DNA of 64,000 nucleotides, from the NCBI GenBank assembly GCA_963823075.1, contig CAWGKE010000001.1, positions 1,395,868 through 1,459,867 of the forward strand, given 5' to 3'. The notes below the pieces were generated by a model. The model worked only from the letters and a program-made list of their open reading frames with translations, was not told the DNA's origin and searched no databases. Positions within the stretch are counted from its first letter, which is position 1. Each line of letters begins with the position of its first letter. This document shows, one piece after another, positions 1-64,000 of the stretch. The DNA is from an uncultured Planctomycetaceae bacterium. GTDB lineage: Bacteria; Planctomycetota; Planctomycetia; Gemmatales; Gemmataceae. A program made the position numbers and the translations under genes.

Positions 1-332
1 GCTTGCCGGTCGGCGGTTGCAGGGTCCGCCCCAGCTCGGCCATTTCGGTCGCGCCGCCGGGCACGTGGGCGGAGTCGGCGGCGGCGGGCGCCTGCGGCGG
101 CGGGGCGGTCTGATTGCCAAGGTTGTCGCGGTCGCGGCGTTCCTCGGTGTGGTGGCGGGTGGTGTTGTTCATGACGGCGTTTCCTGGGGGGAAAGGGCGA
201 ACCCGGGAGAAAAGGGGCGAAAGCCGTGCCGACCCGGCGCGATCGGAGAAGCCCGACGAGCCCGCAGCGCCAAGCAAGGGCGAAACGGCTGCTCGTCCTT
301 GCTTGGCGCTGCGGGCTCGCCGAAGAAGCTGC

Positions 333-1232
333 TCAGCTGGCGAACACCTTGTCCATCCGCTGCGACAGGTCCTTCAGCGCCTCGGCGTCCTTCGACTGCT
401 CGCCCGGCTGCTCGGAGATTCCCCATCCCTTATAGCCGACGTCGTCCAGCGCCTTCATGATGGCCGGCCAATTGTCGTCGCCCTCGAAAAAGCGGACGCT
501 GAATTTCTTGAGGGCGCTGTACTCCTTGATGTGCAGCTTGAGGATGCGTTTGCCGAGCTTCGGGATCCACTCCTCCGGCTTGCCGTAGCGCAGGACGTTG
601 CCGATGTCGAAGTGCCAGCCGACCATCGGGCTGTCGATGGCGGCGAGGAAATCCAGCGCCTGCTCCGGCTTGGTGATGAAATTGTTCCAGACGTTTTCGA
701 TCGCCAGCTTCACGTCCAGATCGTGGGCCAGCGGCAGGATCTTCTTGATCTCGACGACGGAACGGCTGAAGCACTCGTCGTAGGTAACCTTGTCGTTGAC
801 GATGCCGGGCACCAGCAGCACCGACGTGGCGCCGTAGCGCTTGGCGTCCTTGAGCGCCACCTCGACGCCCTCGCGGGCCTCCTGGCGGACGTTCTCGTCG
901 GGGTGCGACAGCGGTTTGCCCCAGTGGGTGCTGCAGCAGACGCTGGCCGGCTTCAGGCCGCTCTTGTCGAAGGCCTCCACCACCTCGTCCTGTCGCATGT
1001 GGCTCATCGGCTCGACGCCCTCGAAGCCGGCGGCCTTCACGGCCTGGAATTGCTCCAGGACCGACCCCTTGTAGGTCAGCGTGCCGTACATGATGGCCTT
1101 GTGAAGCTCGCGCTTGCTCGGCGGTTCGTCGGCCGCGGCGACGCGGCCCAGCGCGGCCGCCGCCACGGCGCCACCGCCGATCCGCAGGAAGTCGCGCCGG
1201 TGCAGGTTCTCGGTCATGGGTTCCCCCCTCAA
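333..1232 (-). CDS. Sugar phosphate isomerase/epimerase (xylose-isomerase-like TIM barrel), TAT-secreted
   Basis: 299-aa ORF. N-terminal twin-arginine signal RRDFLRIGGGAVAAAA. Xylose-isomerase-like TIM-barrel sequence features (WHFDIGN, LHIKE). Overlapping plus-strand ORFs are GC-rich off-frame artefacts. Confidence 0.8.
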   Translation of the reverse strand: MRGEPMTENLHRRDFLRIGGGAVAAAALGRVAAADEPPSKRELHKAIMYGTLTYKGSVLEQFQAVKAAGFEGVEPMSHMRQDEVVEAFDKSGLKPASVCCSTHWGKPLSHPDENVRQEAREGVEVALKDAKRYGATSVLLVPGIVNDKVTYDECFSRSVVEIKKILPLAHDLDVKLAIENVWNNFITKPEQALDFLAAIDSPMVGWHFDIGNVLRYGKPEEWIPKLGKRILKLHIKEYSALKKFSVRFFEGDDNWPAIMKALDDVGYKGWGISEQPGEQSKDAEALKDLSQRMDKVFAS

Positions 1233-1322
1233 TAATGGAGCCGGCGGCCGGGCCGCCGGGCGTGTGGTCTCTCCTGGAAAGGGATTCTATCCCGACCGTT
1301 TCGGAGGAGGCGGAAAATCGGG

Positions 1323-1351
1323 AAAAAATGATTGACAATTTGGAAAGGAAT
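1323..1351 (+). promoter_or_regulatory. Sigma70-like promoter candidate (TTGACA-17-TACGTT)
   Basis: TTGACAatttggaaaggaatggtTACGTT in the intergenic region upstream of the plus-strand genes that begin at 1573. Confidence 0.35.
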
Positions 1352-1572
1352 GGTTACGTTCTACCCCATCTTCGGCCTCTTCTCTGTTCCGGCCCCGCCG
1401 CTTCGCACCCGCGGACGGCGGGGTTTTTCCATTTCTCTCACTCGCCGCCATCAGCCGGCGCTCGCCGAATCCCCGCGACGAACTTGACCCGTTCGGGTAC
1501 AATGTCCTTTGCCTTTCGTGGGGTTCCCCACGGCGCCCCGAAGCCCTGTGGCCTGCCTCGAAGGAGTCCGTC

Positions 1573-1971
1573 ATGCTTTCCGCCGAATGCGCGCGAGAAT
1601 TGCGCACCGCCTGGCTGCCGAACCTGACCGACGCCGGCCTCGACCGGATCATCGAGCTGCTGGAAAAGGGAAGTCCGTTCCTCATCCACGGCTGCTTCAC
1701 CAAGGCCGCCCCGATGGGCTGCCTGGCGTCGCACGCCGCGTGGCACCACCCCCGCACCGCCCATCTCACCCAGGACGCCGGGATCACCTGGCTGCACCAT
1801 GTCGCCGGCCTCAACCCCGCCACGTCGGCCGTGCTGCGCGAGTGGGACGGCCGCGGCGCCAACGACCTCGACCTGCGGGGCGACCTGCTGAGCCTGTTCC
1901 GCACGGAACGCCAGGCGCGGCGGTCGCCGACGCCGGCCGCGGCGCGCGCGTCGGTCCTCGTCGGCGTTTGA
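1573..1971 (+). CDS. Hypothetical protein
   Basis: 132-aa ORF in a clean frame between a promoter-like site and the downstream methyltransferase. No recognisable domain. Confidence 0.45.
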   Translation: MLSAECARELRTAWLPNLTDAGLDRIIELLEKGSPFLIHGCFTKAAPMGCLASHAAWHHPRTAHLTQDAGITWLHHVAGLNPATSAVLREWDGRGANDLDLRGDLLSLFRTERQARRSPTPAAARASVLVGV

Positions 1972-1985
1972 GGGCGTCGCCCCCC

Positions 1986-2672
1986 ATGTTACCGCGCGTC
2001 CTCGAACCCGAGGTGATGGATTCCGCCGAGGAAGCCCGCGACTACGATGCGATGGACCATTCGACGGTCAACCGCGTCTTCGTCACGGACTTCCTCGCCG
2101 TCTGGGACGGGACCAACCCGATCCTCGACGTGGGCGCCGGAACCGCACAGATCCCGATCGAACTGTGCCGCCAAAGCTCCACGGCCATCGTCACCTGCGT
2201 CGATCTGGCGGAACACATGCTGGCGGTCGGCCGCGACAACGTGGACCGGGCCGGCCTGCACGACCGCATCCGCCTGGAGCGCTGCGACGCCAAGCGGCTG
2301 CCGCACACGACCGGCGCCTTCGGGGCCGTGATCTCCAACAGCATCGTGCATCACATCCCCGAGCCGGCCGAGGCGCTGGCGGAGATGGTGCGCGTCGCGG
2401 CGCCGGGCGGCGTCCTGTTCGTGCGCGACCTGCTGCGGCCCGACGACGAAACGACACTGCGCCGCCTCGTCGAGCAGTACGCCGGCGGCGCCAACGCCCA
2501 TCAGCAAAAAATGTTCGCCGACTCGCTGTACGCCGCCCTGTCGCTGGCGGAGGTCCGCGAACGCATCGCCGCGCTTGGATTCGACCCCGCCGAAGTCCGC
2601 CCGACCACCGATCGGCACTGGACCTGGAAAGCAGTGGCGAGTGGCGAGTGGCGAGTGGCGAGTGGTCGTTGA
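1986..2672 (+). CDS. Class I SAM-dependent methyltransferase
   Basis: ATG at 1986. Motif I LDVGAGTAQIP and post-motif AVISNSIVHH. The C-terminal residues WKAVASGEWRVASGEWRVASGR are encoded by the left arm of a tandem-heptamer hairpin. Confidence 0.8.
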   Translation: MLPRVLEPEVMDSAEEARDYDAMDHSTVNRVFVTDFLAVWDGTNPILDVGAGTAQIPIELCRQSSTAIVTCVDLAEHMLAVGRDNVDRAGLHDRIRLERCDAKRLPHTTGAFGAVISNSIVHHIPEPAEALAEMVRVAAPGGVLFVRDLLRPDDETTLRRLVEQYAGGANAHQQKMFADSLYAALSLAEVRERIAALGFDPAEVRPTTDRHWTWKAVASGEWRVASGR

Positions 2673-2745
2673 CACTATTCCAATTCGGAACAGAGGTGGG
2701 GCGGCCGGCGCCCTGTTTTCACTCGCCACTCGCCACTCGCCACTA
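2633..2745. repeat. Hairpin whose stems are tandem heptamers, (GTGGCGA)4 and (TCGCCAC)3, around a ~55-nt loop
   Basis: Left arm 2633-2665 is the exact reverse complement of right arm 2721-2745. It overlaps the methyltransferase stop and the mlaE-like start. Probable terminator or structured element. Confidence 0.85.
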
Positions 2746-3509
2746 TGCTTGAAACCCTCGGCCGTCTCTCCCACTTCGCCTGGCGCTCTCTGCTGGTGCT
2801 GCCGCACGCGCTGTTGCGGCCGCGCGAGCTGGCCGCTCAACTGTTCCACGTCCTGATGGGATCGCTGCCGCTGGCGCTCACCGCCGGGGCGGCCATCGGC
2901 GTCGTCGTGTGGCTGCACCTGCGCGGCGCCCTGGAAGCTGTCGCCGGGCCGGGGGCCGTCGTCTATCTGCCGCAGGCGCTCGCGCTGGCCGTCGTGCTGG
3001 AGCTGGCGCCGCTCGCCGCCGGACTCGTCGTGGCCGGACGCATGGGGGCCAGTCTCGGCGCCGGCCTCGGGGCCATGACCCTCACCGAACAAATCGACGC
3101 ACTGGAGGCGCAGGGCCTCTCCCCCATGCGCGAATTGACGGCCCCCCGCGTCCTCGCCTGCATGATCTCGCTGCCGCTGCTCACCGTGTTCATTTCCTTC
3201 ACCGCCCTCGCATCCGGCTGGCTGGCCGAGACGCTCGGCGGGACCCTCACCGGCCGGCAGTTCTTCAACGAGTCACTGCGCGTCCTCACGTTGCACGACG
3301 TCCTCCCGGCCGTGTTCAAGACGGTCGTGTTCGGCTGGCTGATCGGTGCGTCCGGCTGCTACTTCGGCATGAGCGCCCGCGGCGGCGCCGAGGGCGTCGG
3401 CAAGGCGGCCACCGCCGGCGTCGTGGCGTCGCTGTTCCTCGTGCTGGTTTCCGACGTGGCGCTCGTCAAGCTCATCCAGATCGTCACGGCCTGGGCGCCG
3501 CATCTGTGA
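2745..3509 (+). CDS. mlaE: MlaE-family ABC transporter permease
   Basis: 254-aa polytopic membrane protein with the MlaE/YrbE signature region (LTEQIDALEAQGLSPMRELTAPRVLA). Confidence 0.8.
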   Translation: MLETLGRLSHFAWRSLLVLPHALLRPRELAAQLFHVLMGSLPLALTAGAAIGVVVWLHLRGALEAVAGPGAVVYLPQALALAVVLELAPLAAGLVVAGRMGASLGAGLGAMTLTEQIDALEAQGLSPMRELTAPRVLACMISLPLLTVFISFTALASGWLAETLGGTLTGRQFFNESLRVLTLHDVLPAVFKTVVFGWLIGASGCYFGMSARGGAEGVGKAATAGVVASLFLVLVSDVALVKLIQIVTAWAPHL

Positions 3510-3819
3510 GACGGGCTTCTCCCTTCCTGCGAAATGGCGTGCGCATTTTTGGGCGGAGGAGCGGCGCCCGCGCGAGTGGCGCGGCGTCTGCCCGCCGGTG
3601 CTGCACGAAGTCAGCGACAAGATACTGCACTGGCGGGCTGACGCCGCGCCGCTCGCCGCTCGCACCGCCGAACGGCATGGATGTTGCCTAAAGGTTCTGC
3701 CGCTACCGGAGGCGGTTCCGGAATGCTTCCCGGACGCGCAAGGGTTTGCGATCCAACGGTTGGGCCGCGGCCCCCACCAGGGAAATCGACCTTCAGCCGC
3801 AAAAGAGGGAGTAGATCCA

Positions 3820-4272
3820 ATGGCGAACAATCCCGGTTCCGTTCACGACAAGAGCAAGGACTTCGCTTCCAGCGTCGGCCAAGCCGCGTCGGACGTCAAG
3901 AACAAGGCCCAAGACCTCGGCGCCGCCGCCATGCACCAGGCCAAGGACGCCGCGTCCAACCTGGCCGACAAGGCCAAGGGCGCTGCCAACTACGTCGGCC
4001 AGCGGGCGGAAGACGCCACCTCGGCCGCCGGCGGCGGGCTGAAATCGCTGGCCAGCCAGGTGCGCCAGAACGCCCCGCACGAAGGGATGCTCGGCTCGGC
4101 CGCCAGCGGCGTCGCCGGCGCCCTCGACCGCACGGGCGACTACCTGCGCGAGCAGGGCCTCAGCGGCATGGGCAGCGACTTCACGAACCTGATCCGGCGG
4201 AACCCGATCCCGGCCCTGCTGATCGGCGTCGCCGTCGGCTTCCTTCTCGCCCGGGTCACGTCGAGGAGCTGA
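3820..4272 (+). CDS. DUF883 (ElaB/YqjD-like) membrane-anchored stress protein
   Basis: ATG at 3820 with an upstream AGAGGGAG RBS. KDxA repeats and a C-terminal TM anchor (NPIPALLIGVAVGFLLARV). Confidence 0.7.
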   Translation: MANNPGSVHDKSKDFASSVGQAASDVKNKAQDLGAAAMHQAKDAASNLADKAKGAANYVGQRAEDATSAAGGGLKSLASQVRQNAPHEGMLGSAASGVAGALDRTGDYLREQGLSGMGSDFTNLIRRNPIPALLIGVAVGFLLARVTSRS

Positions 4273-4276
4273 GATC

Positions 4277-4690
4277 ATGGCCGACCGTTTGCAGACGACG
4301 CCGACCAGCGCCGAACCGTCGGTGACGACGCTGCTCAGCGGCATCGTCACCGACGCGCAAGAGCTGATTAATCAGCAGTTGCAGCTGTTCAAACACGAAC
4401 TCAAAGACGACATGAAACGGGCCCAGGAGGGGTTGCCCGTCCTGGGCATGGGCGTCAGCATCGCGGTGGCGGCCGTCTTCCTGCTTGGCATAACGGTCGC
4501 CCTCTTGCTCAGCTGGGCGATCCCGGCCCTCCCCTGGTGGGGGAGCTTTGCCATAGTAACGGTCGTCTTCGGCGTGGCGGGCTGCGTCCTGCTGTATTTC
4601 GCCAAGAAAAACCTGGAGTCGCTTCCCATGAGCCGTGAGGCCATGAAAGCGACTGAGGAGAACGTCGAATGGTTAACGAAACCGAAGTAA
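4277..4690 (+). CDS. YqjE/Holin-X-like (DUF1469 / Phage_holin_3_6 family) membrane protein
   Basis: 137 aa with two TM helices. This is the usual partner of DUF883 genes (the yqjD-yqjE-yqjK arrangement). Confidence 0.65.
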   Translation: MADRLQTTPTSAEPSVTTLLSGIVTDAQELINQQLQLFKHELKDDMKRAQEGLPVLGMGVSIAVAAVFLLGITVALLLSWAIPALPWWGSFAIVTVVFGVAGCVLLYFAKKNLESLPMSREAMKATEENVEWLTKPK

Positions 4691-5430
4691 TCCGAGAGAA
4701 AATGGAGGCGACGCGCGGCGAGCTGTCCGACAAGATCGAGAAGCTCGAACAGCAGGTCGTGGACACCGTTCAGGGGGCCACTTCCACCGTCGCCGATGCG
4801 GTTCAGGGCGCCAAGGAGATGGTCGAATCCGTGAAGGACACGATGGAAGGCGCCATGGGGACCGTGAAGGACACGGTGGACAGCGTCCGGGACACGATGG
4901 AGAACGTCACGGGCGCCGTGGGCGGCGCGGTGGACGACGTCAAGGAAACCTTCCAGGACGCCGCCGAGTGCGTCCGGCAAACGTTCGATCTGCCGCGACA
5001 GGTGGACCAGCATCCCTGGCTCATGATGGGCGGGGCGGTCGCCGTCGGCTTCGTGGCCGGCAAGCTGCTGCCGCACGCTCCCGAGGCGGCCCGCGCGGTC
5101 GGCCGCGCCGCCCAGGCGAGCGGCCGATTGGCCGGCTCGGCGCTGTCCGCGGCCGGCTCGGCGGCGTCCTCCGCCGGCAGCTGGTGGGGCACGCTGGAAA
5201 GCATGTTCGGTCCCGAATTGGGCCGGGTCAAGGAGCTGGCCCTCGGAACGTTGTTCGGCGTGATCCGCGACGTGGCAGTCCAGGCCGCCCCCGAGTCGAT
5301 TTCCCGCCAGGTGCGGGAGATCATCGACAGTGCTACGTCCAAAATAGGCGGCAAGCCGGTCGAAGGCGCCGTCCTCAGTCCGCGCCCGCCCGAGGAAGAG
5401 GCCCATAATGGGCCGGGGCGGCGGTTCTAG
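4669..5430 (+). CDS. DUF3618-like coiled-coil membrane protein (YqjD/YqjK-like)
   Basis: 253 aa. The N-terminal coiled coil has repeated DTV/DTM motifs, then a TM segment. It overlaps the preceding gene by 22 nt. Confidence 0.6.
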   Translation: MVNETEVIREKMEATRGELSDKIEKLEQQVVDTVQGATSTVADAVQGAKEMVESVKDTMEGAMGTVKDTVDSVRDTMENVTGAVGGAVDDVKETFQDAAECVRQTFDLPRQVDQHPWLMMGGAVAVGFVAGKLLPHAPEAARAVGRAAQASGRLAGSALSAAGSAASSAGSWWGTLESMFGPELGRVKELALGTLFGVIRDVAVQAAPESISRQVREIIDSATSKIGGKPVEGAVLSPRPPEEEAHNGPGRRF

Positions 5431-5453
5431 TTCACCTTCCGGTGAATCGTTTT

Positions 5454-5524
5454 GTTCAGCCGCGACCCGACAGGGGAGCGGGTCTCGATGACGCGCTTTC
5501 CTGTCGGGTCGCGGCTGAACTTTT
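5454..5524. terminator. Rho-independent, bidirectional terminator (21-bp perfect stem plus T-run)
   Basis: GTTCAGCCGCGACCCGACAGG ... CCTGTCGGGTCGCGGCTGAAC followed by TTTT. It lies between convergent genes. Confidence 0.8.
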
Positions 5525-7567
5525 CAAAACACTTCCGCCGCTCCATGCGCCTTGAGCAATAGCTGAAGTCGCGGATCCATTTCATCCGGTTCCGGGAACA
5601 GCTGCCGGAAGGCGTCGCCGTGGTCGGACAGGTCCACGCCGGCCGCCAGACAGCGCGGCAGCACCCAGGCGAACAGCACGGCGTCCAGCGCGTCCGGGGC
5701 GCCCGGCTCGGCCGGCCAGCCCGCCAACCGCCGGTCGGCCGCCAGCACGTTGCGGCGCCACAGCTCGTTCGGCGCCGGCTGCATCTGGTCCAGCAGGAAG
5801 CCCAGCGCGTCCTCGTCGGGGCCGTCGGGGTGCGGCCAGGGGCCGGCCGTCATCTGACCGGCCCGCGCCGGCCGGGCCTTCCAGCCGCGCTTCCACGCCA
5901 GGCAGTCCGTGTGCAGGATCGGCCCCAGGGCCGTCAGCACCGGGTCGGGCGGCGCGGCGCTGAATCCCTCGGACAGCACGCCCAGCACCATCAGCCCCGG
6001 CGCCGAATCCAGCCCGGCGGCGCGCTCAGCCAACAGGCGCACCAGATCGGCGCCGTAGGCGTCGATGCAGGAGCGGTTGGCGCCGTGCAGCAGCAGCGCC
6101 GCCGGCCCCTTCGCCGCGACCGATTCCAGAATCGGCCGAACCGCCGTCCCGTCCTTGAGGTCGCTCGGCACGTCCAGCTCGGACCAGCGCTCCCCCGACA
6201 GAGCCAGGGCGGCGGCCCGCGCCAGCACCGGCGCCAGCGACCCTTGAAAGAAAACCGCCTGGCCCAGCGACACGGCCGCCAGGGTCTCGCGCGCCACCGC
6301 CGACGCCGAACGCGGCTGGAGGCCGACGTTCTCCAACTGACTTTTCAGGTGCGCATAGGAGGCGATCCAGGCCGAGCAGCGGAACGGCCTCGCGCTCGTA
6401 GGTGAGGTGCGCCACGGCTGTCACAGCCGTGCCCGGCGCCGCGGCGGCGGCGCCGTCGGCCAGGAACGGCCGCAGCACGGCCACCTCGGCCAGAATCGCG
6501 TTGACCTCCTGTTGCGCCTGGCGGGCGCGGGCCACCACCGCCTCGGCCGTCGCCTCGGCCGTCTGCTCCTTCTTCGCCTCCTCGTCGGCCAGCCGCTGCC
6601 GCGCCGCCTCGATCTCCGCCTCGACGCCCTGCTTCTTCGCCCTCAATTCCTCCACCTCGTCGCCGAGCTGCGACTTCAGCTTTTCCAGCTCCTTGCGATG
6701 CTCCTCGCCGATCTGGTGCTTGTACTGCTCGATGGCCTCCTGCACCTTCGGGTCGGCGCGCAGCAGCGGCACGCACTCCTCCAGCCGCTTGCCGGTCTGC
6801 AGCGCCTCGTCGAGCAGCGTTTGCAGCCGGCGGCGGTGCAGCGGCGGGATGCGGGAGGCGTGGTCGATGGAGCCGAGCCGGCCGATCAGGTCGTCGTAGA
6901 GTTCCTGGCCGACGCCGATGCGCTGAAGGTTTTCGAGGACCTGTCGGGTGGAGGCGAGGTCGATGAACGAATCGGGTCGCGGCAGCGGCCAGACGAACCA
7001 GCGGATGGTCTGGCCCATGCTGACGAGGACGGGCTGGAGGGCGTGGCGGTTGGGCCAGGCGCCAAGCGGCTGGGCCAGCAGTTCGGGGTCGCAGCGGAAT
7101 CGGCCGTCGGCCTCGGCCGGTTCCAGGCGCACGGGGCCGGCCGTCACGCCGTCGGCGAACTCCAGCAGCAGGTCGCGGCCGTCCAGGCGATAAAACGACT
7201 CCAACCCTCGCTCCAGGAGGAATTGGCGGGCCTCGTCGGCGCGGTGGGAGGGGCAGTCAATGCGGAGCAGCTCGGCCGGCACGTCGGGGCGGAGGCGGAA
7301 GGCGCGGTACTTGGCGCCGCGGTTGCGCTCGCCGAAGCTGGGGTCTTCTTCCACGTCCCAGAAGCCGAGGTCGCGGAAGCGCACGGGGAGATGCGGGAAC
7401 AGGGAGCGCGGCACGTAGATGGAGCCTTGCGGCGGAAACATGCTGAAGTCGGCCTTGAGCAGCCGGCCCTCGTGGCCGGCCGCCATGACGTAGGCGAAGG
7501 TGTAATCCGTCGTGGCGATTTCCGCGCAGAAACCGAGGACAATGCGGGGGACCATGCGATACCTCAA
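5524..7567 (-). CDS. Hypothetical coiled-coil protein of about 680 aa, disrupted by a frameshift near 6340-6420
   Basis: Two overlapping minus-strand ORFs (6026..7567 and 5524..6336) both look protein-like right up to the junction. Beyond the junction the other frame is GC-rich garbage. Central coiled coil EEHRKELEKLKSQLGDEVEELRAKKQG. Confidence 0.55.
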
Positions 7568-7721
7568 AAATAGGAAGACCTAGCCGTCTAACCGTCGGCA
7601 ACAAGGCGAATGGTACGGTATCCTAGCAGAGCCTGGGGCCGGCCGCAAACGGCCGCGCCCTTTCATCCGCGCCGCCGGCGGGTTACGATGGGGCGAACTC
7701 GCCGCCCCCGGAGCATCCCCC

Positions 7722-8747
7722 ATGACCGCGTTCCTCCTCGCCGCGTTCCTCCTCGCCGACCCGCCACCGCAAACCGGCGTGGTGCGGTCGGAATTCATCT
7801 TCACCGACGCCCCGTTCACGGCGTGCCACGCTTCCACCATCGTCCAGACGCGGAAGGGGACGCTGCTGGCCGCCTGGTTCGGCGGGTCGCGCGAGGGTGC
7901 CGCCGACGTCGGGATCTGGCTGGCGCGACAGTCGGACGGCCAGTGGACGAAACCGGTGGAGGTCGCCGACGGCGCCCAGCCTGACGGCAAGCGATTCCCT
8001 TGCTGGAACCCCGTCCTCTTCCAGCCGAAAGACGGGCCGCTGATGCTGTTCTACAAGGTCGGCCCGAACCCGCGCGTCTGGCGCGCCATGCTGACCACCA
8101 GCGACGACGACGGTGTGACGTGGTCGGCGCCGCGGCCGCTGCCGGACGGCTTCCTCGGGCCGATCAAGGACAAGCCGGTCCAACTGGCCGACGGCGCCGT
8201 TCTCTGCCCCAGCAGCACGGAGGACGGCGGCTGGCGCGTCCACTTCGAGCGCACCGACGACCGCGGCCGCGACTGGTCGAAGACCGACCCCCTCAACGAC
8301 GGCAAGGAGATCGAAGCCATCCAGCCGACGATCCTGTCCCACGCCGACGGCCGCCTCCAGGCGCTGGGCCGCAGCCGCCAGGGCAAAATCTGGCAGGCGT
8401 GGTCGAAGGACGACGGCAAGACGTGGGGCGCGATGGAACTCACGGACTTGCCGAATCCCAATTCCGGCATCGACGCCGTGACGCTGGCCGACGGCCGCCA
8501 GCTGCTCGTCTGCAACCACACGACGAAAGACCGCAGCCCGCTCAATGTCGCCGTATCTGACGACGGCAAGACGTGGAAGTCCGCTCTGGTTCTGGAGACG
8601 GAAGCGGGCGAGTATTCGTATCCGGCCGTCGTCCAGGACCGCGACGGCCTCGTCCACATCACCTACACCTGGAAGCGGCAGCGCATCAAACATGTTGTCG
8701 TGGATCCGAAAAAGCTGACGCTCACCGACCTGCCGGCGTCGCCGTGA
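7722..8747 (+). CDS. Sialidase/BNR-repeat (exo-alpha-sialidase-like) glycoside hydrolase
   Basis: 341 aa with Asp-box-like motifs (SDDDGVTWS, SKDDGKTWG, SDDGKTWK). Typical bacterial sialidase-family architecture. Confidence 0.75.
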   Translation: MTAFLLAAFLLADPPPQTGVVRSEFIFTDAPFTACHASTIVQTRKGTLLAAWFGGSREGAADVGIWLARQSDGQWTKPVEVADGAQPDGKRFPCWNPVLFQPKDGPLMLFYKVGPNPRVWRAMLTTSDDDGVTWSAPRPLPDGFLGPIKDKPVQLADGAVLCPSSTEDGGWRVHFERTDDRGRDWSKTDPLNDGKEIEAIQPTILSHADGRLQALGRSRQGKIWQAWSKDDGKTWGAMELTDLPNPNSGIDAVTLADGRQLLVCNHTTKDRSPLNVAVSDDGKTWKSALVLETEAGEYSYPAVVQDRDGLVHITYTWKRQRIKHVVVDPKKLTLTDLPASP

Positions 8748-8786
8748 TCCGGCGGGAGCGCTGGGAACGCTGCGGCCGGCGCTCAT

Positions 8787-9075
8787 TTGCGCCAATTGGC
8801 CGCGGTGATGCGCCAAATGGTGCATGGTTTGGCGCACACTTAACTCCTTGGCAGCATTGACTTTTCCGGGCCTCGCGCCAATGCGCCAAACTTTCGGCGC
8901 CCGGCGTGCTTTCCTCATTTGCCGGCCAGAGCCATTCGACCGGCCGCCTGCTTCCCTGGGTGGATGGATGCTTCGCCATGACGCACCAGGATGTTGCGGG
9001 GACGCGGGCGGCGGTCGAGTGTACCGCGCGGAAGGGGCGTCTGGGCAGGGGAAGTGGAGGGGAAAAGAGTGGTCG
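8787..9075. repeat. Dispersed ~300-bp intergenic repeat, copy A (second copy at 47368-47700)
   Basis: Shared blocks TGCGCCAA..TTGGCGCACACTTAA(C/G)TCCTTGGC..CTTTTCCGGGCC..GCGCCAA, and further on GAGTGTACC..GCGGA.GGG.GTCTGGGCAG..GGGGAAA. Confidence 0.7.
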
Positions 9076-9146
9076 GTCCCAGTAAGGACGTGCAGGGTGG
9101 GTCATAAGACCCATCCTACAGGATTCCTCAACTCGGCCGTGGCAAG

Positions 9147-9623
9147 CTAGGCTTTGTGTGCCTCGGCGCCGGCCGATCCCTGCTCCAACAGCACTTTCAG
9201 CCGTTCCAGGCAGCGGCCGCCTTCCTCTCGGAGTTCATGTTCCCAGAACCGCAAAACGCGGACGGCGGCGCCTTTAAGCTCGGCATTATTCACGCGGTCC
9301 CGCTGCTGATTCCGCGCGATCTTCGCTTTCCAGAAGGGGCGGTTGACGGTCGGGAGGTGACCGCAACGTGGGCACCCATGCCAGTAACAACCGTCGAGGA
9401 ACACGGCGACCTTGTGGTCCGGGAAGAAAATGTCCGGCTTGCCGGCCAAGCCCGTGGTCTGGAGCGTCCACCCCCGGACGCCGGCGCGTACCAGCATCCC
9501 CCGGAATCGGGCCTCCGTCGTGCGGTTGCCCCGACCACGGATCGCCCCCATGCGGCGGGAGTGAGCGACGGGGACGCCCTCGAACTTGCCGCCGACCAGC
9601 TTCTCGCGGAGCGACCGTTCCAT
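9147..9623 (-). CDS. vsr: Very short patch repair endonuclease Vsr
   Basis: 158 aa. Motif FLDGCYWHGCPRCGH matches the Vsr catalytic region (FxDGCFWHGH). It lies immediately downstream of a Dcm-type MTase operon. Confidence 0.85.
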   Translation of the reverse strand: MERSLREKLVGGKFEGVPVAHSRRMGAIRGRGNRTTEARFRGMLVRAGVRGWTLQTTGLAGKPDIFFPDHKVAVFLDGCYWHGCPRCGHLPTVNRPFWKAKIARNQQRDRVNNAELKGAAVRVLRFWEHELREEGGRCLERLKVLLEQGSAGAEAHKA

Positions 9624-9665
9624 GTGGTCTCGATCCTGTCGGGGGGAGTTCGGCGACCCACGCGG

Positions 9666-10646
9666 CTACTCGTTGGCGATGGAGTCGCAAAAGTGCCGGG
9701 CAAAGAAGAAGAGCCATTCGAGCTGGCTGTGCTGCAAGATGCTAACGTTGAAATCGTCCGGGACCACATCCAACGAGATGATGGAATTCAAGTCGCGGAT
9801 GGTGAAGGCGCAATCCTCCGGCTCCGTATCGCTGGGGGAAACGCAGGCCCGGATCAGGGCGCAGGCCATTTCCAGGAACGCCAGGCCGTTGTCCGCGAGG
9901 TGGTTCCACAGTTCGATCCCGATTCGGACGGCCACCCGAACCGTCACCTTTTCCTTGACGAAGGTGCAATCCCACCTGCCGTCCGGCCGGACAATGACGG
10001 CCGCTTGGGGCAGCTTTTCACCAATGTTCCGCAGGATGTGCCAGTCCTTCTTGTTGGACTGCTTCTTCGTTCCATAGAGGACGCCGTAGGTGAAGTCCAC
10101 CTGGGTCGTCCCGGCTTGCCGCGCCCAGCCGCGGGCGTGGGCGATAATGGCGTCGGCGATGTTTTCGCTCATCTCGTCGTTGAGGCAACGGGGGCCGCTC
10201 TTGAGAGTGGCGACCCGGAAAGGGTCGCTTCCCGGCTGCCGGCCGTCGAGGACGGACTCGGCCGAGTGCATCCCACTGGCCACGCACTCCCAACCGTAGA
10301 TAGGCAGGACCACCGTTTCCACCATGCGCCCGGCCGAAGTTTCCATCGACGAGAAGAGCTTTGCCGGGAGAATGTCTTGCTCGATCTCATAGACGTGCCG
10401 GTAGGACTTTTTGAAGGTGTGGAATAGGAGGACGAACGGATTGGTGTTGAACTTGGCGAAGAGCGCGCTCTCCAACGGCAGCGACTCGACGTGGGCGGAG
10501 ATGCGCCGCCGGAAGTCCGTCTCCATTTTCAGCACGCGATTCACCGCATCCTGGTCCGCGTCGAGCGTTGCAAGCGACTCCAGGAGGCCGCTCTTTTTGA
10601 TTTCCAGGGCCTTTGGTCTTGGCATGCCGGCGTGCGAGCGAGCCAT
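9666..10646 (-). CDS. Putative type II restriction endonuclease (family unassigned), cognate to the adjacent C5-MTase
   Basis: ATG at 10646 overlaps the MTase stop (TGATG), consistent with translational coupling. It sits between dcm and vsr. No known domain is recognisable by eye. Confidence 0.5.
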   Translation of the reverse strand: MARSHAGMPRPKALEIKKSGLLESLATLDADQDAVNRVLKMETDFRRRISAHVESLPLESALFAKFNTNPFVLLFHTFKKSYRHVYEIEQDILPAKLFSSMETSAGRMVETVVLPIYGWECVASGMHSAESVLDGRQPGSDPFRVATLKSGPRCLNDEMSENIADAIIAHARGWARQAGTTQVDFTYGVLYGTKKQSNKKDWHILRNIGEKLPQAAVIVRPDGRWDCTFVKEKVTVRVAVRIGIELWNHLADNGLAFLEMACALIRACVSPSDTEPEDCAFTIRDLNSIISLDVVPDDFNVSILQHSQLEWLFFFARHFCDSIANE

Positions 10647-12001
10647 CACGGCCCCCCTTCGATTTCGCGGACCTTCCGCTGCGTTTTTGCGGCGCGGTAC
10701 GTGGGGTTGCCGTTCTCCTGGCCGTCCTTCCAGAGGAAGGTCTTGCCGTTCTTGAACCATTGCCGGGTACGGATGTGAGACTTCACATACACGACCCGAC
10801 AAGCCGGGTGTTCGCCCGTGGCGGCCGTCATGCCGGCCTCATAGATCGCATCCAGCTCCTGCGCGACCAGTTGGCCGCACACCTGGCCCAATCGCACGGG
10901 CACGGCGTTGCCCACCTGGGCGTACTGCTCCACGGTCTTGCCGGAGAACTCCCAATCGTCGGGGAATTCCTGCACGCGGGCGCACTCCCGTAAAGTCAGC
11001 GCTCGCGTTTCCGTGGGGTGGCAAAGGGAAGTGCTGGCGTGGTTCGGCATCGTCACGATGGTCGGGCAGGGCAGGTCGAACGTCAAGCGGCGCCACCAGC
11101 CGGATCGGCCCCCTTTCGCGCTGTACGCCTTACCCATCGACTCCTTGGCCACCTCGGCGGGCAACGATCTCCAGTTGCTGCCGGGCGGAATCATCGCCAG
11201 GTATTTCTTCTTCCGTGGGCTGAAATCCATGATAACGGGTTCGGCCTCGACCAGCCCGGCCAAGGCCTCGCCCAGGGTGCGGAAGGGCATGAAGCGCTCC
11301 GGCGGCTCCTCGAACAGAGACCGCTGCACCCCTTCGACGCCTCCCTCCATTCCATGCGTCGGCGCGGGGAATTCAACGAGCCGGTTAAAGCGGTTCCCGA
11401 CGAAGATGGCCCGCTCCCGCAGCTGCGGCGCGCCGTAGTTGACGGCGTTGACCTCGAAGGCGTCGATCCGATAGGCGTACCGGAGGTCAAGCAGGAACGA
11501 CTGTATCACGGAGCCGGGTTGCTCGTCGGGTTCCAGCGGCGGGCCGCCCTTGTCCGGCCGGTCCTTGATGGGGCGGTGCCGCAGGGCCGCCGACATCAAC
11601 CCACGGACGTTCTCCATCACGAACATCTTGGGTCGGAAGTGCTGAACGTAGCGAAGGAACTGCCACAGCAGCGTCCCCCGAGGGTCTTGGACCGTGGCCC
11701 GCTTGCCCGTGGTGCTGAAAGTCTGGCATGGCGGGCCGCCCACGATCAGGTCCAGTTGGCCGGGTTCGAGGCCAACGTCGTCCATGACCCGCTGGGGGTC
11801 CAGACCCCCGATGTCGCCCTCATAGACCTTGAAGTCGCGGTTGCTCACGCGGCCCGCGTCGCGGTTGCCCCGGATCGTCGCGCAGAATGCGGGCGCCTTC
11901 TCCACGCAAGCCAGCAGCTTGAACCTTCCCGTCTTAGCCAGGCCGATGTCGAAACCCATGCCGCCGCTGAACAGGGAAAGCACTGCGTACTGTCTAGTCA
12001 A
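10646..12001 (-). CDS. dcm: DNA (cytosine-5)-methyltransferase
   Basis: Motif I LFSGGMGFD, motif IV GGPPCQTFS, motif VI ENV and motif X QVGNAVPV. 451 aa with a short C-terminal extension. Confidence 0.9.
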   Translation of the reverse strand: MTRQYAVLSLFSGGMGFDIGLAKTGRFKLLACVEKAPAFCATIRGNRDAGRVSNRDFKVYEGDIGGLDPQRVMDDVGLEPGQLDLIVGGPPCQTFSTTGKRATVQDPRGTLLWQFLRYVQHFRPKMFVMENVRGLMSAALRHRPIKDRPDKGGPPLEPDEQPGSVIQSFLLDLRYAYRIDAFEVNAVNYGAPQLRERAIFVGNRFNRLVEFPAPTHGMEGGVEGVQRSLFEEPPERFMPFRTLGEALAGLVEAEPVIMDFSPRKKKYLAMIPPGSNWRSLPAEVAKESMGKAYSAKGGRSGWWRRLTFDLPCPTIVTMPNHASTSLCHPTETRALTLRECARVQEFPDDWEFSGKTVEQYAQVGNAVPVRLGQVCGQLVAQELDAIYEAGMTAATGEHPACRVVYVKSHIRTRQWFKNGKTFLWKDGQENGNPTYRAAKTQRKVREIEGGP

Positions 12002-12452
12002 TGGGAACGCTCCGTCGATGCCTGAGCTTGCCCGTCCGTACCGGGGCCGGCCCCAAAGGGCGACGACACCCGCTCACTGTACCGCCTTCGACCGCGCCGA
12101 CGCGAGGACCGTAGCAGGTTGGCCACGGAAAAAAGCCGTCCGGGATAGGGCCGCGTCGGTGGGGGCGCTTAAAGCGACTATCCGGGCGGATCGTGTTGCT
12201 TCCTCGGACGGCGGGGCCGCCGGCGGAGCCTCGCAGCGTCGTTGATCGGGATCGGGTCGGCGCCGGATGCGTCGGGCGATTCGTTCATCGAGCCGCTCCA
12301 GGTGGGTGTCTCCTCACGGGGCCGCGCTTCACCGCGCGATTATCCGCGCCGGAATGGTGGACCGCAAGAGCCGGGTTCGCCTTGTGTCAGGCAACCGTCT
12401 ATCGCCGCCGAAGGGCTTGGCATCCCCCCGCTCGCCGCGGTACCATCACGGA

Positions 12453-13088
12453 ATGAGCCAGAAACCCGTTCCAGGCGCGAAGAAGGGCCGCGGCGAGGCG
12501 AACCCCTTCCCGTTCGGCCAGGCCGAGGGCCGGCAAGCCGTCCCCGCGGCCCCGCCGCCGTCGCCTCCATTGCGCCCCACTTTTATAGACTATTTCCTGA
12601 TCGTGCTGGGATTCGCTCTGTCCGCCTATCTGGCGCGCATCGCCCCGCTGCCGGTCGAGGCCCGCGACGCCGCCGCCGATCCGCGCCTGCGAACAGCCAT
12701 CTCGTATCTCTCTGACTTCATGCGCCTGCCGGAGGGCGTGCTTCTGTTGGGGCCGTTGTTCCTCGTCGGCCAATGGGCGCGGGGCCGGAAGCAGGGGTTG
12801 ACCTCCCTCGAATGGTTGTGGGTGCTGTCGTGGTTCGGCGTGGCCATCCTCACCGGCCTGACGGCGTGGAGAAACGCCTTCCCCGGCCTGGCGCCGTCCG
12901 TGATCGGCCGCCTGCCGTGGCTGTGGTATCTGATCCTGGTCCCGTCGATGGCCGGCCTGGGCGTGGTGCTGCGGCTGCTGGGGATGTTCAGCCGGCGGCC
13001 GGCGCCGTGGACGCACGCGCTGGGCCTGGCGCTGCTCGTCTGGCCGGTGCTGCCGCTGGCCGGCGTGCTGACCGTGGGGAAGTTTTAG
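12453..13088 (+). CDS. Polytopic membrane protein, hypothetical
   Basis: ATG at 12453 (MSQKPVPG). About five predicted TM helices. No domain assignment. Confidence 0.5.
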   Translation: MSQKPVPGAKKGRGEANPFPFGQAEGRQAVPAAPPPSPPLRPTFIDYFLIVLGFALSAYLARIAPLPVEARDAAADPRLRTAISYLSDFMRLPEGVLLLGPLFLVGQWARGRKQGLTSLEWLWVLSWFGVAILTGLTAWRNAFPGLAPSVIGRLPWLWYLILVPSMAGLGVVLRLLGMFSRRPAPWTHALGLALLVWPVLPLAGVLTVGKF

Positions 13089-13103
13089 GATGGGAAAACG
13101 GAC

Positions 13104-14096
13104 ATGAATCGCGCCGTTCTCGGCCTCGACGTGGGCGGCGCCAACCTCAAGGCGGCCCACACCGACGGCGCCGCCCGCAGCCGGCCCTTCGCCCTGTGGA
13201 AGAACCCCGGCGGATTGGCGGACGCCTTGCGCGGCCTCATCGCCGAGACGCCGACCGCCGACGTGCTGGCCGTCACCATGACCGGCGAGCTGTGCGACTG
13301 CTTCGAGAGCAAACGGCAGGGCGTGCTGGCCATTCTCGACGCCGTGGCGGCAGCGGCGGCCGGCAAGACGATCCGCGTCTGGCGCATCGACGGCCGCTTC
13401 ACCGACCTGGCGGAGGCGCGGGCGGCGCCGCTGAAGGCGGCGGCGGCGAACTGGCTGGCGCTGGCGACGTTCGCGGGGCGGTTCGCGCCGGAGGGGACGG
13501 CGCTGCTGATCGACGTCGGCTCGACCACCACGGACCTCGTGCCGCTGCAAGACGGCCGACCCGTCCCGCAGGCCCGCACCGACCCGGAACGGCTGCGCTG
13601 CGGCGAGCTGGTTTACACCGGCGTTCGCCGCACGCCGCTCTGCGCCATCCTGGGATCGGAGGGGGCGGCGGAGCTGTTCGCCACGACGCTGGACGTGTAC
13701 CTGCATTTGGGTTGGATCGCGGAAGACCCTGCGAACTGCAACACCGCCGACGGGCGCCCCGCCACGAAGGCCGCCGCCGAGGCCCGGTTGGCGCGGATGC
13801 TCTGCGCCGACCTGGAGACGTGTACCGCTGAGGAGAGAAAGAAGCTCGTCAATCGAGTATTGCTTAAGCAGGTCCACACACTTCAATGGGCGGTTGAAGA
13901 GGTCGTCCGTCGCCGGCCGGAACCGCCCCGCATGGTCGTCACAGCCGGCGAGGGAGAGTTTCTGACGTGGCCCTTGCTGAAACAGCAGGAGGCGATCCCA
14001 CCCTGCGACGTGGTGCGTCTCGGCAACAACCTCAGCCCCGAAGTGTCCCGAGCGGCCTGCGCCTATGCCGTGGCCGTCCTTGCGGCGGAGGAGTGA
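13104..14096 (+). CDS. H4MPT-linked C1-transfer pathway protein (hydantoinase/oxoprolinase-like ATPase fold)
   Basis: N-terminal LGLDVGGANLKAA ASKHA-type motif. This family is typical of methylotroph and planctomycete H4MPT clusters. Confidence 0.6.
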   Translation: MNRAVLGLDVGGANLKAAHTDGAARSRPFALWKNPGGLADALRGLIAETPTADVLAVTMTGELCDCFESKRQGVLAILDAVAAAAAGKTIRVWRIDGRFTDLAEARAAPLKAAAANWLALATFAGRFAPEGTALLIDVGSTTTDLVPLQDGRPVPQARTDPERLRCGELVYTGVRRTPLCAILGSEGAAELFATTLDVYLHLGWIAEDPANCNTADGRPATKAAAEARLARMLCADLETCTAEERKKLVNRVLLKQVHTLQWAVEEVVRRRPEPPRMVVTAGEGEFLTWPLLKQQEAIPPCDVVRLGNNLSPEVSRAACAYAVAVLAAEE

Positions 14097-14105
14097 AACG
14101 CGCCC

Positions 14106-14960
14106 CTACCAGTCCAACCCCAGGACTTCGCCGCCCGCCGGCGTCACCGCCGACCAGTAGGTGGTCATCGACATGCTTGGCGAAAGCGTGCGGACACTGC
14201 CGTCGCCCAAGCTGACCAACATCCCGCTCCAGTGCGGCGTCTGGGCGATTGTGCGGTCACAATCGGCCGGACGGGGCGCGGTTTGGAATGTCCCAAACAC
14301 CCCCGTCGTCGTGGGCGGGTTCCCGCTGATGATTGGGTACTCGTCGCCGCAGTTAGCGGATTGATCGACGTTCGGCCCCCCGTCGGCGAAGGTCGCCCGG
14401 TGGACGCTCGGTATGTGGGCGACGAATTCACCGTAATAGAAATGACCTTGCGTCAAGTAACCTTTCGAGTTGCACTCCGCATAGTGCTCGCCGAAAGCGA
14501 TCGTATTAGAAGCGCCGTCGAGGTAAACGCCGGGAAGTCGGGGGCTGCCGATGAACACCTGGGCGTTCGCCGCGTAGCTGGCCTCTAACGGATCTTGGCC
14601 GGAGAACGTAAAGTCCGCCGGACTAACATAGGTTTTTACCTTTACAGCAGGCGTGGACGGATCAGCGGCGTATGCAGCATAAAGCGCGCTCTGATCGACA
14701 TAAGGGAGCAGGGCGACGAACAGGGACTGGCCCACGTTGGCGGTGCCTGGCTTACCGTCGATGCTGGGGATTCGGTCGTCGTTGGCGTCCGCGAAGTTCT
14801 GCACGGCCAGGCCGATCTGCCGCAAGTTGTTCATGCTTTCCAGGCGCAGGGCCGCTTCACGCACCTTCTGGACGGCGGGGAGCAGCAAGCCGATGAGGAT
14901 GGCGATGATCGCGATCACCACCAGCATTTCGAGCAGCGTCAGGCCAGACCGACGCTCCAT
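14106..14960 (-). CDS. DUF1559 protein with a prepilin-type N-terminal cleavage/methylation domain
   Basis: N-terminus [33 protein letters not shown], then the DUF1559 body. The family is massively expanded in Planctomycetes. Confidence 0.8.
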
Positions 14961-15098
14961 TTGTCGTCTTTTCATCCTTGTGCTCCCTTGAAGGAGGTTG
15001 CCGCGCGGGGCGACGCCTTTAATCTCCGGGGTCTGGGAATCGGTTGCTGAGAACGGCCCCTCCCCGGGGGGAGGGGCGAAAGACTCCCCGGCAGGTCG

Positions 15099-15476
15099 TC
15101 ACTTGACCGGCACGAGGACCGGAACCGTAGTGGTCATACTGTATATTCTCTGGATGCCTGTGCCCTTCACCTCTGTCAGAGTACTGTAGACATAATACGA
15201 TCCGGTCGGAAGCCCGACGATTAGGCCCGAAAAAGCAGGAGCGTTGACGGTGCATGGGTCGGTGTCGCTGGCCCCCCCATTCGCGTTGACGGCGGTGATC
15301 GTCAGGCTGTACAACGTCCAGCCGGGATCCACCATGAATGTTCCCGTGCCTGAAACCTGCCCCGCGGCGGGCGACGTCGGCTGCCCCTTGTCCCAGGTGA
15401 CGTTGCTTGCCCGTCCCTCAAGAGGAAGCAGGCCGGCCAGGGCGACGGCGACGACGACTGCGCTGATCTTCTTCAT
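15099..15476 (-). CDS. Small secreted protein, hypothetical
   Basis: ATG at 15476. Signal peptide MKKISAVVVAVALAGLLPLEGRA. 125 aa. The annotated upstream extension is off-frame noise. Confidence 0.5.
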   Translation of the reverse strand: MKKISAVVVAVALAGLLPLEGRASNVTWDKGQPTSPAAGQVSGTGTFMVDPGWTLYSLTITAVNANGGASDTDPCTVNAPAFSGLIVGLPTGSYYVYSTLTEVKGTGIQRIYSMTTTVPVLVPVK

Positions 15477-15755
15477 GGTGCATTCCTTCTGCGGCACCCT
15501 ACCGGCGGACGGCGGCGCGAGTCCAGAGCGCCCAAGCCCTTTGGCAAGAACGAAACAACGGTTTCTTCTTGGAATGCGAGCGGGCAGAGCGTCCGGCCCC
15601 TCTCGAACGGACTCCTTCCTTCCGCGCTTGTGCGCCGCGGCCCGGTAAGATGAGGTGAGGGGGGGTCTACCAGAACAGGGGGGGGGCGCGTCAAGAGACA
15701 TTTGCGGATTTTGATAGAAAAACATCTTCATATTTCCCAGTACTGAGGCAAGGCC

Positions 15756-16367
15756 TTGTCCATTCAGACTTTGGAACTCGCCGTCGTCAAGGTCGGCGGC
15801 AGCCTCTACGATCTGCCCGACCTCGGCCCGCGTCTGCAAGCCTGGCTGCCCCATGTCGGGCCAAACGTCTTGCTTGTTCCGGGCGGCGGCCCGACCGCCG
15901 ACGTGGTGCGCGATTTCGACCGCATCCACCGGCTCGGCGAGGAACGGGCGCACTGGCTGGCCCTCGGCGCCTTGCAGCTCAACGCCCACTTCCTGACGTG
16001 GCTGCTGCCGTCGGCGGCGGTCATCGACCATCCCGAACAGGCGGCCGGCGGCGTCGCCATCCTCAACGCCTTTTCGTTCCTCAGCCGCGAAAAGGCCGCC
16101 TGCCGCAAAGGGCGGCTGCCGCACTGCTGGGCCGTCACCAGCGACGCCATCGCCGCCCGCGCCGCCGTCGTCGCGGGGGCGGCGGAACTCATCCTGCTCA
16201 AGTCCGTCGCCATTCCCGAGGGCATGAGTTGGGAAGAGGCGGCCCGAAGCGGCTTCGTCGATGAGTGGTTCGCGCCGACGCTGCGCGAGGCCACGTCGTC
16301 GTTGCGGGTGCGGGCCGTCAACTTCCGCGAGTGGCAAAAGATACGCCCGTCGGAGCCGCGACCGTAA
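15756..16367 (+). CDS. Amino-acid kinase family protein (Asp/Glu/uridylate kinase fold), probably H4MPT-associated
   Basis: VVKVGGSL glycine-rich kinase motif. TTG start is uncertain. Ends ...SEPRP inside a palindrome. Confidence 0.55.
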   Translation: MSIQTLELAVVKVGGSLYDLPDLGPRLQAWLPHVGPNVLLVPGGGPTADVVRDFDRIHRLGEERAHWLALGALQLNAHFLTWLLPSAAVIDHPEQAAGGVAILNAFSFLSREKAACRKGRLPHCWAVTSDAIAARAAVVAGAAELILLKSVAIPEGMSWEEAARSGFVDEWFAPTLREATSSLRVRAVNFREWQKIRPSEPRP

Positions 16368-16415
16368 GGGAGCGGTTTTCGCTGACACCGCTCCCTTACG
16401 GTCGCGGCTCCGACG
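16348..16415. terminator. 29-bp perfect inverted repeat that holds the stop codons of both convergent genes
   Basis: CGTCGGAGCCGCGACCGTAAGGGAGCGGT / ACCGCTCCCTTACGGTCGCGGCTCCGACG. Because of it, both converging proteins end in the peptide SEPRP. Confidence 0.8.
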
Positions 16416-17136
16416 TGGCCTCGACCAGGCCGCGCACCTTCTCCGCATCCACGGCGGCGGTCCGCAGCAACCCCTGGCAGGCGGCGCCGCGCACCGCGAA
16501 CCAGTCGGGGTCCGTCGGCCTCAGCGTGCGGATCAGACTGCGGCTCAGCGATCCCGCCAGAGCGATCCGCACGCCAGCGTCGCGGCAGGCCCGGCACAGG
16601 CGGTCGATCTCGACGCGGCTCATCCAGTCCAGCAGCGTCAGGCCGTCCTTGCCCCAGGTGTCGAGCAGGAGGCCCCAGCCCGGCCGGCGGCTTACAAACG
16701 TACACACCTCGTCCGGCGTGGGCGCCCGCGCTCGCCGCCAGTCGGCGTAGGCGACGACGGCCACTTTGCAGAGGGGATTCGCCTTCCATACGGCCTCGGC
16801 CAGCGCCTCCAGCTGCGCCGGCCACGACGGCGATTCTTCCCCCGCGCTGCCGGCCAGGCCGCACTTGACGAAGGAGAGCGACCCGAGGCCGGCGGGCAGC
16901 GTCCTTACGGTTGCGGCACGGTCTGGAGACCGTGCCGCAACCTGGCGCAGCTCGCCCAGCGCGGCGCTGACCGGCGCCCGTCCGGCGACCGCCCGCACCA
17001 CGTCGGCGATCGCGGCGTCGTCGGCCCGGCCGAGCGCGCCGCGGGCCGGCTCCTTCACGTCGATCAGGGCCGCGCCGCCGGCCAGGGCCGCCTCCGCCTC
17101 CGCCGCTGAACGCACGCTCACTAACAGTGCCGTCAT
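16396..17136 (-). CDS. DUF556 / MfnB-like (5-formylfuran-3-yl)methyl phosphate synthase homolog (H4MPT biosynthesis)
   Basis: N-terminus MTALLVSVRSAAEAEAALAGGAALIDVKEP matches the MfnB/DUF556 aldolase-type TIM-barrel start. Confidence 0.65.
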   Translation of the reverse strand: MTALLVSVRSAAEAEAALAGGAALIDVKEPARGALGRADDAAIADVVRAVAGRAPVSAALGELRQVAARSPDRAATVRTLPAGLGSLSFVKCGLAGSAGEESPSWPAQLEALAEAVWKANPLCKVAVVAYADWRRARAPTPDEVCTFVSRRPGWGLLLDTWGKDGLTLLDWMSRVEIDRLCRACRDAGVRIALAGSLSRSLIRTLRPTDPDWFAVRGAACQGLLRTAAVDAEKVRGLVEATSEPRP

Positions 17137-17549
17137 GCCTGCTTCTCCGGCGCGTCATCGACGGTGAAGAAGCGGACGTTGCCGGGGTAGGGACGGAACG
17201 GCAGCGGCCGGGCGTTGGCGAAGACGAATCCGTACAGCCGCGGCAGCTGGAACCACGACGGGTCGTTGAGGTGCTTGGCACGGTCGGCGACGAACAGCTG
17301 CGGCGAGCGGTAGGCGACCACGCCGGTCAGGTCGGCGGCGCCGATCACGCCGCCGGCCAGCTGCGCCGCCGCGCGCAATTCCGGCGGCACCTGCGCCCAC
17401 GCTTCCGGCCGCGGGTCCGGAACGCGAGCGGCGTGGATCAGCACGGGGCCGCGGCGTTTCGTGGCCCAGCGGCGCACCTCGATCGTCTTGCGGCCATGCA
17501 CCAGCAGGGCCGCCCACGGCTGTTTCAGCGACAGAGCGTAATGCGTCAT
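17133..17549 (-). CDS. ASCH domain protein
   Basis: 138 aa. The LKQPWAALLVHGRKTIEVR beta-barrel start is typical of ASCH/PUA-like proteins. Confidence 0.65.
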   Translation of the reverse strand: MTHYALSLKQPWAALLVHGRKTIEVRRWATKRRGPVLIHAARVPDPRPEAWAQVPPELRAAAQLAGGVIGAADLTGVVAYRSPQLFVADRAKHLNDPSWFQLPRLYGFVFANARPLPFRPYPGNVRFFTVDDAPEKQA

Positions 17550-17562
17550 CGCTCAGGAGTCG

Positions 17563-17670
17563 GCAGGGTCAGGGGTCGGGAGGTCAGAGGACCGCATTGC
17601 ATTGTATGCCGGCTGCGTTCGGGCGGCGCCGCTGACCCCTGACCCCTGACTCCTGACCCCTGACTCCTGA
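17563..17670. repeat. Imperfect hairpin with heptamer-repeat stems, (CAGGAGT/CAGGGGT)n versus (TGACCCC/TGACTCC)n
   Basis: Lies directly upstream of the kinase gene. It shares the same repeat unit as the hairpin at 21413-21512. Confidence 0.8.
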
Positions 17671-17805
17671 TTCCCATTTGCGGCCCGCCGCGCCGCAAGC
17701 TATGGTTTGGTGCATAATGTCGGGAGGCCGGCGCACTCCCCCGGTCCAACGTCCGTCCCGTCCCGAGGACGGACGACCCGCGCCCGCGCCCCGCGAGACG
17801 TACTC

Positions 17806-20800
17806 ATGGCGGTCCGGATCGAAAGCCAGGCCGAGCCAATCCCAGGCTATAAGCTCATCGAGCGCCTGGGCGGCGGCGGCTTTGGCGAAGTCTGGAAATG
17901 CGAGGCGCCCGGCGGGCTGCACAAAGCCATCAAGTTCGTCTTCGGCGATCTGTCCGCCGCGGTCTCCGACTCCGTCACCGACCACGGCGACGACGGCCAC
18001 CGCGCCAAGCAGGAACTCAAGGCCCTCAGCCGCGTCAAGACGGTCCGCCATCCCTTCATCCTCTCGCTCGAACGCTACGACATCATCGACGGCCAGCTCA
18101 TCATCGTCATGGAGCTGGCCGACCGCAACCTCTGGGACCGCTTCAAGGAGTGCCGCGCCCGCGGCCTGCCCGGCATCCCGCGCGACGAGCTGCTCGGCTA
18201 CATGGAAGAGGCGGCCGAGGCGCTGGACCTGATGAACAACACGTACCAGCTGCAGCACCTCGACATCAAACCGCAGAACCTCTTCCTCGTCTACCAGCAC
18301 GTCAAGGTGGCCGACTTCGGCCTGGTCAAGGACCTCGAAGGCGTCCAGGCGTCCGTCACCGGCGGCGTCACGCCGGTCTACGCCGCCCCCGAAACCTTCG
18401 ACGGCTGGGTCAGCCGCTTCAGCGATCAATATAGTCTGGCCATCGTCTATCAGGAGCTGCTCACCGGCCGCCGGCCGTTCAACGGCGCCAACGTCCGCCA
18501 GCTGATCGTGCAGCACCTCCAGGCCGCGCCCGACGTCACGCCGCTGCCGCCGGCCGACCAGCCGGCCATCGCCCGGCGCTGGCCAAGAACCCGGACGAGC
18601 GCCACCCGACCTGCCAGGAAATGGTCCAGCTGCTGCGCCGGGCCGGCCGGCCTTCCGACGATGCGCAAGGCCCCTCCGAGCGCTTGCGCGAACCGGCTCG
18701 CCCGGCCGCGCCACTTCCGCCGCTCGACCCGATCCAGACGCTCGAGCGCGACGTTGGGCCGCCCAGCACGTTCCAGGAGGCCGCCACCGCCAGCATCCGT
18801 CGCGGGCCGGCCGACTCCCACCCCGGCCTGACGCTCTCCATCCGCGCCCTCGAAGGGGCCGTCCTCCAGGAGTCCGTCGCCTCGATCCGCAAGGCCCCGA
18901 CGGAGGTGCGCGGCGACGGCGCCCTGTTCCCCGCGCTGATCGTCGGCGTCGGCGCCGTGGGCATGACCGTTTTGCAGCGGCTGCGCGAGAGCCTGCATCG
19001 CCGCTTCGGCTCCGTGTCCCAGGCGCCGCACCTCCGCCTGCTGCTGCTCGACACCGACCCCGAGGTGGTGCGCTCGGCGACGGCCGGCCGGCCGGGCGCC
19101 GCCCTGGCCGGCGGCGACGTGCTGCTGACGCCGCTCAACCGGCCCAGCTACTACCTCCGGCCGCGCGACGGCCGGCCCAAGCTCGACGGCTGGCTCAACC
19201 CGCGGATGCTCTACCGCATCCCGCGCTCGCAGGTGACGACCGGCGTGCGGGCCCTGGGCCGCCTCGCCTTCTGCGACAACTACCGCGCCATCGTCCGCCG
19301 CCTCCAGACGGAGTTGGACGCCTGCCTGGAACCGAACGCCCTGCCGGGCGCCGCCCGCCAGTCGGGCCTCGGCCTCCGCACCAATCGGCCGCGCGTCTAC
19401 GTCGTCGCCAACCTGGCGGGCGGCACCGGCGGCGGCGTCTTCCTCGACCTGGCCTACACGCTCCGCGCCATGCTCCGCCAGATGGGCTACGCCCAGCCCG
19501 ACGTGGTCGGCCTCTTGCTGCTGCCGCCCGTGGACCGCCACCGCACTCGCGTCCTGCCGCTCGGCAACGCCTGCGCCGCCCTCACCGAATTGATCCATTA
19601 TTCCTCGCCCAAATCCGTCTTCACGGCCCGCTACCACGAGCGCGAGGCGCCGGTGCAGGACCCCGACCCGCCGTTCAGCCGCTGCTTCTTGCTGCAGATG
19701 CCGGACGAGGCCGACGAGACGGCGACGCGCGAGCTGGTCGATTCGGCCGGTCAGTTCCTCCACCGCGACCTCTGCTCGCCCCTGGGCCAGGCGGCCGACC
19801 TGGGCCGGGCCGGCCTGTCGGGGCCGCCGTGGGACCAGCGCGGCATGTTCTACCAGACGTTCGGCCTGTATCACCTGGCCTGGCCGCGGCACGCGCTGCT
19901 GCGCGAGGCCGGCCGCCGCCTCTGCCAGCGTCTCTTGCAGCGCTGGATAAGCAAGGACAGCAAGCCGCTGCGCGAGGCGGTGCAGGTTTGGGTCCAGGAA
20001 CAGTGGGCGCACCACGAGATGGGCGCCGACGCGATGATCGGCCGGCTGCGCGACGCTTGCCAGGACTTCCTGCGCCAGGCCCCCGAGGACGCCTTCGCCG
20101 CGATCGTCGAGCCGCTGGCCCGCTATCATGCGGCGGCCGGACGGGCCGGATCGCGTCCGCGCCCGGACGCGCCCCTCCCTCCCAACCCTCCCCCCGCGGG
20201 TGGGGGAGGGCAGGGTGGAGGGGCCCCCGACGCGGCGGCGGTGCTGGCGGAGCTGGAGGAGATGTTCGGCAGCCCGCGCGAGGAGGGCATGGGCGAGAAC
20301 GCCGGCGCCCTGGTGCGCCGGCTGCGCGAGGCGTCCGAGGAGGCGGTCGCCGATTGGGGGCAAAAGCTCGCGGAAATATCCGTTCATCTGATCGAGGAGC
20401 CGGAGTACCGGCTGGCCGGCGCCGAGGAGGCGGTGCGTCAGGTGGTGGCGACGATCGAGCAGATCCTGCAACGGCACGAGCCGCTGGGCGCGAGCTGGCG
20501 GCGAAGGCCGCGGAGGGGCACGCCCGGTTGCAGGCGGCGCTCGCGCCGGCGAAGCCCGGCGCCCGGCGCCCGGTCCTGCCGCCCGCCGAGGTCGCGGAAC
20601 TGCTGCGCGCCTACCCGAAATGGCGTTTCCAGAGCCTGGTAATGCAGCAGGCGTCGGCCGCGTTTTTGAGCCTGCGCGGCCACCTGTCCGACGAGCTGCG
20701 GGAAATCAACTTCTGCCGCGTGCGCCTGGCCGAGCTGCAACGGCTGCTGGAGGCGCCGTCCGACGCGGCCGAGACGGAAGCCCGGGCCGGCCGGCTCGTG

Positions 20801-21409
20801 CTGCCGGCGGGGTGCAAGGACATGGCGCAGGCCGTGGACGGCTTCCTGGCCGGCGTGACGCCGGAGGCGCTCTTGGAGCTGGACGTGCGGACGCAGACCG
20901 TCATCCGCGGGCAGTTCGTCGCGCTGGTCCACGTCTGCCTGGCCAGCGCCAACCTGCTGAAGAACGTCGAGACGGCGATGGTGGAGACGGCCCAGGCGTT
21001 CGCCGGCGAGCTGTTGGGCGAGACCAACGCGGCGGAGCTGTTCCTGCAACAGCACCCCGACCAGGAGGAGGCCATGGACGAGGCGGCGTCCTTCTTCAAC
21101 GAGGCCCATCCCGAGCTGGCGCCCGCCAAGGCCGCCCCCGCGTCCGAGATCTGCGTCCTGGCCGCGCCGCCGGGGCCGGCCGGCGACCGCTTCCGCGAGC
21201 TGACGCGAACCGCCCTGCCCGACGTCGAGTTCGCGCCGGCCGCCAGCGAGGACGACATCCTGTTTTACCGCGAGGTTTCCCATCTGCCGCTGGCCGAGCT
21301 GGAACAGCTCGGCCCGGCCGGCCTCGACGCCTACCGCCAGATGAGCGCCGCCGAGGACTTCACGCCGCACACTCGCATCGACGTGGACTTCGGCGCCCCT
21401 TCCCGCTGA
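17806..21409 (+). CDS. Ser/Thr protein kinase fused to a large C-terminal region that includes a tubulin/FtsZ-like GTPase domain. At least two frameshifts, near 18575 and 20480
   Basis: Kinase motifs GGGGFGEVWK, AIK, HLDIKPQNLF and ADFGL. The APE/ALAKNPDERHPT end of the kinase continues in the next frame after a missing G in CCCGGG near 18575. Downstream motifs are FtsZ-like: LIVGVGAVGMTVLQRL (T1-like) and VVANLAGGTGGGVFLDLAY (matching the tubulin signature [SAG]GGTG[SA]G). There is a third frame switch near 20480. Confidence 0.65.
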
Positions 21410-21412
21410 ATT

Positions 21413-21512
21413 CAGGAGTCAGGAGTCAGGAGCGGCAGCCGTGGCGTCCAAGGCGTCCGACGGCAGCTGACCCTATACAATTCCCTACTGACTCCTGACT
21501 CCTGACTCCTGA
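21413..21512. repeat. Hairpin whose stems are tandem heptamers, (CAGGAGT)3 and (TGACTCC)3
   Basis: Left arm 21413-21441 and right arm 21489-21512. It sits between the kinase stop and the M16 peptidase start. Confidence 0.85.
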
Positions 21513-21529
21513 TTGGAGAGGATGCTCCC

Positions 21530-24289
21530 ATGTCCCGATTGCTCCGCTCGCGTCTCGTCTGGACGCTTCTCGTGCTGGCGCCCGCCGCCCTGCTGACGAT
21601 GGCCCGCGCCGACGCCCCGAAGGAGGCGCCCGCCGAGGACGCCGCCCTCAAGGCCGCCTCCGCCCTCTACGACGGCGTTCGCGTCGAGACCCTCGACAAC
21701 GGCCTCAAGGTCTATCTCAAGCCGGTGCCCAAGTCGCCCGTCGTCACCACCATGGTCGCCTACAAGGTCGGCTCGGCCGACGAGGACCTCGACCACACCG
21801 GCCTGTCGCACTACCTCGAACATCTCATGTTCAAGGGCACCGACAAGATCCTGCCCGGCGACATCGACCGCATCACCTTCCGCAACGGCGGCGCCAATAA
21901 CGCCTATACCGATACGGATTACACCATATTCCACTTCGACTTCCCCTACGACCGCTGGGAGGCGGCCCTGGAGATCGAGGCCGACCGGATGCGCAACCTG
22001 CGCATCGACGACAAACACGAGTTCCAGCAGGAGAAGGGCGCCGTCATCAACGAGCTGCAGCGCGACGAGGACGAGCCGTGGGACCTGGAGGAGAAAACGA
22101 TCCTGCCGGCCCTGTTCGGCGCGGACGGCCCGTACGGCCATCCGGTCATCGGCCTGAAACAGCAGGTCCGCGACGCCACCGCCGAGGTCATCAAGGCCCA
22201 CTACGACAAGTGGTACCACCCCAACAACGCCTCGCTCGTCGTCTGCGGCGGCTTCGACCCCGACATGGCGCTGGCGAAGATCAAAGAGCTGTTCGGCCCC
22301 ATCCCGAAGGCGGAATTGCCGGAGCGCAAAAGGCTTTCGAGGGAGCAGCCGAAGCGGCCCGAGCGGGTCGCGATGGACTCGAAGTTCGCCGTGCCGCGGA
22401 TGCTGATGACCTGGAACACGGTGGACAGCAAGAGCGACGACTACCCGGCCCTGACCGTGCTGGAGGCGCTGTTGAACGGTCGCACCAGCCGGCTCTACAA
22501 GAAGCTGATCGAGGGCGAACAGGTCGCCTCGTCCGTCTCCGCCAGCCACAACGCCGGCCGCTACCCCGGCTGGTTCGAGATCGACCTGGAGCTGTACGAC
22601 AAGAAGGACGGCGACCGCACGGAGAAGCTGGTGCTGGACGAGCTGAAGAAGCTGGCCGACCAGCCGGTTTCGGACGCCGAGCTGGCGCGGGTGCGGCGGC
22701 AGCTTGTGGCCGGCGCCGTGTTCGGCCGCGAGAGCGTCCACGCCCTGGCCGACAGCATCGCCAAGGGCGTCACCACCAACGACCTCGACTGGCTCAAGAC
22801 CGTGCTGCCGCGCATGTTGGCCGTCACGCCCGCCGACCTCCAGCGCGTCGTCAAGACCTATCTCGATCCGGAAAAGCGCGTGGTCTTGTGGTCGGTCCCC
22901 AAGGGTGAAGGGGCGAGCGGCCGGCGTGAGCCGGCTGATGGGGTCTATCAGCCGGCTCACGCCGGCCGCTCGTCGCGCACCGCCGCGGTCGGCGGCGACT
23001 TCCCGCTCCAGGACGTGAAGCGCGTCGAGCTGCCCAACGGCCTGACGCTGCTCCTCTACGAGGACCACCGCCTGCCGATCATCACCGCCCAGGCGGAGCT
23101 GCACCGCGTCAACGCTTATGAGACGGACGACAAGCTCGGCGTGTCGGCGCTGACCGGCCTTCTGTTGCAGGAGTCCTCGAAGAAGCACAGCGGCCCGGAA
23201 ATCGCCGACCTGATCGAGGGCGTCGGCGGCTCGCTGGAGCTGGGCGCCGGCGGCGGCACGGTGCGCGTGCTGGCGCCGGATCGCTCGCTGGGCCTGGGGC
23301 TGCTGTTCGAGTGCCTGACGCAGCCGGCCTTCGCCAAGGAGGACTTCATGCGCCAGCAGCAGATTCTGCTCTCGACGCTCAAGGACATGGAGACGCAGCC
23401 GGAGTCGATGGCCGAGCGCACCTTCCAGGCGATGGTCTACGGCAAGCACCCGCGCGGCCGGCCGGCGATGGGCACGGTCAAGACGGTGGAGGCGCTGACG
23501 CCGGCCGACTGCGCCGCCTTCCATGAGAAGGTGTTCACGCCGTCCAACGTGACGCTGGCGATCGTCGGCGACTTCGACGCCAAGGAGGCGACGGAGGAGA
23601 TCGCAAAGCTGACGGCCGACTGGAAGAAGACGGACCTGGAAACGCCGCAATATCCGAAGGTGGAGATGCCCAAGGAGTTCACGCAGAAGATCATCTCCAT
23701 GCCGGAGTCGGCCCAGCTGCATTTCTACATCGGCCACGTCGGCGTCCGGCGCGACAACCCGGACTATTACAAGCTGCTGGTGATGGACTACGTTTTGGGC
23801 GTCGGCCCCGGCTTCACGGATCGGCTGTCGGCCCGGCTGCGCGACCGCGAGGGCCTGGCCTACACGGTGCGCGGCACGATCACGGGGTCGGCGGACCTGG
23901 AGCCGGGCGCGTTCACCGGCTACATCGGCACGGACAGCGACAATTTCGACCGCGTAAAGAAGGAGTTCCTGGAGGAGCTGAACCGCATCCGCGACACGGC
24001 GCCCAAGCCGCAGGAGGTGGAGGACGCGAAGACGTATCTGGTCGGCAGCCAGAGCCTGCGTTTTTCGACCTCGGCGGAGGTGGCCGGCCAGATGCTGTAC
24101 GTGGACCGCTACCACCTCGGCGCCGACTACCTGAGCGACTATCGCAAGGCGGTGATGGCGGTGACGCCGGAGGACGTGCAGGCCGTGGCGAAGAAGTACC
24201 TGGACCCGGACCACATGGTGATCGTGGCGGCCGGCGCCGTGGACGCGACGGGCAAGCCGACGAACAAGCTGCCGGCGCCGAAGCCGTGA
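21530..24289 (+). CDS. M16-family zinc metallopeptidase (pitrilysin/insulinase-like) with two tandem M16 units
   Basis: Signal peptide. Inverted zinc motif HYLEHLMFKGT (HxxEH). 919 aa, with a second inactive-type M16 repeat. Confidence 0.85.
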   Translation: MSRLLRSRLVWTLLVLAPAALLTMARADAPKEAPAEDAALKAASALYDGVRVETLDNGLKVYLKPVPKSPVVTTMVAYKVGSADEDLDHTGLSHYLEHLMFKGTDKILPGDIDRITFRNGGANNAYTDTDYTIFHFDFPYDRWEAALEIEADRMRNLRIDDKHEFQQEKGAVINELQRDEDEPWDLEEKTILPALFGADGPYGHPVIGLKQQVRDATAEVIKAHYDKWYHPNNASLVVCGGFDPDMALAKIKELFGPIPKAELPERKRLSREQPKRPERVAMDSKFAVPRMLMTWNTVDSKSDDYPALTVLEALLNGRTSRLYKKLIEGEQVASSVSASHNAGRYPGWFEIDLELYDKKDGDRTEKLVLDELKKLADQPVSDAELARVRRQLVAGAVFGRESVHALADSIAKGVTTNDLDWLKTVLPRMLAVTPADLQRVVKTYLDPEKRVVLWSVPKGEGASGRREPADGVYQPAHAGRSSRTAAVGGDFPLQDVKRVELPNGLTLLLYEDHRLPIITAQAELHRVNAYETDDKLGVSALTGLLLQESSKKHSGPEIADLIEGVGGSLELGAGGGTVRVLAPDRSLGLGLLFECLTQPAFAKEDFMRQQQILLSTLKDMETQPESMAERTFQAMVYGKHPRGRPAMGTVKTVEALTPADCAAFHEKVFTPSNVTLAIVGDFDAKEATEEIAKLTADWKKTDLETPQYPKVEMPKEFTQKIISMPESAQLHFYIGHVGVRRDNPDYYKLLVMDYVLGVGPGFTDRLSARLRDREGLAYTVRGTITGSADLEPGAFTGYIGTDSDNFDRVKKEFLEELNRIRDTAPKPQEVEDAKTYLVGSQSLRFSTSAEVAGQMLYVDRYHLGADYLSDYRKAVMAVTPEDVQAVAKKYLDPDHMVIVAAGAVDATGKPTNKLPAPKP

Positions 24290-24309
24290 CCGCGACCGCC
24301 CACTCCGTT

Positions 24310-24367
24310 TAGCCGCTCTTCGCAGAAGAGCGCGTCCGCGACGCGCTCTTCTGCGAAGAGCGGCTAA
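24310..24367. terminator. 25-bp perfect palindrome terminator
   Basis: TAGCCGCTCTTCGCAGAAGAGCGCG / CGCGCTCTTCTGCGAAGAGCGGCTA, just after the peptidase stop. Confidence 0.75.
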
Positions 24368-24447
24368 CCGAGTCGGAGCAAAACCGACGTTGCGGCCGCC
24401 CTCGAAAGACGGTATCTCCCCACCGGAATCCGCTCGGGGGAGAAACG

Positions 24448-25451
24448 ATGCGTCATTCGTGGCTGCTTTTCGCGGCGGTGCTGGTCCCAAGTCCGACGTG
24501 GTGCGCGGTCGGCCGGGCCGCGCTGGAGGGCGATCCGCCGGCGTTCGACGCCGGGACCGTCCACGCCGGCGCACCGCTGTCGCACCGCTTCGTCCTGTCA
24601 AATCGCGGATCGGAAATCGTAGAAATCATCGAAACCCGACCGAGTTGCGGCTGCGCGACGGCGACGCCGGATCGGCGGCGATTCGCGCCGGGCGAAACGG
24701 GATCGCTGCTGCTGGCGGTCAACACGCTGACGCGCCGGACGGCCCCTCGTCGTGGGGCGTGACGCTGCGCTGCCGCTGCGGCGACCGCGTCGAGGAGACG
24801 ACGCTGACGCTGACGGCGCACGTGCGGGCCGACCTGTCGCTGGAGCCGTCGGCCTTGGTCGTCGAGACGGCCGGGGCGGTGGACCGTACCATCACGCTGA
24901 CCGACCGGCGGCAAGCGGCGATGAGCGTCAAGGTGGAGACGACGTGCCCGCAGGTGCGGGCGTCGGTGGACGCGCCGACCCCCCCTCCCAACCCTCCCCC
25001 CGCGGGTGGGGGAGGGCGGGGGTGGACATATGCGATCCATCTGGAGGCGCCGGCCGACCTGCCCGAGGGCCGGTACGACGAGACGCTGCATCTCTACACA
25101 TCCGACCCGGAATATCCTGATTTGAAGCTGCCGTTCACAATCGTGAAGCACGGCCGCCAGCGCGTGAGCGCGACGCCGGCGGCGGTGGAACTGACGGCCG
25201 CCTCGCCGTCGCGGCTGGTGCTGCTGCGGGGCGGCGAGGGCGACGGCGACGAGGTGGAGATCGGCGGCGTGGACGCGGACGCGGCGGTGCGGTGCGAGTG
25301 GACGCCGGGCCCGCGGCCGACGGCGGCGGTGCGGCTGCGTCTCGACGCCGCGAAGCTGCCGGCCGACGGAGTGAAAACGGTCGTGCATGTCCATCTCATC
25401 AAGCCGGCGGAGCAGACGGTGGACGTGCCGGTGACGTGGGGGCCGCGGTGA
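24448..25451 (+). CDS. DUF1573-domain secreted protein (frameshift near 24735)
   Basis: Signal peptide, then the DUF1573 pattern FDAGTV..G....RFVLSNRGSEIVEIIETRPSCGCA. The ORF continues in the +1 frame (24390 frame) after LAVNTLT. It contains the 34-nt GC palindrome at 24984-25017. Confidence 0.6.
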
Positions 25452-25510
25452 GCGGGTGCAGGGGATGGACGACTCCTTTTTCGAGTTCCTCCACTTGCCG
25501 CGAATCCGAG

Positions 25511-27058
25511 TTATATCCCAAGCGCCCGGTCGATCCGCGCCAGGCAGCGCTCCTTGCCCAGCGTCGCCAGCGTCTCATAGGCGCCGAAGCCTACTTCCTT
25601 GCCCGTCACCGCGACGCGCAGCATCTGGCTGACCGGCCCGTGCTTGATTCCCTCTGCCTGTGCGAACTCCTCGACCCGTCCCTTGAGCGTCGCCGCGTCG
25701 AACGGCTCCGTCGCGGCCAGCACCGCCCGCGCCTTCCGCAGCAGGTCCGCCGCCTTGCGGACGTGCTTGTCGAAGGCCTTCTCGTCATACGGCAGCCGCT
25801 CGTCGGCCGTGAAGAAGTCGGCGTAGTTCAGAACGTCGCCCGCCACGGTGAACCGAGGCCCGGCGTCCGCGATGATTTTCGTCGCCAGGGCGCGGTCGGA
25901 CGTCGAAACCGGCTCGGGGACCAACCCGGCCCGCGTCAAATACGGCAGCGCCCGCTCCATTTTCTCCGCAATCGGCAGCTGCTGGAAGTAGCGCTCCTCG
26001 AACGCGAACAGCTTCTTCACGTCGAGGCTGGCCGGCCCCTTGTTGACGCGCTCCAGGGAGAACGCCGCAACCATCTCCTCCCGCGTAAAGAACTCCGTCT
26101 TGTCGTCCAAGGCCCAGCCGAGCAGCACGAGGTAATTGACGATCGCATCCGGCAGGTAGCCGACCTGTTCGTAGAAATCGACGATGACCGGGTTGAACGT
26201 GTCGGCCGTCGTCTTCAGGCCGAGTCGGTCGGCGATGGCCTTGCCGTGGTCGTAGACGCGCTTGAAGTCCGGGTTCTTGAGGTATTGCGGGATCTTGCGC
26301 TTGCTGAGCTTGTTCTTGCTGCCCGGCTCGGCGACGAACGGCAGATGCGCATACTCCGGCAAGGGGTAGCCGAGACTCTGGACAATGAAGATCTGTCGCG
26401 GCGTGTTCGACAAATGCTCCTCGGCCCGGATGACGTGGCTGATCTTCATGTCGAAGTCGTCCACGACGCTGGCCAGGTTGTACAGCACCGTGCCGTCGGC
26501 CCGCTGCACGACGCTGTCCTGCTCGCCGGCCCACTTCACCTCCATGTCGCCTCGGATATGATCGAAGAAGCGGCAGGCGCCCTCGCGCGGCATCTTGAGA
26601 CGGACGACGCCCTTGCGGCCCTCCGCCTCGAACTTCGCCCGCTGAGCCGGCGTCTCGGCCATCCAGCGGCGGCCGTAGAGGAACGGCCGTTTCTCCGCCT
26701 CGGCCGCGGCGCGCTCCGCCTTCACCTCGTCTTCGGTCGCGTAATCCCAGTAAGCATGGCCCCTCTCGACCAGCTCGCGCACGGCGGCCCGGTAGCGGTC
26801 GAGCTTCTGCGACTGGTAGTAGGGGCCGTGCGGCCCGCCGACCTCGGCGCCTTCGTCCCAGTGCAGGCCGAGCCAGCGGAAGCCTTCGAGGATGGGTTGC
26901 AGGGCCTCGGCCACGTTGCGCTGCTGATCGGTGTCGTCGATGCGCAGAATGAACTGGCCGCCGTGCTTGCGGGCGAATAGCCAGTTGAACAGGGCGGTGC
27001 GGACGCCGCCGATGTGGAGATAGCCGGTCGGGCTAGGGGCGAAACGGGTGCGGACCAT
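25511..27058 (-). CDS. gltX: Glutamate--tRNA ligase
   Basis: HIGH motif PSPTGYLHIGG and KMSKS-type KLSKR. 515 aa. Confidence 0.9.
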   Translation of the reverse strand: MVRTRFAPSPTGYLHIGGVRTALFNWLFARKHGGQFILRIDDTDQQRNVAEALQPILEGFRWLGLHWDEGAEVGGPHGPYYQSQKLDRYRAAVRELVERGHAYWDYATEDEVKAERAAAEAEKRPFLYGRRWMAETPAQRAKFEAEGRKGVVRLKMPREGACRFFDHIRGDMEVKWAGEQDSVVQRADGTVLYNLASVVDDFDMKISHVIRAEEHLSNTPRQIFIVQSLGYPLPEYAHLPFVAEPGSKNKLSKRKIPQYLKNPDFKRVYDHGKAIADRLGLKTTADTFNPVIVDFYEQVGYLPDAIVNYLVLLGWALDDKTEFFTREEMVAAFSLERVNKGPASLDVKKLFAFEERYFQQLPIAEKMERALPYLTRAGLVPEPVSTSDRALATKIIADAGPRFTVAGDVLNYADFFTADERLPYDEKAFDKHVRKAADLLRKARAVLAATEPFDAATLKGRVEEFAQAEGIKHGPVSQMLRVAVTGKEVGFGAYETLATLGKERCLARIDRALGI

Positions 27059-27226
27059 GAGCAGCGCTTCCGTGGCCAGGCGGGGAGGCGGGCGTCCTTC
27101 GCATTGGCGCCATTATAGGGACGGCGGCAGGCTCCGGGGATCGTCTGGAAACCAGAGAAGCGCCGGCGAGGGATTCGGACGGAATCCCTTGCCGGCGCTT
27201 GGGGCGGGTCGTCGAACGATGGTCAT

Positions 27227-27941
27227 TCCGGCGGGGCGGGGATGGGGGAGCCGATCGGCTCGGCCCGCGTGAAATCCACGTCGGTTCGCTCGTTGGAGTG
27301 GACGATCACAGTGCGCGTCTGATCGACCACCTTGCCGTTCGCCTTCCAGCGGGCGCGGATCTCGTACTGATAGTTGCGGCCGACGGGCAGGGTCGGCGTG
27401 ACGAACTCGCGCTGCTCGCCCTTCTGCTGGGTCGCGTCGCCGTTGAACCAGACCTCGGCGTCGGCGGGGACGACGACGCCGACCGCGGCCGTGCCGTCGG
27501 GCGGAGGGGGCTGTCCGGGTTGTTGCGGCGCCGGGCCCCGTCGTCCGGGCTGCCGCTGGAGTAGAGGGCCGCCGACGGCGCGGGGTAGGCGTAGGCCGGC
27601 GCGACGTAGGCGGGGCTGTAGTAGGCGCTGAGGCCGGGGTAGACGCCAAGGCTGCCGAAGTAGCCCGGAGCGTAGCCGCCGTAGTAGCGGCCGTAATACC
27701 CCGAGCGGTAGCCGCCGCCGTAGTAGCCCGAATGATAGCCGCTGTAATACCCGGAGTGGTAGCCGCCGGCGTAGCCGCCGTGGTAGCCGCCGCCGGCGTA
27801 GCCGCCGTGGTAGCCGCCGCCGGCGCCGCCGTGGTTGCCGCCTCCCTGGGCGGGCGCGGCGAGGGCCGACCCAACGGGCAAGCCGAGCAGGGCCGCCGTC
27901 AGCGTTGCGACCATCGGGGCGAAAAAGCGTGATCCGGACAT
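27227..27941 (-). CDS. Secreted Gly/Tyr-rich protein with a C-terminal TIGR03000 (planctomycete) domain (frameshift near 27550)
   Basis: Signal peptide, then GGYHGGYAGGYHSGYY repeats. The third minus-strand frame encodes AEVWFNGDATQQKGEQREFVTPTLPVGRNYQYEIRARWKANGKVVDQTRTVIVHSNERTDVDF, a TIGR03000-like sequence, and ends at the TGA at 27227. Confidence 0.6.
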
Positions 27942-28111
27942 GACATCACCTCATTGGGCCGGTCGATTGGAGAAATCGACCTGGCTTGTCTATTCTACGC
28001 GCTCCTCTTCCGCCAAGAAAGGGACGGAAACGGAAGTCGTCCACTGAAGTTCGCCGCCGACCCCGACCGAATGGAATCCGTATACGGAAGTGTACCTGTG
28101 AAGAGACGGCC

Positions 28112-28477
28112 ATGCGAATCGCCGACCGTGAATCCGACGTGCTGGCCGCGTGCCTGCAATACCTGGCCGTGAAGGGCGTCTTCGCCTGGCGGCAGAACCA
28201 GGGAGCCATTCCGCGGAAGGGCGGCGGTTATCGGCGTTTCGTCGGTCTGCGCGGCGTTTCCGACATCCTCGGCATTCTTCCCCAGCGCGCGGAGGTGGTC
28301 GGCGAGGGGATGGTGCGGTTCGGCAATCTGCTGGCCGTCGAGGTGAAGCGGCCGGGCGAAAAGCCGCGGCCGGAGCAGACGGCGTTCCTGGAGCGCGTCA
28401 ACGGGCTGGGCGGCGTCGGCCTGTGCGTCCATAGCGTCGGCGAGCTGGAGGCGCGACTGCGGCCGTTCCTGGTGTAG
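28112..28477 (+). CDS. VRR-NUC domain nuclease (PD-(D/E)xK)
   Basis: ATG at 28112 (MRIADRES). Motifs WRQNQG, DILGIL and LLAVEVKRPGEKPRPEQTAFLE are typical of VRR-NUC. Confidence 0.7.
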   Translation: MRIADRESDVLAACLQYLAVKGVFAWRQNQGAIPRKGGGYRRFVGLRGVSDILGILPQRAEVVGEGMVRFGNLLAVEVKRPGEKPRPEQTAFLERVNGLGGVGLCVHSVGELEARLRPFLV

Positions 28478-28503
28478 CGCCTCCCGCTCGCCGCCGATTT
28501 TCC

Positions 28504-28656
28504 CCTACAATTTCCGGCTGAAATTCGCCAGCAGCAGCGCCCGGCCGCGAAGGTGATCGATCGGAATCCCCAGGGCCAACTCTCGGGCCTGGTCGCACTG
28601 CCCCTGCTGCACGAGGTCCGCAACCCGACGGTACGTTTGGACGGCGATCTGGGTCA
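28504..28656 (-). CDS. Small ORF of 50 aa with a strong RBS
   Basis: GGAGACAGTTGCC precedes the ATG. Product MTQIAVQTYRRVADLVQQGQCDQARELALGIPIDHLRGRALLLANFSRKL. It is not in the ORF track because it is under 60 aa. Confidence 0.3.
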
Positions 28657-28870
28657 TGGCAACTGTCTCCCCGGTGAAAGTGCGCTGGTCCCCAAGGGAG
28701 TTTGCCCCGCGAATGTCCGCCGCGCCGGCCGCGCTTCATGGAAACCAGCGACGATCGGGGGCCGCTCGTCGTCGCCGGCCGCGTCTCGCTTGAAATGCCT
28801 ACAGCAACCCTCTCTTTCCTCGCCGGATCACTTTGCCGGCCCGCCCCATCTTCCGCCGGCCACGCCGTCT

Positions 28871-28937
28871 GGTTAGCCGCGACGCGCAGCGGAGCGCTTC
28901 GCCCCCCAAGCGCTCCGCTGGCGCGTCGCGGCTAACC
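28871..28937. terminator. Near-perfect 30-bp palindrome
   Basis: GGTTAGCCGCGACGCGCAGCGGAGCGCTTC with its reverse complement (one extra G), located downstream of the 28949 gene's stop. Confidence 0.7.
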
Positions 28938-28948
28938 GGCGTCCCCAA

Positions 28949-30001
28949 TCACTTCTTGAGCGTCCCCCGCCACTCGCCGTCGAGTTCCTGGAGCGTCTTG
29001 CCCGTGAGATCCTTGAAGAGGTCGTCGGAGTAATCCCCCTTCCGCATGTGGACGTTGAGCTTGCGGACCAACTCCTTGTCATACTTTTCGGACACGTAAT
29101 TCAGGAACGTCGCCGTGACGCGGTAGCTGCCGTCGTAGTGGGCCTTGTCGGGATCGACCGGCCCCGCCTTGCCCGGCTCGTACTTGAAGAAGCGCTCGTA
29201 GTCGGCGACGCCCTCGACCAGCCAGCCCGGGTTGCGGACGCCGCGGAGGCCCTGGATCGTGTGGACGGTTTCGTGGACCATCGCCCCGAAGTCGTCGGGG
29301 TGCGATTTGAAATACTTCACGGACCCCGTAATGTGGTCGCCGCCGGTCGCCGCAACGCCCCGGTAGCGGTTCTTGAGGGTCATGGTGACGACGCGGGACG
29401 GTTTCCAGCCGTCGCTCTTGAGGTCGTCGCAGAGCAGCGGATATTCGCGCTCGCAGATGCGGGCGGCCTTGTCCGCCCATTCCTTCATCTCCGGCGCGTC
29501 GGACACGTCCACCACGAACTCGACGGGGTACTGGAAGACCGTCACGGCCGGGTCCGAATCGACCGCGATCTCGTCGATCGCCAGCGGATGTTTGAGGTCT
29601 TCCGTGGGCCGAATGCGGATCGCCTGGATCATGCGGCCGTCGAACTTGGCGGTGGCGATGCCGTCCGCGAATATCCCGGCGTCCTCGAAGGATTTGCCGT
29701 CGGCGGAGACCTGGAGCGTCCCTGCCTCCAGCTCGTCGCCGCCCTTCGGTCGGCCGGTGGAGACGCAGACCGACTTCACGGCGACCGGCCTGTCGAAGAC
29801 GAGGCTGAAGTGGTCGGCGGCGGTCGGGTTTTTTTCCGACGCGAAATAGGTGTCAAGATCGCCGTCGAAGGCGAGCTGGCGAATCTGTTCGCCCGCCGTG
29901 GTCAGCGTGGTTTCGACGGTCGCGGCGACCGGCTCCGCGGCGCGCGACGCCGCGGCCCACAGCAGCGGCGCCGCGAGGATGAGGGGGGTCCAACGTCGCA
30001 T
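28949..30001 (-). CDS. Secreted protein with an N-terminal F5/8-type C (discoidin) domain and a C-terminal BSP-family putative zinc metallopeptidase
   Basis: Signal peptide. The discoidin region is inferred. The C-terminal module has an HExxH (HETVHTIQ) motif, as in the basic-secretory-protein / plant-and-bacterial peptidase family. Confidence 0.55.
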   Translation of the reverse strand: MRRWTPLILAAPLLWAAASRAAEPVAATVETTLTTAGEQIRQLAFDGDLDTYFASEKNPTAADHFSLVFDRPVAVKSVCVSTGRPKGGDELEAGTLQVSADGKSFEDAGIFADGIATAKFDGRMIQAIRIRPTEDLKHPLAIDEIAVDSDPAVTVFQYPVEFVVDVSDAPEMKEWADKAARICEREYPLLCDDLKSDGWKPSRVVTMTLKNRYRGVAATGGDHITGSVKYFKSHPDDFGAMVHETVHTIQGLRGVRNPGWLVEGVADYERFFKYEPGKAGPVDPDKAHYDGSYRVTATFLNYVSEKYDKELVRKLNVHMRKGDYSDDLFKDLTGKTLQELDGEWRGTLKK

Positions 30002-30019
30002 TCCGATCCTCCCAGAGAA

Positions 30020-30769
30020 TTAGACGGGGATTTGTGCCGAATGCGCCGCCTCGGCCGTGCTGATGACGCAGCGCAGCTCCCATTCGTCCTCGCGCGCCGA
30101 CCAGGCGGCCTCCTGCGAACGCGGCTCGGGAATCCGCCCTTCGGGGTCATAGATCAGGACGACGAGGGTGCGGCAATCGGGCCGGCCGCGGTAGTAGGCC
30201 GCGTCTTCCTTCAGCTGCTCCGTCAGCCGATCCCCGACGACGGGCGGCCGCACGACCTTGACCGCGACCGCGATCTGCTCCGGGGCGAGGCGGAAGTCGG
30301 TTCGCACGCCGGCGGCGTAGCGCGGCGTCCGTCCCTCCGGCCGCACGTCGTCGAAATGCAGCGGCAGAAGCGCCCTCAGAAGGTCTTCCAAATCTCTTTC
30401 ATCTTCCACGCGGAATGGCGGCCGATCGCCCTGCCGCCAGCGCAGCTGGCGGATCGCGCGCGGCAGGCGGCGGAGCAGCCGTTCCAGCGGGGCCGTCGGG
30501 TCCGCGGCGGGCGGCGCTTGCCGCGTCCACGGCAGGGCCGCCCCGCAGACGGAGCAGCAGCGCGCCGGCCGGCGCGTGCCGACCGGCGCCAGTCCCGGTA
30601 CAGGCGCGGCGCCGGGCAGTCCCGTGCCGCAGGTGGGGCAGCGGTCGATGGTCGCCGCCCCGCAGCGGTCGCAGGCGGTGCGGCGCCGCTCGGGATGGGT
30701 GCAGGCCAGGTCGGTGATGACGTGGCCGTTCAGGCAGACCTGCATCACGTCGCTGTCGGGGTGGGCCAT
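30020..30769 (-). CDS. Zinc-ribbon protein with a C-terminal PD-(D/E)xK-like region, hypothetical
   Basis: ATG at 30769 (MAHPDSDV). Cysteine clusters CLNGH..CDRCG..CPTCG..CCSVCG. The C-terminus FDDV...TDFRLAPEQIAVAVKV resembles an REase-fold core. The annotated N-terminal extension is a translation of the hairpin repeat. Confidence 0.45.
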   Translation of the reverse strand: MAHPDSDVMQVCLNGHVITDLACTHPERRRTACDRCGAATIDRCPTCGTGLPGAAPVPGLAPVGTRRPARCCSVCGAALPWTRQAPPAADPTAPLERLLRRLPRAIRQLRWRQGDRPPFRVEDERDLEDLLRALLPLHFDDVRPEGRTPRYAAGVRTDFRLAPEQIAVAVKVVRPPVVGDRLTEQLKEDAAYYRGRPDCRTLVVLIYDPEGRIPEPRSQEAAWSAREDEWELRCVISTAEAAHSAQIPV

Positions 30770-30785
30770 CGCTATCTCCCGTTGA

Positions 30786-30884
30786 GAGACAAGGAGAAGA
30801 GGAGACAAGGAGACAAGGAGCGGCTGAAACGGTTGTCGTTTCATCCCCTCTCCTTGTCTCCTCTTCTCCTTGTCTCCTTGTCTG
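30786..30884. repeat. Hairpin whose stems are tandem octamers, (GAGACAAG) and (CTTGTCTC), with 35-bp arms
   Basis: GAGACAAGGAGAAGAGGAGACAAGGAGACAAGGAG .. loop .. CTCCTTGTCTCCTCTTCTCCTTGTCTCCTTGTCT. Confidence 0.85.
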
Positions 30885-30886
30885 TT

Positions 30887-33115
30887 TTACTTCACCCCAT
30901 CGACCGCGACCGGCGCCGGCGCCGGCGCCGGCCGCAGCGACTCCGCCGCCTCGCGGGCCAGGCGCTCGCTCACCTCCTTGAGTCCCGCCAGCTCGCCGGA
31001 GTCCACGGGAAGAAATCCCGACTTTTCCGCCACCAGAAGGTTTAGCAATAGGCTCAACATGCCGCCCGCCCCGCCGGCCTGGCCGTCGCCGCCGGCCATG
31101 AACACGCGCTCCGGCACCAGCGGCTGCTCGCTGTGCGTCAGCTGCTCCGCCACGACCGACAGGGCGTACAGCCGCGGGTCGCCGAACGACGCGACCTTCC
31201 GCAGCAGCACCGACGCCTCGGACAGGCCGATCTGCATCACGCGCTGGGCCTCGCCGTGACCGGCCAGAACGCGCTGCTTGCCGTCGGCCTCGGCCGTCAG
31301 CACGGTTTGCTCGGCCTGCCGCCGCGACCGGGCCAGCTCGGCGTCGGCCGCCACCACGACCTGCTGGGCCTGACGCTTCGACCGCTCCAGCTCGGCCTCG
31401 GCGTTGACCACCGTTTGCTCGGCCTGCTTGCGGGCGCGGGCCAGGTCGGCCTCGCCCTGGCTCTCGGCGATCTGCGCCTGCACGCGGGCGTTGGTCAGCT
31501 GCGTCTGCATCGCCGACTGCGCCTGCGCCTCGTTGAGCGTCCGCAGCTTTTCCGCCGCCGTCTTCTGCCGCTCGTAGGTCTCCAGCTGCTCGATCGACAG
31601 TTGCCGGATGCGCAGCTGCTCCAGCAGCGTCTCGATCTTGCCGCCGGCCTCCGCCGTGTCCGGCTTGCCGATCAAGACATCCACACATTCGATATCGAAA
31701 TCGTGGAACTTCCGCTTCAGCTCCTCGCGCGCCTCCGCCTGGATGGTGTCGCGCTGGTGCAGCAATTCCAGCATCGTCTTTTTGTGGGCGATGTCGCGGA
31801 AGTAGGCGGAGAGCATCGGGTCGAGCGTCTGCGTAATCAGCTTTTTGACATCGCCGAAGCGCTGAATGACGCTCGGCGCCCGCTGGTAGTCGATGTGGAC
31901 GACCATCGACAGCGGCAGCATCGGCTCGTAGGCGTCCTTGGTGACGAGATCGATCGAGCGCAGCGTTTCGTCGTAGCGGTGCGACTCGGACTTGCCGGTG
32001 ATCCAGTGCAGCACGAAGTTGGTCGTCGGCACGAGGATGACGTTGCCGGCATAGGTGTTGAACGGGTACTTGCCGGGTCCGAGAGGTCGCTCCCAGACGC
32101 CGCGCTCGCCCTCGGCCACGCGCTCGCCGTGACGGAAGGCGTCGCCGGACAGGTCGCGGCCGGCCTTGCCGTGGTAGCTGACGACGACGCCGACGTAGCC
32201 GAGCGGCACAACCGTTTTGGCGATGATCTCGACGGTGGCGAACCAGCGGTTGATGAAGTAGGTGCCGTCGGTGAGCGGCACGTACTGCCGGCCGCGGCGC
32301 CCGCCGGCCCGGAGGAACGCCTCGGGGTCCTGGAAGTTGTTGTGGTAGTTGGGGTCGCCCGGCTCGACGCCGACGGCGGGGGCGATGATCTCGCCGGGCG
32401 GCAATGATGGGCCGTCCTGAACGGAGACGATGGCGATGCCGTCCACGCTGATAGTGGCGTTGGGCTGGAGCGGATCGGGCGCCTTGACGGGGGCGCCGAC
32501 GACGACGGGGCTGAAGCCGTCCACCTCGCCCAGCTGCTGCTGCCAGGAGGCGGCGGCCTCGGCCTCGCGCGTGCCGGACAGGTTGGGCAGGCGGTAGACG
32601 GCGTCCTCGGTGATGACGACAAACAGGGCGGGGTTGATGGCGTAGACGCCTTCGCGGAGGATGGCGCGCTGGCGGCCGCGCTGGCCGCGGACGGCCGGCG
32701 CCCCCTGCTCGGCCGGCTCGCCGAGGAAGGTGTGGGCGTCCTGGAAGTTGTTGCAGGCGACGACCTGGGCCAGGGTCTGGCTGGGCAGCAACGAGTCACC
32801 GTCGCGCGCGTAGACGTAGCCGATCTTGCCCTGCGGAATGGCGACAAGCGGGACTTTATGGATTCGGTATTGCCATCGCCACAGGCCGAAGTGGAGTCCG
32901 CCGCGCAGGAGGTCGGCCTGGAAGCCGGCCTCGCCGTTGAGCGCGATGATGCTGCCTTCGGGCACGGAGCCTTTCGGCGACCAGAGCTTTTCGACGACGC
33001 CGACCTGCTGGTTGGGGATGCTGCGCAGGGTCATCCAGGCGAGGAAGAGGGCGCCGAACACGGCGAGGCCGATGGCGACGGCGATCCAGACGAACAACTC
33101 GGGAGAGGCGGGCAT
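30887..33115 (-). CDS. Flotillin-family SPFH/band-7 protein with long insertions and tandem coiled-coil repeats (~742 aa)
   Basis: Start at MPASPELFVWIAVAIGL (a TM helix). SPFH core. Flotillin-type EA-rich repeats RARKQAEQTVVNAEAELERSKRQAQQ in three copies, encoded by ~42-bp tandem DNA repeats at 31250-31450. Confidence 0.7.
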   Translation of the reverse strand: MPASPELFVWIAVAIGLAVFGALFLAWMTLRSIPNQQVGVVEKLWSPKGSVPEGSIIALNGEAGFQADLLRGGLHFGLWRWQYRIHKVPLVAIPQGKIGYVYARDGDSLLPSQTLAQVVACNNFQDAHTFLGEPAEQGAPAVRGQRGRQRAILREGVYAINPALFVVITEDAVYRLPNLSGTREAEAAASWQQQLGEVDGFSPVVVGAPVKAPDPLQPNATISVDGIAIVSVQDGPSLPPGEIIAPAVGVEPGDPNYHNNFQDPEAFLRAGGRRGRQYVPLTDGTYFINRWFATVEIIAKTVVPLGYVGVVVSYHGKAGRDLSGDAFRHGERVAEGERGVWERPLGPGKYPFNTYAGNVILVPTTNFVLHWITGKSESHRYDETLRSIDLVTKDAYEPMLPLSMVVHIDYQRAPSVIQRFGDVKKLITQTLDPMLSAYFRDIAHKKTMLELLHQRDTIQAEAREELKRKFHDFDIECVDVLIGKPDTAEAGGKIETLLEQLRIRQLSIEQLETYERQKTAAEKLRTLNEAQAQSAMQTQLTNARVQAQIAESQGEADLARARKQAEQTVVNAEAELERSKRQAQQVVVAADAELARSRRQAEQTVLTAEADGKQRVLAGHGEAQRVMQIGLSEASVLLRKVASFGDPRLYALSVVAEQLTHSEQPLVPERVFMAGGDGQAGGAGGMLSLLLNLLVAEKSGFLPVDSGELAGLKEVSERLAREAAESLRPAPAPAPVAVDGVK

Positions 33116-33423
33116 GGCAGGAAGCACCTCCGGGCGATCGGTGGACGCGAGACGGGGCGGCGACGGCGACGCCCTTGCCGATCCGGCGCGGGGTACGCAC
33201 GCCAGGCCGTGTCGCGGCGATGGGGTTCCCCGGCGGCCGCGCCGGGGAGCGGGATCGGTCTCTATAAGAGTAATTCTATGTCGTGCGGCGGTTCTTGCAC
33301 AAAAAGAAGTGGGGGCTGGCGGCTGGGGATGGACCGTGGACGCCCTCCCAGGTGGAGCGGGAGGCGACGCAGCCGATTCGCGGGAAGTCTCCGTGCGCTT
33401 GAGAATTGCGTCGCCTCCGAGAC

Positions 33424-34587
33424 TCACACTCCCATCTCCTGCGGCGCCGCCACGCCCTGCGCCATCGCCTGCTGCGCCGCCGCCACGCCGGCCCCCACGT
33501 CGACCGGCCAGCCCAGCTCCAACAACACCAGCTCCAGCGCCGCGATCGCGCCCAGCACCTCGAAATAGTCAATGTATCCCATATGTCCCAGACGCACGAT
33601 CTTGCCCTTGAGGACGTCCTGGCCGCCGGCCAGCTTGAAGCCGTAGGCCTTCTCCAGCTTCTTCAAGAGCGCTTCGCCGTCGATCCCCTCCGGGACCTTG
33701 AACACCGTCAGGCCGTCCACCGGCTGCGCGGCGAACAGCTCCAGACCCAGCGCCGCAACTCCCGCCCGCGCCGCGGCGGCCACCCGCGCGTGCCGCGCCC
33801 AGACGTTCTCGATGCCTTCCACCCGCAGCCGCTTCAAGCTGGCCCGCAGCGCCCGCACCAGCGTGATGGCCGGCGTGAACGGCGTTTCGCCGGTCTTCAC
33901 GCCGTCGCGGTACTTTTTCAGATCGAAATAGAAGGCGTGCGGCGCCGGGTTCTGCTCGATCCGCCGCCACGCCTTGTCGCCGACAGAGACGAACGCCAGG
34001 CCCGGCGGCAGCATCAGCGCCTTTTGCGACCCGGTGACGCAGACATCGACGCGCCAGTCGTCGGTGCGGCATTCGACGACGCCCAGGCCGCTGACGGCGT
34101 CCACGATCAGCACGGCCGGCGTCGGCGCGACCAGCTTGCCGAAAGCCGCGATATCATTGCGGACGCCGGTGGCCGTCTCGCTGAGCGTGGCCGTGACGGC
34201 GGCCGCGTCGGGGTGCTTGGCCAGGGCCTCGGCGAGCTGTTCGGGCTGCACCGCCTGGCCGTAAGGAACGGTGACGCTGACCGGCTCGGCGCCGAACGCC
34301 TTGCACAGGTTGCGCCAGCGCTCGCCCCAGCGGCCGGCGATCAGGCAGATCACCTTGCCGCCCGGCGGGACGCAGTTGACCAGCGCCGCCTCCATGCCGC
34401 CGGTGCCGGAACAGGTCAGCGTCAGCACCGGGTTGTTCGTGCAAAAGACATATTTGAGGTCTTCCTGCACTTCCATCAGGAGATGCCGCGCCTGGGGGCT
34501 GCGGTGGTAGAAGACGGGCTTCGCCATCTCCAGGAGGGTGTCTTCGGGAACCGGCGTCGGGCCGGGGGTCAACATGCGGTGCTTCAT
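33424..34587 (-). CDS. Class V aminotransferase (alanine-glyoxylate / serine-pyruvate aminotransferase)
   Basis: Start MKHRMLTPGPTPVP, which is the AGXT-type start. The PLP lysine lies in the context VTGSQKALMLPPG. Confidence 0.8.
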   Translation of the reverse strand: MKHRMLTPGPTPVPEDTLLEMAKPVFYHRSPQARHLLMEVQEDLKYVFCTNNPVLTLTCSGTGGMEAALVNCVPPGGKVICLIAGRWGERWRNLCKAFGAEPVSVTVPYGQAVQPEQLAEALAKHPDAAAVTATLSETATGVRNDIAAFGKLVAPTPAVLIVDAVSGLGVVECRTDDWRVDVCVTGSQKALMLPPGLAFVSVGDKAWRRIEQNPAPHAFYFDLKKYRDGVKTGETPFTPAITLVRALRASLKRLRVEGIENVWARHARVAAAARAGVAALGLELFAAQPVDGLTVFKVPEGIDGEALLKKLEKAYGFKLAGGQDVLKGKIVRLGHMGYIDYFEVLGAIAALELVLLELGWPVDVGAGVAAAQQAMAQGVAAPQEMGV

Positions 34588-34804
34588 TCCGGTCGTCCTT
34601 CCACGGGTTTCGGTGGCGTTGGGCCCCGTAATCATGTTAGATATTCGGAAGAGCGGGAGCAGCCCCCGCGGCGGCCCGTGCTAAAGCACGGGCCTACAAG
34701 CAAAAGCCCCCGTAAACGGGGCTGAAATATGTTCTAGCCCCGTTTACGGGGCTTAGGCAAATAGGCCCGTCGTTCACGGCGGGCCGGCCTCCACGGAGTC
34801 GAAC

Positions 34805-36550
34805 ATGGCAAGCGACGGCTTCACCACCCGCCCCGTCTACATGGGCACGCACGGCGTCATCGCCGCCGGCCATTACCTGGCGGCCCGCGCCGGCCAGCTC
34901 ATGTTCGACCACGGCGGCAACGCCATCGACGCCGTCGTCGCGTCCGGCTTCGCCCTCAACCTCCTCAAGCCGCACCTCAACGGACTCGGCGGCGAGGTTC
35001 CGCTACTTGTTTACTCCGCCAAGGAGGAAAAAGTCTTCTCGATCTCCGGCCAGGGCTTCATCGGCAAGGCCGCGACCGTCGATTGGTTCAACAAGGAAGG
35101 CATCGACCTCATGCCCGGCGACGGCTTCCTTCCGGCGTGCGTGCCGGCCATGTTCGGATCGTGGGCGTTCGCCCTGATGCGCTTCGGCACGCGGACGCTC
35201 AAGGACGTGATGGGGCCGGCCATCGACTACGCCGAGTCCGGCTTCCCCGTCTACCCCGGCCTGCACAACGCCGTGGCCGGCCTGGCGAAGCGATTCCGCG
35301 AAGAGTGGCCCAGCTCGGCCGCCGTCTACCTGCCGAACGACCGGCCGCCGGCCGTCGGCGACGTGTTCAAGAACCCCGATTTCGCCGCGACGCTCAAGAA
35401 GGCGGTCGAGGTCGAGACGCGCGAGGCGAAGCGCGGCCGCGAGGGCGCCATCCAGGTCGTCATCGACTGGTGGTACAAGGGAGAAATCGCCTCCACGATC
35501 GTGGATTTCATGAAGAAGACGGAAATCCGCGACGCCAGCGGCAAGAAACACTCCGGCTTGCTGACGACCGACGACTTCGCCGCCTGGCAGCCGAAGCTGG
35601 AGGCGCCGGTAACGATCGACTACCACGGCCTGTCGGTCTACAAGTGCGGCCCGTGGACGCAGGGGCCGGTCTTCCTGCAACAGCTGCGGCTGCTGGACGG
35701 CTTCGACCTGCCGAAGATGGGCCACAACACGGCGACCTACATTCATACGGTGATCGAGGCGTCCAAACTGGCGTTCGCCGACCGCGAGAAGTATTACGGC
35801 GACCCGGATTTCGTGGACGTGCCGCTGAAGCTGCTGCTGTCGAAGGACTACGCGGCGGAGCGTCGGGAGTTGATCGATCCGAAAAAGGCGTCGATGGAGA
35901 TGCGGCCGGGCGCCGGGCCGAAGTCCACGCCGGAGGACGTGAAGGGCAAGCCGGAGACGTTCCGCGGCGACACGACGCACACCTGCGCCGTGGATGCGGC
36001 CGGCAACATGGTCGCGGCGACGTGCAGCGGCGGCTGGATTCCCTCGTCGCCGGTCGTTCCGGGCCTCGGCTTCCCGATGGGCACGCGCGGCCAGATGTTC
36101 CGGCTCGACCCGCACGAGGCCGGCGTGGTCGGCCCGCGCCGCCGGCCGCGCACGACGCTGACGCCGTCGCTGGTGCTGAAGGACGGCAAGCCGTTCATGG
36201 TGTTCGGCACGCCGGGCGGCGACCAGCAGGACCAATGGACGCTGCAATTCTTCCTCAACTACGTCGATTTCGGGATGAATCTGCAGGCGGCGATCGACGC
36301 GGCGAACTTCAACTCGACGCACTTCCCCAGCTCGTTCTACCCGCGCGACGCCCACGCCAGCGAGCTGGTCGTGGAGGGCCGCATCCCCGAGGCGACGCGG
36401 AAGGAGTTGGAGGCGCGGGGCCACATCATCAAGGTCGCCGGCGACTGGTCGGGCGGGATGGTCATGGCGGTGCAGACGGAGCGGAAAACGGGCGTAATCA
36501 GCGGGGCGGCGTCGCCGCGCGGGGAGCTGGCGTATGTGATGGGGTCGTGA
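34805..36550 (+). CDS. ggt: Gamma-glutamyltransferase
   Basis: GGT-family sequence features across the full 581-aa ORF (e.g. TTHTCAVDAAGNMVAATCSGG). Confidence 0.85.
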   Translation: MASDGFTTRPVYMGTHGVIAAGHYLAARAGQLMFDHGGNAIDAVVASGFALNLLKPHLNGLGGEVPLLVYSAKEEKVFSISGQGFIGKAATVDWFNKEGIDLMPGDGFLPACVPAMFGSWAFALMRFGTRTLKDVMGPAIDYAESGFPVYPGLHNAVAGLAKRFREEWPSSAAVYLPNDRPPAVGDVFKNPDFAATLKKAVEVETREAKRGREGAIQVVIDWWYKGEIASTIVDFMKKTEIRDASGKKHSGLLTTDDFAAWQPKLEAPVTIDYHGLSVYKCGPWTQGPVFLQQLRLLDGFDLPKMGHNTATYIHTVIEASKLAFADREKYYGDPDFVDVPLKLLLSKDYAAERRELIDPKKASMEMRPGAGPKSTPEDVKGKPETFRGDTTHTCAVDAAGNMVAATCSGGWIPSSPVVPGLGFPMGTRGQMFRLDPHEAGVVGPRRRPRTTLTPSLVLKDGKPFMVFGTPGGDQQDQWTLQFFLNYVDFGMNLQAAIDAANFNSTHFPSSFYPRDAHASELVVEGRIPEATRKELEARGHIIKVAGDWSGGMVMAVQTERKTGVISGAASPRGELAYVMGS

Positions 36551-36559
36551 GGCGAGAGG

Positions 36560-37216
36560 ATGACTGACGCGGAGTGGACGGCGTGCGATAATTCTGAGCG
36601 GATGCTAGAGTTTCTGCGCGGCCAGGTCAACGGCCGCAAGATACGTTTGTTCGGCTGCGCCTGTTGCCGTCGCATCTGGCGCCGGCTAACGGACGAGCGG
36701 AGCCGCAAGGCCGTCGAGGCAGCGGAATTATATGCCGACGGATTCATCGCTCACGCGGACCTGAAGCAAGCCTGGGCCGAGGCGTCGGGGGCGATCCAGG
36801 GTTCGCTTGTTACGCATTCCGGTCAGAGCATTGCGACGGTCGCGGCAAGGAGCGCCGCCGACCCCGCCCGTGCCTCCATTGCGGAAGCCGTTGCGCTTGC
36901 GGCCCGAGCAGGCGTCTATTCCCAGCAGCATTTTGAGGCTGAAAAGGCGGCGCAGGCAGCCTTCCTGCGCGATCTATTGGGCAACCCCTTCCGACCCGCT
37001 AACATCGACCTCTCCTGGTTGGCCTGGAACGACGGCGCAATCCCCAAGATGGCGCAGTCCATCTACGACGGGCGCTCCTTCGACCTCCTGCCGCTGCTCG
37101 CCGACGCCCTCGAAGACGCCGGCTGCACCGACGCCGCCATCCTCGGCCATTGCCGAGGCGGCGGCATACACGTCCGCGGCTGCTGGGTGGTGGATTTGTT
37201 GCTCGGGAAGGAGTGA
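36560..37216 (+). CDS. Hypothetical protein (Cys-rich N-terminus, family conserved in Planctomycetes)
   Basis: 218 aa. MTDAEWTACDN..RKIRLFGCACCRRIW. No firm domain assignment. Confidence 0.45.
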   Translation: MTDAEWTACDNSERMLEFLRGQVNGRKIRLFGCACCRRIWRRLTDERSRKAVEAAELYADGFIAHADLKQAWAEASGAIQGSLVTHSGQSIATVAARSAADPARASIAEAVALAARAGVYSQQHFEAEKAAQAAFLRDLLGNPFRPANIDLSWLAWNDGAIPKMAQSIYDGRSFDLLPLLADALEDAGCTDAAILGHCRGGGIHVRGCWVVDLLLGKE

Positions 37217-37222
37217 GGCCGT

Positions 37223-38470
37223 CTATTTGAGATGATGCAGATCGAGATCGAGGCGAAACGAGTCCAGCAGGTGCAGCGAGGCAGCGTCCACGGCGAAGAA
37301 TTCGCCCAGAAGCTCGGCGGCCGTGACCGTGAGACGCAAGAAGCCGTAGCAATGGTCGGCGTAGGCCATGACCCGCAGCTGGTGCTTGCGGGGCAGCACG
37401 TAACCGGGCGGCGGAGCGGCGTCGAAGGGCACGGTGCGCGGCGTCGTCTCCCGCCCGGCGGCGTCTTCCCACATGCCCTCCAGCGCGGTGTGACCGCCGC
37501 AGCCGGCGATCAGGTGCGGGATCTCCTAGCCGTCGTCGTAGCGGTACGTCAGCCGCTGGTAAAGGTGCGCGTGGGCGGACAGCACCGCGTCGGGCCGTCG
37601 GCCGGCCTCCTTGCAGGCGCGCCAGCACCTCCGCCAGCGGCCGCGCCGCCGCGGCGTTGCTCGTCGGACCCAGCGTCGGGTCACCCCGCACGGTGAAATT
37701 GGCCGCCCCGGAGAACGGCGGGTAATGCACCACGAGCAGCACGGCCCGCCGTGACGAACCCTTCCGGTCGCGTCCCCGCACGTCCTTGAGCTGGGCCGTC
37801 AGCCAATCGTATTGCGGCCGGCTGTCGGGGTGCGCCGGGTCGTCGAGAAGGCCGCCGTTGCAGACGTTCGCGTACAGGCCGATGAAGTAGGCCACGGGCG
37901 TGTCCAGCCGCCAGCAGACGTAGGGTTGGGTCACGGCCGGGCGGTCGTCCGTTTCGTTGTCCGGCGATTTATCCTTTTTCGGAGCGCAGAACTGGTCGAG
38001 AAAGTGGAGGATCGAGGAGCGGTCGCCGTGCAAGGACTGTTTGCCGCAGTGGTTGCCCGGCACGGCGAAGATCGACCGCGGGTAGGCGGTGTACGGGGCG
38101 AAGAACTGTTCGTTGTACATGCGCCGCTGGTCGGCGCGGGCCTGGTCGGCCCGGTTCTCGTCCTTGTAGGCGACGTCGCCGAGGTGGAAGAAAAACGACG
38201 CCTTGGCCGCCGGATCGCCGAGATGCCCCGGGTCGCGCGCCTGGGCCGCCATGGCGGCGGCGACGGCGTCCTGCGGCCGGTGGTCGGGGAAATCGCCGGT
38301 GCAGCCGACCGCGTGGAAGGTCAGGACGCCGGATCGCTTGACGCGGTCGTGCTCGCGGCGGTCCACGTCCTTCAGCCGGAGAATGAAATCCGCCGGCTTG
38401 CGGGGCGGCTCGCGCGGCACGTCGGTCCAGACGCCGTGTTCCACGCCCGGTTCGATGCTCGGGACGTCCG
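37223..38470 (-). pseudogene. Calcineurin-like metallophosphoesterase, disrupted (in-frame TAG at 37527-37529 plus a frameshift at about 37620-37700)
   Basis: Metallophosphoesterase motifs GDFPD, HLGDVAY and VPGNHCG lie in the 36999..38699 frame. The C-terminal end continues in ORF 37223..37474 after ...YDDG*EIPHLIAGCGG. Confidence 0.6.
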
Positions 38471-38592
38471 CCAATTGGTCCAAGCGATCACCCACCTTTC
38501 CGTGCGTCGGCGCCCGCGCACGTTCTACCGTGGATGATGCGGAGGGGCAAGTCGGCGGGGCGGCCCTCCTGGAAGAAGCGGCGCGGGCGCGT

Positions 38593-39021
38593 TCACTTGC
38601 CGGGATCGGCGGGTGGGCTCTTCTTATCGGCGTCGGCCGGTACAGCCGTGTCGTCTTTGGCGCCGGCCGCGATCCAGTCGCGCACTTTGGCGATCTCATC
38701 GGCCTTGGGTTGCGCCGCCTTGCCGGGAGGCATCGGCTTGCCGTGGCCGGTCATCACGCCGAGCAGCCGGCTGTCGTCGGGCTTCTCCGGCACGACCAGC
38801 GTGCCGCGCCGGCCTTTCTTCGTCAGGTCCGCGAACGTCTCCACGCTGACGCCGGCCCGGCCCCGGTTGTCGTTGTGACACTTCATGCAGTAGTTGGCCA
38901 GGAATGGCTTGACGTCCTTGCTGTAGGTCGGCGCCGGCGGCGGATCGTCCGCGGCCGACGCCGCGCCCGCCCACCCCAGCGACGCCAGCGCCGCCGCTAT
39001 ACCCGCCCATGCTCGCCGCAT
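38593..39021 (-). CDS. Planctomycete cytochrome c domain (PSCyt1) protein, secreted
   Basis: Start MRRAWAGIAAALASLGWAGAASA. Heme motif CMKCH embedded in the PSCyt1-like context VKPFLANYCMKCHN...LLGVMTGHGKPMPPGK. Confidence 0.7.
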   Translation of the reverse strand: MRRAWAGIAAALASLGWAGAASAADDPPPAPTYSKDVKPFLANYCMKCHNDNRGRAGVSVETFADLTKKGRRGTLVVPEKPDDSRLLGVMTGHGKPMPPGKAAQPKADEIAKVRDWIAAGAKDDTAVPADADKKSPPADPGK

Positions 39022-39232
39022 TCGCGTCTCCCTGGATCGCAGGAACCGTACACGCGGCGCAGGGCCGCTGATGGAATTTACCTCATGGAACCCCGAAAGC
39101 GGTTCCGGGTATCGGCCCCGGCCGGTGGATTCGTACAATGTCTGAGGCGTGCGCGGCCGGTTTTTTGCCAGAGCGGCAAAGGGCCGCTGCGTCATGATGC
39201 AAATTCTTTACAGGAAAGGGCCTACGCGAAAT

Positions 39233-39305
39233 GCGCCCGTAGCTCAGGGGATAGAGCATCGGTTTCCTAAACCGAGGGTCGCAGGTTCAAATCCTGCCGG
39301 GCGTA
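39233..39305 (+). tRNA. tRNA-Arg(CCT)
   Basis: Cloverleaf: acceptor GCGCCCG/CGGGCGT, D-arm GCTCAGGGGATAGAGC, anticodon loop TTCCTAA, T-arm GCAGGTTCAAATCCTGC. No encoded CCA. Confidence 0.85.
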
Positions 39306-39467
39306 GTGAAACCCACGAGCAGCGAAACCGGCTGCCCGCGGGTTTTCGTTTCATGCGCGCCTTTGTCCGCCCGCTTGCTCCGACAGATCGCGTTTTCCCA
39401 CAAGGTTTTGCGACTTCGCGGTCACCCTACCGCTCCTCTTCTGATACACAAACCCGGTAGTTCTGTC

Positions 39468-40069
39468 TCATTTCGCCTGGCGTGACAGTCGCTTTTCCAG
39501 CAGCGTTTTGACCTTGCCGCGCATGGTCTGGAAGTAGCAGAGGCTGGCCCGGAGCGACTGCTTGAGGTCGGCCAAGGTGTCGAACAGCCGGTTGTGCGTC
39601 GCCCGTCGCCGCAGCTTCTTCCAGAAACGCTCGATCGGGTTCAACGGGGGGCTATAACTGGGCAGACGCTTGAACTTCAGATGCGGGTACTCCGCCAGCG
39701 CCTGGTCCACCGGCTTGCCCCGGCGCCACGGCGCGGTGTCGATCCGCAGCACCACTTCCGGGTGCTTGTCCCGCGGGTACACCCGACCGACGTGGCGCAG
39801 GTGGTCCGCGAACGCCTCTTGCAGGCGCCGCGTCTTGCTCTGGCCCGTCCTCTTCTGGGCGGCCTTGGGGCTTTCCAGGGTGTTGCTGTGGACCGCCGCG
39901 CTGAGCAGGTTCACCACGGCGAAGACGTAGAGCAGGTCCTTGCAGTCGCGCGTCCCGACCGTCGGCCGGTGTCCTTTGACCCCCCGCGTTGCACCCAGCG
40001 TTGGCGCCATCGGGAAGCGGGCCTCGTCCTGACTCAGCAAGACGATTTCACCCGCCGTCGCTTTTTTTC
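39468..40069 (-). pseudogene. IS630-family transposase DDE-domain fragment (3' part of a copy split by later insertions)
   Basis: YSPPLNPIERFWKKLRRRA motif. The N-terminal residues of the annotated ORF read through the TIR of the adjacent intact IS630. It pairs with orfA at 41480-41992. Confidence 0.7.
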
Positions 40070-41239
40070 CTAGTGCAGGGCCAAGCAAGGTCTTGCCTGT
40101 GCGCAGCTGGAAGCGAACAATGAGGTATGAAACCACCCATCTTTGTTCGCACGCTCAGCGCCGCCGAACGGCTGCGGTTGCAGGCGGGGCGGCGCGCTGC
40201 CGACGCCTTTACCGTCCGCCGTTGCCAGATTCTCCTGGCCAGCGCCGCCGGTCTGCGGCCGCCGCAGATCGCCCGCAACTTGGGCTGCGCCGCGCGCACC
40301 GTTCACTACGCCCTGCACGCCTTCCGGCGCGAGGGACTGGACTGTCTCCAGGAGAAATCCTCTCGGCCGCATTCGGCCCGGCCGTTCCTGGACCAACGCC
40401 ACGCCGACGCCCTGAAGGACCTGCTGCATCACAGTCCCCGTCTGTTCGGCAAACCCACCGGCCTGTGGACCCTGGAGCTGCTCGCCGAGGTCTGCCACGG
40501 CAAGGGCTGGACCCCCCGGCGACTCAGCGGCGAAGCCGTTCGCCTGGCCCTGAAACGCCTGAACATCGGCTGGCGGCGTGCCAAGCACTGGATCACCAGC
40601 CCCGACCCGGCCTACGCGCGAAAGAAAGAAGCCCGCGATCGCTTGATCCGTCTGGTCGAGAGTCACCCGGACTGGGTCTTGGGTTTCCGGGACGAGACCT
40701 GGTGGAGCCGCCTCGCCCTGCCGCGTTGTCGCGCCTGGACCGGCGCCGAACCGCTCCGCCTGGTGGAACGGAACACCGACCGCACCGATCCGGACCCCAA
40801 GGCGCTGTGCTGCTACGGCTTGCTGCGGCAGGACACGGACCAGATGCTGCTGCGTTTCGTCGAGGGTCGGCCGGTGAGTCAGGTCACCGAGGACTACCTG
40901 GCCTGGGTGTGCGAGCAGCTGGCTGCGGAGGGCAAGAAGGCGCTGCTGCTGGTCTGGGACAACGCCTCCTGGCACGCCAGTAAGCGGGTGCGGTCCTGGA
41001 TCAAGGATCACAACCGACGGGCCAAGGCGGAGGGTGGGGTGCGGATCCTCGCCTGCCCGTTGCCGATCAAGGCGCCGTGGCTCAACGCGATCGAGCCGAA
41101 GTGGGTCCACGGCAAGAAGGCCATCGTGGAGCCGGATCGGAAGCTGACGGCGCAGGAGACCAAGGAGCGCGTCTGTCTGTATTACGGCTGCGAGCAAGTG
41201 GAACCCCTTGAGCAAAAGGCCGCTTGATCCTGCACTAGG
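40069..41239 (+). mobile_element. IS630-family insertion sequence, apparently intact
   Basis: TIRs CCTAGTGCAGGGCC... at 40069 and ...GATCCTGCACTAGG at 41239. It carries a 366-aa transposase. Inserted after a T7 run. Confidence 0.8.
40127..41227 (+). CDS. IS630-family transposase
   Basis: N-terminal HTH/wHTH. DDE region DETWWS...WDNASWH...LPIKAPWLNAIE. Confidence 0.85.
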   Translation: MKPPIFVRTLSAAERLRLQAGRRAADAFTVRRCQILLASAAGLRPPQIARNLGCAARTVHYALHAFRREGLDCLQEKSSRPHSARPFLDQRHADALKDLLHHSPRLFGKPTGLWTLELLAEVCHGKGWTPRRLSGEAVRLALKRLNIGWRRAKHWITSPDPAYARKKEARDRLIRLVESHPDWVLGFRDETWWSRLALPRCRAWTGAEPLRLVERNTDRTDPDPKALCCYGLLRQDTDQMLLRFVEGRPVSQVTEDYLAWVCEQLAAEGKKALLLVWDNASWHASKRVRSWIKDHNRRAKAEGGVRILACPLPIKAPWLNAIEPKWVHGKKAIVEPDRKLTAQETKERVCLYYGCEQVEPLEQKAA

Positions 41240-41483
41240 ATGGCAAACTTAACTTGAGAGGCCCCGAAAACGGCCTGTTCTTGAACTGGGCGGCCCAGGA
41301 AAACGCCAGAAATCGCTTGTCCGCCGAGGGTCTCAAGTTGAGTTTGCCGTCCTAGTTTTTTCCTAGGATGGCAAACTTAACTTGAGAGGCCCCGAAAACG
41401 GCCTGTTCTTGAACTGGGCGGCCCAGGAAAACGCCAGAAATCGCTTGTCCGCCGAGGGTCTCAAGTTGAGTTTGCCGTCCTAG
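41236..41483. mobile_element. Tandem pair of ~120-bp palindromic MITEs (TIR CTAGGAYGGCAAACTTAACTTGAGA)
   Basis: Copies at 41236-41355 and 41363-41483, each internally inverted-repeat and separated by a T-run. Two more copies at 43096-43340. Confidence 0.85.
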
Positions 41484-41992
41484 TTTTTTTTTAACTCGGC
41501 AATGTCTTGGCGGGCTTGGGCTTGTTTCTCGGGGTTGCCGCGCAGGTAGCGGTAGGTCGGGCGATACAGGCGGATATCGATCTTGGCACAGAAACGCTGC
41601 ACGGCGCTGCGGGATGTCTGGATGCCTCTGGTCTTGAGCAGATAGTCGGCCAACTCCTCATGGGTCCAGTTGACCCGGTCCAGACCGCACGCGGCCGGCC
41701 CGTTGATGACCCAGCGTTTGACCTCGCCGGCCAGGTGGGTCGGGATTTTGGCTGGCGCCCCCTTCGGTTTGCGGGGGCGCAGACCGTCCAGACCCCGATC
41801 GAGGTAGACGTTGAGCCAGCGTTGGACGGTGCGTGGGGTGATGGCCAGGTCCTGGGCGATGTCCTGGTGGGGTCGATGGCGGCAGGCCAAGCGGATGATG
41901 GGGATGCGATCGCGGTACTTCGGGTCGGTCTCGTGGCGGAAGGCCTGGTCGAGACGTTGGCTTTCCTCCTGGGGCAGTCGGATGCGAATCAC
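41480..41992 (-). pseudogene. IS630-family transposase N-terminal (HTH) fragment, truncated by the MITE insertion
   Basis: 170 aa, homologous to the N-terminal half of the intact IS630 transposase. The stop TAG lies within the MITE TIR. Confidence 0.7.
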
Positions 41993-42080
41993 GTCAGGTC
42001 TGGTTCCTCCTTCGGGTCACTCGACCCCATTCATTCTACGCAACCAGACAAGCCTATCGGGTTTGTGTATCAGTAGAAAG

Positions 42081-42168
42081 CGGAGAGGGAGGGATTCGAA
42101 CCCTCGGTAGACTTGTCGTCCTCACCGGTTTTCGAGACCGGCCCGATCGGCCGCTCCGGCACCTCTCC
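42081..42168 (-). tRNA. tRNA-Ser(CGA)
   Basis: Acceptor GGAGAGG/CCTCTCC. Anticodon loop CTCGAAA. Long variable arm. T-arm GAGGGTTCGAATCCCTC. Confidence 0.8.
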
Positions 42169-42521
42169 GAGAAACCGCACAAACCCGTCCTCCCCCGCAT
42201 TCTAGCAGCCCAGCCCCCTGCCGACAATTTCCCCTCCTCCCCGCCGCTTGCATCCGGCTCGAAGGACGTGGGACAGGATTCCGATCCTGTCCGGTTGGGT
42301 CAGGATTGGAATCCTGACCCACGGCCCAATAGTGTTCGGCACGGCGTTTGAGAGGGACGTAAGTGGCGATCCCCCCGTGGTTAACGGCAAATGAGCGGGT
42401 GAGCCTCGACCAATTGTTCCAATGGGCACCCATCAGCGCAACTCTCAATTGCCATTAGACTTATGCGCTTCCTCAAATCGTGTGCCGAACACTATTGCCC
42501 ACGGCCCCATGTCGTGCTCCT

Positions 42522-43906
42522 AAGCAAGTACGCAAAAGTGTTTTGACAAAGTTCATTTGAGCCAGAAGGTGTCGCTGAACACGCCGGACGTATGCAGAGC
42601 CTCTTGGTTCGACAAGCCGCCCAGGTAGTCGAGGAAGCGGTTCACCTGTTCCTCGATCGGCTCGTATTGCTTGTTGGCGCTGATCACGTCCTTGCCCTGG
42701 CCCCACAGCGTATCCATCGGGTTCAACTCCGGGGACCTCTTGGGCAGCCACAGCAGCGTCATCCCCTCCGCCTTGGCCAGCGATGCCTTGGCCGTGTGGC
42801 TGCGATTCTCATCCACGAGCATGGCCACGTGCCAGCCCCGGTAACGCCCGCGTACTTCCTCCAGGAACGCCTGGAAGTCGATGCTCTGCCCCTTCGCCCT
42901 CGGCAGGAAGAGCCGCGCCCCGGTGCGCAGGTTCATCGCCCCGAAGACGACCCGCCGCGCGTTCCAGCCGCTCAGCAGCACCGGCGCGGTTTCCCCTCGC
43001 CGCGCCCACCCCGCCCGCAGAGGCGGGAAGAGCAGCAGGTCGGTTTCGTCCTGGGCCAGCACCACGCTTCGCCTGGGCAAGGCCAGGATCTGCCGCTTGA
43101 TCCGCCGTTTTTTTCTAGGACGGCAAACTTAACTTGAGACCCCGGCGGAAAAGCGATTTCTGGCGTTTTCCTGGGCGGCCCAGTCAAGAAAAGGCCGTTT
43201 TCCCGGGGCTCTCAAGTTAAGTTTGCCATCCTAGTTTTTTTCTAGGATGGCAAACTTAACTTGAGACCCCGGCGGACAAGCGATTTCTGGCGTTTTCCTG
43301 GGCCGCCCAGTAAGAACAGGCCGTTTTCGGGGCCTCTCAAGTTGAGTTTGCCGTCCTAGTTTTTTCTCGCGCAGCGGGTCCGGCGCGAGGGCGTAACGCG
43401 GCCGCTTCCAAACGAAGTCCCACTCGGCCAGCTGCCGGCGGATGGTGTCGCAGGAGGCCTCCCGGCTCGTGGCGACGGCCAGGGCCTCGCGGAGCAGCGG
43501 CGCCGTCCAGCTTACGTGGGGGAAGCCGACGTCCGGGGGGGAGCAGTCCAGCAGCGACTCCAGCAGTTCCAGGTCGTCCTCGTCCAGCAGTCGGGGTCGC
43601 CCGGGGCGTTCGCCCTCCGCAAGAGTATCGGGCGGAGGCGTCGTGGCGAAGGCGGCCAGCCAGTTGTGGACCGTCTGGCGGGTCACGCCGAGCATCCGGG
43701 CGATGTCGGCGGCAGACCGGCCTTGGTCGAATTCGAGAACGGCCAGAGTGCGGCGGAAGAGGCGAACGTCGCAGGCCTCCCGCAGCTGTCGCCGCAATCG
43801 CCGCCGTTGCCAGGATGTCAGATGGAGTCGATCCATGGTACTTCCCCCTCTACCCGAGAGGATACCAATAAACCGGGTGTCAAATTACTTTTGCGTACCT
43901 GCTTAC
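42522..43906 (-). mobile_element. IS630-family element whose transposase gene is split by a tandem MITE pair
   Basis: TIRs AAGCA(A/G)GTACGCAAAAGT..TTTGAC at both ends. orfA 43380-43836 (HTH) and orfB 42553-43080 (DDE: SQDE.., LPKRSPELNPMD) are separated by the MITEs at 43096-43340. Confidence 0.7.
43096..43340. mobile_element. Tandem pair of ~120-bp palindromic MITEs (same family as 41236-41483, opposite orientation)
   Basis: Copies at 43096-43215 and 43223-43340, flanked and separated by T-runs. Confidence 0.85.
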
Positions 43907-44819
43907 AGGCTCTGACAAAACCTACTTTTGGCATGGAATTTGCGCTATGGCACAATGGCCCTTCTTTCTCAGAGGTTGGTGTCATGGCGAATGCACATTT
44001 ACCCGATGCCTTCTATGACCTGGTTTCGCACCATCTGCCCCCCGAAAAGCCTGTCGGTCCCAAGGGCGGTCGCCCACCAATCCCCCACCGCATAGCCCTG
44101 AAAGTGATCTGGTTCGTCCTCGTCTCCGGCTGCCGGTGGGAAGACGTGCCGCACGAGATGGGCTGCTCCGGACGCACCGCCCACCGGCGGCTGCCTTGTG
44201 GGAGGAACTGGGCGTCTGGGACCGTCTGCACGCCGATCTGCTCCGCCTGCTGCGGCAGGACGACAAGCTCGACCCCGCTCTGGTCATCGTAGACGGCGTG
44301 ATCGTGCGGGCCTTCGGCGGCGGCGAGGACACCGGCCCCAGCCCCGTGGACCGGGCGAAAAAAGGCTCCAAACACACCTTGATGGTGGATCGACACGGTG
44401 TGCCGCTGGCCATCCACACGGTGGCAGCCAACGCCAGCGATCACGGGCAGATCATCCCCATCGTGCTGGACTTCCCGCAGGTCGGCGGCAAAGTGGGCCG
44501 ACCGAAGGAACTACCCGACGAGTTGTACGCCGATGCGGGTTACGACAGCGAGGCGACCCGCTGGCTGCTGGCCTGGCTGGGGATCGAGGCCAAGATCAAC
44601 AAGCGGCGGTCGGTGCACGGGAGCGGGTTGGGCAAGGTACGCTGGGTAGTGGAGCGGACCATCAGTTGGCTCAAGGGACTGAGGCGAATGCGCATCCGCT
44701 ACGACCGCCTCAAGGTGGTCCAGGAGGCGTGGAATACGCTGGCAGCGAGTGTCATTTGCTTTCGCATTTGGCATCATGACTTCGCTGTTGCCTCATAGGG
44801 TTTTGTCAGAGCCTGTTAG
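43907..44819 (+). mobile_element. IS5-family (IS427/ISL2-like) insertion sequence
   Basis: TIRs ACAGGCTCTGACAAAACC / GGTTTTGTCAGAGCCTGT. The transposase is split over two frames (43985 to about 44195, then 44136-44798) with the DDE region DGVIVRA...YADAGYDSE. Confidence 0.75.
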
Positions 44820-46318
44820 TATTACAGCGCAGGGCGCTTTGCTCTTCTACGCGAAGGGAGAAAACGGTACAAGACGAACTCCTTCGCCCGCAGTCCGCCG
44901 TAGGAGGGACCGTTCATGGACGGGCAACAATTGCGGGCGCTCAAGCCTGAGTTGGATCGTTTTTTGGACCGGTACGCGCCCCTGTTCGGCCGTGACGAGA
45001 ATCAGGCCCATGCACGCCGCTTCGTTCAAGGACTGCTGCACAAGGGTGAACGTCGCAACATCGAGAACATCGCCGAGGCTCTCGACGGCGGTCCCGTGCG
45101 TTCCTTGCAGGCGTTTGTGACCACCGGCGCCTGGCACGACCAGGCCCTGCTGGCCGAGTTGCGCCGGGACGTGCTGGCGGTTCTCGCGGACGAGGACGCC
45201 GTCTGGAACTCGGACGAGACCGGCTTCCCCAAGAAGGGCGCCAAGTCGGTGGGGGTCAAGCGGCAATACTCCGGCACGCTCGGTCGCACGGATAATTGTC
45301 AGATCGGCGTGTTCGCCAACTACTGCTCGTCCAAGGGGCACACCTTCATGGACCGCCGCTTATTCCTGCCGGAGGAGTGGGCCGACGACGCGGGGCGACG
45401 CGCCGAGGCGGGCGTCCCCGAGGACGTGCTCTTTCGCACCAAACCAGCGTTGGCGCTGGAGATGGCAGCCAGGCCGTCGCCGAAGGCATCCCCTTCCGCT
45501 GGGTCGGCGGCGACAGTGTCTACGGCGACAACCCGACCTTCGTGCAGGGCGTGCGTGCGTTGGGCAAGTGGTATGTGTTGGACATCGCCTGCGACACGCG
45601 GGTATGGACCGAGCCACCCCAGGTCATCCCGGCGGCAGAGCGGCCGCGTCCGCGGCGTGGCCGTCCACCCACCACGCCGTTGGTGGTCGGCGAGCGGCGA
45701 CGTGTGGACGAGATCGCGGCGGCCCTTGCCGGCGACGGCCTGGCGACGCGTCGTCGTGGGCGAAGGCAGTCAGGGGCCGCGAATGTACGAATACGCTGAG
45801 GTGGCCGTGTGGTTGTGTGAGGACGAGTTGCCGGGACCGCCCGAGCGTTTGTTGGTGCGGCGTTCGCTGGGGCAGTCGGCGGAGTGGAAGTACCACCGCG
45901 CTCACGCGGCGGCGACCGTGTCGCTGGAGAAGCTGGCGCAGGTGCGTGGCACGCGCTGGACGATCGAGGAAGACATCCAGTGTGGCAAGGGGGAGTGTGG
46001 CCTGGACGAGTACGAGACGCGTGGCTGGGTGGGCTGGCACCATCACACGGCGTTGTCGCTGTTGGCGTTGGCGTTCTTGGTGCTCCAGAAGCAGCGGTTG
46101 GGGGAAAAAAAGAGCCGCAGATGACCGTCCCGGAAGTGCGCGCGTTGCTGACGCATCTGCTGGAAGTGCGCGTGTGGGACGACGACGACATCCTGGGGTG
46201 GTCGGAGTGGCGGCGCGAACGCAACCGCCGGGCCTCGGAAAGTCATCGCAAGCGGCGGCTCGCCGAACTGCGGCCGCCGCGAAGTAAGAAAAAGAAGCCT
46301 GCGCTGTAATATTAGTTC
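44820..46318 (+). mobile_element. IS701-family insertion sequence; transposase carries three frameshifts
   Basis: TIRs TAGTATTACAGCGCAGG / CCTGCGCTGTAATATTAG. Transposase 44916-46309 with RQYSGTLGRTDNCQIGVF and WTIEEDIQCGKGECGLDEY. Frame switches near 45470 and 45740, and at the A7 run near 46115. Confidence 0.75.
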
Positions 46319-47238
46319 GCTTGCCTATTTGACCCCATAAACTGCTCCAAATACCGCTTGCTCTGCCGCAGCGCCCGCTGCCGATCCGCCAGCGACCTTT
46401 CATACGCCCGGTCCTCCACTTCAATGCACACCGCTCCGCGGTAGTCGGCGTCCGTCAGCGCGGAGAACAACGATCCCCATTGTACGTCTCCCAGCCCCGG
46501 CAGCTTCGCCGTGTGCCAGCCCAGGCCCAGCACGCCCACCGCGTACAGCGTGTCGGCGTCGATGCGCGCGTCCTTGGCGTGGAAGTGGACGATGCGGCGG
46601 CCGAACTCGCGGATGCACCGCGCGGAATCGATGTGCTGCCAGACCAGATGCGACGGGTCGAAATTCAACCCCAGGGTGGAGCTGGGCAGCGCCTCGAACA
46701 GCGCCCGCCAGATTTCCGGCGTCGTCGCCAGGTTCTTGCCGCCCGGCCATTCGTCCTTCGAGAACAGCATCGGACAGTTTTCGATCCCGATGTGGACCCG
46801 CGACTCCTCCGCATGGCGCAGCAGGTCCGGCCACACCGTCCGCACCATCGGCCAGTTCGCCTCCACGGACCGCGACGGGTCGCGGCCGATGAACGTGTTC
46901 ACCACCGAAACGCCCAGCCGCGACGCCGCGGTCATCACCTTTTTCAGATGCTCCGCCACGAGGCTCCGATGCTCCGGGTCGGGGTCGAGCGGGTTCGGGT
47001 AGTAGCCCAGGCCGGAGATGGCCACGCCGTACCGCTGCGTCAGGTCGCGCACGCGGCCGGCGTCGTCGGCGCCGAAGTGCGTCGCGTCCAGGTGCGTCAC
47101 GCCGGCGTAGCGGCGGTCGGCCCCGCCCGGAGGCCAGCACATCAGCTCCACGCAGGAGAAACCCTCGTCCCGCGCGAAGCCGAGGACCTGTTCCAAAGTG
47201 AGGTCGCCTAAAATGGCGCTGACGAAACCGAGCTGCAT
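46312..47238 (-). CDS. Sugar phosphate isomerase/epimerase (xylose-isomerase-like TIM barrel)
   Basis: 308 aa. Xylose-isomerase-like TIM-barrel sequence features (HIGIENC, FHAKD). Its 3' end abuts the IS701 TIR. Confidence 0.75.
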   Translation of the reverse strand: MQLGFVSAILGDLTLEQVLGFARDEGFSCVELMCWPPGGADRRYAGVTHLDATHFGADDAGRVRDLTQRYGVAISGLGYYPNPLDPDPEHRSLVAEHLKKVMTAASRLGVSVVNTFIGRDPSRSVEANWPMVRTVWPDLLRHAEESRVHIGIENCPMLFSKDEWPGGKNLATTPEIWRALFEALPSSTLGLNFDPSHLVWQHIDSARCIREFGRRIVHFHAKDARIDADTLYAVGVLGLGWHTAKLPGLGDVQWGSLFSALTDADYRGAVCIEVEDRAYERSLADRQRALRQSKRYLEQFMGSNRQAN

Positions 47239-47367
47239 GGGAGCGGTCCTCCAGGTGTCCCGGCGAACGGCCGGCGCGAGCCGGCGGGTGCGTCCCTCCG
47301 TCTGAGGCCCTATGCTATGCCAGCCGCCTCACGCCGGCCGTTCGCCGGGGACTTCGCCTTCGGCGCC

Positions 47368-47700
47368 TGCGCCAAACCGTGCGCCAAACGGGCGCCCCTT
47401 GGCGCACACTTAAGTCCTTGGCGGGCCTGGCTTTTCCGGGCCTTGCGCCATTGCGCCAAGGGTCCGGGGGCCCCTGAATAATGGCCGCCGTTGGGCGACG
47501 ATGAAGGCGAAGCAAGGCGGCGAGCGGCGACCGGCCGGCCGAGCCTTGATATCGCTCATCAGTCGCCGGCGGGACTCGGCGGACGGACGCTTCGACATGG
47601 CGCACCTCGACGTTCCGGGGACGCTGGGCGACGCCGAGTGTACCATGCGGAGGGTGCGTCTGGGCAGATCAACGCGGAGGGGAAATGGGTGCGAATGAGG
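47368..47700. repeat. Dispersed ~300-bp intergenic repeat, copy B (copy A at 8787-9075)
   Basis: Same conserved blocks as copy A. The overlapping ORFs share the peptide RVY(R/H)AEGASGQ only because the nucleotide sequence is conserved. Confidence 0.7.
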
Positions 47701-47816
47701 GCCGATGGGCGACGGCGGCCGTGTTCGCCGCCGGAGGGGACAGCCGGCGGTCTGCGCTCCGAGGCAGCGAAGGTTCCGAACGTCTCTTCGGTCCTGACGC
47801 CTTTTCGGCCCGCGTC

Positions 47817-48033
47817 ACTTATCCTTCTCCTTGCCGCTCTTGTCGGGAAGTTGGATCTCCTTTTGATCGGCGAGGAAGCGGGCGTACTCCATAACCGCCT
47901 TGAGCGGCTCGACGGTATCGACCGGCTTGACCAGCGTGGGGTCGTAGTCGTGCCGCTGGACGGTTTCGTCGAGTTCCCAGTACAAGTGCTTGCCGACGCT
48001 GTCGCCCTTGCGGGCCTTGCCGAAGGAGATTAA
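47817..48033 (-). pseudogene. 3' fragment of a host gene, truncated at the low-GC island boundary
   Basis: The minus-strand frame reads ...LISFGKARKGDSVGKHLYWELDETVQRHDYDPTLVKPVDTVEPLKAVMEYARFLADQKEIQLPDKSGKEKDK* with no upstream continuation beyond 48033. Confidence 0.5.
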
Positions 48034-48036
48034 TGG

Positions 48037-48078
48037 TGTCAGATCATATTTATACTATATATTATGATCTTACACCAG
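48037..48078. repeat. AT-rich palindrome at the island junction
   Basis: GTGTCAGATCATAT..ATTATGATCTTACAC. A local GC drop in otherwise ~70% GC DNA. Confidence 0.6.
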
Positions 48079-48349
48079 TTTCCCGGACCGACGCCGCCCC
48101 TGATTGCCCTGGATGGCGAGGGCCAGCCGTAGGAATTGGCTTCGTTCGGCAAAACCATCCGTCGGGGCCGGACGAACGCCGTTGCAACCCCCGGCCGGAC
48201 GGCGGTAAGCGGGAAACGGCAAGAAAACCGCATGTTTTCCCGTGACGGGCGCCCGGAGGCGGCCGCCGGCCTCGGCGGCGGGATCGCCGGAAAATGTCCA
48301 AAATGCTGATGATTTAGGAAAAAAATGCACGGGTCGGAGGTCACACGTC

Positions 48350-48877
48350 ATGGGCGGGACGCTCTCGACACGGTGGAACGGACACACGAAACGCGACACC
48401 GTGGAGGACGGCCGGACGCTGGACCTCGGGGAAATGGCGCGGAAGGGTTGCTTCGTGCCCTGGTATAGCGGCCGGTGTACCTGGTACAGCGGCGAGACGG
48501 AAACCGCCTCGATCGGTTACACGGTTCGCCCGGCGGACGTGGGCCTCGTCCTCGTGCTGTCCTACAACATGGTTCGGACCAAGCAGGAAGTGGAGGTCCG
48601 CATCCCCCTCGAAACGACGCGCCCGCACTTCGGCGGGGTCCGTTGGTGGGGTCGCTGCCCGTGCGGCCGGCGGGTGAGGAAGCTATACCTCCCGCCCGGA
48701 GCTGGTCGTTTCGCGTGCCGAACGTGCCACGGTCTGACCTACGAATCCGTTCAGTCTCACGACAAGCGCGTGGACGCCTTGCGGCGGAACCCGGACCTGA
48801 TCGAGCGCATCCTGGATGACGCTGCGGCGAATCCTCTTTGCTCCAAGCTGCTCATCGCGCTCAAGGCGTTGCGATGA
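48350..48877 (+). CDS. Hypothetical protein with a C4 zinc-finger-like motif
   Basis: ATG at 48350 (MGGTLSTRW). CPCG...CRTCH motif. About 175 aa. Confidence 0.45.
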   Translation: MGGTLSTRWNGHTKRDTVEDGRTLDLGEMARKGCFVPWYSGRCTWYSGETETASIGYTVRPADVGLVLVLSYNMVRTKQEVEVRIPLETTRPHFGGVRWWGRCPCGRRVRKLYLPPGAGRFACRTCHGLTYESVQSHDKRVDALRRNPDLIERILDDAAANPLCSKLLIALKALR

Positions 48878-49002
48878 GGGCCAGGACCGCGCGCCGCCGT
48901 GCGTCGCCGGGTGGGCCGCGGCGTGGCCGGTTGGCGCGGCGCCAACAGGCCGCTCCACGGCACCGAGAGCCGGTATTCAAGGGCATGGACGACGCGCCGA
49001 GG

Positions 49003-49062
49003 CGGGGGAATTCCGGAACCTATTTCGTGCTTGCAAACCGCCAGAATTTCGGCGAGGATGAC
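49003..49062 (+). repeat. Island repeat R1 (GGAATTCCGGAAC...AAACCGCCAGAATTTCGGCG)
   Basis: Nearly identical to the reverse complement of R4 (50939-51000). Related to R2 (49852-49912, reverse complement) and R3 (50402-50464). Confidence 0.75.
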
Positions 49063-49297
49063 AATACTACGGGCCCTATGCAAATGAGGCTGAGGTTCTC
49101 GCGCCCTACGAAATACCGCTGGAGGACATCGCTGGCTATCAACAAGTTGGCCCGGGAGAGAACCTTACGGGCCCCGTCACACCATTCCCATATTTCAACC
49201 CATGAAGACTTCGCATTCACTAGAGTTGGTCAGCCCTGAAGGGTCTAGTCGATGCGAACTTCAGCATACGACGAAACCTCCTTGGCGCTTACTGTTC

Positions 49298-49801
49298 ATG
49301 CACAAGACGCTAGGAAACCTACTTTGCGAGTCTAGCGATCTATTTGACGCACTCTGTAAGTTGCGTTTGGTCCTAGAGAGGCACAATTATAAGATTCTGT
49401 GCAACGGCGGCCGCATCGACGCCTGGCCATCAAACATGGCCAGGGACATGGGAGGCGGGAAAAAGGTCTATATTACTCAGATTGGTAAGCGTGCCCAGTT
49501 TGACGACTTGGTGCCATTATTTGGACCGACAGAAGGCGTGCTAGTTGCCACTGTGCAGGTACAGATCGCGCACCATCGGGAGTGGATAAGAAGCATCATG
49601 AGCGAATTGAATACTCCACCGCCAGAAGCGCTTAAGGAAGCGAAGCTCCGTCCCAACGGATGGGTCTATAAGATTGAGGGTGACTACGGGCCGCAAGACA
49701 GCGTGCCTGTCGAAGCGATTGTTGGAGCATGGAAAGTCGATTTCGAAGGCAACATTGTTGGAGACTTTGTCCCCAACCCAAAGTATAAACCGAGACAGTA
49801 A
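49298..49801 (+). CDS. Hypothetical protein in low-GC (~48%) DNA, likely horizontally acquired
   Basis: ATG at 49298 (MHKTLGNLL). Clean codon structure. Flanked by the R1/R2 repeats. Confidence 0.5.
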   Translation: MHKTLGNLLCESSDLFDALCKLRLVLERHNYKILCNGGRIDAWPSNMARDMGGGKKVYITQIGKRAQFDDLVPLFGPTEGVLVATVQVQIAHHREWIRSIMSELNTPPPEALKEAKLRPNGWVYKIEGDYGPQDSVPVEAIVGAWKVDFEGNIVGDFVPNPKYKPRQ

Positions 49802-49851
49802 TCTTCCGCGGGTTTCTTCAGATGCCCATCTGCGGTGCGTTGCAAGCCTGT

Positions 49852-49912
49852 TGTGGCCTCTACGATATTTTGGCGGTTTTCCCGGCCGAAATCGGTTCCG
49901 GAATTCGGCCCG
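49852..49912 (-). repeat. Island repeat R2 (reverse orientation)
   Basis: Its reverse complement, CCGGGCCGAATTCCGGAACCGATTTCGGCC..AAAACCGCCAAAATATCGTAGAGGCCACAA, matches R3. Confidence 0.7.
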
Positions 49913-50401
49913 GGTACGCTTGGCGCCGGGGCCGCCCGCGCTCACCGGCTCCGCCCCCTCGACGCCTTCCGAAGCGCCGCCCTGCCCCCTTCCCTTCGCC
50001 CGCCGCGGCCCGCGCCGCGCCGCCGGACCCGGCCGCGTCCGGCGCTGATTCTACCCGGCCGCCGACGGCGGGGATAGCAGAATCGGCGACCCTGCGCGCA
50101 GGCCCCTGAACGGGCGTCGAGGCGCCGCTCGGGATCGCAACGCCCGACGACCGAACGGCAGGCCGACGCCGCGCCCGATCCGTCGCCCGGTGGCGGCTGA
50201 AGAAAGGGACGCGGCGTCCGATTTTTCGCTGGCAAAGGCGCAGTGGCGGACCTATAATGGCGGTCACCCTCATGGCCGGCCTCGCGTGCGCCGGAACCCT
50301 CCACGAGCGACAGGGCGCACGGCTGGGCCGGCCAAAGCCGCGGCGCATCCAGCGGCCGCGGGCGCGTGACCCGCGGCGTGTTCTCTTTGTACCCGGAGGG
50401 A

Positions 50402-50464
50402 GGCGAATTCCGGAACCAATTACGCGGAAAAAGGCCGCCAGAATTTTGTAGAGGCCACAGCATG
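50402..50464 (+). repeat. Island repeat R3
   Basis: GGCGAATTCCGGAACCAATTACGCGG..GCCGCCAGAATTTTGTAGAGGCCACAG. Confidence 0.7.
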
Positions 50465-50594
50465 TGCGAGAACTGGGCAAAGGTGTACCAGTACATGGAG
50501 AGCGTGGGAAAAGGGGGAGCAAGCGCGGGCCCGCGCCAACCTCATGGTGAAAATCGCCGGGTTGCTGAAATGAAATACAAAGAAAGGGTGTCAA

Positions 50595-50855
50595 ATGGAC
50601 CAGCTTGTTAGGCAGCGATTTCTTGTCAAGAATGCCTTCGCGCAGTCAATTGAGCTGCGAATCGAGCCGATAACCGAGAAAGTACTTATGCCGGCGGGCG
50701 CGGTGTTTCAATTGGAAGCGGATTATGACGGCCGAGTTCTGCCCAGAATCGACTTCGCCGACGGATCAGTCACCGTCTACGCTATCGTGCATTTAATTTC
50801 ATCTGTTGCGGACGATAATTCTCTTACTCTTCTGTGGTCGCTTGATCCCCCGTAA
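50595..50855 (+). CDS. Small hypothetical protein in low-GC DNA
   Basis: 86 aa, ~50% GC, located between R3 and R4. Confidence 0.35.
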   Translation: MDQLVRQRFLVKNAFAQSIELRIEPITEKVLMPAGAVFQLEADYDGRVLPRIDFADGSVTVYAIVHLISSVADDNSLTLLWSLDPP

Positions 50856-50938
50856 ACAGAGATAAGAAGTAGGGATAAGCGGGGATAAGGTCGGGGCTGT
50901 GGGTCCCGAAAAACTCGTCGTCCGGTTCGACGCAGGCG

Positions 50939-51000
50939 ATGTCATCCTCGCCGAAATTCTGGCGGTTTACAAGCACGAAATAGGTTCCGGAATTCCCTCC
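50939..51000 (-). repeat. Island repeat R4 (reverse orientation; inverted partner of R1)
   Basis: TGTCATCCTCGCCGAAATTCTGGCGGTTTACAAGCACGAAATAGGTTCCGGAATTCC. Confidence 0.75.
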
Positions 51001-51039
51001 CTTCGGACGGCGGGCTGAACCCCGCCGGAAGGAGGAGTC

Positions 51040-52700
51040 ATGTCCGTTTCCTTCCGCCCGCCCGACCCCCCGGGCCGCCACGTCCCCGCCGGGACGGCCG
51101 ACCCGACCTACCCCGCCCCCGACCCGCCGCAGCCCTGCGGCGGGCCGCCCCCCGCCCCGCCGGCCTTCGCCGAAGGGGGGCCGGAATGCGACGACTGCCC
51201 GGCCGATGACGACCTCGACGGGCCGCCCCCGGAAGCCCCTGGGCTGTCGGGACGTGTTCGCCCACCCGACCGCCGACCCGGACGCCGCCTGGCGCGGCCG
51301 CCGGAGGCCCCCGCCCCGCCCCTGACCGCCGAACAGCGTCTGCTGCTGCTGGACGCCTGGCGGCGCAGCGGCCTGCCCGCCGGCGACTTCGCCCCCCTCG
51401 TCGGCGTCTCCAAACACACCCTCTACGACTGGAAACGCCGCTTCGAGGCCGAGGGGCCGGCGGGCCTGCAAGACAAGCCCCGCGGCTCCCCGCGCGGCAG
51501 CCGCCTGCCCGAGGTCACCAAGCGCGCCATCCTGATGATGAAGCAGGACAACCCGGATTGGGGCTGCGAGCGCATCAGCGCCCTGCTGCTCCGCGGCCCC
51601 GCACTGCCCGCCAGCCCCCAGGCCGTCGCCCACGTCCTGCACGAGGCCGGGTACGAGACCGAGGAAGCGCCCACGCACCCTCACGCGCCGCCCGTGCATC
51701 ATTTCGAGCGCGCCCGTCCCAACCAGTTGTGGCAGACCGACTTGTTCACCTTCGTCCTGAAGCGGCAGAACCGGCGCGTCTACCTCGTCGCCTTCCTGGA
51801 CGACCACAGCCGCTTCCTGGTCGGCTACGGCCTGCACGCCAGCCAGTCGGCCGCCCTGGTGCTGGAGGTCTTCCGCGCCGCCCTGGCGAGCTACGGGGCG
51901 CCGGAGGAGGTGCTGACCGACAACGGCAGCCAGTACGTGACCTGGCGCGGCAAGAGCGCCTTCAGCAAGGAGCTGGAGAAGCGGGGGGTGCGCCAGGTGG
52001 TCGCCGCGCCGCGGCACCCGCAGACGCTGGGCAAGATCGAGCGGTTCTGGGGGACGCTGTGGCGGGAGTGCGTCGAGGCGGCGGTGTTCCTCGACCTGGG
52101 GGACGCCCAGCGCCGCATCGGCCTGTTCATCGACCATTACAACTTCCAACGGCCGCACCGGGGGATCGGTGGTCTGGTCCCGGCCGACCGCTTCTTCGGG
52201 GCGGCCCCCGAGGTGCTGCGGACGCTGCAGGCGCGGGTGGCGGGCAACGCCCTGGCGCTGGCGCGGCACGGCACGCCGCGGGAGCCGTTCTACCTGACGG
52301 GGCAGGTGGGGGGCAAGCCGTTCAGCCTGCACGCCGAGGGGGAGCGGGTGATTCTGACGGGGGCGGAGGGGACGCGGAAGGAGATCGACCTGACTCCGCC
52401 CGCGCCGGCGGCCGCTGCCCCGCCGCCTCCCGCGGCACCGCCGGCCGTGGAGCAACGTTCCGCGCCGGCGGCGGCCGGGCCGTCGGCGTTGCCGCAGCCG
52501 GTCTGTCCGCAGGGCGTGGTCGCGGGCATCCACCCCGGCGACGTTCAGGACCCTCCGCCGCCGCTCGACTCTACTCCCCTTGGGGAGATCACGGACTTCG
52601 AGCAGCTCCAGCATGGGCCTGAGGGTCGCCGGCTTGCGCACCGCTGTAGAGACATTGGGGGGGGCTTTCGTGGCTTTCTTGCGCGGCGCCATGGGGCGAT
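51040..52700 (+). CDS. IS481-family (rve integrase-core) transposase; no stop codon before the next gene
   Basis: HTH region LLLLDAWRRSGLPAGDFAPLVGVSKHTLYDWKRRF. DDE core WQTDLFTF...LDDHSRFLV...TDNGSQY. The frame stays open until 53727. Confidence 0.7.
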
Positions 52701-52857
52701 CTCCGGTTGCGGACTCGGCGAAGGGACTGAGAGAGGAAGCTGCCCGACCCGCCGGGCGGACGCAAGCGAAATCCGAAAAATCAGGCCCTCCCTCGCTCTT
52801 GCGATCCGGTATAATCGCCGATTGGAGGTCGGCGCATCCGGCGAAGGGGGACGACTC

Positions 52858-53727
52858 ATGCGACGCAGCATCGGCGTGGGCGCGGCGGTCCTGGCGTTGA
52901 CCGCGGCCCTGGTTCGGGCGGACGATCCCGCGGACAAGGCGGCCGCGCGCAAGCAGGCGGCGGAGGCCGCCTGGACGACGGCAGGCGGCGGCGAATTCTC
53001 TACTTTGGAGACGGACCACCTGCTGATCTACGCCCCCAAGGACTGGGACAAGCGACTCAAGGAGTTGGGGACGCTGCTGGAAAAGCAGTACGCCCAGGCG
53101 AAGTCGGCGCTGGGTTACGACGACAAAACGGACCCGTTGCCGGCCAAAGCGACGGTCTTCGTCTTTGGGGAGCGCGAGCAGTTCACCGCGTTCGTGCGGC
53201 GGGTCGATAAGCAGCGGCTGGACTCCGACGACGCGGCCAGCTTCAACGGAGAGGACGACGCGCTGCACGTCGCGGCCGGCCCGGCGCGGGCGAAGTCGGA
53301 CCTCGGTCAGGAGGGCGAGACGGCGGAGCAGCTGGCGGCGCTGATGCTGGCCCGCAAGGCCGGCCTCAAGACCATCCTGCCCGGCTGGCTGTCGGACGGC
53401 TTCGGGCGGGCCACCTACTACCACGCCGTCGGCGGGCCGAAAACGGCGGCGGATCGACGCGAGGCGGCCGCCTGGGCCGCCAAGGGCAGCGCCAAGGACG
53501 TGTGGAACGGCAACATCGACGCGGACAAGTCGGTGGTTCTGGAGGGCAGCCTGGCGGACTACTTCGCCTACGGACCCGGCGCCAGCAAGTTTGGGGAGCT
53601 GCTCAAGGGCTTCATGCCCGAGGAGAACGTCGCCCGGCAAACCACGGAGCACGCGCTGGACGCGGCCGGCCTGACGCCGGATCGCATCGAGAAGTCGTGG
53701 AAAGTCTGGGCGGCGGCGGCGAGGTAA
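52858..53727 (+). CDS. Secreted hypothetical protein
   Basis: Internal ATG at 52858, with the signal peptide MRRSIGVGAAVLALTAALVRA. About 289 aa. Confidence 0.5.
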   Translation: MRRSIGVGAAVLALTAALVRADDPADKAAARKQAAEAAWTTAGGGEFSTLETDHLLIYAPKDWDKRLKELGTLLEKQYAQAKSALGYDDKTDPLPAKATVFVFGEREQFTAFVRRVDKQRLDSDDAASFNGEDDALHVAAGPARAKSDLGQEGETAEQLAALMLARKAGLKTILPGWLSDGFGRATYYHAVGGPKTAADRREAAAWAAKGSAKDVWNGNIDADKSVVLEGSLADYFAYGPGASKFGELLKGFMPEENVARQTTEHALDAAGLTPDRIEKSWKVWAAAAR

Positions 53728-54882
53728 TCAGCCGACGATTTCCGCCAGCGCCGCGGCCAGGGCGTCCACGTCTTCGGCGGTGTTGAACGGCCCGGTGCTG
53801 ACGCGGACGGTCCCGTCCTTGTCGCTGTCCTTGACGTAGGCGCCGAGGGCGCGGTGGATGTACGGGGAGCAGTGCAGTCCGGGCCGGACGGCGATGCCGA
53901 ACTGGGAGTCGAAGATCGCGCCAGCTCCAGCGCCGGCATCGCCTCGGCCCGGAAGCTCAGCGTGCTGACCCGCCGCGCGGCGTCGCCGCCGCCGTACACC
54001 GTGACGCCGGCCATCTCCTCCAGCCGCCGGCGCAGGCGCTCGATCAGCTCCATTTCCCGAGCGTGAATGCGTTCGATTCCCTGCTCCTGCACCCAGCGGA
54101 CGCCGGCCGCCAGCCCCGCCACGCCGAGGACGTTGGGCGTGCCGCCTTCGAGGAAATGGGGGAATTCGACCGGCTGCGTCTCGCTGGACGAGTCGCCGCC
54201 GGTGCCGCCCTCGCGCCAGGCCCGCAGCACGGCGCGGGGACCGACGTACAAAGCCCCGGTGCCGGTCGGCCCCATCAGCGACTTGTGGCCGGGGAAAGCG
54301 AGCAGGTCGATGTTCATTTGCCGCACGTCGATCGGCACGACCCCCGCCGTCTGCGCCGCATCCACGAGAAACAGCAGATCGTGTTCGCGCACGATGCGGC
54401 CGACCTCGCCGACCGGCTGGACCGTGCCGAGGACGTTGCTGGCGTGGGTCAGGGCGACAAGGCGCGTGCGCGGCATGATCGCCCGGCGCACGTCGTCGGG
54501 ACTGACGTAGCCGTCGCCGTCGGCCCGGAGACGTGTGAGAGTTATGCGACCGTCTTTCTCCATCGCGCGCAGCGGACGGCTGACGCTGTTGTGTTCGAGG
54601 TCGGTGGTGACGACGTGATCGCCCGCGTTGAGGACGCCTTTGAAGGCCATGTTGAGGGCGTCGGTGCAGTTGAGGGTGAAGACGAAGCGCTTGGCCCCCT
54701 CGCCGTGGAAGAACTGGTTGAGGAGGTGCCGGCCGTTGTTGAGGGCGTCCTCGGCCTCGCGGGCCATCTTGTGGCCGGCGCGGCCGGGGTTGGCGAGGCT
54801 CTTGCGCGAAGGCGTCGAGGGCCTGGTAGACAGACTCCGGTTTGGGATAACTGGTAGCGGCGTTGTCGAGATAGATCATCAC
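53728..54882 (-). CDS. Cysteine desulfurase-family class V aminotransferase (at least two frameshifts)
   Basis: N-terminus MMIYLDNAATSYPKPESVYQAL. PLP region FPGHKSLMGPTGTGALY in the 53568..54767 frame. C-terminal end GLHCSPYIHRALGAY..VRVSTGPFNTAEDVDAL returns to the first frame. Confidence 0.65.
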   Translation of the reverse strand: MMIYLDNAATSYPKPESVYQALDAFAQEPRQPRPRRPQDGPRGRGRPQQRPAPPQPVLPRRGGQALRLHPQLHRRPQHGLQRRPQRGRSRRHHRPRTQQRQPSAARDGERRSHNSHTSPGRRRRLRQSRRRAPGDHAAHAPCRPDPRQQRPRHGPAGRRGRPHRARTRSAVSRGCGADGGGRADRRAANEHRPARFPRPQVADGADRHRGFVRRSPRRAAGLARGRHRRRLVQRDAAGRIPPFPRRRHAQRPRRGGAGGRRPLGAGAGNRTHSRSGNGADRAPAPAAGGDGRRHGVRRRRRRAAGQHAELPGRGDAGAGAGAIFDSQFGIAVRPGLHCSPYIHRALGAYVKDSDKDGTVRVSTGPFNTAEDVDALAAALAEIVG

Positions 54883-54903
54883 AGGCTCTCACTTCATCCG
54901 CGC

Positions 54904-55512
54904 TCACGGCAAGATTTCACGGACGGGGATGCGGGCGATCTCGCTGCCATCGAGGACGAGGGGGATGGATTCATCGACGGTGAAGTCGCGGCGGGTGCGG
55001 TAGGACGGTGAACGACCCGTCTTCGGCTCGGTGTAAACCTCCACGCGCCGGTTGACCAAATTGACGATCCAGTACACCGCAATGCGGGCCTGGGCGTACA
55101 GGGGGCCTTTGGCGTCTCGGTCGTATGCCACGGTGGCGTCGGCTACCTCAACGAGCAAAGCGATGTCCTTTGGGCCGGGATGCCGCCGGTCGTAGGTTTC
55201 CTCGGAGCCTATCGCAATTACGATGTCGGGTTCCGGCTCGCTGTCCTTTAGCGTGATCGCGCTTTGAACACGGACGCTCCATTCCTCGGAAAGGAGGCGG
55301 TACAGGCGTCGTGTGAGCCGAGCGACGGCAGAGTCATGGGGCGGCTTGTGTGTCATTTTGCGAACAATCCAGCCCTTGAACAGTTCGACCCGGACATCGG
55401 GCTTGAAGATTCCCAGATCGATCATGCGGTGATACTGATCGACCGTGAAGCGGTGATAGCGAACGGCTTCCGCCGCCGTTTGGGTCGGCGGCGCGGCAAC
55501 GGCGACGTTCAT
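54904..55512 (-). CDS. Uma2-family (DUF820) PD-(D/E)xK endonuclease
   Basis: 202 aa. YELIDG-like EL..G motif and a PD-(D/E)xK core (PDIVIA...EVAD), characteristic of Uma2. Confidence 0.6.
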   Translation of the reverse strand: MNVAVAAPPTQTAAEAVRYHRFTVDQYHRMIDLGIFKPDVRVELFKGWIVRKMTHKPPHDSAVARLTRRLYRLLSEEWSVRVQSAITLKDSEPEPDIVIAIGSEETYDRRHPGPKDIALLVEVADATVAYDRDAKGPLYAQARIAVYWIVNLVNRRVEVYTEPKTGRSPSYRTRRDFTVDESIPLVLDGSEIARIPVREILP

Positions 55513-55536
55513 GGCTCTGCTCCCTTGATACTTTCA

Positions 55537-56571
55537 TCAATGCCCGACGTATTTAGCATACAGCGTCCGCGCCCGCTCCACGTCGCTGGTGCCCTTGATG
55601 ATGGCCCGGCCGTCGGGGAAGACCGTGAACTCGCAGCTTTCCGCGTTGAATTTCAGGAGAAAGCGGTTGTAATGCACCTCGCCGAGCGGCCCCAGTTGCC
55701 GGGCCATGTCCTCGAAGTTCAGGCGCGACGGCGCCCGCTGCGACACCTGCACGGCGTTGCGGCCGCACAGGCTCGTCGTCTGCGAGCCGTGTTCGCCGTC
55801 CAGCCACTCGAACCGCCGACGCCGGCAGCACGGGCAATCGACCTTGCCCAACAGCGGCGCCATCTTGATGCGCCGCTGCACGTTCTCCCACACGTCGAAA
55901 TACAGCAGCTCACGGTTGATCTGGTCGCGCTTGCCGACGAGGATTTTGATGGCCTCGGCCGCCTGATAGCTGGCGATGATGTTGACGATCGGCCCCAGGA
56001 CGCCGGTCGTCTCGCAGGTGCCGGCCTCGCCGGGGGCCGGCGCCGCCTCGAAGACGCAGCGCAAACACGGCGTCTCGTTCGGCAGGATCGTCATCGTCTG
56101 GCCGTGGCTGCCGATGCAGCCGCCGTAAACCCACGGCTTGTTCAGCTTCACCGCGGCGTCGTTGATGAGATATCGGACCTCGAAATTGTCGCTGCCGTCG
56201 AGGATCAGGTCGGCGTCCTGCACCAGCTCCAGAATGTTCGTGCGGTCGATGTCCGCCACCACCGGCTCGACGTGGACGCTGGAGTTGATCGCCCCCAGCT
56301 TGCGGGCGGCGGCCTCCGCCTTGGGCAGTCTCTCCGCCACGTCGTGTTCATCGAACAGCACCTGGCGCTGGAGATTGCTCGTCTCGATGAAGTCGCGGTC
56401 GATGAGCCGCAGATGGCCGACGCCGGCGCGGACCAGCGCGTTGGCCAGCACCGTGCCGAGGGCGCCGCAGCCGCACAGCGTCACCCGCGCGTCCAGCAGC
56501 TTGCGCTGGCCGACCTCGCCGACGCCGTAGAAGCGCATCTGCCGGCTGTACCGCTCCAGGGATTCGTCCAT
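55537..56571 (-). CDS. ThiF/MoeB/MoeZ-type E1-like sulfur-carrier adenylyltransferase
   Basis: Start MDESLERYSRQMRF. Glycine-rich nucleotide loop GCGALGTVLANAL. Region CxxC CLRC...CPCC. C-terminal ~100-aa extra domain. Confidence 0.8.
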   Translation of the reverse strand: MDESLERYSRQMRFYGVGEVGQRKLLDARVTLCGCGALGTVLANALVRAGVGHLRLIDRDFIETSNLQRQVLFDEHDVAERLPKAEAAARKLGAINSSVHVEPVVADIDRTNILELVQDADLILDGSDNFEVRYLINDAAVKLNKPWVYGGCIGSHGQTMTILPNETPCLRCVFEAAPAPGEAGTCETTGVLGPIVNIIASYQAAEAIKILVGKRDQINRELLYFDVWENVQRRIKMAPLLGKVDCPCCRRRRFEWLDGEHGSQTTSLCGRNAVQVSQRAPSRLNFEDMARQLGPLGEVHYNRFLLKFNAESCEFTVFPDGRAIIKGTSDVERARTLYAKYVGH

Positions 56572-56573
56572 TG

Positions 56574-56912
56574 CTACGCTTCGCCTCCGTCGCCGACGCC
56601 GAAGTCCGTGAGAAACGTCTTGAGGAACTGGGTCAGCTGTTTGGGCCATTTCTCGCTCCGGCCGAAGGCGGCGAGGCAAGTCATGTCCTCGCGCACCCTT
56701 CGCAGCCGGTCCCCGTCGAGCCGCTGGAGATAGCCTGCCACGTACTCCAGCGCCTCCTCGGCGGCGGCGGGGTGGACGACGTTTTCATCCGAACCGGAGA
56801 GGAAAACGGCGGAATGAAGCACAGCCAGCAGCAGCGGATCGGCGCCCAGCTCCGCCGGGATGAGCGGAAAAACGGCGGCGCCGTCGGGGGCCTCGTCGGG
56901 TCGGTCAGCCAC
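56574..56912 (-). CDS. Hypothetical protein (possible operon member)
   Basis: 112-aa ORF. Overlaps the moaD end by 8 nt and the E1 start by 4 nt. No domain recognised. Confidence 0.3.
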   Translation of the reverse strand: MADRPDEAPDGAAVFPLIPAELGADPLLLAVLHSAVFLSGSDENVVHPAAAEEALEYVAGYLQRLDGDRLRRVREDMTCLAAFGRSEKWPKQLTQFLKTFLTDFGVGDGGEA

Positions 56913-57177
56913 CGGCCACCGCGGGGATGATCGCCACCTCGTCGCCGTCCTTGACCGGCGTGGCGAGGTTGTCCAGATAGCGCACGTCCTCGTTGTTGAC
57001 GTAGAGGTTGATGAACGGCCGCACCTTGCCGTTCTGGAAGATGCGCTCGGCGAGGGCGGGGTACTTGGCGCCCAGGTCGGCCAGCGCCGCCTGCACCGTG
57101 CCGCCGGACACCTCCACCGTCGTCTTGCCGTCGGTGTGTTGCCGCATGGGCGTCGGAATCTGAACTTTGATCGCCAT
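56905..57177 (-). CDS. MoaD/ThiS-family sulfur carrier protein
   Basis: 90 aa with C-terminal GG. Beta-grasp length. Confidence 0.8.
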   Translation of the reverse strand: MAIKVQIPTPMRQHTDGKTTVEVSGGTVQAALADLGAKYPALAERIFQNGKVRPFINLYVNNEDVRYLDNLATPVKDGDEVAIIPAVAGG

Positions 57178-57240
57178 GAAGACTCCTTTTCGGTCGAAAA
57201 TAGGTCTTATGGGTCCTATGAGTCCTATAAGACGCCCCCG

Positions 57241-58533
57241 TCACGCCAGCGCCGGTTCACGGCTGCCTTCCACCAACGGCTCGAACTCCTCCAGCCTCGG
57301 CCCGATCACCGCCGGCTGTTCCAGCAGGTCGGCCACCGCCTCCTGCGTCTTCAGGCCGTTGCCGGTGATGCACACCACGATCTCCTCGTCGCGGCCGATG
57401 CGGCCCTGCTCGAGCAGCTTGCGCGTCACCGCCAGCGTCACGCCGCCGGCCGTCTCCGCGAAGATGCCTTCGGTGCGGCCCAGCAGCGCCATCGCCTCGG
57501 CGATCTCCGCGTCGCTCACGTCCTCGGCCCAGCCGCCCGAGTCGCGGATCACCTTGGCCGCGAAGTAGCCGTCGGCCGGGTCGCCGATCGCCAGCGACTT
57601 GGCGATGGTGTTCGGCCTGCCGCACCGGCTTGTGCGCCTCCCAGCCGTTCTTGACCATCGTGCTGATCGGGCTGCAACCGCTCGGCTGGGCGCCGTGGAA
57701 CTTGCACTGCGGCTTCGCCGATCAGGCCGGTCTTGTGCAGCTCGCGGAACGCCTTGTCGATCTTGCCGATCAGGCTGCCGCCGGCCATCGGGCAGACGAC
57801 GTGCCGCGGCGTCCGCCAGCCGAGCTGCTCGGCGATCTCGAAGCCGAACGTCTTCGACCCCTCGGCGTAGTACGGCCGCAGGTTGATGTTGACGAAGCCC
57901 CAGCCGTACTTGAACGCCACCTGCGTACAGAGACGATTGACCTCGTCATAGGTGCCCCTGACGCCGACGACCTTCGCCCCGTAGACGCTGGTGCCGAGAA
58001 TCTTGGCCCGCTCCAGGTCGGCCGGCACGAAGATGTAGGCGTTCGAGGCCGGCCGCGGCGGCTTGGCGGCGACGCTGTTGGCGAGGTTGCCGGTCGAGGC
58101 GCAGCCGACGGTCGTGAAGCCGAACTCGCGGGCCTTGCTCAGGGCCACCGCCACGACGCGGTCCTTGAACGACAGCGTCGGGTAGTTGACGGCGTCGTTC
58201 TTGAGCCAGAGACGCTCGACGCCCAGCTCCGCGGCCAGGCGGTCGGCCCGGACCAGCGGCGTGCCGCCGACCTGGCGGCCGACGGTCGGCTCGCCGTCCA
58301 GCGGCAGGAACTCCGCGTAGCGCCACATATTGATTGTAGCGGGATTCGATCTTGCCGCGGCTGACGGCCTCGGCGATGGCGTCGTAGTCGTAATCGACTT
58401 CGAGCGGGCCGAAATCCTCGGTGCAGAAGTTGAGGGGGGAGGCCGGGTAGGCGTGGCCGCACAGGCGGCACTTCAGGCCGCGAACGAACGGGGAAGACAC
58501 GGAGCATACCCTCCAAACGACGGATGAACCCAT
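57241..58533 (-). CDS. Threonine synthase-like PLP enzyme (ThrC family; candidate MetM-type O-phosphohomoserine sulfhydrylase). Two frameshifts
   Basis: N-terminal Zn-ribbon-like CRLCGH..FC. PLP-lysine motif LSFKDR. Three frames join at about 58325 and about 57560-57700. Confidence 0.65.
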
Positions 58534-58650
58534 CACGCGCGGAGGTGCGTATCGTCCAGAGGAGGGATTGTGTAGCACAAGCTTAAGCTTGTGCCACAAC
58601 GAGAGAAGAAGAGGCGTGCGGGGCACACGATCTTATCTCTCCCGGCCGCG

Positions 58651-58739
58651 GCCGGGTAGGAGGTAGCACCAGCGTTTCCCTTGCGGAAAACCGGTTGCTG
58701 TGGCTTCACAGGGCCCAGTCCCTCAGCCACTCTGGATAA
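58651..58739 (-). ncRNA. SAM-I (S-box) riboswitch
   Basis: On the minus strand: CTTATCCAGAGTGGCTGAGGGACTGGCCCTGTGAAGCCACAGCAACC...GCTGGTGCTACCTCC...AGAGATAAG. P1 is CTTATC/GATAAG, and the conserved GAGGGA, GCAACC and GGTGC cores are present. It lies in the leader of the thrC-like gene. Confidence 0.85.
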
Positions 58740-58946
58740 GATACCCACCAAGTTGTCCTTAGAATCTTAGAAAGGCCGGCCGCGAAGGGCAATGGCGCTC
58801 CCGGAGATTTTGCCGAAATGCGGCCGCCGCGTCCCGCAAAATCGTTTTTGGCGCGGACCGTCGGCCCCGCCTATTCTTGCGGCAGCGCCCCCTCCGCCGT
58901 AAAATGATCTCGGTGAGCCTCATCCTTCGCCCCCCAGGAGCGCCGC

Positions 58947-59372
58947 ATGACCCGCAAGCCGCCGAAGACCGCGGTGGTCGCGTTCAAGGTGGAACGAGAG
59001 CTGGCCGACCTGCTCAATAAACTTCCTAACAAGAGCGCCTTCATCCGCAAAGCCATCGCCGCCCAGCTCGGCGTCGCCTGCCCGCTCTGCAAGGGCCAGG
59101 GCGTCCTGTCGCGCGGCGTCCACGACCATTTCGCCCCGCTCCTGGCCCGCTTCAGCTCGTACAACTGCGACGGCTGCGGCGACGAGCTGAACCTGCCGCT
59201 CGACGCCGGCGACCTCGCCGACGACCACCGCACCCGCCTCGAACAGTTCTTCCTCGGCGGACCGCTCTTCTGCGACGGCTGCTACGACAAGGCCCCGACC
59301 TGCGACGACTGCGGCTGGCACATCCCGCCCGACCGCGTCGCCGAGCATCACCAAAAGGTCCATCCCGATTGA
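58947..59372 (+). CDS. Ribbon-helix-helix (CopG-like) protein with a Cys-rich C-terminal domain
   Basis: N-terminal RHH AVVAFKVERELADLLNKLPNKSAFIRKAIAAQL. The C-terminus has CPLCKG, CDGCGD, CDGCYD and CDDCGWH. Confidence 0.55.
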   Translation: MTRKPPKTAVVAFKVERELADLLNKLPNKSAFIRKAIAAQLGVACPLCKGQGVLSRGVHDHFAPLLARFSSYNCDGCGDELNLPLDAGDLADDHRTRLEQFFLGGPLFCDGCYDKAPTCDDCGWHIPPDRVAEHHQKVHPD

Positions 59373-59493
59373 CGCCAGCCGACTCGACGCCCTCCGCCGC
59401 GACCTCGCCGCGCCGCTGCCGCACCCCGGCCCCGATGCGCTGCGCGCCTCCGGCCTCCAGGCGCTGGACTGGCTGCTGAATCACCACGCCACA

Positions 59494-60839
59494 TTGCCGG
59501 ATCAGCCCATCGGCCGCTCCGCCTCGCGGGCCGAGATGGAACGCCTCCTCCGCGAGCCGCCGCCGGAAGAGGGCCGCGACTTCGCCGCCGTCCTCGCCGA
59601 GTTCGCCGACAAGGTCGCCCCCTTCGCGATCCGCGTCAACCACCCGCGCTTCCTGGCCTTCGTGCCGGGGGCGCCGACCTTCCTTTCCGTTATAGGCGAT
59701 CTTCTTTGTGCTGGAACTAACTTCTTCGCCGGCGTCTGGCTGGAAGCGGCCGGGCCGACGGAAGTGGAATTGGTCGTCCTCGACTGGTTCCGCGAGTTCC
59801 TCGACATGCCGCCGGGGACGATGGGGATTCTCACCGGCGGCGGTTCCGAGGCCAACCTGACCGCCCTGGTCGTGGCCCGCGAACGGCTGTCCGAGGAGGA
59901 GCGCGGCCGGGCCGTCCTGTACGTCGCCGAGCAGCGGCACTGGTCCGTCGATCGGGCCGCGAAGATCATGGGCCTTCGGCCGAACCAGCTGCGGCCCGTG
60001 CCGGCCGACGACGACTTCCGCCTGACGCCGGCCGCCCTGGCGCGGGCGGTCGTCCGGGACCGGCGGGAGGGGCTGCGGCCGTGGGCCGTCGTCGCCAACG
60101 CCGGCACGACCAACACCGGGGCCGTCGATCCGCTCGGGCCGCTGGCCGACCTGTGCGCCGCGGAGCGGCTGTGGCTGCACGTCGATGCGGCCTACGGCTG
60201 GACGGCGGTGCTGACGCCGGAGGGCCGCGACGAGCTGGCCGGCATCGGCCGGGCCGACTCGGTGACGCTGGACCCGCACAAGACGCTGGCCCAGACCTTC
60301 GAGGCAGGCTGCGTGCTGGTGCGCGACGGCCGGCTGCTGCGGCAGGCGTTCACGCTGCGGCCGGAGTACATGCAGGACGTGGCGCCGGCCGACGACGAGG
60401 TGAACTTCGCCGACCACGGGATCGCCCTGACGCGGCGGTTCCGGGCGCTGAAGATCTGGCTGTCGATGAAGGTGCTGGGCGTCGGCTGGTTCCGGGCGCT
60501 GGCGGAGCGCTGCCGACGGCTGGCGGAGTATGCGCAGGCGCTGCTGGAACGGGACGGCCGTTTCGAGATGCTGTCGCCGCGGCGGCTGAGCATCGTCTGT
60601 TTCCGCTTTGCACCGCCGCGGGTCGCGCGTCGAAGAGCCGGACTCTGGATCGTCTGAATCTGGCACTGATCGATGCGGTGCGGGCGACGGGGCGGGCGTT
60701 CCTGTCCTCGACGCGGCTGCGGGGACGGACGGCGATCCGCTTCTGCTTCGTCAACTGGCGGACCACAGCGGCCGACGTGGAAGAGGTGGTGCGGCTGCTG
60801 GCGGCGCTGGGGGAGGAACTGGCGAGCCGGGTCGCGTAG
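59494..60839 (+). CDS. Group II PLP-dependent decarboxylase (aromatic-L-amino-acid/glutamate decarboxylase family), frameshift near 60625
   Basis: LTGGGSEANL, HVDAAYGW and LDPHKTL motifs. The true N-terminus probably extends upstream into about 59370 in the same frame. The C-terminal 60 aa continue in the 60081..60839 frame. Confidence 0.65.
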
Positions 60840-60865
60840 CGCCGGAGATGGTTTCAGTCGCGGGG

Positions 60866-62608
60866 GTCCATTCCCGTTATTGCGGCGCGGCGGCCGGTCG
60901 GCGCAAGCGGCCGCTGCCCGCCGCGCGGGGATGCGGCCGCGGTCGCGCCCAGTACCGCTCCGCCCGTTCGTCCTCGCTCAAGTAGGCTGCACGCACCTGG
61001 AGGACGGTCTCGGCCCGCGCGCAGCCAGAACTTCTCGCTCCCCTACACCCGACGGTTCAACTGCTTGATGACGCTCTCCACCGGCGCACTACTGATCGGC
61101 GGCAGCCGCGTACTCGGGGTAGTTAAGGCGGCCCCGGTTGTTCTCCACGTAGCCCAGCGTGTCCGCCGCCACCCGCCGTGGCTCGTCCTCCGCCGCATTC
61201 GCCGGCGGCTCCCCCAGACGCTTGCACACCGCCCGCAGCCCGCCCAGCAACAGCAGCACCTTCCCTGACCAGGCCCAGCACAGCCATTGCGTGTACAACG
61301 CCCACGCCGCCTCCGTGCCCTTGCCCTCCGCCGCGCACGCCCCCGCATACAGATGCGCTAACAGGTGTAAAAAGGCCAAAATGCCGAGGAACCCAGCCGC
61401 CAGCAGATGAAACTCGCTCACTGCCCAGACCGTTTCAGCCGTCGCCCAGGCAAGCCTTCCCTTGACCCGATCCAGACCACGCCGGTGAACCTCGGCCGCC
61501 ACGTGCCAGCCGAACGGCTCGTGTCCGCCGAGGTCGGCAACCGTTCGCACCAACCGCTGCGGTCGCCTGGTCCGACCCGGCCGCCGCCGCCGACGCTTCT
61601 TGGGAGGCGGCGGCGAGGGCCGGTCGGCACGGCCCACGCTTTTGCCGCTTGCGACCGCAATTCCGCCGCCAGTCGCGCCACCCGTTGGCGGTCCAGGAAC
61701 TTCGGCGGCGGCTGCGGTTGCGGATCGCTCCGAGCTTCCCGGGAAGCGTAGGTCTGACAACAGGCCACCTTGTCCTCGCGCCAGGCCGGGTCGGTTACCC
61801 CGCGTCCCGCCTCCGCGGCGCGCGTTTGATAGCGACCCCCATCCAGCATCACAGCCGCGACCACGGGCGCCTTCCCGTAGTCGCGTGCCAGACGGTTCTC
61901 CTGCAACGCCCGGACGTCGGCGTCTCGCTGTTGTTCCCACTCCCCGCCGATCCGTTCGGTCAGACGCTGCAGATGCGTCGGACTGATCGCCCACTTGGCC
62001 AGTGCCCGAAGGTCCTCGCTGGCGTCCTTAAACGAGGCCGCCTTGGCGGCCTGACGAACCGCCTGGCGAAGCAGGGTGGGACTATAGCCTTCCGTCCCCA
62101 ACGCCAGTTTGTGGTCCAGAGGGAAAAAAAGAGACCCGACAGGTCTGGCAGTGCCACTGTTCGCGGCTGAAGGTCACTTCCCCCGCGTCGCTGTGCAGTT
62201 GCCGCCGCGGCAGGGGTTCCCCCGCAGGAGTATGCCGCCGAGCCGGTCGGCCGCACCGCGGACAAAGGATCGGTTGGCCGTCCTCCGGTCGCACGGCCGG
62301 GTCGTCCGCGATGTCCTGCTCCAGGAGCCAGGCGGCCAGCTCACGGGTAAGAGAGCAGGCGCGGCCTTCCCGCTGAGAGAACGTGACCGGGGGTGGATTC
62401 GGCCCGCCGTCGAAATAGAGATCGAAGGCGGCTCCCGCCTGTTCGAGCCACTGCTGGCGGAGTTGTTCGCGGCCGGTGTTCACGCTGCGTGAAGATTCGT
62501 TCATAGCTGCCTGCCGGGGATTAAGGAACAACGTGTCTCGCTTTCCTGGTTATCTCATACCGGAGGCGCAGCTGCAATAACGGGAATGGACCCCAGTCGC
62601 GGTCGGTT
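60866..62608 (-). mobile_element. ISKra4-like insertion sequence with a frameshifted transposase
   Basis: TIRs GGGGTCCATTCCCGTTATTGC / GCAATAACGGGAATGGACCCC. The transposase spans three frames (62531 down to 61089). N-terminal zinc finger CPRCG..CQTCR. Confidence 0.65.
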
Positions 62609-62757
62609 CTTGACGGCGGCTGACGGCTGTGGTTTATTTAGGGATCGCAATAGGCTGACTGACAGGCGTGGTACGCTGACCGGCGCCTCTGATTTGCTGA
62701 CCGGGCCGGTCAGCATACTCACCAGTTCGGCGAAGAGATGTTGGTGCGGAGGTTGCC

Positions 62758-63430
62758 ATGGACCGATCCATCCGCCGAGCCGTCCTACAACGTGATCGGT
62801 TTACCTGTCAAGCCTGCCGTAGGAGTACCAAAGGCCAAGTGCATCACATCCTGCCACGCAACTGCGGCGGGACGGATGCGTTGAATAACCTGATGACCTT
62901 ATGCGGCCGCTGTCACATGCTTGCGAGCACTATTCCAGATCTGATTCTATGCGAGGTACTCCGGATTCGACCGCAAGATCTCCCCGCCGAAAAAGTAAAG
63001 GTGGCAACGGCGATCCAGCAGTACGAGTTCACGAAACGACAAGAGCGGCAAACGGGAGTCGGCCCAGACATGGACATCGCACACGTCGTGACGATCATCG
63101 AAGCCTTGGCAGAAGGCGTCGATCCGCTAACCGGACAAGCGTTCCCTGAAGGCAGTCCGTACCAACAGCCCACGGTAATCCGCGCTCTGTACACCGCCGT
63201 CAGAGAATTACGACAACTCAAGGTAGGCGGCGCCTCGCCGGGCGGCGCACTTGCAAACGCCGGCAAACCGTGGGGAGCCTCGAGGAGGAGCAGTTGCGTC
63301 AAGAGTTCTCGAAGCAACTCGCGATCCCAGAGATCGCGCGGCGGCACGGTCGCACGCGGGTCGCCATGCTTGGACGGCTGATGCGGCTTGGGCTGCTGAA
63401 CGGCAGTATAGAGTTGCCCGACAAGGGATG
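62758..63430 (+). CDS. HNH endonuclease domain protein (frameshift near 63275)
   Basis: HNH motif CQAC..HHILPRNCGGTDALNNLMTLCGRCH. The C-terminus continues in the +2 frame (EEEQLRQEFSKQLAIPEIARRHGRTRVAMLGRLMRLGLLNGSIELPDKG*). Confidence 0.6.
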
Positions 63431-63566
63431 ACGAAGACGCCGAACAAGACGCCGCAGGAGACGGCGGCCGCGAAACTGGTCTTGACGCTTTTCGCATCGC
63501 TCATAGCTGCGGCCCGGAGGAAGTACTCCCCTCCGGGTCGCGGCTAAACTACAGACATTTCACCGC

Positions 63567-63875
63567 TCAGAACTGGTCGAGCCAGAAATGGAAGCCGCGG
63601 TAGTGCTTCTGCGGCGTGAGGTACTCGTAGCGCCAGTGCGGCTCGTTGAACGGCGGGTAGGCCATGTAGGCCGGCGGCGCCATGTACGGCGCGCCCGTCG
63701 GTTCCGGCCACTGCGGGCCTTGGCTCGGCCAGTAGTTGGCGGGGAAGTAGTAGTAGGGGTAGTAGAAGAAGCGGTTGAGCGTCGGGTCCACCTGTTGGGC
63801 GTGGGCCGGTGCGGCCGTCAACCCCAGGCCCGCCGCCACAAGCGCCGCCAGCAGAATCCGCCGAATGCGTGTCAT
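63567..63875 (-). CDS. Small secreted Tyr/Pro-rich protein
   Basis: Signal peptide MTRIRRILLAALVAAGLGLTAAPAHA, then YYPYYYFPANYWP. Confidence 0.5.
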   Translation of the reverse strand: MTRIRRILLAALVAAGLGLTAAPAHAQQVDPTLNRFFYYPYYYFPANYWPSQGPQWPEPTGAPYMAPPAYMAYPPFNEPHWRYEYLTPQKHYRGFHFWLDQF

Positions 63876-64000
63876 CGTCGCAGCCCTCCTGACGTGGCGG
63901 GGCGTCGTGCCCCAAGCCCTCCATCTCCCTTCACTCTACCCGGTGAATCCCTGCCGTGCGGCGACGCGGCGCCGCGCCGCCGATAAAAAAACGACGCCGA

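Follow-up and report, generated by a model that had tools for sequence, protein, structure and literature searches.

A MITE family inserted into A:T homopolymers, including candidate recoding runs of insertion sequences, in soil Planctomycetota

In the window (the whole stretch of DNA analysed, 64 kb), insertion sequences (ISs) are piled upon one another beside two tRNA genes, and two diverged IS630 transposase genes are each interrupted by a tandem pair of MITEs. Why should the same small repeat have arrived, as a pair, in two such different genes? We consider it likely that a MITE family has been inserted in trans into A:T homopolymers, landing repeatedly in the recoding runs of ISs.

The nest of insertion sequences

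The left landmark of the nest is tRNA-Arg(CCT) (39232-39306, + strand), located with ARAGORN, and tRNA-Ser(CGA) (42080-42168, - strand) has its 3' end 6 nt from the end of the first IS630 element, IS630#1. The interval from tRNA-Arg to a sugar-isomerase gene contains three IS630-family elements, one IS5 and one IS701; profile scores and ARAGORN thus agree with the original prediction of at least three IS630, one IS5 and one IS701 between and beyond two tRNA genes. With NCBIfam NF033545 (cut-off, 100 bits), IS630#1 and IS630#3 scored 170 and 160 bits, both as rejoined ORFs, and IS630#2 scored 133 bits; the three transposases all possess Pfam DDE_3 and HTH domains, and share pairwise identities of only 23-25%. 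The IS5-family element (43906-44815, + strand; TIR CAGGCTCTGACAAAAC), which abuts the end of IS630#3, has a 3-bp TTA duplication, and the IS701-family element (44820-46311, + strand; TIR TATTACAGCGCAGG; inverted repeat I14) a 4-bp TTAG duplication; their L001 copies scored 190 bits with NF033580 and 311 bits with NF033540, respectively. The stacking of IS630, IS5 and IS701 end to end or nested between two tRNA genes resembles the nested IS hotspots known from the vicinity of tRNA genes, but the nesting may here be partly explained by reciprocal provision of targets, in which the run of an IS630 would draw the MITE and the CTAG of the MITE would draw an IS630.

Two further assemblies, L001 and L010, show the same architecture, which argues against an assembly artefact. 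The window and L001 are 1.2% divergent, and numerous 1-nt indels disrupt the IS5, IS701 and other ORFs, so that homopolymer lengths are good to about +/-1, and the MITEs of IS630#3 in the window are a mosaic of two orientations, which polishing of a mixed population could give. Nevertheless, that the structure or its details were created by noisy long reads is extremely unlikely, as pair architecture and run lengths agree across the three assemblies and the MITE family recurs, similarly flanked, on JGI contigs obtained from other samples.

Two severed IS630 transposase genes

IS630#1 (39441-42073, - strand; TIRs CTGATACACAAACCCGG and CCGGGTTTGTGTATCAG; inverted repeat I8) is a dead copy whose transposase gene is split by a MITE pair plus IS630#2; a relative at L002:9921-11140, which has the same TIRs, is intact. 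The catalytic (DDE_3) part in the orfB frame (39468-40061, - strand), starting ..KKATAGEIVLLSQDEARF, adjoins T7 plus one extra C (40062-40069; sense G-A7-GCGACGG), one copy of the duplicated A:T run. The intact IS630#2 (40073-41235, + strand; TIRs GTGCAGGGCCAAGC and GCTTGATCCTGCAC), with an ORF of 366 aa at 40127-41227, entered MITE 1a at the TA of its terminal CTAG, and TA is duplicated at 40071-72 and 41236-37. The first base of MITE 1a is therefore 40070, and its remainder occupies 41236-41355 (+ strand; 121 bp counting C40070 and one TA). A 7-nt spacer, TTTTTTC (41356-41362), separates the abutted TIRs of MITE 1a and MITE 1b (41363-41483, + strand), the latter being identical to 1a over 121 nt (repeat D3, 99% over 128 nt). 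Beyond MITE 1b are a T9 run (41484-41492; sense A9), which would be the retained recoding run, and the HTH DNA-binding part, orfA (41480-41992, - strand, 170 aa), ending ..AELKKN*, so that the sense-strand layout is A9[MITE]gA6[MITE]gA7. The interrupted copy had been thought to have been struck again by an intact IS630 sharing the CTAGG end; the strike itself is borne out by the TA duplication inside the MITE CTAG, but the TIR of IS630#2 is GTGCAGG..., and the CTAG served only as its target.

The second MITE pair interrupts the transposase gene of IS630#3 (42521-43905 including the flanking TA, - strand; TIR AGCAAGTACGCAAAAGT; inverted repeat I20), which is also a dead copy. Its catalytic part in the orfB frame (42553-43107, - strand), reading ..RRIKRQILALPRRSVVLAQDETD.., is followed by T7 (43108-43114), a copy of the duplicated run; MITE 3a (43115-43234, - strand, 120 bp), with its interior opposite to those of MITEs 1a and 1b on the + strand; the spacer TTTTTTT (43235-43241), 7 nt between the abutted TIRs; MITE 3b (43242-43359, - strand, 118 bp), with its interior oriented like that of 3a and its TIR variants arranged as in the opposite orientation, making it a mosaic; T6 (43360-43365), another copy of the duplicated run; and the HTH part, orfA (43366-43836, - strand; ..PDPLREKK), the called ORF of which runs into MITE 3b (201 aa). 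The sense-strand layout is A6[MITE]A7[MITE]A7 in the window and A7[MITE]A7[MITE]gA7 in L010. IS630#1 and IS630#3 are each severed between HTH and DDE, and as autonomous elements both are dead. The two sites, once taken to be at the same relative codon position, are not homologous: apart from the low identity of the proteins, profile-profile alignment sets their KK pairs about 11 codons apart, that of IS630#3 being upstream of that of IS630#1, with both sites falling in the linker joining the DNA-binding and DDE domains.

Uninterrupted relatives reveal the empty sites. Relatives of IS630#1 numbered 618 at E<=1e-30; the best 120 of these were 68-80% identical and almost all 365-388 aa long, and 16 that were aligned were contiguous across the MITE site. 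An intact close relative in L002 has TT-A9-GCGG with orfB in the -1 frame, and relatives of IS630#1 read ELKKKRRRVKSSC* at the A9 run, again with orfB in the -1 frame. In addition, seven 178-aa members (from JGI, ENA, Logan and NCBI) of a 12-member orfA cluster end ..KKKR(R/P)(R/Q)VKSSC*, which is the empty-site DNA of L002 read in the orfA frame. For IS630#3, relatives in L011 and five JGI contigs (L012-L016) have GAG-A7-CGCCGC with orfB in the +1 frame, the empty site being G-A7-C. Fused relatives span the sites as REKKRRIRRQ and ELKxKAxAGE. Frameshifting has been documented for the IS1, IS3, IS5 and IS630 families (PMC5009743), and RNA structure beside the slippage run matters in a Roseiflexus IS630 (PMC6211511). 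The A9 (-1) and A7 (+1) runs, lying between an HTH orfA and a DDE orfB, conserved in close relatives and replaced by fusion in more distant ones, resemble such programmed runs and may be used for recoding; they differ, however, in being the target of a MITE, and the combination of A7 with a +1 orfB departs from the classical -1 heptamer.

The position of each pair exactly at such a run, and the very stable fold of the pair (z = -8.7), taken with the Roseiflexus precedent, might suggest that this IS630 subfamily has the pair built in as a regulatory cassette, such as a structured element at the frameshift site, as the original prediction had offered as its alternative. This reading has next to no likelihood, being refuted by the contiguous relatives of IS630#1, by the bare A9 or A7 in the closest relatives of both elements, by the occurrence of the MITE in both orientations and by the non-homologous codons; moreover, the MITE brings stops (KKN*), and the same family occurs in IS3-type, ISKra4 and non-IS DNA.

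The MITE family and its target

The TIR CTAGGAYGGCAAACTTAACTTGAGA had eight occurrences at <=1 mismatch in the 64-kb window, against none expected. These belong to four MITEs of 118-121 bp with the TIR CTAGGAYGGCAAACT..., confined within the 64 kb to the two IS630 genes and arranged in tandem pairs with periods of 128 and 127 nt. The TIR scan and the repeat periods confirm what had been noted of the pairs, namely their opposite orientations relative to the transposase genes and their flanking T runs (T6-T9); the description of the repeats as palindromic holds for the TIRs of about 25 nt and a short central palindrome, to which self-complementarity is limited, and fails for the remainder. The family occurs in soil Planctomycetota as elements of 118-131 bp with 22-25-nt TIRs starting CTAGGATGGCAAACT, in three subfamilies whose outer TIRs are invariant and whose interiors are unrelated, the inner TIR co-varying left and right. 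No autonomous element bearing these TIRs was found in the sequence collections searched. The repeats are a previously undescribed MITE family with an unusual target preference. MITEAba12 of Acinetobacter, 113 bp with a 16-bp TIR and a 9-bp TSD, is moved in trans by a co-resident IS, ISAba12, into AT-rich targets (PMC6382973), and the present family is like it in size class, possession of TIRs, lack of coding capacity, multi-bp TSD, bias to A+T-rich targets and presence/absence polymorphism; in contrast, its target is a near-pure A or T homopolymer, its TIR is unrelated, and its copies recur in candidate recoding runs of other ISs and form tandem pairs.

The target was examined in other Planctomycete DNA by a scan whose query consisted solely of the two TIR ends. 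Seven loci were found, of which L006 and L007 are duplicates, leaving six independent sites; five of the six have A7/T7 runs on both sides (P about 3e-14, given that runs of 6 or more make up 0.14% of positions in the same DNA). Insertion is almost confined to A/T runs of at least 7, the sixth site having instead an 8-bp TSD. Two further copies, found via translated sequence, have flanks that read ..EAKK|..|EKN and ..SFF|..|VFF, corresponding to an A run and a T run. Sites from the source lineage itself number only four. The L009 copy lies in an IS3-type orfA (HTH_Tnp_1, E=1e-11) at ..LEVAKK|ASALL; by its position in orfA this is a candidate frameshift site, although no IS3 orfB was found downstream. 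The L006 copy is in an ISKra4 transposase (NF033572, E=1e-50), and others are in two unrelated ORFs and in non-coding, non-IS DNA. The MITE is inserted in either orientation. Comparison of filled with empty sites shows that the A:T homopolymer is the target and is duplicated as a TSD of 7-8 bp, a length that is ambiguous between 7 and 8 because homopolymers mask its limits and because the names of contigs and MAGs suggest that several assemblies are Nanopore-based; in L005, the duplication is a clean, non-homopolymer 8 bp, GCTATACT. In three of the eight IS630-borne copies compared, one end of the MITE has an additional G:C bp, which does not fit a simple TSD.

It might be argued that the MITE homes to a sequence common to IS630 transposase genes, the homopolymer being incidental, since the two runs that the MITE occupies in the window both belong to IS630 genes, whereas five other A7/T7 runs, one of them inside the IS701, are MITE-free (1 chance in 21 if two of the seven runs were occupied at random). 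The empty runs do show that a run is not sufficient for insertion. A preference for IS630 genes as such is nevertheless very unlikely, as eight of the ten known sites fall outside IS630 and the two IS630 genes have no DNA similarity around the sites and encode proteins 25% identical; the enrichment may be explained by persistence bias, insertions in dead-end IS DNA being neutral. Another reading, close to the earlier TTTTTTTCTAG junction model, is that of an IS630/Tc1-type MITE inserting at TA within CTAG, with TA as the sole duplication. Correia/RUP-type elements are MITEs of this kind, derived from IS630/Tc1-mariner elements and having TA duplications, and the present repeats share with them short length, TIRs, a TA adjoining the TIR (the ends read C-TA-GG...CC-TA-G) and co-resident IS630-family elements, three in this case. 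However, the C and G flank TA in every copy and in every context, indicating that CTAG belongs to the ends of the MITE and not to a target junction; 9 of the 25 CTAGs in the window, where about 195 were expected, are at MITE ends. The empty sites (A9; G-A7-C) lack CTAG, that of IS630#3 lacks any TA, the TSD comprises 7-8 bp of the run instead of TA, L005 has an 8-bp duplication, and none of the three IS630 TIRs resembles that of the MITE, making this reading exceedingly improbable. The idea of repeated insertion into a self-regenerating site therefore stands in spirit, with the site misidentified, because the target is the A:T homopolymer and CTAG is the MITE terminus.

Origin of the pairs and of the nest

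All three IS630-borne occurrences (IS630#1; IS630#3 in the window and L001; IS630#3 in L010) are same-orientation pairs, and the eight sites outside IS630 are all singles, so that a plain second-hit model does not predict the restriction of pairs to IS630. Head-to-tail (IS)2 dimers, or reactive junctions, are formed by IS30, IS21, IS911 and IS256-type elements in copy-out-paste-in transposition. The MITE pairs resemble these in having direct copies, abutted inverted repeats and a spacer of a few bp from the local flank, and differ in that the spacer is 7 nt and the element non-autonomous, the resemblance being structural only. It is possible, though rather unlikely, that the pairs are such transposase-made dimers instead of second hits or products of replication slippage. 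The abutted TIRs are always exactly 7 nt apart with a spacer of the polarity of the local run, so that any dimers would have formed in situ. On the other hand, the same structure would result from a further insertion at the regenerated run, or from slippage between the runs on either side; the same orientation in three of three has a chance probability of 0.125; the three cases are perhaps not independent; the mosaic MITE 3b suggests in-situ inversion; and no autonomous element that could supply a transposase was found in the collections searched.

Returning to insertion into homopolymers, we propose that a trans-acting transposase puts MITEs into A:T homopolymers that are at least about 7 bp long, duplicating 7-8 bp of the run. 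The host genomes are about 67% GC, so A:T runs are very rare, and several of the few present may be kept by selection as recoding runs, for frameshifting or transcriptional slippage, lying where the DNA-binding half of an IS transposase meets the catalytic half; the MITE would land repeatedly in IS transposase genes for this reason, and such insertions would persist because they are costless to the host. Each insertion leaves a run on either side of the MITE, which would allow an adjacent second copy to arise through renewed insertion, slippage between the two runs or head-to-tail dimerization by the transposase. Elements of the IS630 family insert at TA, with a preference for TA within CTAG (PMC2170065, citing Tenzen & Ohtsubo 1991), and the MITE ends, carrying this otherwise depleted sequence, would account for an intact IS630 lying exactly in a MITE terminus. 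The MITE would thus repeatedly kill the slippery A-runs by which other insertion sequences make their transposase.

Layout of the nested IS region

The mobile-element stack is bordered on the left by tRNA-Arg(CCT) (39232-39306, + strand) and on the right by a sugar-phosphate isomerase-like gene starting at 46312, with tRNA-Ser(CGA) (42080-42168, - strand) lying mid-stack. The observation behind the original prediction was largely correct, in that at least three IS630-family elements, one IS5 and one IS701 are present between and beyond the two tRNA genes. Against NCBIfam NF033545 (family cut-off, 100 bits), IS630#1 (39441-42073, - strand), the intact IS630#2 (40073-41235, + strand; 366 aa) and IS630#3 (42521-43905, - strand) scored 170, 133 and 160 bits, respectively, and all three transposases contain DDE_3 and HTH_23/29/32 domains (Pfam), as expected of family members, with pairwise protein identities of only 23-25%. 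IS630#2 is flanked by a TA duplication (40071-72 and 41236-37) within CCTAGG, and IS630#3 is bordered by TA at 42521-22 and 43904-05; inspection of the ends of IS630#1 revealed no clear TA duplication. An IS5-family element (43906-44815, TTA duplication) adjoins the end of IS630#3, and an IS701-family element (44820-46311, TTAG duplication) is stacked there as well, both having inserted at the TTA(G) made by the outer end of IS630#3 (43903-43905, 44816-44819 and 46312-46315), i.e., in end-to-end stacking at a single 4-bp site. In five JGI samples (L012-L016), an intact relative of IS630#3 directly adjoins another IS (DDE_5, DDE_Tnp_1 or another IS630), and such nests seem common in these organisms.

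L001 and L010, two assemblies of related strains, share the architecture of the region, which is therefore real. L010 carries an additional IS5 within orfA, the DNA-binding half, of IS630#3 (L010:396-1298); it agrees with the window as far as mid-tRNA-Ser (window 42124) and from L010:2695 onward contains other genes (RAMA, DUF4268, DUF1810), which suggests that alternative islands have integrated at this tRNA gene. Between tRNA-Ser and IS630#3 we also observed another MITE-like element (about 170 bp; 42318-42507; L010:2310-2500), unrelated to the MITE family described below, with terminal inverted repeats (TIRs) AATAGTGTTCGGCAC(G) and the direct repeat CCCACGGCCC on both flanks, and, just upstream of it, two neighbouring near-perfect hairpins, GGGACAGGATTCCGATCCTGTCC and GGTCAGGATTGGAATCCTGACC (inverted repeat I19; 42264-42326). 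The window and L001 differ at 1.2% of positions (37130-46314), with 36 gap openings and many single-base indels that break ORFs, and the window looks to be the noisier assembly: its indels disrupt the ORFs of IS701 and IS5, both of which L001 has in intact form, and give rise to unusual overlapping ORFs at 36999-38699. The naming of contigs and MAGs (contig_N, np1212, MFD...) points to Nanopore assemblies; because of this and of the indel noise, homopolymer lengths were taken as good to +/-1.

The MITE family and its homopolymer sites

The TIR CTAGGAYGGCAAACTTAACTTGAGA occurs eight times at no more than one mismatch (none expected) and nowhere else in the 64-kb window, marking four MITEs of 118-121 bp, namely one pair in IS630#1 (41236-41355 and 41363-41483) and one in IS630#3 (43115-43234 and 43242-43359). 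Tandem pairs thus do interrupt two IS630 genes, and comparison of the junctions on the sense strand bore out that the two pairs of the window are oppositely oriented. The IS630#1 site reads GAGTT-A9-[MITE]-G-A6-[MITE]-G-A7-GCGACGG, with IS630#2 inserted at the TA of the CTAG that terminates the last MITE, and the IS630#3 site, in both the window and L001, reads GCGCGAG-A6-[MITE]-A7-[MITE]-A7-CGGCGG. Every copy in every context starts with CTAGG and ends with CCTAG, so the CTAG belongs to the MITE itself. One extra C:G pair was observed between the run and the MITE's CTAGGATGG end at 40069, 41362 and L010:1704; of the eight IS630-borne copies included in the comparison, three have such a pair at this end, and other copies of the same subfamily lack it. 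A simple scan for intrinsic terminators did not call the MITE hairpin with its T-run, whose loop and stem exceed the limits of the scan, and, as the run on the transposase sense strand is A, any terminator would point antisense.

Searching with a two-ended pattern limited to the outermost 14 nt of each TIR, with the flanks outside the query, we located seven further loci, one in a Planctomycetaceae MAG (L003) and six in metagenome contigs (L004-L009), with L006 and L007 identical in sequence; scans for the exact 22-mer TIR in genome_contigs and metagenome_contigs, and the TIR scan of viral_contigs, gave no match. The MITE is flanked on both sides by A7 in L003 and L009 and by T7 in L004, on the left by T7 and on the right by T8 in L006 and L008, and on both sides by GCTATACT in L005. 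Five of the six independent sites are therefore in A/T runs (P ~3e-14), runs of at least six accounting for 0.14% of the positions of these sequences (88.6 kb). The run is duplicated at filled sites, and the repeat in L005 is an 8-bp target-site duplication. A six-frame translation search with the MITE revealed two more copies in NCBI/ENA proteins (P0121 and P0122), between ..KEAKK/EKNRG.. and ..GSFF/VFFHA.., again with A and T runs as flanks; the flanks of neither protein resemble an IS630 transposase, and the N-terminal part of P0121 has no Pfam match.

Insertion contexts vary. In L009 the MITE lies in an IS3-type orfA (HTH_Tnp_1, E=1e-11) between ..MELEVAKK and ASALL, a position that we take to be where IS3 members have their slippery heptamer, and no orfB was found downstream on that contig; in L006 it lies in an ISKra4-family transposase (NF033572, E=1e-50, a single stretch over the junction); in L005 it lies upstream of a methyltransferase gene; and in L003, L004 and L008 it lies in non-IS or non-coding DNA. 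L008 holds two copies of one subfamily (888-1010 and 4293-4412) in inverted duplicates of the same flank, with run lengths that have drifted (A8 and A6 around one, T7 and T8 around the other); what appeared to be a lone TIR at L008:888 is really a MITE whose other TIR has a 1-nt insertion and, lying in an inverted duplicate, is not an independent site. In the window, six of the 17 A/T runs of at least six flank MITEs. Unoccupied runs were observed at 29829-29835, 44358-44363, 46105-46111, 48319-48325, 62124-62130 and 63985-63991, and include an A7 within the IS701 gene and an A6G within the IS5 gene, so that an A/T run alone is insufficient to guarantee a MITE.

Copies across the loci are 118-131 bp long with stops in most frames, and their TIRs are 22-25 nt, with no variation in the outer 15 nt among the 10 aligned copies. 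These copies form three subfamilies whose interiors are unrelated and whose inner TIR positions co-vary; shared TIRs with unrelated interiors are usual for MITE families served by related transposases. The element is a MITE by every testable criterion save an identified parent. Neither scanning by TIR patterns of the window, the 16 loci and the three collections for an autonomous IS with matching TIRs, nor a single-TIR search (up to two mismatches) of the window and the 16 loci, which returned only MITEs, yielded a partner.

Empty sites in IS630 relatives and competing explanations

Uninterrupted versions of both IS630 genes exist. For the rejoined IS630#1 transposase there were 618 relatives at E<=1e-30; the best 120 of them have identities of 68-80% and, with few exceptions, lengths of 365-388 aa, and 16 aligned relatives run straight over the site (..AELK-x-KA-x-AGEIVLLSQDE..). 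The closest relatives (orfA at least 90% identical) have two ORFs, with an orfA of 178 aa ending in ..ELKKKRRRVKSSC and a stop, a tail that corresponds to the window's IS630#1 orfB leader in a different frame. One relative with identical TIRs (L002) has an unbroken TT-A9-GCGGCCGCGGGTGAAATC, with orfB, the catalytic half, in the -1 frame. For IS630#3, fused relatives (60-67% identical) read ..PDPEREKKRRIRRQI.., and the closest ones (75-82%) again have two ORFs; in six contigs from six samples (L011-L016), all read GAGCGCGAG-A7-CGCCGC and have orfB in the +1 frame. On the upstream side of the run, the orfB frame remains open. Two ORFs are thus joined at a conserved slippery homopolymer, A9 with a -1 orfB in one case and A7 with a +1 orfB (6 independent contigs) in the other, and, as judged from sequence, both MITE pairs occupy the homopolymer linking the DNA-binding and catalytic frames, a putative recoding run. 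Members of the IS1, IS3, IS5 and IS630 families are documented to use frameshifting (PMC5009743), and in IS elements transcriptional slippage is known to occur at A/T runs of about nine (PMC6211511).

These relatives bear directly on what the interruptions are. A regulatory cassette built into an IS630 subfamily, one of two readings offered originally for the MITE pairs in the two diverged transposase genes, is wrong, the element being absent from the IS630#1 site in L002 and from the IS630#3 site in L011-L016. The other reading, repeated insertion into a junction that each insertion regenerates, was half right: insertion has recurred and the run is regenerated, but the target is not CTAG, which is the MITE's own end and is missing from the empty sites. 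Derivation from an IS630/Tc1-mariner element inserting at TA fares no better, as the G-A7-C empty site has no TA, neither empty site has CTAG, and 7-8 bp are duplicated in place of TA. The co-resident IS630 elements are not the source of the TIRs either, since those of IS630#1 (CTGATACAC..), IS630#2 (GTGCAGG..) and IS630#3 (AGCAAGTACG..) are unrelated to CTAGGATGGCAAAC; an intact IS630 did strike an already interrupted copy, as its TA duplication attests, but it does not share the MITE's end, as had been proposed. Cassette, IS630-homing and TA/CTAG-target hypotheses each fail a direct test.

Nor do the two interruptions fall at the same relative codon position. In a profile-profile alignment of the two subfamilies, KK of IS630#3 (residues 158-159) aligns with K156-Q157 of IS630#1, whose own KK (168-169) lies about 11 codons further on. 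Because of this distance, and because run length and orfB frame differ, the two sites are analogous and not homologous; what they have in common is the A-run. Gene conversion between IS630#1 and IS630#3 was rejected, as the two are not similar at the DNA level.

In each of its three occurrences within an IS630, the MITE is present as two copies in the same orientation, and these are separated by exactly 7 nt with the polarity of the local run, an (IS)2-type structure of direct repeats with abutted inverted repeats and a local flank of a few bp, whereas the eight other sites are single. Re-insertion, slippage between runs and transposase-made head-to-tail dimers all fit the origin of the pairs, but the dimer as a mobile unit was rejected, since spacer polarity follows the local run and not MITE orientation. 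L001 and L010, from the same metagenome, share one IS630#3 insertion and carry pairs of opposite orientation (F,F versus R,R) in its run, which might be read as proof of independent re-insertion. This argument is weakened by the window, in which the IS630#3 copies have F interiors, the first (MITE 3b) with R-type TIR variants and the second with scattered R states; the mosaic suggests either that MITEs inverted in situ through their TIRs or that the sequence is a consensus of a mixed population, and because of it the difference in orientation is not clean evidence for independent insertion.

A probable homopolymer-seeking MITE and its possible consequences

In the simplest account, the MITE would be a non-autonomous DNA transposon, moved by a transposase that targets A:T homopolymers and cuts them with a 7-8-bp stagger. 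A duplication of this size excludes, as we assume, IS630, IS5, IS701 and IS3-type enzymes as the MITE transposase, without pinpointing the family itself. In a 67% GC genome such runs are scarce, and a notable share of those remaining would be IS recoding runs, where insertions may survive because they are harmless to the host; duplication of the run would leave one on each side, so that a second copy could arrive beside the first. The MITE ends provide CTAG, the preferred IS630 target (PMC2170065 and its reference list), and IS630#2 sits exactly there with its TA duplication. CTAG is depleted about 8-fold in the window (25 observed versus ~195 expected), and nine of the 25 are at MITE ends. 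Six others lie in a low-GC gene at 49202-49801 (48-50 kb, ~60% GC) that looks horizontally acquired.

The element resembles MITEAba12-type elements (~113 bp, 9-bp target-site duplication, AT-rich targets; PMC6382973) but, unlike them, inserts almost exclusively in homopolymers and has repeatedly collided with putative recoding runs of IS elements. We regard it as a MITE whose target preference is unusual, of practical use in annotation and something of a mild surprise for specialists in mobile DNA, and not as a new kind of system. A far broader scenario strikes us as improbable: that a homopolymer-specific transposase moves the MITE, with the 7-nt-spaced head-to-tail pairs as reactive-junction intermediates; that the family parasitises and silences IS630, IS3 and ISKra4 through recoding runs kept in GC-rich genomes, leaving orfA-only producers that could repress intact relatives; that MITE termini seed IS630 insertions; and that this transposon-against-transposon network shapes the IS load of Planctomycetes.

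The nested IS hotspot would follow from a single rule, whereby the MITE inserts into A:T homopolymers and the run is duplicated. As a side effect in GC-rich genomes, a homopolymer-seeking MITE would preferentially ruin the putative recoding sites of other IS, for which we found no description, and nothing specific on homopolymer-targeting bacterial MITEs or on IS insertions at frameshift sites, in the searchable literature, whose coverage is incomplete; its CTAG ends would then offer IS630 a preferred target. For annotation, apparent 'two-ORF' copies of IS630 or IS3 may be MITE-disrupted and not frameshift-regulated, and, if the partner can be found, the family may represent a candidate transposase-target system with homopolymer specificity.

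Follow-up and report, generated by a model that had tools for sequence, protein, structure and literature searches.

The region at 48 to 51 kb of the window, the whole 64-kb stretch of DNA that was analysed, very probably consists of three decayed pieces of one transposon family with low-GC remnants between them. Its four repeats, R1 to R4, are in all likelihood the terminal inverted repeats (TIRs) of this IS481-related planctomycete family, and the main value of the analysis lies in a correction, namely that the apparent nested cassette boundaries are three decayed transposon copies read with the wrong polarity. The first piece would be a copy that kept an intact R4 and its transposase gene and lost its 3' part by deletion at ~52588, the second an isolated left end that points the other way (R1) and the third a 608-bp non-autonomous derivative with IRR-type repeats at both sides (R2 and R3). 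The low-GC DNA would be the remains of an array of polymorphic-toxin (Rhs-type) cassettes, which held a TreX-like ART toxin gene that R1 has deprived of its 5' part, an orphan TriX-type gene and a two-ORF module, the MITE-like element having inserted between the two modules; the inversion of R1 and R4 would stem from two inverted element copies that formerly flanked the segment. The order of these events, and the past activity of the element at this locus, are what we infer. With the repeats as TIRs and the low-GC DNA as leftover cassettes outside the elements, the locus would represent ordinary mobile-element debris and no new cassette-capture system.

Table 1. Features of the region in the window, and full-length copies of the transposon at other loci.
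Feature	Position	Strand	Details
Small minus-strand ORF	47815..48033	-	59% GC; frame open up to palindrome
AT-rich imperfect palindrome, TGGTGTCAGATCATA...TATGATCTTACACCA	48034..48077	.	27% GC
175-aa gene, intact	48350..48877	+	67% GC; CxxC...CxxC; very large uncharacterised family
R1	48997-49063	-	Tip 5'-TGTCATCC at 49063, facing right; profile search (nhmmer) E 2.1e-14
ART toxin gene, last 46 codons and stop	49065..49205	+	YYGPYANEAEVLAP...FNP*; open frame, ExE-like NEAEV
ORF199, intact TriX-type immunity gene	49202..49801	+	~52% GC
Non-autonomous (MITE-like) element	49852..50459	.	608 bp, 71.5% GC, two IRR-type TIRs
R2	49852-49916		Tip at 49852; IRR type; profile E 5.9e-13
Sigma-70-like promoter in 608-bp element	within 50229..50377	+	CTGGCA-18-TATAAT, 10/12; predicted
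GC hairpin with T-rich tail in 608-bp element	50355-50377	+	Predicted
R3	50393-50459		Tip at 50459; IRR type; profile E 4.8e-13
ORF36 (cassette 2, segment 50460-50939)	50463-50573	+	Family searches negative
ORF86 (cassette 2, segment 50460-50939)	50595-50855	+	Family searches negative
R4	50940-51006	+	Tip 5'-TGTCATCC at 50940; profile E 2.8e-16
Transposase gene, IS481-type DDE (rve), 3'-truncated	51040..52588	+	Pfam rve, rve_3, HTH_32, HTH_28
Minus-strand gene 5' end, ~35 codons	52589..52692	-	MAPRKKATKAPP...LELLEVRDLP; translation
Full-length copy, L010	56-3930		
Full-length copy, L008	243-4225		
Full-length copy, L016	9901-13789		
Full-length copy, L017	545-4773		
Full-length copy, Telmatocola L013	2902-6652		

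What the repeats are, how they are oriented and where they end can be read directly. A preliminary description of this DNA had placed four copies of a ~60-bp repeat here, and all four are present, with lengths of ~60-67 nt. Scanning the 64-kb window with a profile of 12 homologous ends returned R1-R4 and nothing more (E 3e-16 to 6e-13), and the box GAATTCCGGAAC occurs exactly four times in the window, with 0.3 occurrences expected by chance when one mismatch is allowed. R1 and R4 are 94% complementary over 67 nt, and R2 and R3 76% over 59 nt. All four tips (5'-TGT) are oriented toward low-GC DNA, which therefore lies outside the elements, and neither nested pair is a TIR-bounded unit around cargo; the geometry is the reverse of the nested pairs enclosing cargo that had been proposed. 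The element bodies of R1 and R4, both of them left ends, point in opposite directions, apart. The GC content is 67-76% on the body side of the repeats and 52-53% on the tip side, a step that fits the orientation called for each of them. Of the ~3-kb low-GC island described before, only two segments, 49064-49851 (52%) and 50460-50939 (53%), are indeed low against the 67% of the window, while 48078-48996 (67%) and the R2-R3 interior (76%) are not.

Full-length copies bounded by an inverted homologous repeat at each end were found five times in other planctomycete DNA (Table 1). These are 3751-4229 bp (3.75-4.2 kb) long and carry three or four ORFs. About 35 nt separate the IRL from the gene of a ~500-aa transposase, after which come a small ORF and a second HTH+rve gene terminating inside the IRR, the gene order tnp-orf2-orf3-rve being kept in six contexts. 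The TIRs are ~65 nt long, with a tip of 5'-TGTC in the IRL and 5'-TGTG..CTACG in the IRR, and the two ends diverge in their first 15 nt. TGT...ACA termini are present in four of the five copies, the right tip of L016 being less clear, and the TIR matches in Telmatocola are individually weak (E 0.04-0.2) and convincing by position only. IRLs homologous to R4 are found in L008, L010, L011, L016, L017 and L013, with L010 and L011 holding the same element in two different flanks. An R4-type repeat with the same tip, at about the same distance 5' of the transposase ATG, is also present in L012 and L015, and the similarity of the window to these two loci begins exactly at TGTC. From their position in the full-length copies, R1-R4 would act as ends that are bound and cleaved by the transposase, and it is in this form only that the suggestion of recombination or binding sites can be kept.

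A typical IS481 member is compact, with a single transposase, and roughly 1-1.3 kb long (ISfinder). The planctomycete element shares with this family a transposase with an N-terminal HTH plus rve, the TGT...ACA ends and a non-autonomous derivative with matching ends, but is three to four times the typical length, has a second rve gene and carries long TIRs whose IRL and IRR are asymmetric. In addition, a search for target-site duplications of 3-30 bp no more than 6 nt from the tips found none in any of the full-length copies (L010, L008, L013, L016 and L017). IS481-related elements have ends beginning TGT...ACA, and the target duplications of IS481 members are usually 6 bp, with some of ~15 bp (PMC10045372). 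As a by-product, the analysis, which covers one window and a handful of loci, defines the termini and genes of an abundant and apparently undescribed 4-kb IS481-related planctomycete element, noteworthy for its long asymmetric TIRs, its second rve gene and the lack of visible target duplications.

R4 is the IRL of a copy of this transposon from which the 3' part is deleted at ~52588. A transposase ORF does begin just after R4, as had been reported, 33 nt past the repeat. The protein aligns with all of the IS481 family model NF033577 (1-284 of 284) with an E of 3e-65 and a score of 220.6 bits, slightly short of the cut-off, 224; the next-best NCBIfam family is IS3 at 133.9 bits. Thousands of planctomycete proteins share 70-91% identity with it. 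Most of these relatives are ~420-550 aa long, and additional genes lie downstream of them. In the window the homology stops at residue ~516, the tblastn match ending at 52587, and beyond that point the 895-aa ORF continues in frame through unrelated DNA; neither orf2 nor orf3/orf4 was found in the window by tblastn, bar a weak match of the orf4 rve inside tnp. The truncations are directly visible, and since the transposase and a minus-strand gene break at the same junction, this would be a deletion or rearrangement scar. R1, as judged from its sequence, is a solo, inverted left-end TIR (IRL type), which aligns with the IRLs of L012 and L015 and is nearer to IRLs than to IRRs. No transposon genes were found to its left, and the expected element body is missing beyond ~48990. 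With R4 the left end of a transposase copy and R1 a solo end, what was found is essentially the outcome that the preliminary description had itself named as speaking against cassette capture, and that reading is not upheld.

R2 and R3 bound a MITE-like element, and to this extent the MITE-mediated layout suggested before is retained; what they enclose is 476 bp of non-coding DNA. No transposase is present in the 608 bp, the interior is unlike any gene of the autonomous element, and the ORFs inside are without family matches in Pfam. Both repeats carry the TGTG...CTACG signature of the IRRs of full-length copies, the IRR-type call for R3 being only modestly better than IRL. The flanks, GCCTGT and GCATGT, match at 5/6 positions and may represent an imperfect 6-bp target duplication. 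The predicted promoter and hairpin within the element both read toward R3 and cassette 2. A counterpart of 618 bp lies in L015 (555-1172), with a promoter-like site (9/12) at the equivalent offset, 945-973, and local alignment of the two shows the hairpin region to be conserved. As the interiors are otherwise barely alignable (z 2.35), a common origin is argued from the ends, the length and the promoter-like site. Like MITEs and solo TIRs, the R2-R3 element is short and transposase-free with ends that match an autonomous element, and R1 is a lone end; unlike in MITEs, both ends are of IRR type, the interior is unrelated to the autonomous element, there is one copy each in the window and in L015, and the target duplication is just 5/6. 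This MITE-like derivative of the 4-kb element is a further by-product.

The low-GC toxin/immunity cargo does look foreign, as had been proposed. Directly to the right of R1 is the tail of an ART toxin gene, which the R1 tip interrupts on the 5' side, seven codons before the ExE motif, so that no Rhs core is left. Its stop overlaps the start of ORF199 as ATGA, and the same 4-nt overlap of toxin and immunity gene is seen in L005, where P0006, a homolog of ORF199, directly follows an RHS/Scabin-like toxin. The tail can be aligned colinearly with the C-terminus of the L005 toxin (Smith-Waterman score 40, reached by 1.2% of shuffles), and Pfam and PDB sequence searches with its 46 aa were negative. 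The identity of the immunity protein is established directly. ORF199 matches TriX (PDB 8s2m_A) with an E of 1.5e-8 and the family profile with 1.6e-22, and the top four Foldseek matches of its AF2 model (pLDDT 91.7) are TriX chains with TM 0.86-0.91. In Xenorhabdus bovienii, TriX is known to confer immunity to TreX, an Rhs ART toxin (PMC11606950). On sequence and modelled fold, ORF199 is therefore an orphan TriX-type immunity protein, predicted to neutralise. Residues ~18-135 form the TriX-type part and, in contrast to TriX, there is an extra C-terminal SseB/type-VII-associated-like domain (NF033532, residues 153-198). The locus shares with Rhs orphan modules and TreX-TriX the sequence and fold of the immunity protein, an ExE-type ART tail upstream with overlapping stop and start, and a cassette GC below that of the host. 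It differs in that the toxin is destroyed, that no Rhs core (DPxGL region) precedes the toxin domain and that the host is a planctomycete. Neither a full-length rhs gene near the region nor an Rhs core fragment in the cassettes was found. As an orphan TriX-type gene that outlives its cut ART toxin, ORF199 adds a case of toxin/immunity decay from a phylum in which these systems have received little study. The gene calls of a Logan contig from this organism include both ORF36 and ORF86 of cassette 2, and the frame of ORF36 is altered by indels between the window and the near-identical Logan sequence.

Repeat-flanked units with different cargo do occur elsewhere. L015, from a second genome, has the same order as the window, cassette, IRR-IRR element, cassette and IRL-transposase, with elements at 67-76% GC and cassettes at 48-53%, and its unrelated cargo consists of true orphan Rhs-CT toxin genes beside the repeats. 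These match TIGR03696 at 46.8 and 20.1 bits and abut the tips where they are cut at two points of the Rhs core (TIGR03696 19-76 and 46-76), a pattern that would be expected if element ends cut into genes. This layout, the polymorphic-toxin neighbours seen in four of the seven contexts examined for the transposase (the window among them), and the inverted R1 and R4 IRLs, 94% identical around 1.9 kb of foreign-GC DNA, could also be explained by a decayed composite transposon that captured and moved toxin/immunity cassettes. Such cargo would have been carried either by two inverted element copies, the inside ends of which are R1 and R4, or jointly by the MITE-like and the full-length element, a pair with both of its outermost tips directed outward. 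This explanation overlaps in part with the preferred one and is the closest to the idea of the preliminary description; we consider it unlikely. Two inverted ends of one IS around foreign-GC cargo are a feature of Tn5/Tn10-type composite transposons, but here the left copy is cut to 67 nt and the right copy truncated. Because the window contains neither of the outer parts that mobilisation would require, outer ends and duplications cannot be checked and mobility as a unit cannot be shown. Moreover, the different points at which the L015 tips cut Rhs cores resemble insertion into an existing array rather than delivery, the element also lies in unrelated mobile-DNA contexts in L016 and L017, and the layout is present in two loci only.

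A broader proposal, that the 608-618-bp IRR/IRR element and the 4-kb two-transposase element form a joint vehicle that gathers, promotes and spreads toxin/immunity cassettes among planctomycetes, would account for the shared layout with unrelated cargo and for the toxin neighbours, and is improbable on present evidence. Promotion would come from the predicted outward-reading promoter of the small element.

Less credible by far is an integron- or shufflon-like system, in which the repeats would be recombination sites and a recombinase would swap cassettes between inward-facing pairs. Each low-GC module does lie between two inward-pointing repeats, and L015 does hold different cargo between homologous ones. 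The same repeats, however, with tips outward, bound complete 3.75-4.2 kb elements in five unrelated contexts, by which this reading is already largely refuted. Unlike in integrons, no site-specific integrase, whether a tyrosine or a serine recombinase, is present among the ORFs scanned in and around the region, and the coding sequences are cut by the repeats at arbitrary points. R1-R4 are not foldable sites of attC type and have no hairpin or att-like fold; RNA structure, raised earlier for the repeats, was not borne out, as their folds do not stand out from those of shuffles (z +1.4, -0.9, 0.0 and +1.1) and Rfam covariance models gave zero matches in 48-51 kb at E<=1. That the repeats are regulatory modules, with a dimeric regulator at the TTCCGGAA palindrome driving or repressing adjacent foreign genes, is scarcely tenable: the repeats all point into cassettes, an 8-bp palindrome is present in the conserved box and transposon ends often bear outward promoters, but the TTCCGGAA box varies in homologous ends of other genomes (for instance GAATTCGCGCAC in L015, AAGGAAT in L010), sigma-70-like sites are absent from all four repeats, and R2 and R4 would transcribe the cassettes antisense.

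To the left of R1, the intact 175-aa gene is not part of the transposon and has no similarity to the element in other loci. Its product has 6766 representatives at E<=1e-3, aligned from residue 1, and was negative in Pfam, NCBIfam and PADLOC. Further left, the AT-rich palindrome noted before does exist, occurs once in the window and, as DNA, can fold into a hairpin (-12.3 kcal/mol, z -4.15); it was absent from the fetched loci and viral contigs. The view that it bounds the island and truncates a host gene, which would lose its 5' part at 48033, found no support. The small minus-strand ORF here, for which the source genome annotates 56 aa from TTG 47985 in the same frame, gave only a self-hit (P0148, 56 aa, same genome) and no Pfam match. 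The palindrome lies in a divergent intergenic setting between this ORF and the 175-aa gene and overlaps sigma-70-like hexamers (48036-48065), and a truncation scar is no likelier here than an ordinary promoter/operator region.

The four repeat copies reported for the window in the preliminary description were confirmed and measure ~60-67 nt (Table). The GAATTCCGGAAC box occurs exactly four times in the window, against a chance expectation of ~0.3 with one mismatch allowed in the search, and a terminal inverted repeat (TIR) profile built from 12 ends gives exactly four matches over the 64 kb, which are R1-R4. The exact pattern GAATTCCGGAAC-N18-CCGCCANAAT was matched only twice in 185,579 species genomes, a collection that evidently does not contain the source species, and when scored against the TIR profile the two matches, in Tardiphaga and an actinobacterium, are at chance level (E 0.056 and 3.5). 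Viral contigs scanned for the repeat gave nothing. A peptide that might be encoded by the repeats (frame EFRN.FR..KPPEFRRG) was rejected, as the frame is not conserved in the homologous ends of other genomes. An RNA reading was rejected as well: Rfam matches over 40-54 kb at E<=1 were limited to tRNA-Ser and noise, and shuffled versions of the four repeats fold equally well.

Coordinates of repeats, elements and genes in the window and in the comparison loci (L, DNA outside the window)
Feature	Locus	Position	Remarks
R1	window	48997-49063	67 nt, 94% complementary to R4
R2 (aligned stretch)	window	49849-49907	59 nt, 76% complementary to R3
R3 (aligned stretch)	window	50404-50462	59 nt, 76% complementary to R2
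R4	window	50940-51006	67 nt, 94% complementary to R1
Cassette 1	window	49064-49851	low GC; includes ORF199
Cassette 2	window	50460-50939	low GC; ORF36 and ORF86
IRR/IRR element	L015	555-1172	618 bp
IRL	L015	3394	before transposase
Complete element	L010	56-3930	
Complete element	L008	243-4225	
Complete element	L016	9901-13789	
Complete element	L013	2902-6652	Telmatocola
Complete element	L017	545-4773	
Transposase gene, example	window	40127-41227	
Transposase gene, example	window	41480-41992	minus strand
Transposase gene, example	window	42553-43080	minus strand
Transposase gene, example	window	43231-43836	minus strand
Transposase gene, example	window	44136-44798	
Transposase gene, example	window	44916-46124	

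The ORF beginning 33 nt past R4 encodes an rve-type transposase, as judged by domain search. Of the NCBIfam models, IS481 fits it best and aligns over its full length, with a score (220.6 bits) just below the cut-off of 224. The family is very large in planctomycetes, with at least 4317 proteins at E<=1e-30 among 8000 candidates scored; identity to the window transposase is 69-91% among the best 120 relatives listed, and the best-known named relative is from Telmatocola sphagniphila. No match at 1e-40 was obtained by tblastn against plasmids. Homologous transposase DNA was recovered from metagenomes at six loci, L007-L012, by a scan whose query was an out-of-frame translation; three of these loci were decisive. 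In L012, and in L015, a locus of a different assembly with transposase DNA 84% identical to that of the window, the start codon is preceded by an R4-like repeat whose orientation and approximate distance agree with those in the window, and the similarity to the window starts exactly at 5'-TGTC. One identical element is present in L010 and L011 within two different flanks, starting with TGT in both, and in the five loci with complete elements the homologous repeat is found inverted at the far end. With the repeat at both ends of complete transposase-bearing elements, R1-R4 are therefore terminal inverted repeats of this transposon; IS481-type ends were the outcome that the preliminary description had set against its own proposal of cassette-like capture.

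In the full elements (3.75-4.2 kb) a transposase of ~500 aa is accompanied by a small ORF that overlaps it and by a second gene of the HTH+rve type, which is two ORFs in some copies and has its 3' end inside the right repeat. Typical IS481 members are far smaller and the second rve gene also sets the planctomycete element apart from them. IS481 members usually generate target duplications (PMC10045372), whereas no direct target-site duplication of 3-30 bp is visible at the tips of the five full-length copies in L010, L008, L013, L016 and L017. In these five elements the left (IRL) and right (IRR) repeats differ systematically in the first ~15 nt. Left ends start TGTC..CGCCGAAAT; right ends start TGTG..CTACG and have one base fewer near the tip. 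Toxin-free surroundings of the element are found in L016 (T4SS, resolvase) and L017 (integrase).

R4 has its outer TGT end (tip) at 50940 and, by these signatures, forms the IRL of the transposase-bearing copy. This copy is truncated, homology to its relatives ending at residue ~516 (nt ~52588), and the 895-aa plus-strand ORF (51040-53727) is a read-through chimera in which the truncated transposase is followed by a spacer and then by a secreted protein starting at 52858. Searching the window by tblastn with the genes downstream of the L015 transposase revealed no orf2, and no orf3 or orf4 save a weak orf4 rve match within the transposase gene itself. On the minus strand an ORF starting MAPRKKATKAPPNVSTAVRKPATLRPMLELLEVRDLP preserves the first ~35 codons of another gene (52589-52692), cut short at the ~52588 junction, where the ORF runs into the transposase antisense. 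R1 (tip 49063) is an inverted IRL and, since its similarity to R4 stops ~11-18 nt beyond the GAATTC box, a solo end. R2 (tip 49852) and R3 (tip 50459) have the IRR-type signature and enclose a 608-bp element of 71.5% GC with no transposase, which is a MITE-like derivative. Its flanks, GCCTGT and GCATGT, are possibly an imperfect 6-bp duplication. Within it a near-consensus sigma-70-type promoter (10/12) is predicted at 50229-50258, and at 50355-50377 there is a GC hairpin whose tail is T-rich; both read towards cassette 2.

The low-GC island of the preliminary description held for two segments, cassette 1 (52%) and cassette 2 (53%; window 67%), and failed for 48078-48996 (67%) and the R2-R3 interval (76%). 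Low GC is thus confined to the R1-to-R2 and R3-to-R4 segments, which are not the nested units first proposed. That layout came from a misread polarity: all four tips face low-GC DNA, so this DNA lies outside every element.

Cassette 1 contains ORF199 (49202-49801), for which homologs were found in metagenomes; one of these, P0006, overlaps the 3' end of a gene for an RHS-repeat/Scabin-like ART toxin (L005), with its start 4 nt ahead of the toxin gene's stop. ORF199 matches the solved TriX structure 8s2m_A (E 1.5e-8; family profile 1.6e-22), and the only significant PDB matches of its AlphaFold model (pLDDT 91.7) are the four TriX chains (target TM 0.86-0.91, rmsd 1.8-2.0 Å). The toxin neutralised by TriX is TreX, an ART toxin that is Rhs-borne and has a catalytic E-x-E dyad (PMC11606950). 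Between the R1 tip and ORF199, 138 nt hold an open frame, YYGPYANEAEVLAP...YFNP*, which retains an E-x-E motif 36 residues before its end and whose stop shares an ATGA with the start of ORF199. Its alignment to the C-terminal end of the L005 toxin is colinear, with a score of 40, reached by 1.2% of shuffles. This one pairwise alignment and the context point, with moderate support, to the 46-aa frame being the tail of a TreX-like toxin; sequence searches of Pfam and PDB with the 46 aa were negative, which keeps the assignment moderate. We read the putative TreX-like toxin gene as having been cut by R1, with ORF199 left as an orphan immunity gene. The C-terminal ~45 residues of ORF199 (153-198; 49658-49798) align with the N-terminal part of the NCBIfam model NF033532, 'type VII secretion system-associated protein' (E 1.3e-10), and recur in shorter proteins, one of which (P0023) has Pfam SseB. 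From these matches the C-terminal part would be a mobile domain in its own right, joined to the immunity domain.

For the two small ORFs of cassette 2, ORF36 and ORF86, no homologs or families were found. The Logan contig L003 comes from this organism or one nearly identical to it (99.7% over 1.4 kb), and in it the frame of ORF36 differs from that in the window through two small indels (50515-50540 against L003 340-365), which argues against coding constraint on ORF36.

L015 provides an independent second case. The genes between and beside its elements are of low GC (48-53%), and those abutting the tips begin with a truncated Rhs core (TIGR03696 19-76, 46.8 bits; 46-76, 20.1 bits); they are orphan Rhs-CT toxins cut at different points. 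Repeat-flanked units with other cargo are therefore present in L015, but the repeats cut coding sequence, as transposon ends do once inserted or rearranged. Apart from their ends, length, hairpin and a promoter-like site at the same offset (945-973 in L015; ~406-418 nt from the left tip), the two IRR/IRR elements have little in common, and no homology between their interiors, or to any part of a full-length element, rose above z 2.35. The flanks of the L015 element (520-555 and 1173-1240), which are Rhs-core-coding DNA, contain a direct repeat, TACACYGG..GGCTGG..TGGARGA, which is degenerate and in one copy interrupted by insertions. Either a long target duplication that has decayed or a local duplication involving the YTG region may account for it.

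The repeat region comprises a left end still in its place, a solo end and a MITE-like element, with toxin/immunity remnants between them. It is highly likely that the repeats are transposase-recognised ends and that the region is an array of toxin/immunity cassettes, which would have been broken up by element insertions, including an inverted second copy, with deletions later. A composite transposon, either of inverted IRLs or of a small and a full element, might have brought the cargo in. The layout that L015 has in common with the window hints at this, but its outer ends are missing and it would seem improbable. Integron-like recombination sites are poorly supported, as these repeats are the outward-facing ends of full-length elements, the RNA fold of the four repeats is no better than that of shuffled sequences, and the ORFs scanned within the region and near it included no recombinase. 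Promoter or operator modules are likewise poorly supported given those outward-facing ends, a TTCCGGAA box not conserved in the homologous ends of other genomes and a sigma-54/sigma-70 search that found no promoter-like site within the repeats. Read as transposase-recognised ends and a broken cassette array, the repeats and the island belong to already known kinds, and are of some value for annotating planctomycete mobile elements.

The palindrome (48034-48077), previously thought to cut a host gene, does exist, is unique in the window and forms a strong DNA hairpin in the computed fold. It lies in a divergent intergenic region, overlapping promoter-like hexamers, and the evidence gathered gave no tie to the transposon; viral contigs scanned for it gave nothing. 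The minus-strand frame at 47815-48033 has no homolog besides a 56-aa protein annotated in the same genome, and no family was found. The gene beyond the palindrome at 48350-48877 is intact, with host-like GC; its 175-aa product has two CxxC pairs and is one of a huge uncharacterised family, with 6766 cluster representatives at E<=1e-3, typically of 170-200 aa, for which there is no Pfam, NCBIfam or PADLOC model.

Matches to AAAACGCCAGAAATC at 41.3 and 43.2 kb were rejected as R-repeat copies, being part of a 128-nt element that is unrelated to the R repeats, the AAAACGCCAGAAATC-like word being common to both. This element has its own terminal inverted repeats (CTAGGATGGCAAACTTAACTTGAGA...) and forms two tandem pairs, mutually inverted (41235-41489 and 43107-43365), which bracket IS630-like transposase fragments and a tRNA-Ser(cga) at 42080-42168 on the minus strand. 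Just upstream of the repeat region, 40000-46200 is dense in transposase genes and fragments, which look like IS630, IS5 and IS701 types, and this density makes the whole 40-53 kb a mobile-element hotspot.

Follow-up and report, generated by a model that had tools for sequence, protein, structure and literature searches.

A SAM riboswitch-controlled operon of Gemmatales as a candidate protein-thiocarboxylate route to homocysteine

Introduction

Why would a gene of the threonine synthase family stand behind a SAM riboswitch and beside a sulfur carrier protein? This question is raised by a 64-kb stretch of DNA from a Gemmataceae bacterium (the window; every absence reported for it refers to these 64 kb). 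A comparable arrangement is known in Streptomyces albulus, where the ThrC homologue MetM converts O-phosphohomoserine to homocysteine with the thiocarboxylated carrier MetO, and where metM has an adjacent carrier gene and a SAM riboswitch upstream (Hasebe et al. 2024, Appl Environ Microbiol 90:e01247-24, as cited in PMC12172450 and in the GapMind 2026 preprint, 10.1101/2024.10.14.618325). We propose, with a probability of about 0.78, that the window carries a SAM-repressed methionine-branch operon in which a MetM/MetO-type route through a protein thiocarboxylate turns O-phosphohomoserine into homocysteine. The pathway itself, described in Streptomyces in 2024, is not new. What differs here is a rhodanese-less E1, an operon-encoded desulfurase, the absence of a JAMM hydrolase and an order-restricted four-helix protein.

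Results

On the minus strand of the window, the riboswitch is followed by the ThrC-family gene, the carrier gene, a 112-aa open reading frame, the gene for a ThiF-type E1, a Uma2 gene and a cysteine desulfurase gene. The features are listed below.

58730-58751, minus strand: switching strand, made up of 5' flank and 5' P1 strand (TTGGTGGGTATCTTATCCAGAG), from its complementarity to 58541-58562
58630-58742, minus strand: SAM-I riboswitch aptamer (RF00162), from Rfam cmscan
58501-58629, minus strand: expression platform, from alignment with L001 and L002
58541-58562, minus strand: switch element E2 (CCTCTGGACGATACGCACCTCC), from its alternative pairings
58509-58514, minus strand: Shine-Dalgarno sequence GGAGGG, read directly from the sequence
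57241-58500, minus strand: MetM-like ThrC-family PLP enzyme, 418 aa after frame correction (Pfam PALP)
56905-57177, minus strand: MetO-like sulfur carrier, 90 aa (Pfam ThiS)
56574-56912, minus strand: p112, a conserved 112-aa protein, an open reading frame with no Pfam or NCBIfam match
55537-56571, minus strand: ThiF/MoeB-type E1 adenylyltransferase, 344 aa (Pfam ThiF)
54904-55512, minus strand: Uma2-family (PF05685) gene (Pfam Uma2)
53728-54882, minus strand: cysteine desulfurase of the TIGR01977 type (Pfam Aminotran_5)

The gene calls of a preliminary description of this locus largely stand: the threonine-synthase-family gene behind the riboswitch is a PALP protein starting at 58500, the MoaD/ThiS carrier said to end in GG is a ThiS-family protein ending ...AVAGG, the small open reading frame between carrier and E1 is p112, and the cysteine-desulfurase-like gene nearby encodes a class-V aminotransferase on the same strand. 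The exception is the E1, described as ThiF/MoeZ, which belongs to the ThiF family (Pfam ThiF, 253 bits) but is not MoeZ-like, the rhodanese domain being absent.

The arrangement is conserved across the order Gemmatales, where each count refers to the loci in which the given feature could be judged, so that denominators differ from feature to feature. A SAM aptamer lies 5' of the orthologous ThrC-like gene in 64 of 64 loci, and likewise in the relatives L001 and L002; the ThrC-like gene itself is found upstream in 65 of 66, and the E1 gene is kept in all 77. The desulfurase gene follows within 7 kb downstream in 51/63 loci and the Uma2 gene is present in 37/63. Gene order, with its overlapping stop and start codons, is constant across about 80 species, and the loci include those of Limnoglobus roseus PX52 and Gemmata algarum JC673. 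Comparison of the flanking genes of 82 loci revealed no additional conserved neighbour, and no moa, moe or thi genes lie near the operon. An IS481-type element adjoins the operon, and several more insertion sequences lie within the window.

The riboswitch is confirmed. A covariance-model scan with Rfam cmscan matched RF00162 at 85.0 bits (gathering threshold 44.4, E = 1e-18) over model positions 1-108 of 108, and the match, which encloses the S-box aptamer previously placed at 58651-58739, is the sole riboswitch that cmscan found in the window. The four-helix aptamer is complete, with just two non-standard pairs marked in the alignment. SAM aptamers are also present at the actinomycete loci L003 and L006 and at L004.

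Downstream of the aptamer, the expression platform contains a small hairpin (58615-58629) and a pyrimidine tract (58602-58614) able to pair with the 3' P1 strand. A further hairpin, at 58572-58597, is specific to the window. In the alignment with L001 and L002, the small hairpin and the CCTCTTCTTCTCT tract are conserved and the middle hairpin is variable. No convincing intrinsic terminator was found in the window; the lone terminator-like match consists of the small hairpin and a weak T tract, a count equal to that of shuffled sequence.

We describe the leader through its alternative pairings, in an analysis that is comparative and thermodynamic, with E2 segments picked by complementarity. The switching strand and E2 form a duplex of -25.6 kcal/mol (RNAduplex; z = -4.5 against shuffles), the same duplex between 5' flank and E2 occurs in most relatives with z of -2 to -4.7, and in the unliganded MFE fold a long-range helix of 5' flank and E2 replaces P1. 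Compensatory variants are a TCGAG/CTCGA pair in L029 and L036 and, in a Gemmata-type clade, GGTGAGT paired with ACTCACC. The 3' end of E2, CACCTCC (58541-58547), is an anti-Shine-Dalgarno sequence, and when the aptamer is sequestered the MFE fold pairs CACCUCC with GGAGGG; E2 would alternate between the 5' flank with the P1 strand and the Shine-Dalgarno sequence. E2 tail and Shine-Dalgarno sequence vary together from clade to clade, CACCTCC being matched by GGAGG (17 loci) and CACCCC by GGGGTG (12-15 loci). In the window GGAGGG sits 8 nt before a GTG start codon (58498-58500), and both are conserved in L001, L002 and L007. On this comparative and thermodynamic basis, the riboswitch appears to act on translation, by SAM-dependent masking of the ribosome-binding site.

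The ThrC-like gene is not intact as assembled. It had been thought to need two frame corrections, but comparison with intact relatives gives five of 1 nt each: insertions near 57616-19, 57710-14, 58042 and 58332 and a deletion at ~58062. The 58042/58062 pair compensates locally and is therefore invisible in an ORF map. The desulfurase gene is shifted twice more, by -2 nt at 54804 and by -1 nt at ~53919. Compared over its full length (100%) with intact Gemmataceae proteins of 418 aa, the corrected ThrC-like protein reaches 92% identity. Catalytic residues are preserved in all four enzymes and in the carrier; the PLP lysine in SFKDR is intact in the ThrC-like protein, and the frame-corrected desulfurase keeps its PLP lysine (GHK) and its active-site cysteine (GLHC).

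One possible, though unlikely, explanation is that the operon is truly decaying, with the ThrC-like and desulfurase genes as pseudogenes of a pathway that works in relatives and is dead here. This would fit the density of indels, five of them in the ThrC-like gene (1.26 kb) and another two in the desulfurase gene, none within a homopolymer of at least 3 bases, as well as the IS481-type element and other insertion sequences mentioned above; elsewhere in the window, long ORFs totalling about 9 kb keep one frame throughout and are covered by Pfam matches over their full length. Indels concentrated in three PLP enzyme genes and outside homopolymers are also odd for sequencing error. However, the codon changes unique to the window in the ThrC-like gene comprise 14 synonymous and 2 non-synonymous ones, no worse than the intact L007 copy with 17 and 6, and five indels alongside some two non-synonymous substitutions lie a long way from the indel-to-substitution ratio generally to be expected in a decaying gene. 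Frame correction leaves no stop codon behind and every catalytic motif is intact, and the gene is uninterrupted in L007, L001 and 120 database homologues. Moreover, in L007 and L002, both related long-read-style assemblies, frameshifts affect this operon too but fall in different genes, and a neighbouring third PLP gene, a decarboxylase, appears to be shifted too, which indicates a locally poor consensus. Given the substitution pattern (14 versus 2) and the intact close relatives, all seven frameshifts of the ThrC-like and desulfurase genes most likely reflect assembly errors rather than gene decay, so that the pathway is probably functional in this organism.

The fold of the ThrC-like protein is PALP/ThrC, neither CysK/CysM nor Cys_Met_Meta_PP. 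It shares 52-54% identity with riboswitch-linked actinomycete proteins, among them 52% with the ThrC-like protein of Nonomuraea gerenzanensis, versus 34-37% with solved threonine synthases. In a tree in which actinomycete proteins served as proxies for MetM, the window protein and both actinomycete proteins formed a clade without any solved ThrC in 98.5% of bootstrap trees. The Nonomuraea gene (L006) has a SAM riboswitch before it and a 91-aa carrier ending IIPAVAGG after it, and we take its metM-metO-csp-groEL synteny to resemble S. coelicolor SCO4293-4296. Through this proxy, the ThrC-like protein and the carrier are putative orthologues of the biochemically characterised S. albulus MetM and MetO.

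The motifs lead to the same placement. The window protein has SFKDRVV, CASTGNLANS, NLRPYYAEGSKT, IAKSLAIGDPADG and FAETAGGV in common with the riboswitch-linked proteins of actinomycetes, and solved ThrC deviate from these motifs; at the active-site loops, SFKDRVV and NLRPYYAEGSKT stand where all five solved ThrC have the canonical forms. The arginine of the NPxRxEGQKT loop of ThrC presumably binds the substrate phosphate. With identity and clade motifs both setting the protein apart from ThrC, the earlier suggestion of a MetM/MetO-type enzyme rather than one of threonine synthesis is supported, and so is the suggested likeness to direct sulfhydrylation in actinomycetes, as riboswitch, ThrC homologue and adjacent carrier match the published description. 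We propose that the ThrC-like protein is a homocysteine synthase dependent on O-phosphohomoserine and on the carrier thiocarboxylate.

Alternatively, the carrier, E1 and desulfurase could make a thiocarboxylate while the ThrC-like enzyme uses it, or free sulfide, to form something other than homocysteine, for instance cysteine made from O-phosphoserine as by CysM/CysO, or another thio-metabolite. Protein-thiocarboxylate chemistry does feed several products, including cysteine, thiamin, Moco and thioquinolobactin. A MetM homologue of Microcystis, for its part, reportedly acted as a threonine synthase/deaminase and did not raise methionine (PMC12172450). We nevertheless regard this alternative as quite improbable, since the enzyme has the ThrC fold rather than that of CysK/CysM and its nearest context-matched relatives are actinomycete metM-type loci. 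SAM-I riboswitches, in addition, control methionine and SAM genes, and one precedes the gene at every judgeable locus.

That the gene encodes an ordinary threonine synthase, with the carrier, E1 and desulfurase working elsewhere, for instance in making molybdopterin or thiamin, is barely credible: although the intact homologue P0002 passes the cutoff of the thrC equivalog NCBIfam TIGR00260 (267.9 versus 167.1 bits), so that HMM annotation alone would give threonine synthase, and although every named database homologue is annotated as such, a SAM riboswitch on a threonine synthase gene would make no regulatory sense, the gene order and codon overlaps are constant, the identities favour the actinomycete clade, SFKDRVV replaces SFKDRGM, the NPxRxEGQKT loop differs, and moa, moe and thi genes are absent nearby. 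Evidently, the TIGR00260 model does not separate MetM-type proteins from ThrC.

The carrier gene starts 63 nt downstream of the ThrC-like gene, and its product (Pfam ThiS, 64 bits; NCBIfam SAMP1, 67 bits; MoaD family, 51 bits) has a free C-terminus, ...IIPAVAGG; it is 46% identical to the Nonomuraea carrier, whose end is the same. Between the p112 start and the stop of the MetO-like gene there is an overlap of 8 nt, and the p112 stop in turn overlaps the E1 start.

The true start of the E1 is the ATG at 56571, giving 344 aa. It is a long form, with a C-terminal domain of ~90 aa, and its best model, the rhodanese-less NCBIfam PRK12475, aligns end to end (3-338 of 338); the score of 386 bits falls short of the 510 set as cutoff for this family of long MoeB/ThiF adenylyltransferases, which are Bacillus-type enzymes. 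Pfam detects no rhodanese domain in it, and the MoeZ model covers only the adenylation half (positions 18-254 of 392). Its PDB relatives are ThiF, MoeB and Uba4. The translation shows two CxxC pairs, presumably a Zn site, and a cysteine in GTCETTGVLGP that we take to be the equivalent of E. coli ThiF Cys184.

The Uma2 gene (Pfam Uma2, 98 bits) is inserted between E1 and desulfurase and is probably a passenger; it shares 48% identity with the L007 copy, whereas the flanking DNA is 93% identical. The desulfurase scores 227 bits with Pfam Aminotran_5, and its L002 orthologue exceeds the TIGR01977 cutoff (412 versus 377 bits). We propose, from sequence, that this enzyme is the sulfur donor of the operon. 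No JAMM domain is present in the operon proteins, and no JAMM/Mec-type gene is conserved in the flanks of the 82 loci.

Discussion

Together, these observations suggest the following model, in which the aptamer, the gene families, the intact catalytic residues, the conservation of operon and riboswitch across the order and the family placement are observed, while substrate and product, the source of the sulfur and control at the level of translation are inferred. The cysteine desulfurase would draw sulfur from cysteine as a persulfide, the E1 would adenylate the C-terminal glycine of the 90-aa carrier, and the persulfide sulfur would turn the acyl-adenylate of the carrier into a thiocarboxylate. 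The ThrC-like PLP enzyme would then eliminate phosphate from O-phosphohomoserine and add the thiocarboxylate sulfur at the gamma carbon, after which homocysteine would be released and pass to methionine and on to SAM. The release step lacks an enzyme of the known type, because the operon encodes no JAMM/Mec-type hydrolase and none is kept among the flanking genes of the 82 loci. Binding of SAM to the aptamer would let helix P1 form and free the downstream element CCUCUGGACGAUACGCACCUCC, whose 3' end would pair with the GGAGG ribosome-binding site and block translation of the first gene. When SAM is absent, the 5' flank together with the 5' P1 strand would capture the element, leaving the ribosome-binding site open.

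The closest known system is MetM/MetO of S. albulus, which likewise has a ThrC-family enzyme beside a GG-ended carrier of the MoaD/ThiS type behind a SAM riboswitch. At 52% (enzyme) and 46% (carrier), the identities to the Nonomuraea proxy are in the range published for cyanobacterial homologues (51.6% for MetM and 47% for the carrier; PMC12172450; 10.1101/2024.10.14.618325). In Streptomyces, the carrier is reportedly charged by an unlinked MoeZ (E1 plus rhodanese) and requires the JAMM hydrolase Mec. The window operon, in contrast, itself encodes an E1 of the long form without rhodanese, a desulfurase of the TIGR01977 type and a 112-aa protein confined to Gemmatales, with no JAMM protein; its riboswitch control appears translational, and the N-terminal zinc ribbon of its MetM-like enzyme has three cysteines only (CxxC...C).

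In the HcyS/HcyF/HcyD/MetY system of Wolinella succinogenes, as in our model, a protein thiocarboxylate brings the sulfur of homocysteine (Tran et al. 2011, PMC3176619, as related in PMC8191291). The PLP enzyme there is the O-acetylhomoserine sulfhydrylase MetY, of the Cys/Met-metabolism fold and acting on O-acetylhomoserine, whereas the window enzyme has the PALP/ThrC fold. A dedicated E1, HcyF, is reportedly encoded within the Wolinella cluster (Krishnamoorthy and Begley, 2011, are said to have described it), and the carrier is said to bear a C-terminal extension cut by the JAMM protease HcyD, with sulfur from sulfite reduction. The CysO/CysM/MoeZ/Mec route of Mycobacterium tuberculosis also joins an O-phospho-amino acid and a carrier thiocarboxylate on a PLP enzyme, but CysM has the CysK/CysM fold and makes cysteine from O-phosphoserine, the E1 is MoeZ with its rhodanese domain, Mec is required, and the route is not SAM-regulated.

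Canonical ThrC (PDB 1uim, 2zsj, 6cgq, 2d1f) shares with the window protein the fold, the SFKDR lysine motif and, presumably, the substrate O-phosphohomoserine. The window protein differs by an extra N-terminal zinc-ribbon region of ~55 aa, by RVV for RGM after the lysine, by NLRPYYAEGSKT for NSVNPxRxEGQKT and by an 8-residue insertion before IAKSLAIG, and its gene is SAM-riboswitch-controlled in an operon with a sulfur carrier. The E1 resembles PRK12475 in that the 338-aa model includes the C-terminal domain and lacks rhodanese, but it falls below the cutoff score of that family, and its gene belongs to a methionine operon, not to a set of thiamin or molybdopterin genes.

The remaining component, p112, is a four-helix protein restricted to Gemmatales, with no Pfam or NCBIfam match and no detectable relatives beyond this order. 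It is tempting, if rather doubtful, to see in it a new, obligatory component of protein-thiocarboxylate metabolism, translationally coupled between carrier and E1. As a partner of the E1, it might relay persulfide between desulfurase and E1 in place of the missing rhodanese domain; as a release factor, it might free homocysteine from the carrier, substituting for the JAMM hydrolase.

An operon behind a SAM-I riboswitch

A single riboswitch was found by Rfam in the window, and it precedes a gene for a ThrC-family (threonine synthase family) PLP enzyme on the minus strand. The elements of the locus are:

58630-58742 (-), complete SAM-I aptamer (RF00162; Rfam, 85 bits against a gathering threshold of 44.4)
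57241-58500 (-), ThrC-family PLP enzyme
56905-57177 (-), ThiS/MoaD-type carrier, 90 aa, ending ...IIPAVAGG
56574-56912 (-), p112, a 112-aa ORF without family match
55537-56571 (-), ThiF-type adenylyltransferase (E1), 344 aa, with its real start at the ATG at 56571
54904-55512 (-), Uma2-family gene
53728-54882 (-), class-V aminotransferase of the TIGR01977 cysteine-desulfurase type

The covariance scan thus confirms the SAM-I riboswitch that the preliminary description had placed ahead of a ThrC-like gene, and the proposed order of ThrC-like gene, GG-ending carrier, small ORF and E1, with a desulfurase-type gene nearby, is present in full. The E1 had been called ThiF/MoeZ; the first half of that name holds and the second does not, since the MoeZ model matches the adenylation half alone. 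Over its whole length the protein aligns with PRK12475, the model of long MoeB/ThiF proteins that lack a rhodanese domain, at 386 bits, short of the cutoff of 510. Its translation contains two CxxC pairs, presumably a zinc site, and a cysteine in GTCETTGVLGP, which we take to be the equivalent of Cys184 of E. coli ThiF. An orthologue of the desulfurase passes TIGR01977 (412 bits against 377), and the window protein still has its GHK lysine and GLHC cysteine.

The start of p112 overlaps the carrier stop by 8 nt and the E1 start codon overlaps the p112 stop codon; these overlaps suggest that the three genes are translationally coupled. No further methionine gene was found within the 64-kb window.

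The ThrC-like enzyme resembles MetM

The family of the ThrC-like protein passes the NCBIfam thrC equivalog (268 bits, cutoff 167), and its solved relatives are threonine synthases only, with E-values of 1e-54 or weaker. MetM is described as a ThrC homologue that is often misannotated as ThrC and that converts O-phosphohomoserine to homocysteine with the thiocarboxylated sulfur carrier MetO; in Streptomyces albulus, metM has a SAM riboswitch upstream, and a cyanobacterial MetM homologue is 51.6% identical (PMC12172450; GapMind 2026 preprint).

In a search of 1.84 billion cluster representatives, the nearest families are 46-59% identical to the window protein. Among them is an actinomycete protein from a Micromonosporaceae MAG (P0124, 54% identical), whose gene lies directly behind a SAM riboswitch. 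The best 150 representatives and two cluster look-ups carried Micromonosporaceae and archaeal names only, and S. albulus MetM was not among them. A tblastn search of a plasmid collection returned only the chromosome of Nonomuraea gerenzanensis, mislabelled as a plasmid, which serves as a proxy for the S. albulus locus. Here a SAM riboswitch is followed by a ThrC-like gene and then by a 91-aa carrier ending in IIPAVAGG; the ThrC-like enzymes are 52% and the carriers 46% identical to those of the window.

The window protein shares 29-37% identity with five solved threonine synthases. In 98.5% of 200 neighbour-joining bootstraps, it falls with both actinomycete proteins in a clade of at most 20 members that contains no solved ThrC, while the exact 8-member clade is weakly supported (24%). 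This grouping with riboswitch-linked proteins, apart from solved ThrC, agrees with the earlier view that the gene is not a canonical threonine synthase. The two groups also differ in several motifs.

Motifs of the ThrC-like proteins (window and actinomycete clade, then solved ThrC)
After the PLP lysine: SFKDRVV; SFKDRGM
Substrate loop 1: CASTGNLANS; CASTGNTSAS
Substrate loop 2: NLRPYYAEGSKT; NSVNPxRxEGQKT
Later loop: IAKSLAIGDPADG; IATAIRIGNPASW
Near the C-terminus: FAETAGGV; FxEPASAA

Together, these comparisons indicate that the ThrC-like protein matches the published description of MetM, the link to the S. albulus enzyme running through the actinomycete proxy.

The nearest family outside Gemmatales comes from a JGI metagenome (L004:5784-8065), with a ThrC-like protein 57-59% identical. 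Its locus consists of a riboswitch, the ThrC-like gene and a carrier, and genes for E1, p112 and desulfurase are missing from the neighbourhood. The carrier continues for 18 residues beyond GG and would have to be matured by proteolysis.

Frameshifts in the PLP enzyme genes

The preliminary description counted two frame corrections in the ThrC-like gene. Comparison with intact 418-aa homologues (92% and 91% identical to the window protein over the full length) and with the DNA of the relatives' loci L001 and L007 raises this to five single-base indels: four insertions, near 57616-19, 57710-14, 58042 and 58332, and one deletion at ~58062. The desulfurase gene lacks 2 nt at 54804 and 1 nt at ~53919. 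Divergent from the operon lies a group II PLP decarboxylase gene (Pyridoxal_deC, ~59380-60839 (+); closest model, diaminobutyrate decarboxylase), whose C-terminal ~70 residues seem to lie in another frame (60081-60839), which would imply a further frameshift near 60.6 kb.

These indels are very probably errors of the consensus, in a stretch where the metagenome assembly is locally poor. The frame-corrected genes have no stop codons left and keep all catalytic motifs, and in the assemblies of two relatives, L007 and L002, this operon is frameshifted too, but in different genes. Two oddities stand beside the error reading: none of the indels sits in a homopolymer, and the frameshifts seen in the window are confined to three PLP enzyme genes. 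With L001 as outgroup, the window lineage has accumulated 14 synonymous and 2 non-synonymous codon changes in the ThrC-like gene, the intact copy of L007 having 17 and 6. Such a pattern of purifying selection beside five indels is at odds with an old pseudogene, so real decay of the operon is unlikely and consensus error is the better account. A uniformly error-ridden assembly was rejected, since ~9 kb of long ORFs elsewhere in the window are free of frameshifts; candidates for general frameshifting raised by GC3 frame turned out by Pfam to be separate, complete adjacent genes, and the errors are therefore local.

The window also encodes a C5 cytosine DNA methylase adjoining an EcoO109I-like restriction endonuclease (9666-12070 (-)) and a DpnII/MboI-like endonuclease with a DUF2321 domain (30020-30883 (-)). 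The indel contexts were for this reason inspected by eye for a methylation motif; no common motif was seen, and the recognition motifs of the EcoO109I-like and DpnII-like enzymes did not match the indel sites.

The operon is conserved across Gemmatales

Scanning the p112 alignment against one genome per GTDB species identified relatives in 147 species. The best 80 of these 147 would all seem to fall within Gemmatales, a few records being named for other groups; Limnoglobus roseus PX52, Gemmata algarum JC673, Gemmata sp. IIL30 and isolate CJuql4 are among the 80. When the window proteins were mapped onto these loci, the order MetM, MetO, p112, E1, (Uma2), desulfurase was found nearly everywhere.

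Occurrence of operon elements among judgeable loci
SAM aptamer upstream of the ThrC-like gene: 64/64
ThrC-like gene upstream of p112: 65/66
E1: 77/77
Desulfurase within 7 kb downstream: 51/63
Uma2: 37/63

No other conserved flanking gene was found in the relatives' loci, and no JAMM/Mec hydrolase was seen there. A single judgeable locus (L013, JAJPHU010000102.1) has carrier, p112, E1 and desulfurase with neither ThrC-like gene nor aptamer within 6.7 kb upstream. A subclade (L001:11308-11862, L002:11424-11960, also L016, L028 and L047) carries an extra ~180-aa gene between the ThrC-like gene and the carrier, where the window has a 63-nt gap (57178-57240). In the two translations read, the product seems to begin with a zinc ribbon and to continue with hydrophobic segments that probably span the membrane; the protein is very divergent, the L001 and L002 copies being 23% identical.

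Predicted control by the riboswitch

The leader is highly conserved in the window, L001 and L002, with the exception of one hairpin. This variable part contains in the window a perfect 11-bp hairpin with AAGCTTAAGCTT (two HindIII sites; 58572-58597 (-)), which none of the other leaders examined showed.

Complementarity links the downstream element CCUCUGGACGAUACGCACCUCC (58541-58562) to 58730-58751, where the 5' flank and the 5' strand of helix P1 lie. The duplex has a predicted energy of -25.6 kcal/mol (z = -4.5; -2 to -4.7 in most relatives), and in the unliganded MFE fold the CCUCUGGACGAUACGCACCUCC helix forms in place of P1. On its 3' side the element ends in CACCUCC, which complements the Shine-Dalgarno sequence GGAGGG; the latter lies 8 nt ahead of the GTG start. 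The MFE fold with the aptamer removed, a proxy for the SAM-bound state, pairs exactly these two segments. Searching for the Shine-Dalgarno partner by unconstrained RNAduplex gave too much noise, these leaders being GC-rich, and the tail of the element was compared with the Shine-Dalgarno sequence directly instead. Within the order, a change in one partner goes with a change in the other: CACCTCC occurs with GGAGG at 17 loci and CACCCC with GGGGTG at 12-15, the pair GGTGGGT/GATACNCACC is replaced by GGTGAGT/ACTCACC, and TCCAG/CTGGA is replaced by TCGAG/CTCGA in L029 and L036. From folding and leader comparison, we infer that SAM would mask the ribosome-binding site and thereby repress translation.

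Transcription termination was rejected for the window, which shows no stem and U-run beyond chance. Nine relatives' leaders (L012, L029, L036, L052, L059, L070, L073, L076 and L086) have after the aptamer a terminator-like stem, CCTCTTC...(C)GGAAGAGG, followed by a U-run, and the window's clade retains its 5' half alone (CCTCTTCTTCTCT, 58602-58614). Transcriptional and translational control may therefore coexist among Gemmatales.

Proposed mechanism and relation to known systems

The model proposed here builds on what was observed of the gene families, their linkage and regulation, the intact motifs and the family placement, and it takes its substrate, product, sulfur donor and release step by analogy with MetM/MetO, CysM/CysO and HcyS/MetY. 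The cysteine desulfurase would take cysteine to form a persulfide, the E1 would adenylate the Gly-Gly terminus of the carrier, and sulfur transfer would yield the carrier thiocarboxylate. The ThrC-like enzyme would then eliminate phosphate from O-phosphohomoserine and add the thiocarboxylate sulfur at the gamma carbon. Homocysteine would be released and converted to methionine and then SAM, which would shut off translation of the first gene of the operon.

The MetM/MetO-type reading offered earlier is upheld in its three defining features: the ThrC-family enzyme is distinct, a GG carrier gene adjoins it and a SAM riboswitch is present. Unlike in Streptomyces, the locus has neither a MoeZ-type E1 nor Mec, the hydrolase that acts on the carrier there. 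The HcyS system of Wolinella reportedly has a dedicated E1, as does the Gemmatales operon, which differs from it in PLP fold and in substrate.

The core of the pathway is not new, because the MetM/MetO route was discovered in 2024 and is already included in GapMind (PMC12172450; GapMind 2026 preprint). Its spread across the Gemmatales loci examined, the self-contained operon and p112 appear undescribed in the literature searched. These loci extend the route from actinomycetes to a whole order of Planctomycetota. Every named protein among the 120 closest homologues is annotated as threonine synthase, and methionine-pathway reconstructions would therefore misassign the gene. Since sensor, PLP enzyme, carrier, E1 and sulfur donor form one unit, the operon is a convenient cassette for pathway reconstitution, and cultured hosts exist (L. 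roseus PX52 and G. algarum JC673). p112 stands out as a conserved protein without detectable relatives whose role is directly testable. If this is the sole homocysteine route here, a SAM riboswitch over carrier charging would provide clear end-product control of a ubiquitin-like activation system.

Neighbouring genes

The Uma2 gene (PF05685) is probably a passenger. Its copies in the window and in L007 (12033-12647) share 48% identity, against 93% for the DNA on either side. In Gemmatales loci Uma2 is often directly next to the start of the desulfurase gene. Its position is fixed, and it resembles a cassette that is hypervariable or mobile; PADLOC matches it weakly to the candidate system PDC-S03. 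The gap between E1 and desulfurase holds in 31/83 loci, sometimes together with Uma2, a same-strand pair of 103-aa and 85-aa genes that is absent from the window (for example L001:13591-14165 and L010:7410-7981). The pair has no Pfam or PADLOC match, and its reading as a toxin-antitoxin module was withdrawn for lack of such support.

Genes of mobile elements occupy 39468-46121 and 51040-52500. They comprise a cluster of transposase ORFs (DDE_3 x3, DDE_Tnp_1, DDE_5 and HTH parts) around two tRNA genes (39233-39305 and 42081-42168), and an IS481-type integrase gene separated from the end of the desulfurase gene by ~1.2 kb and one ORF; the equivalent position in L007 holds DsbD_N and thioredoxin genes. 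Elsewhere in the window, a complete Tubulin_2 ORF (PF13809, 18435-20639 (+)) adjoins a Ser/Thr kinase gene (17671-18828).
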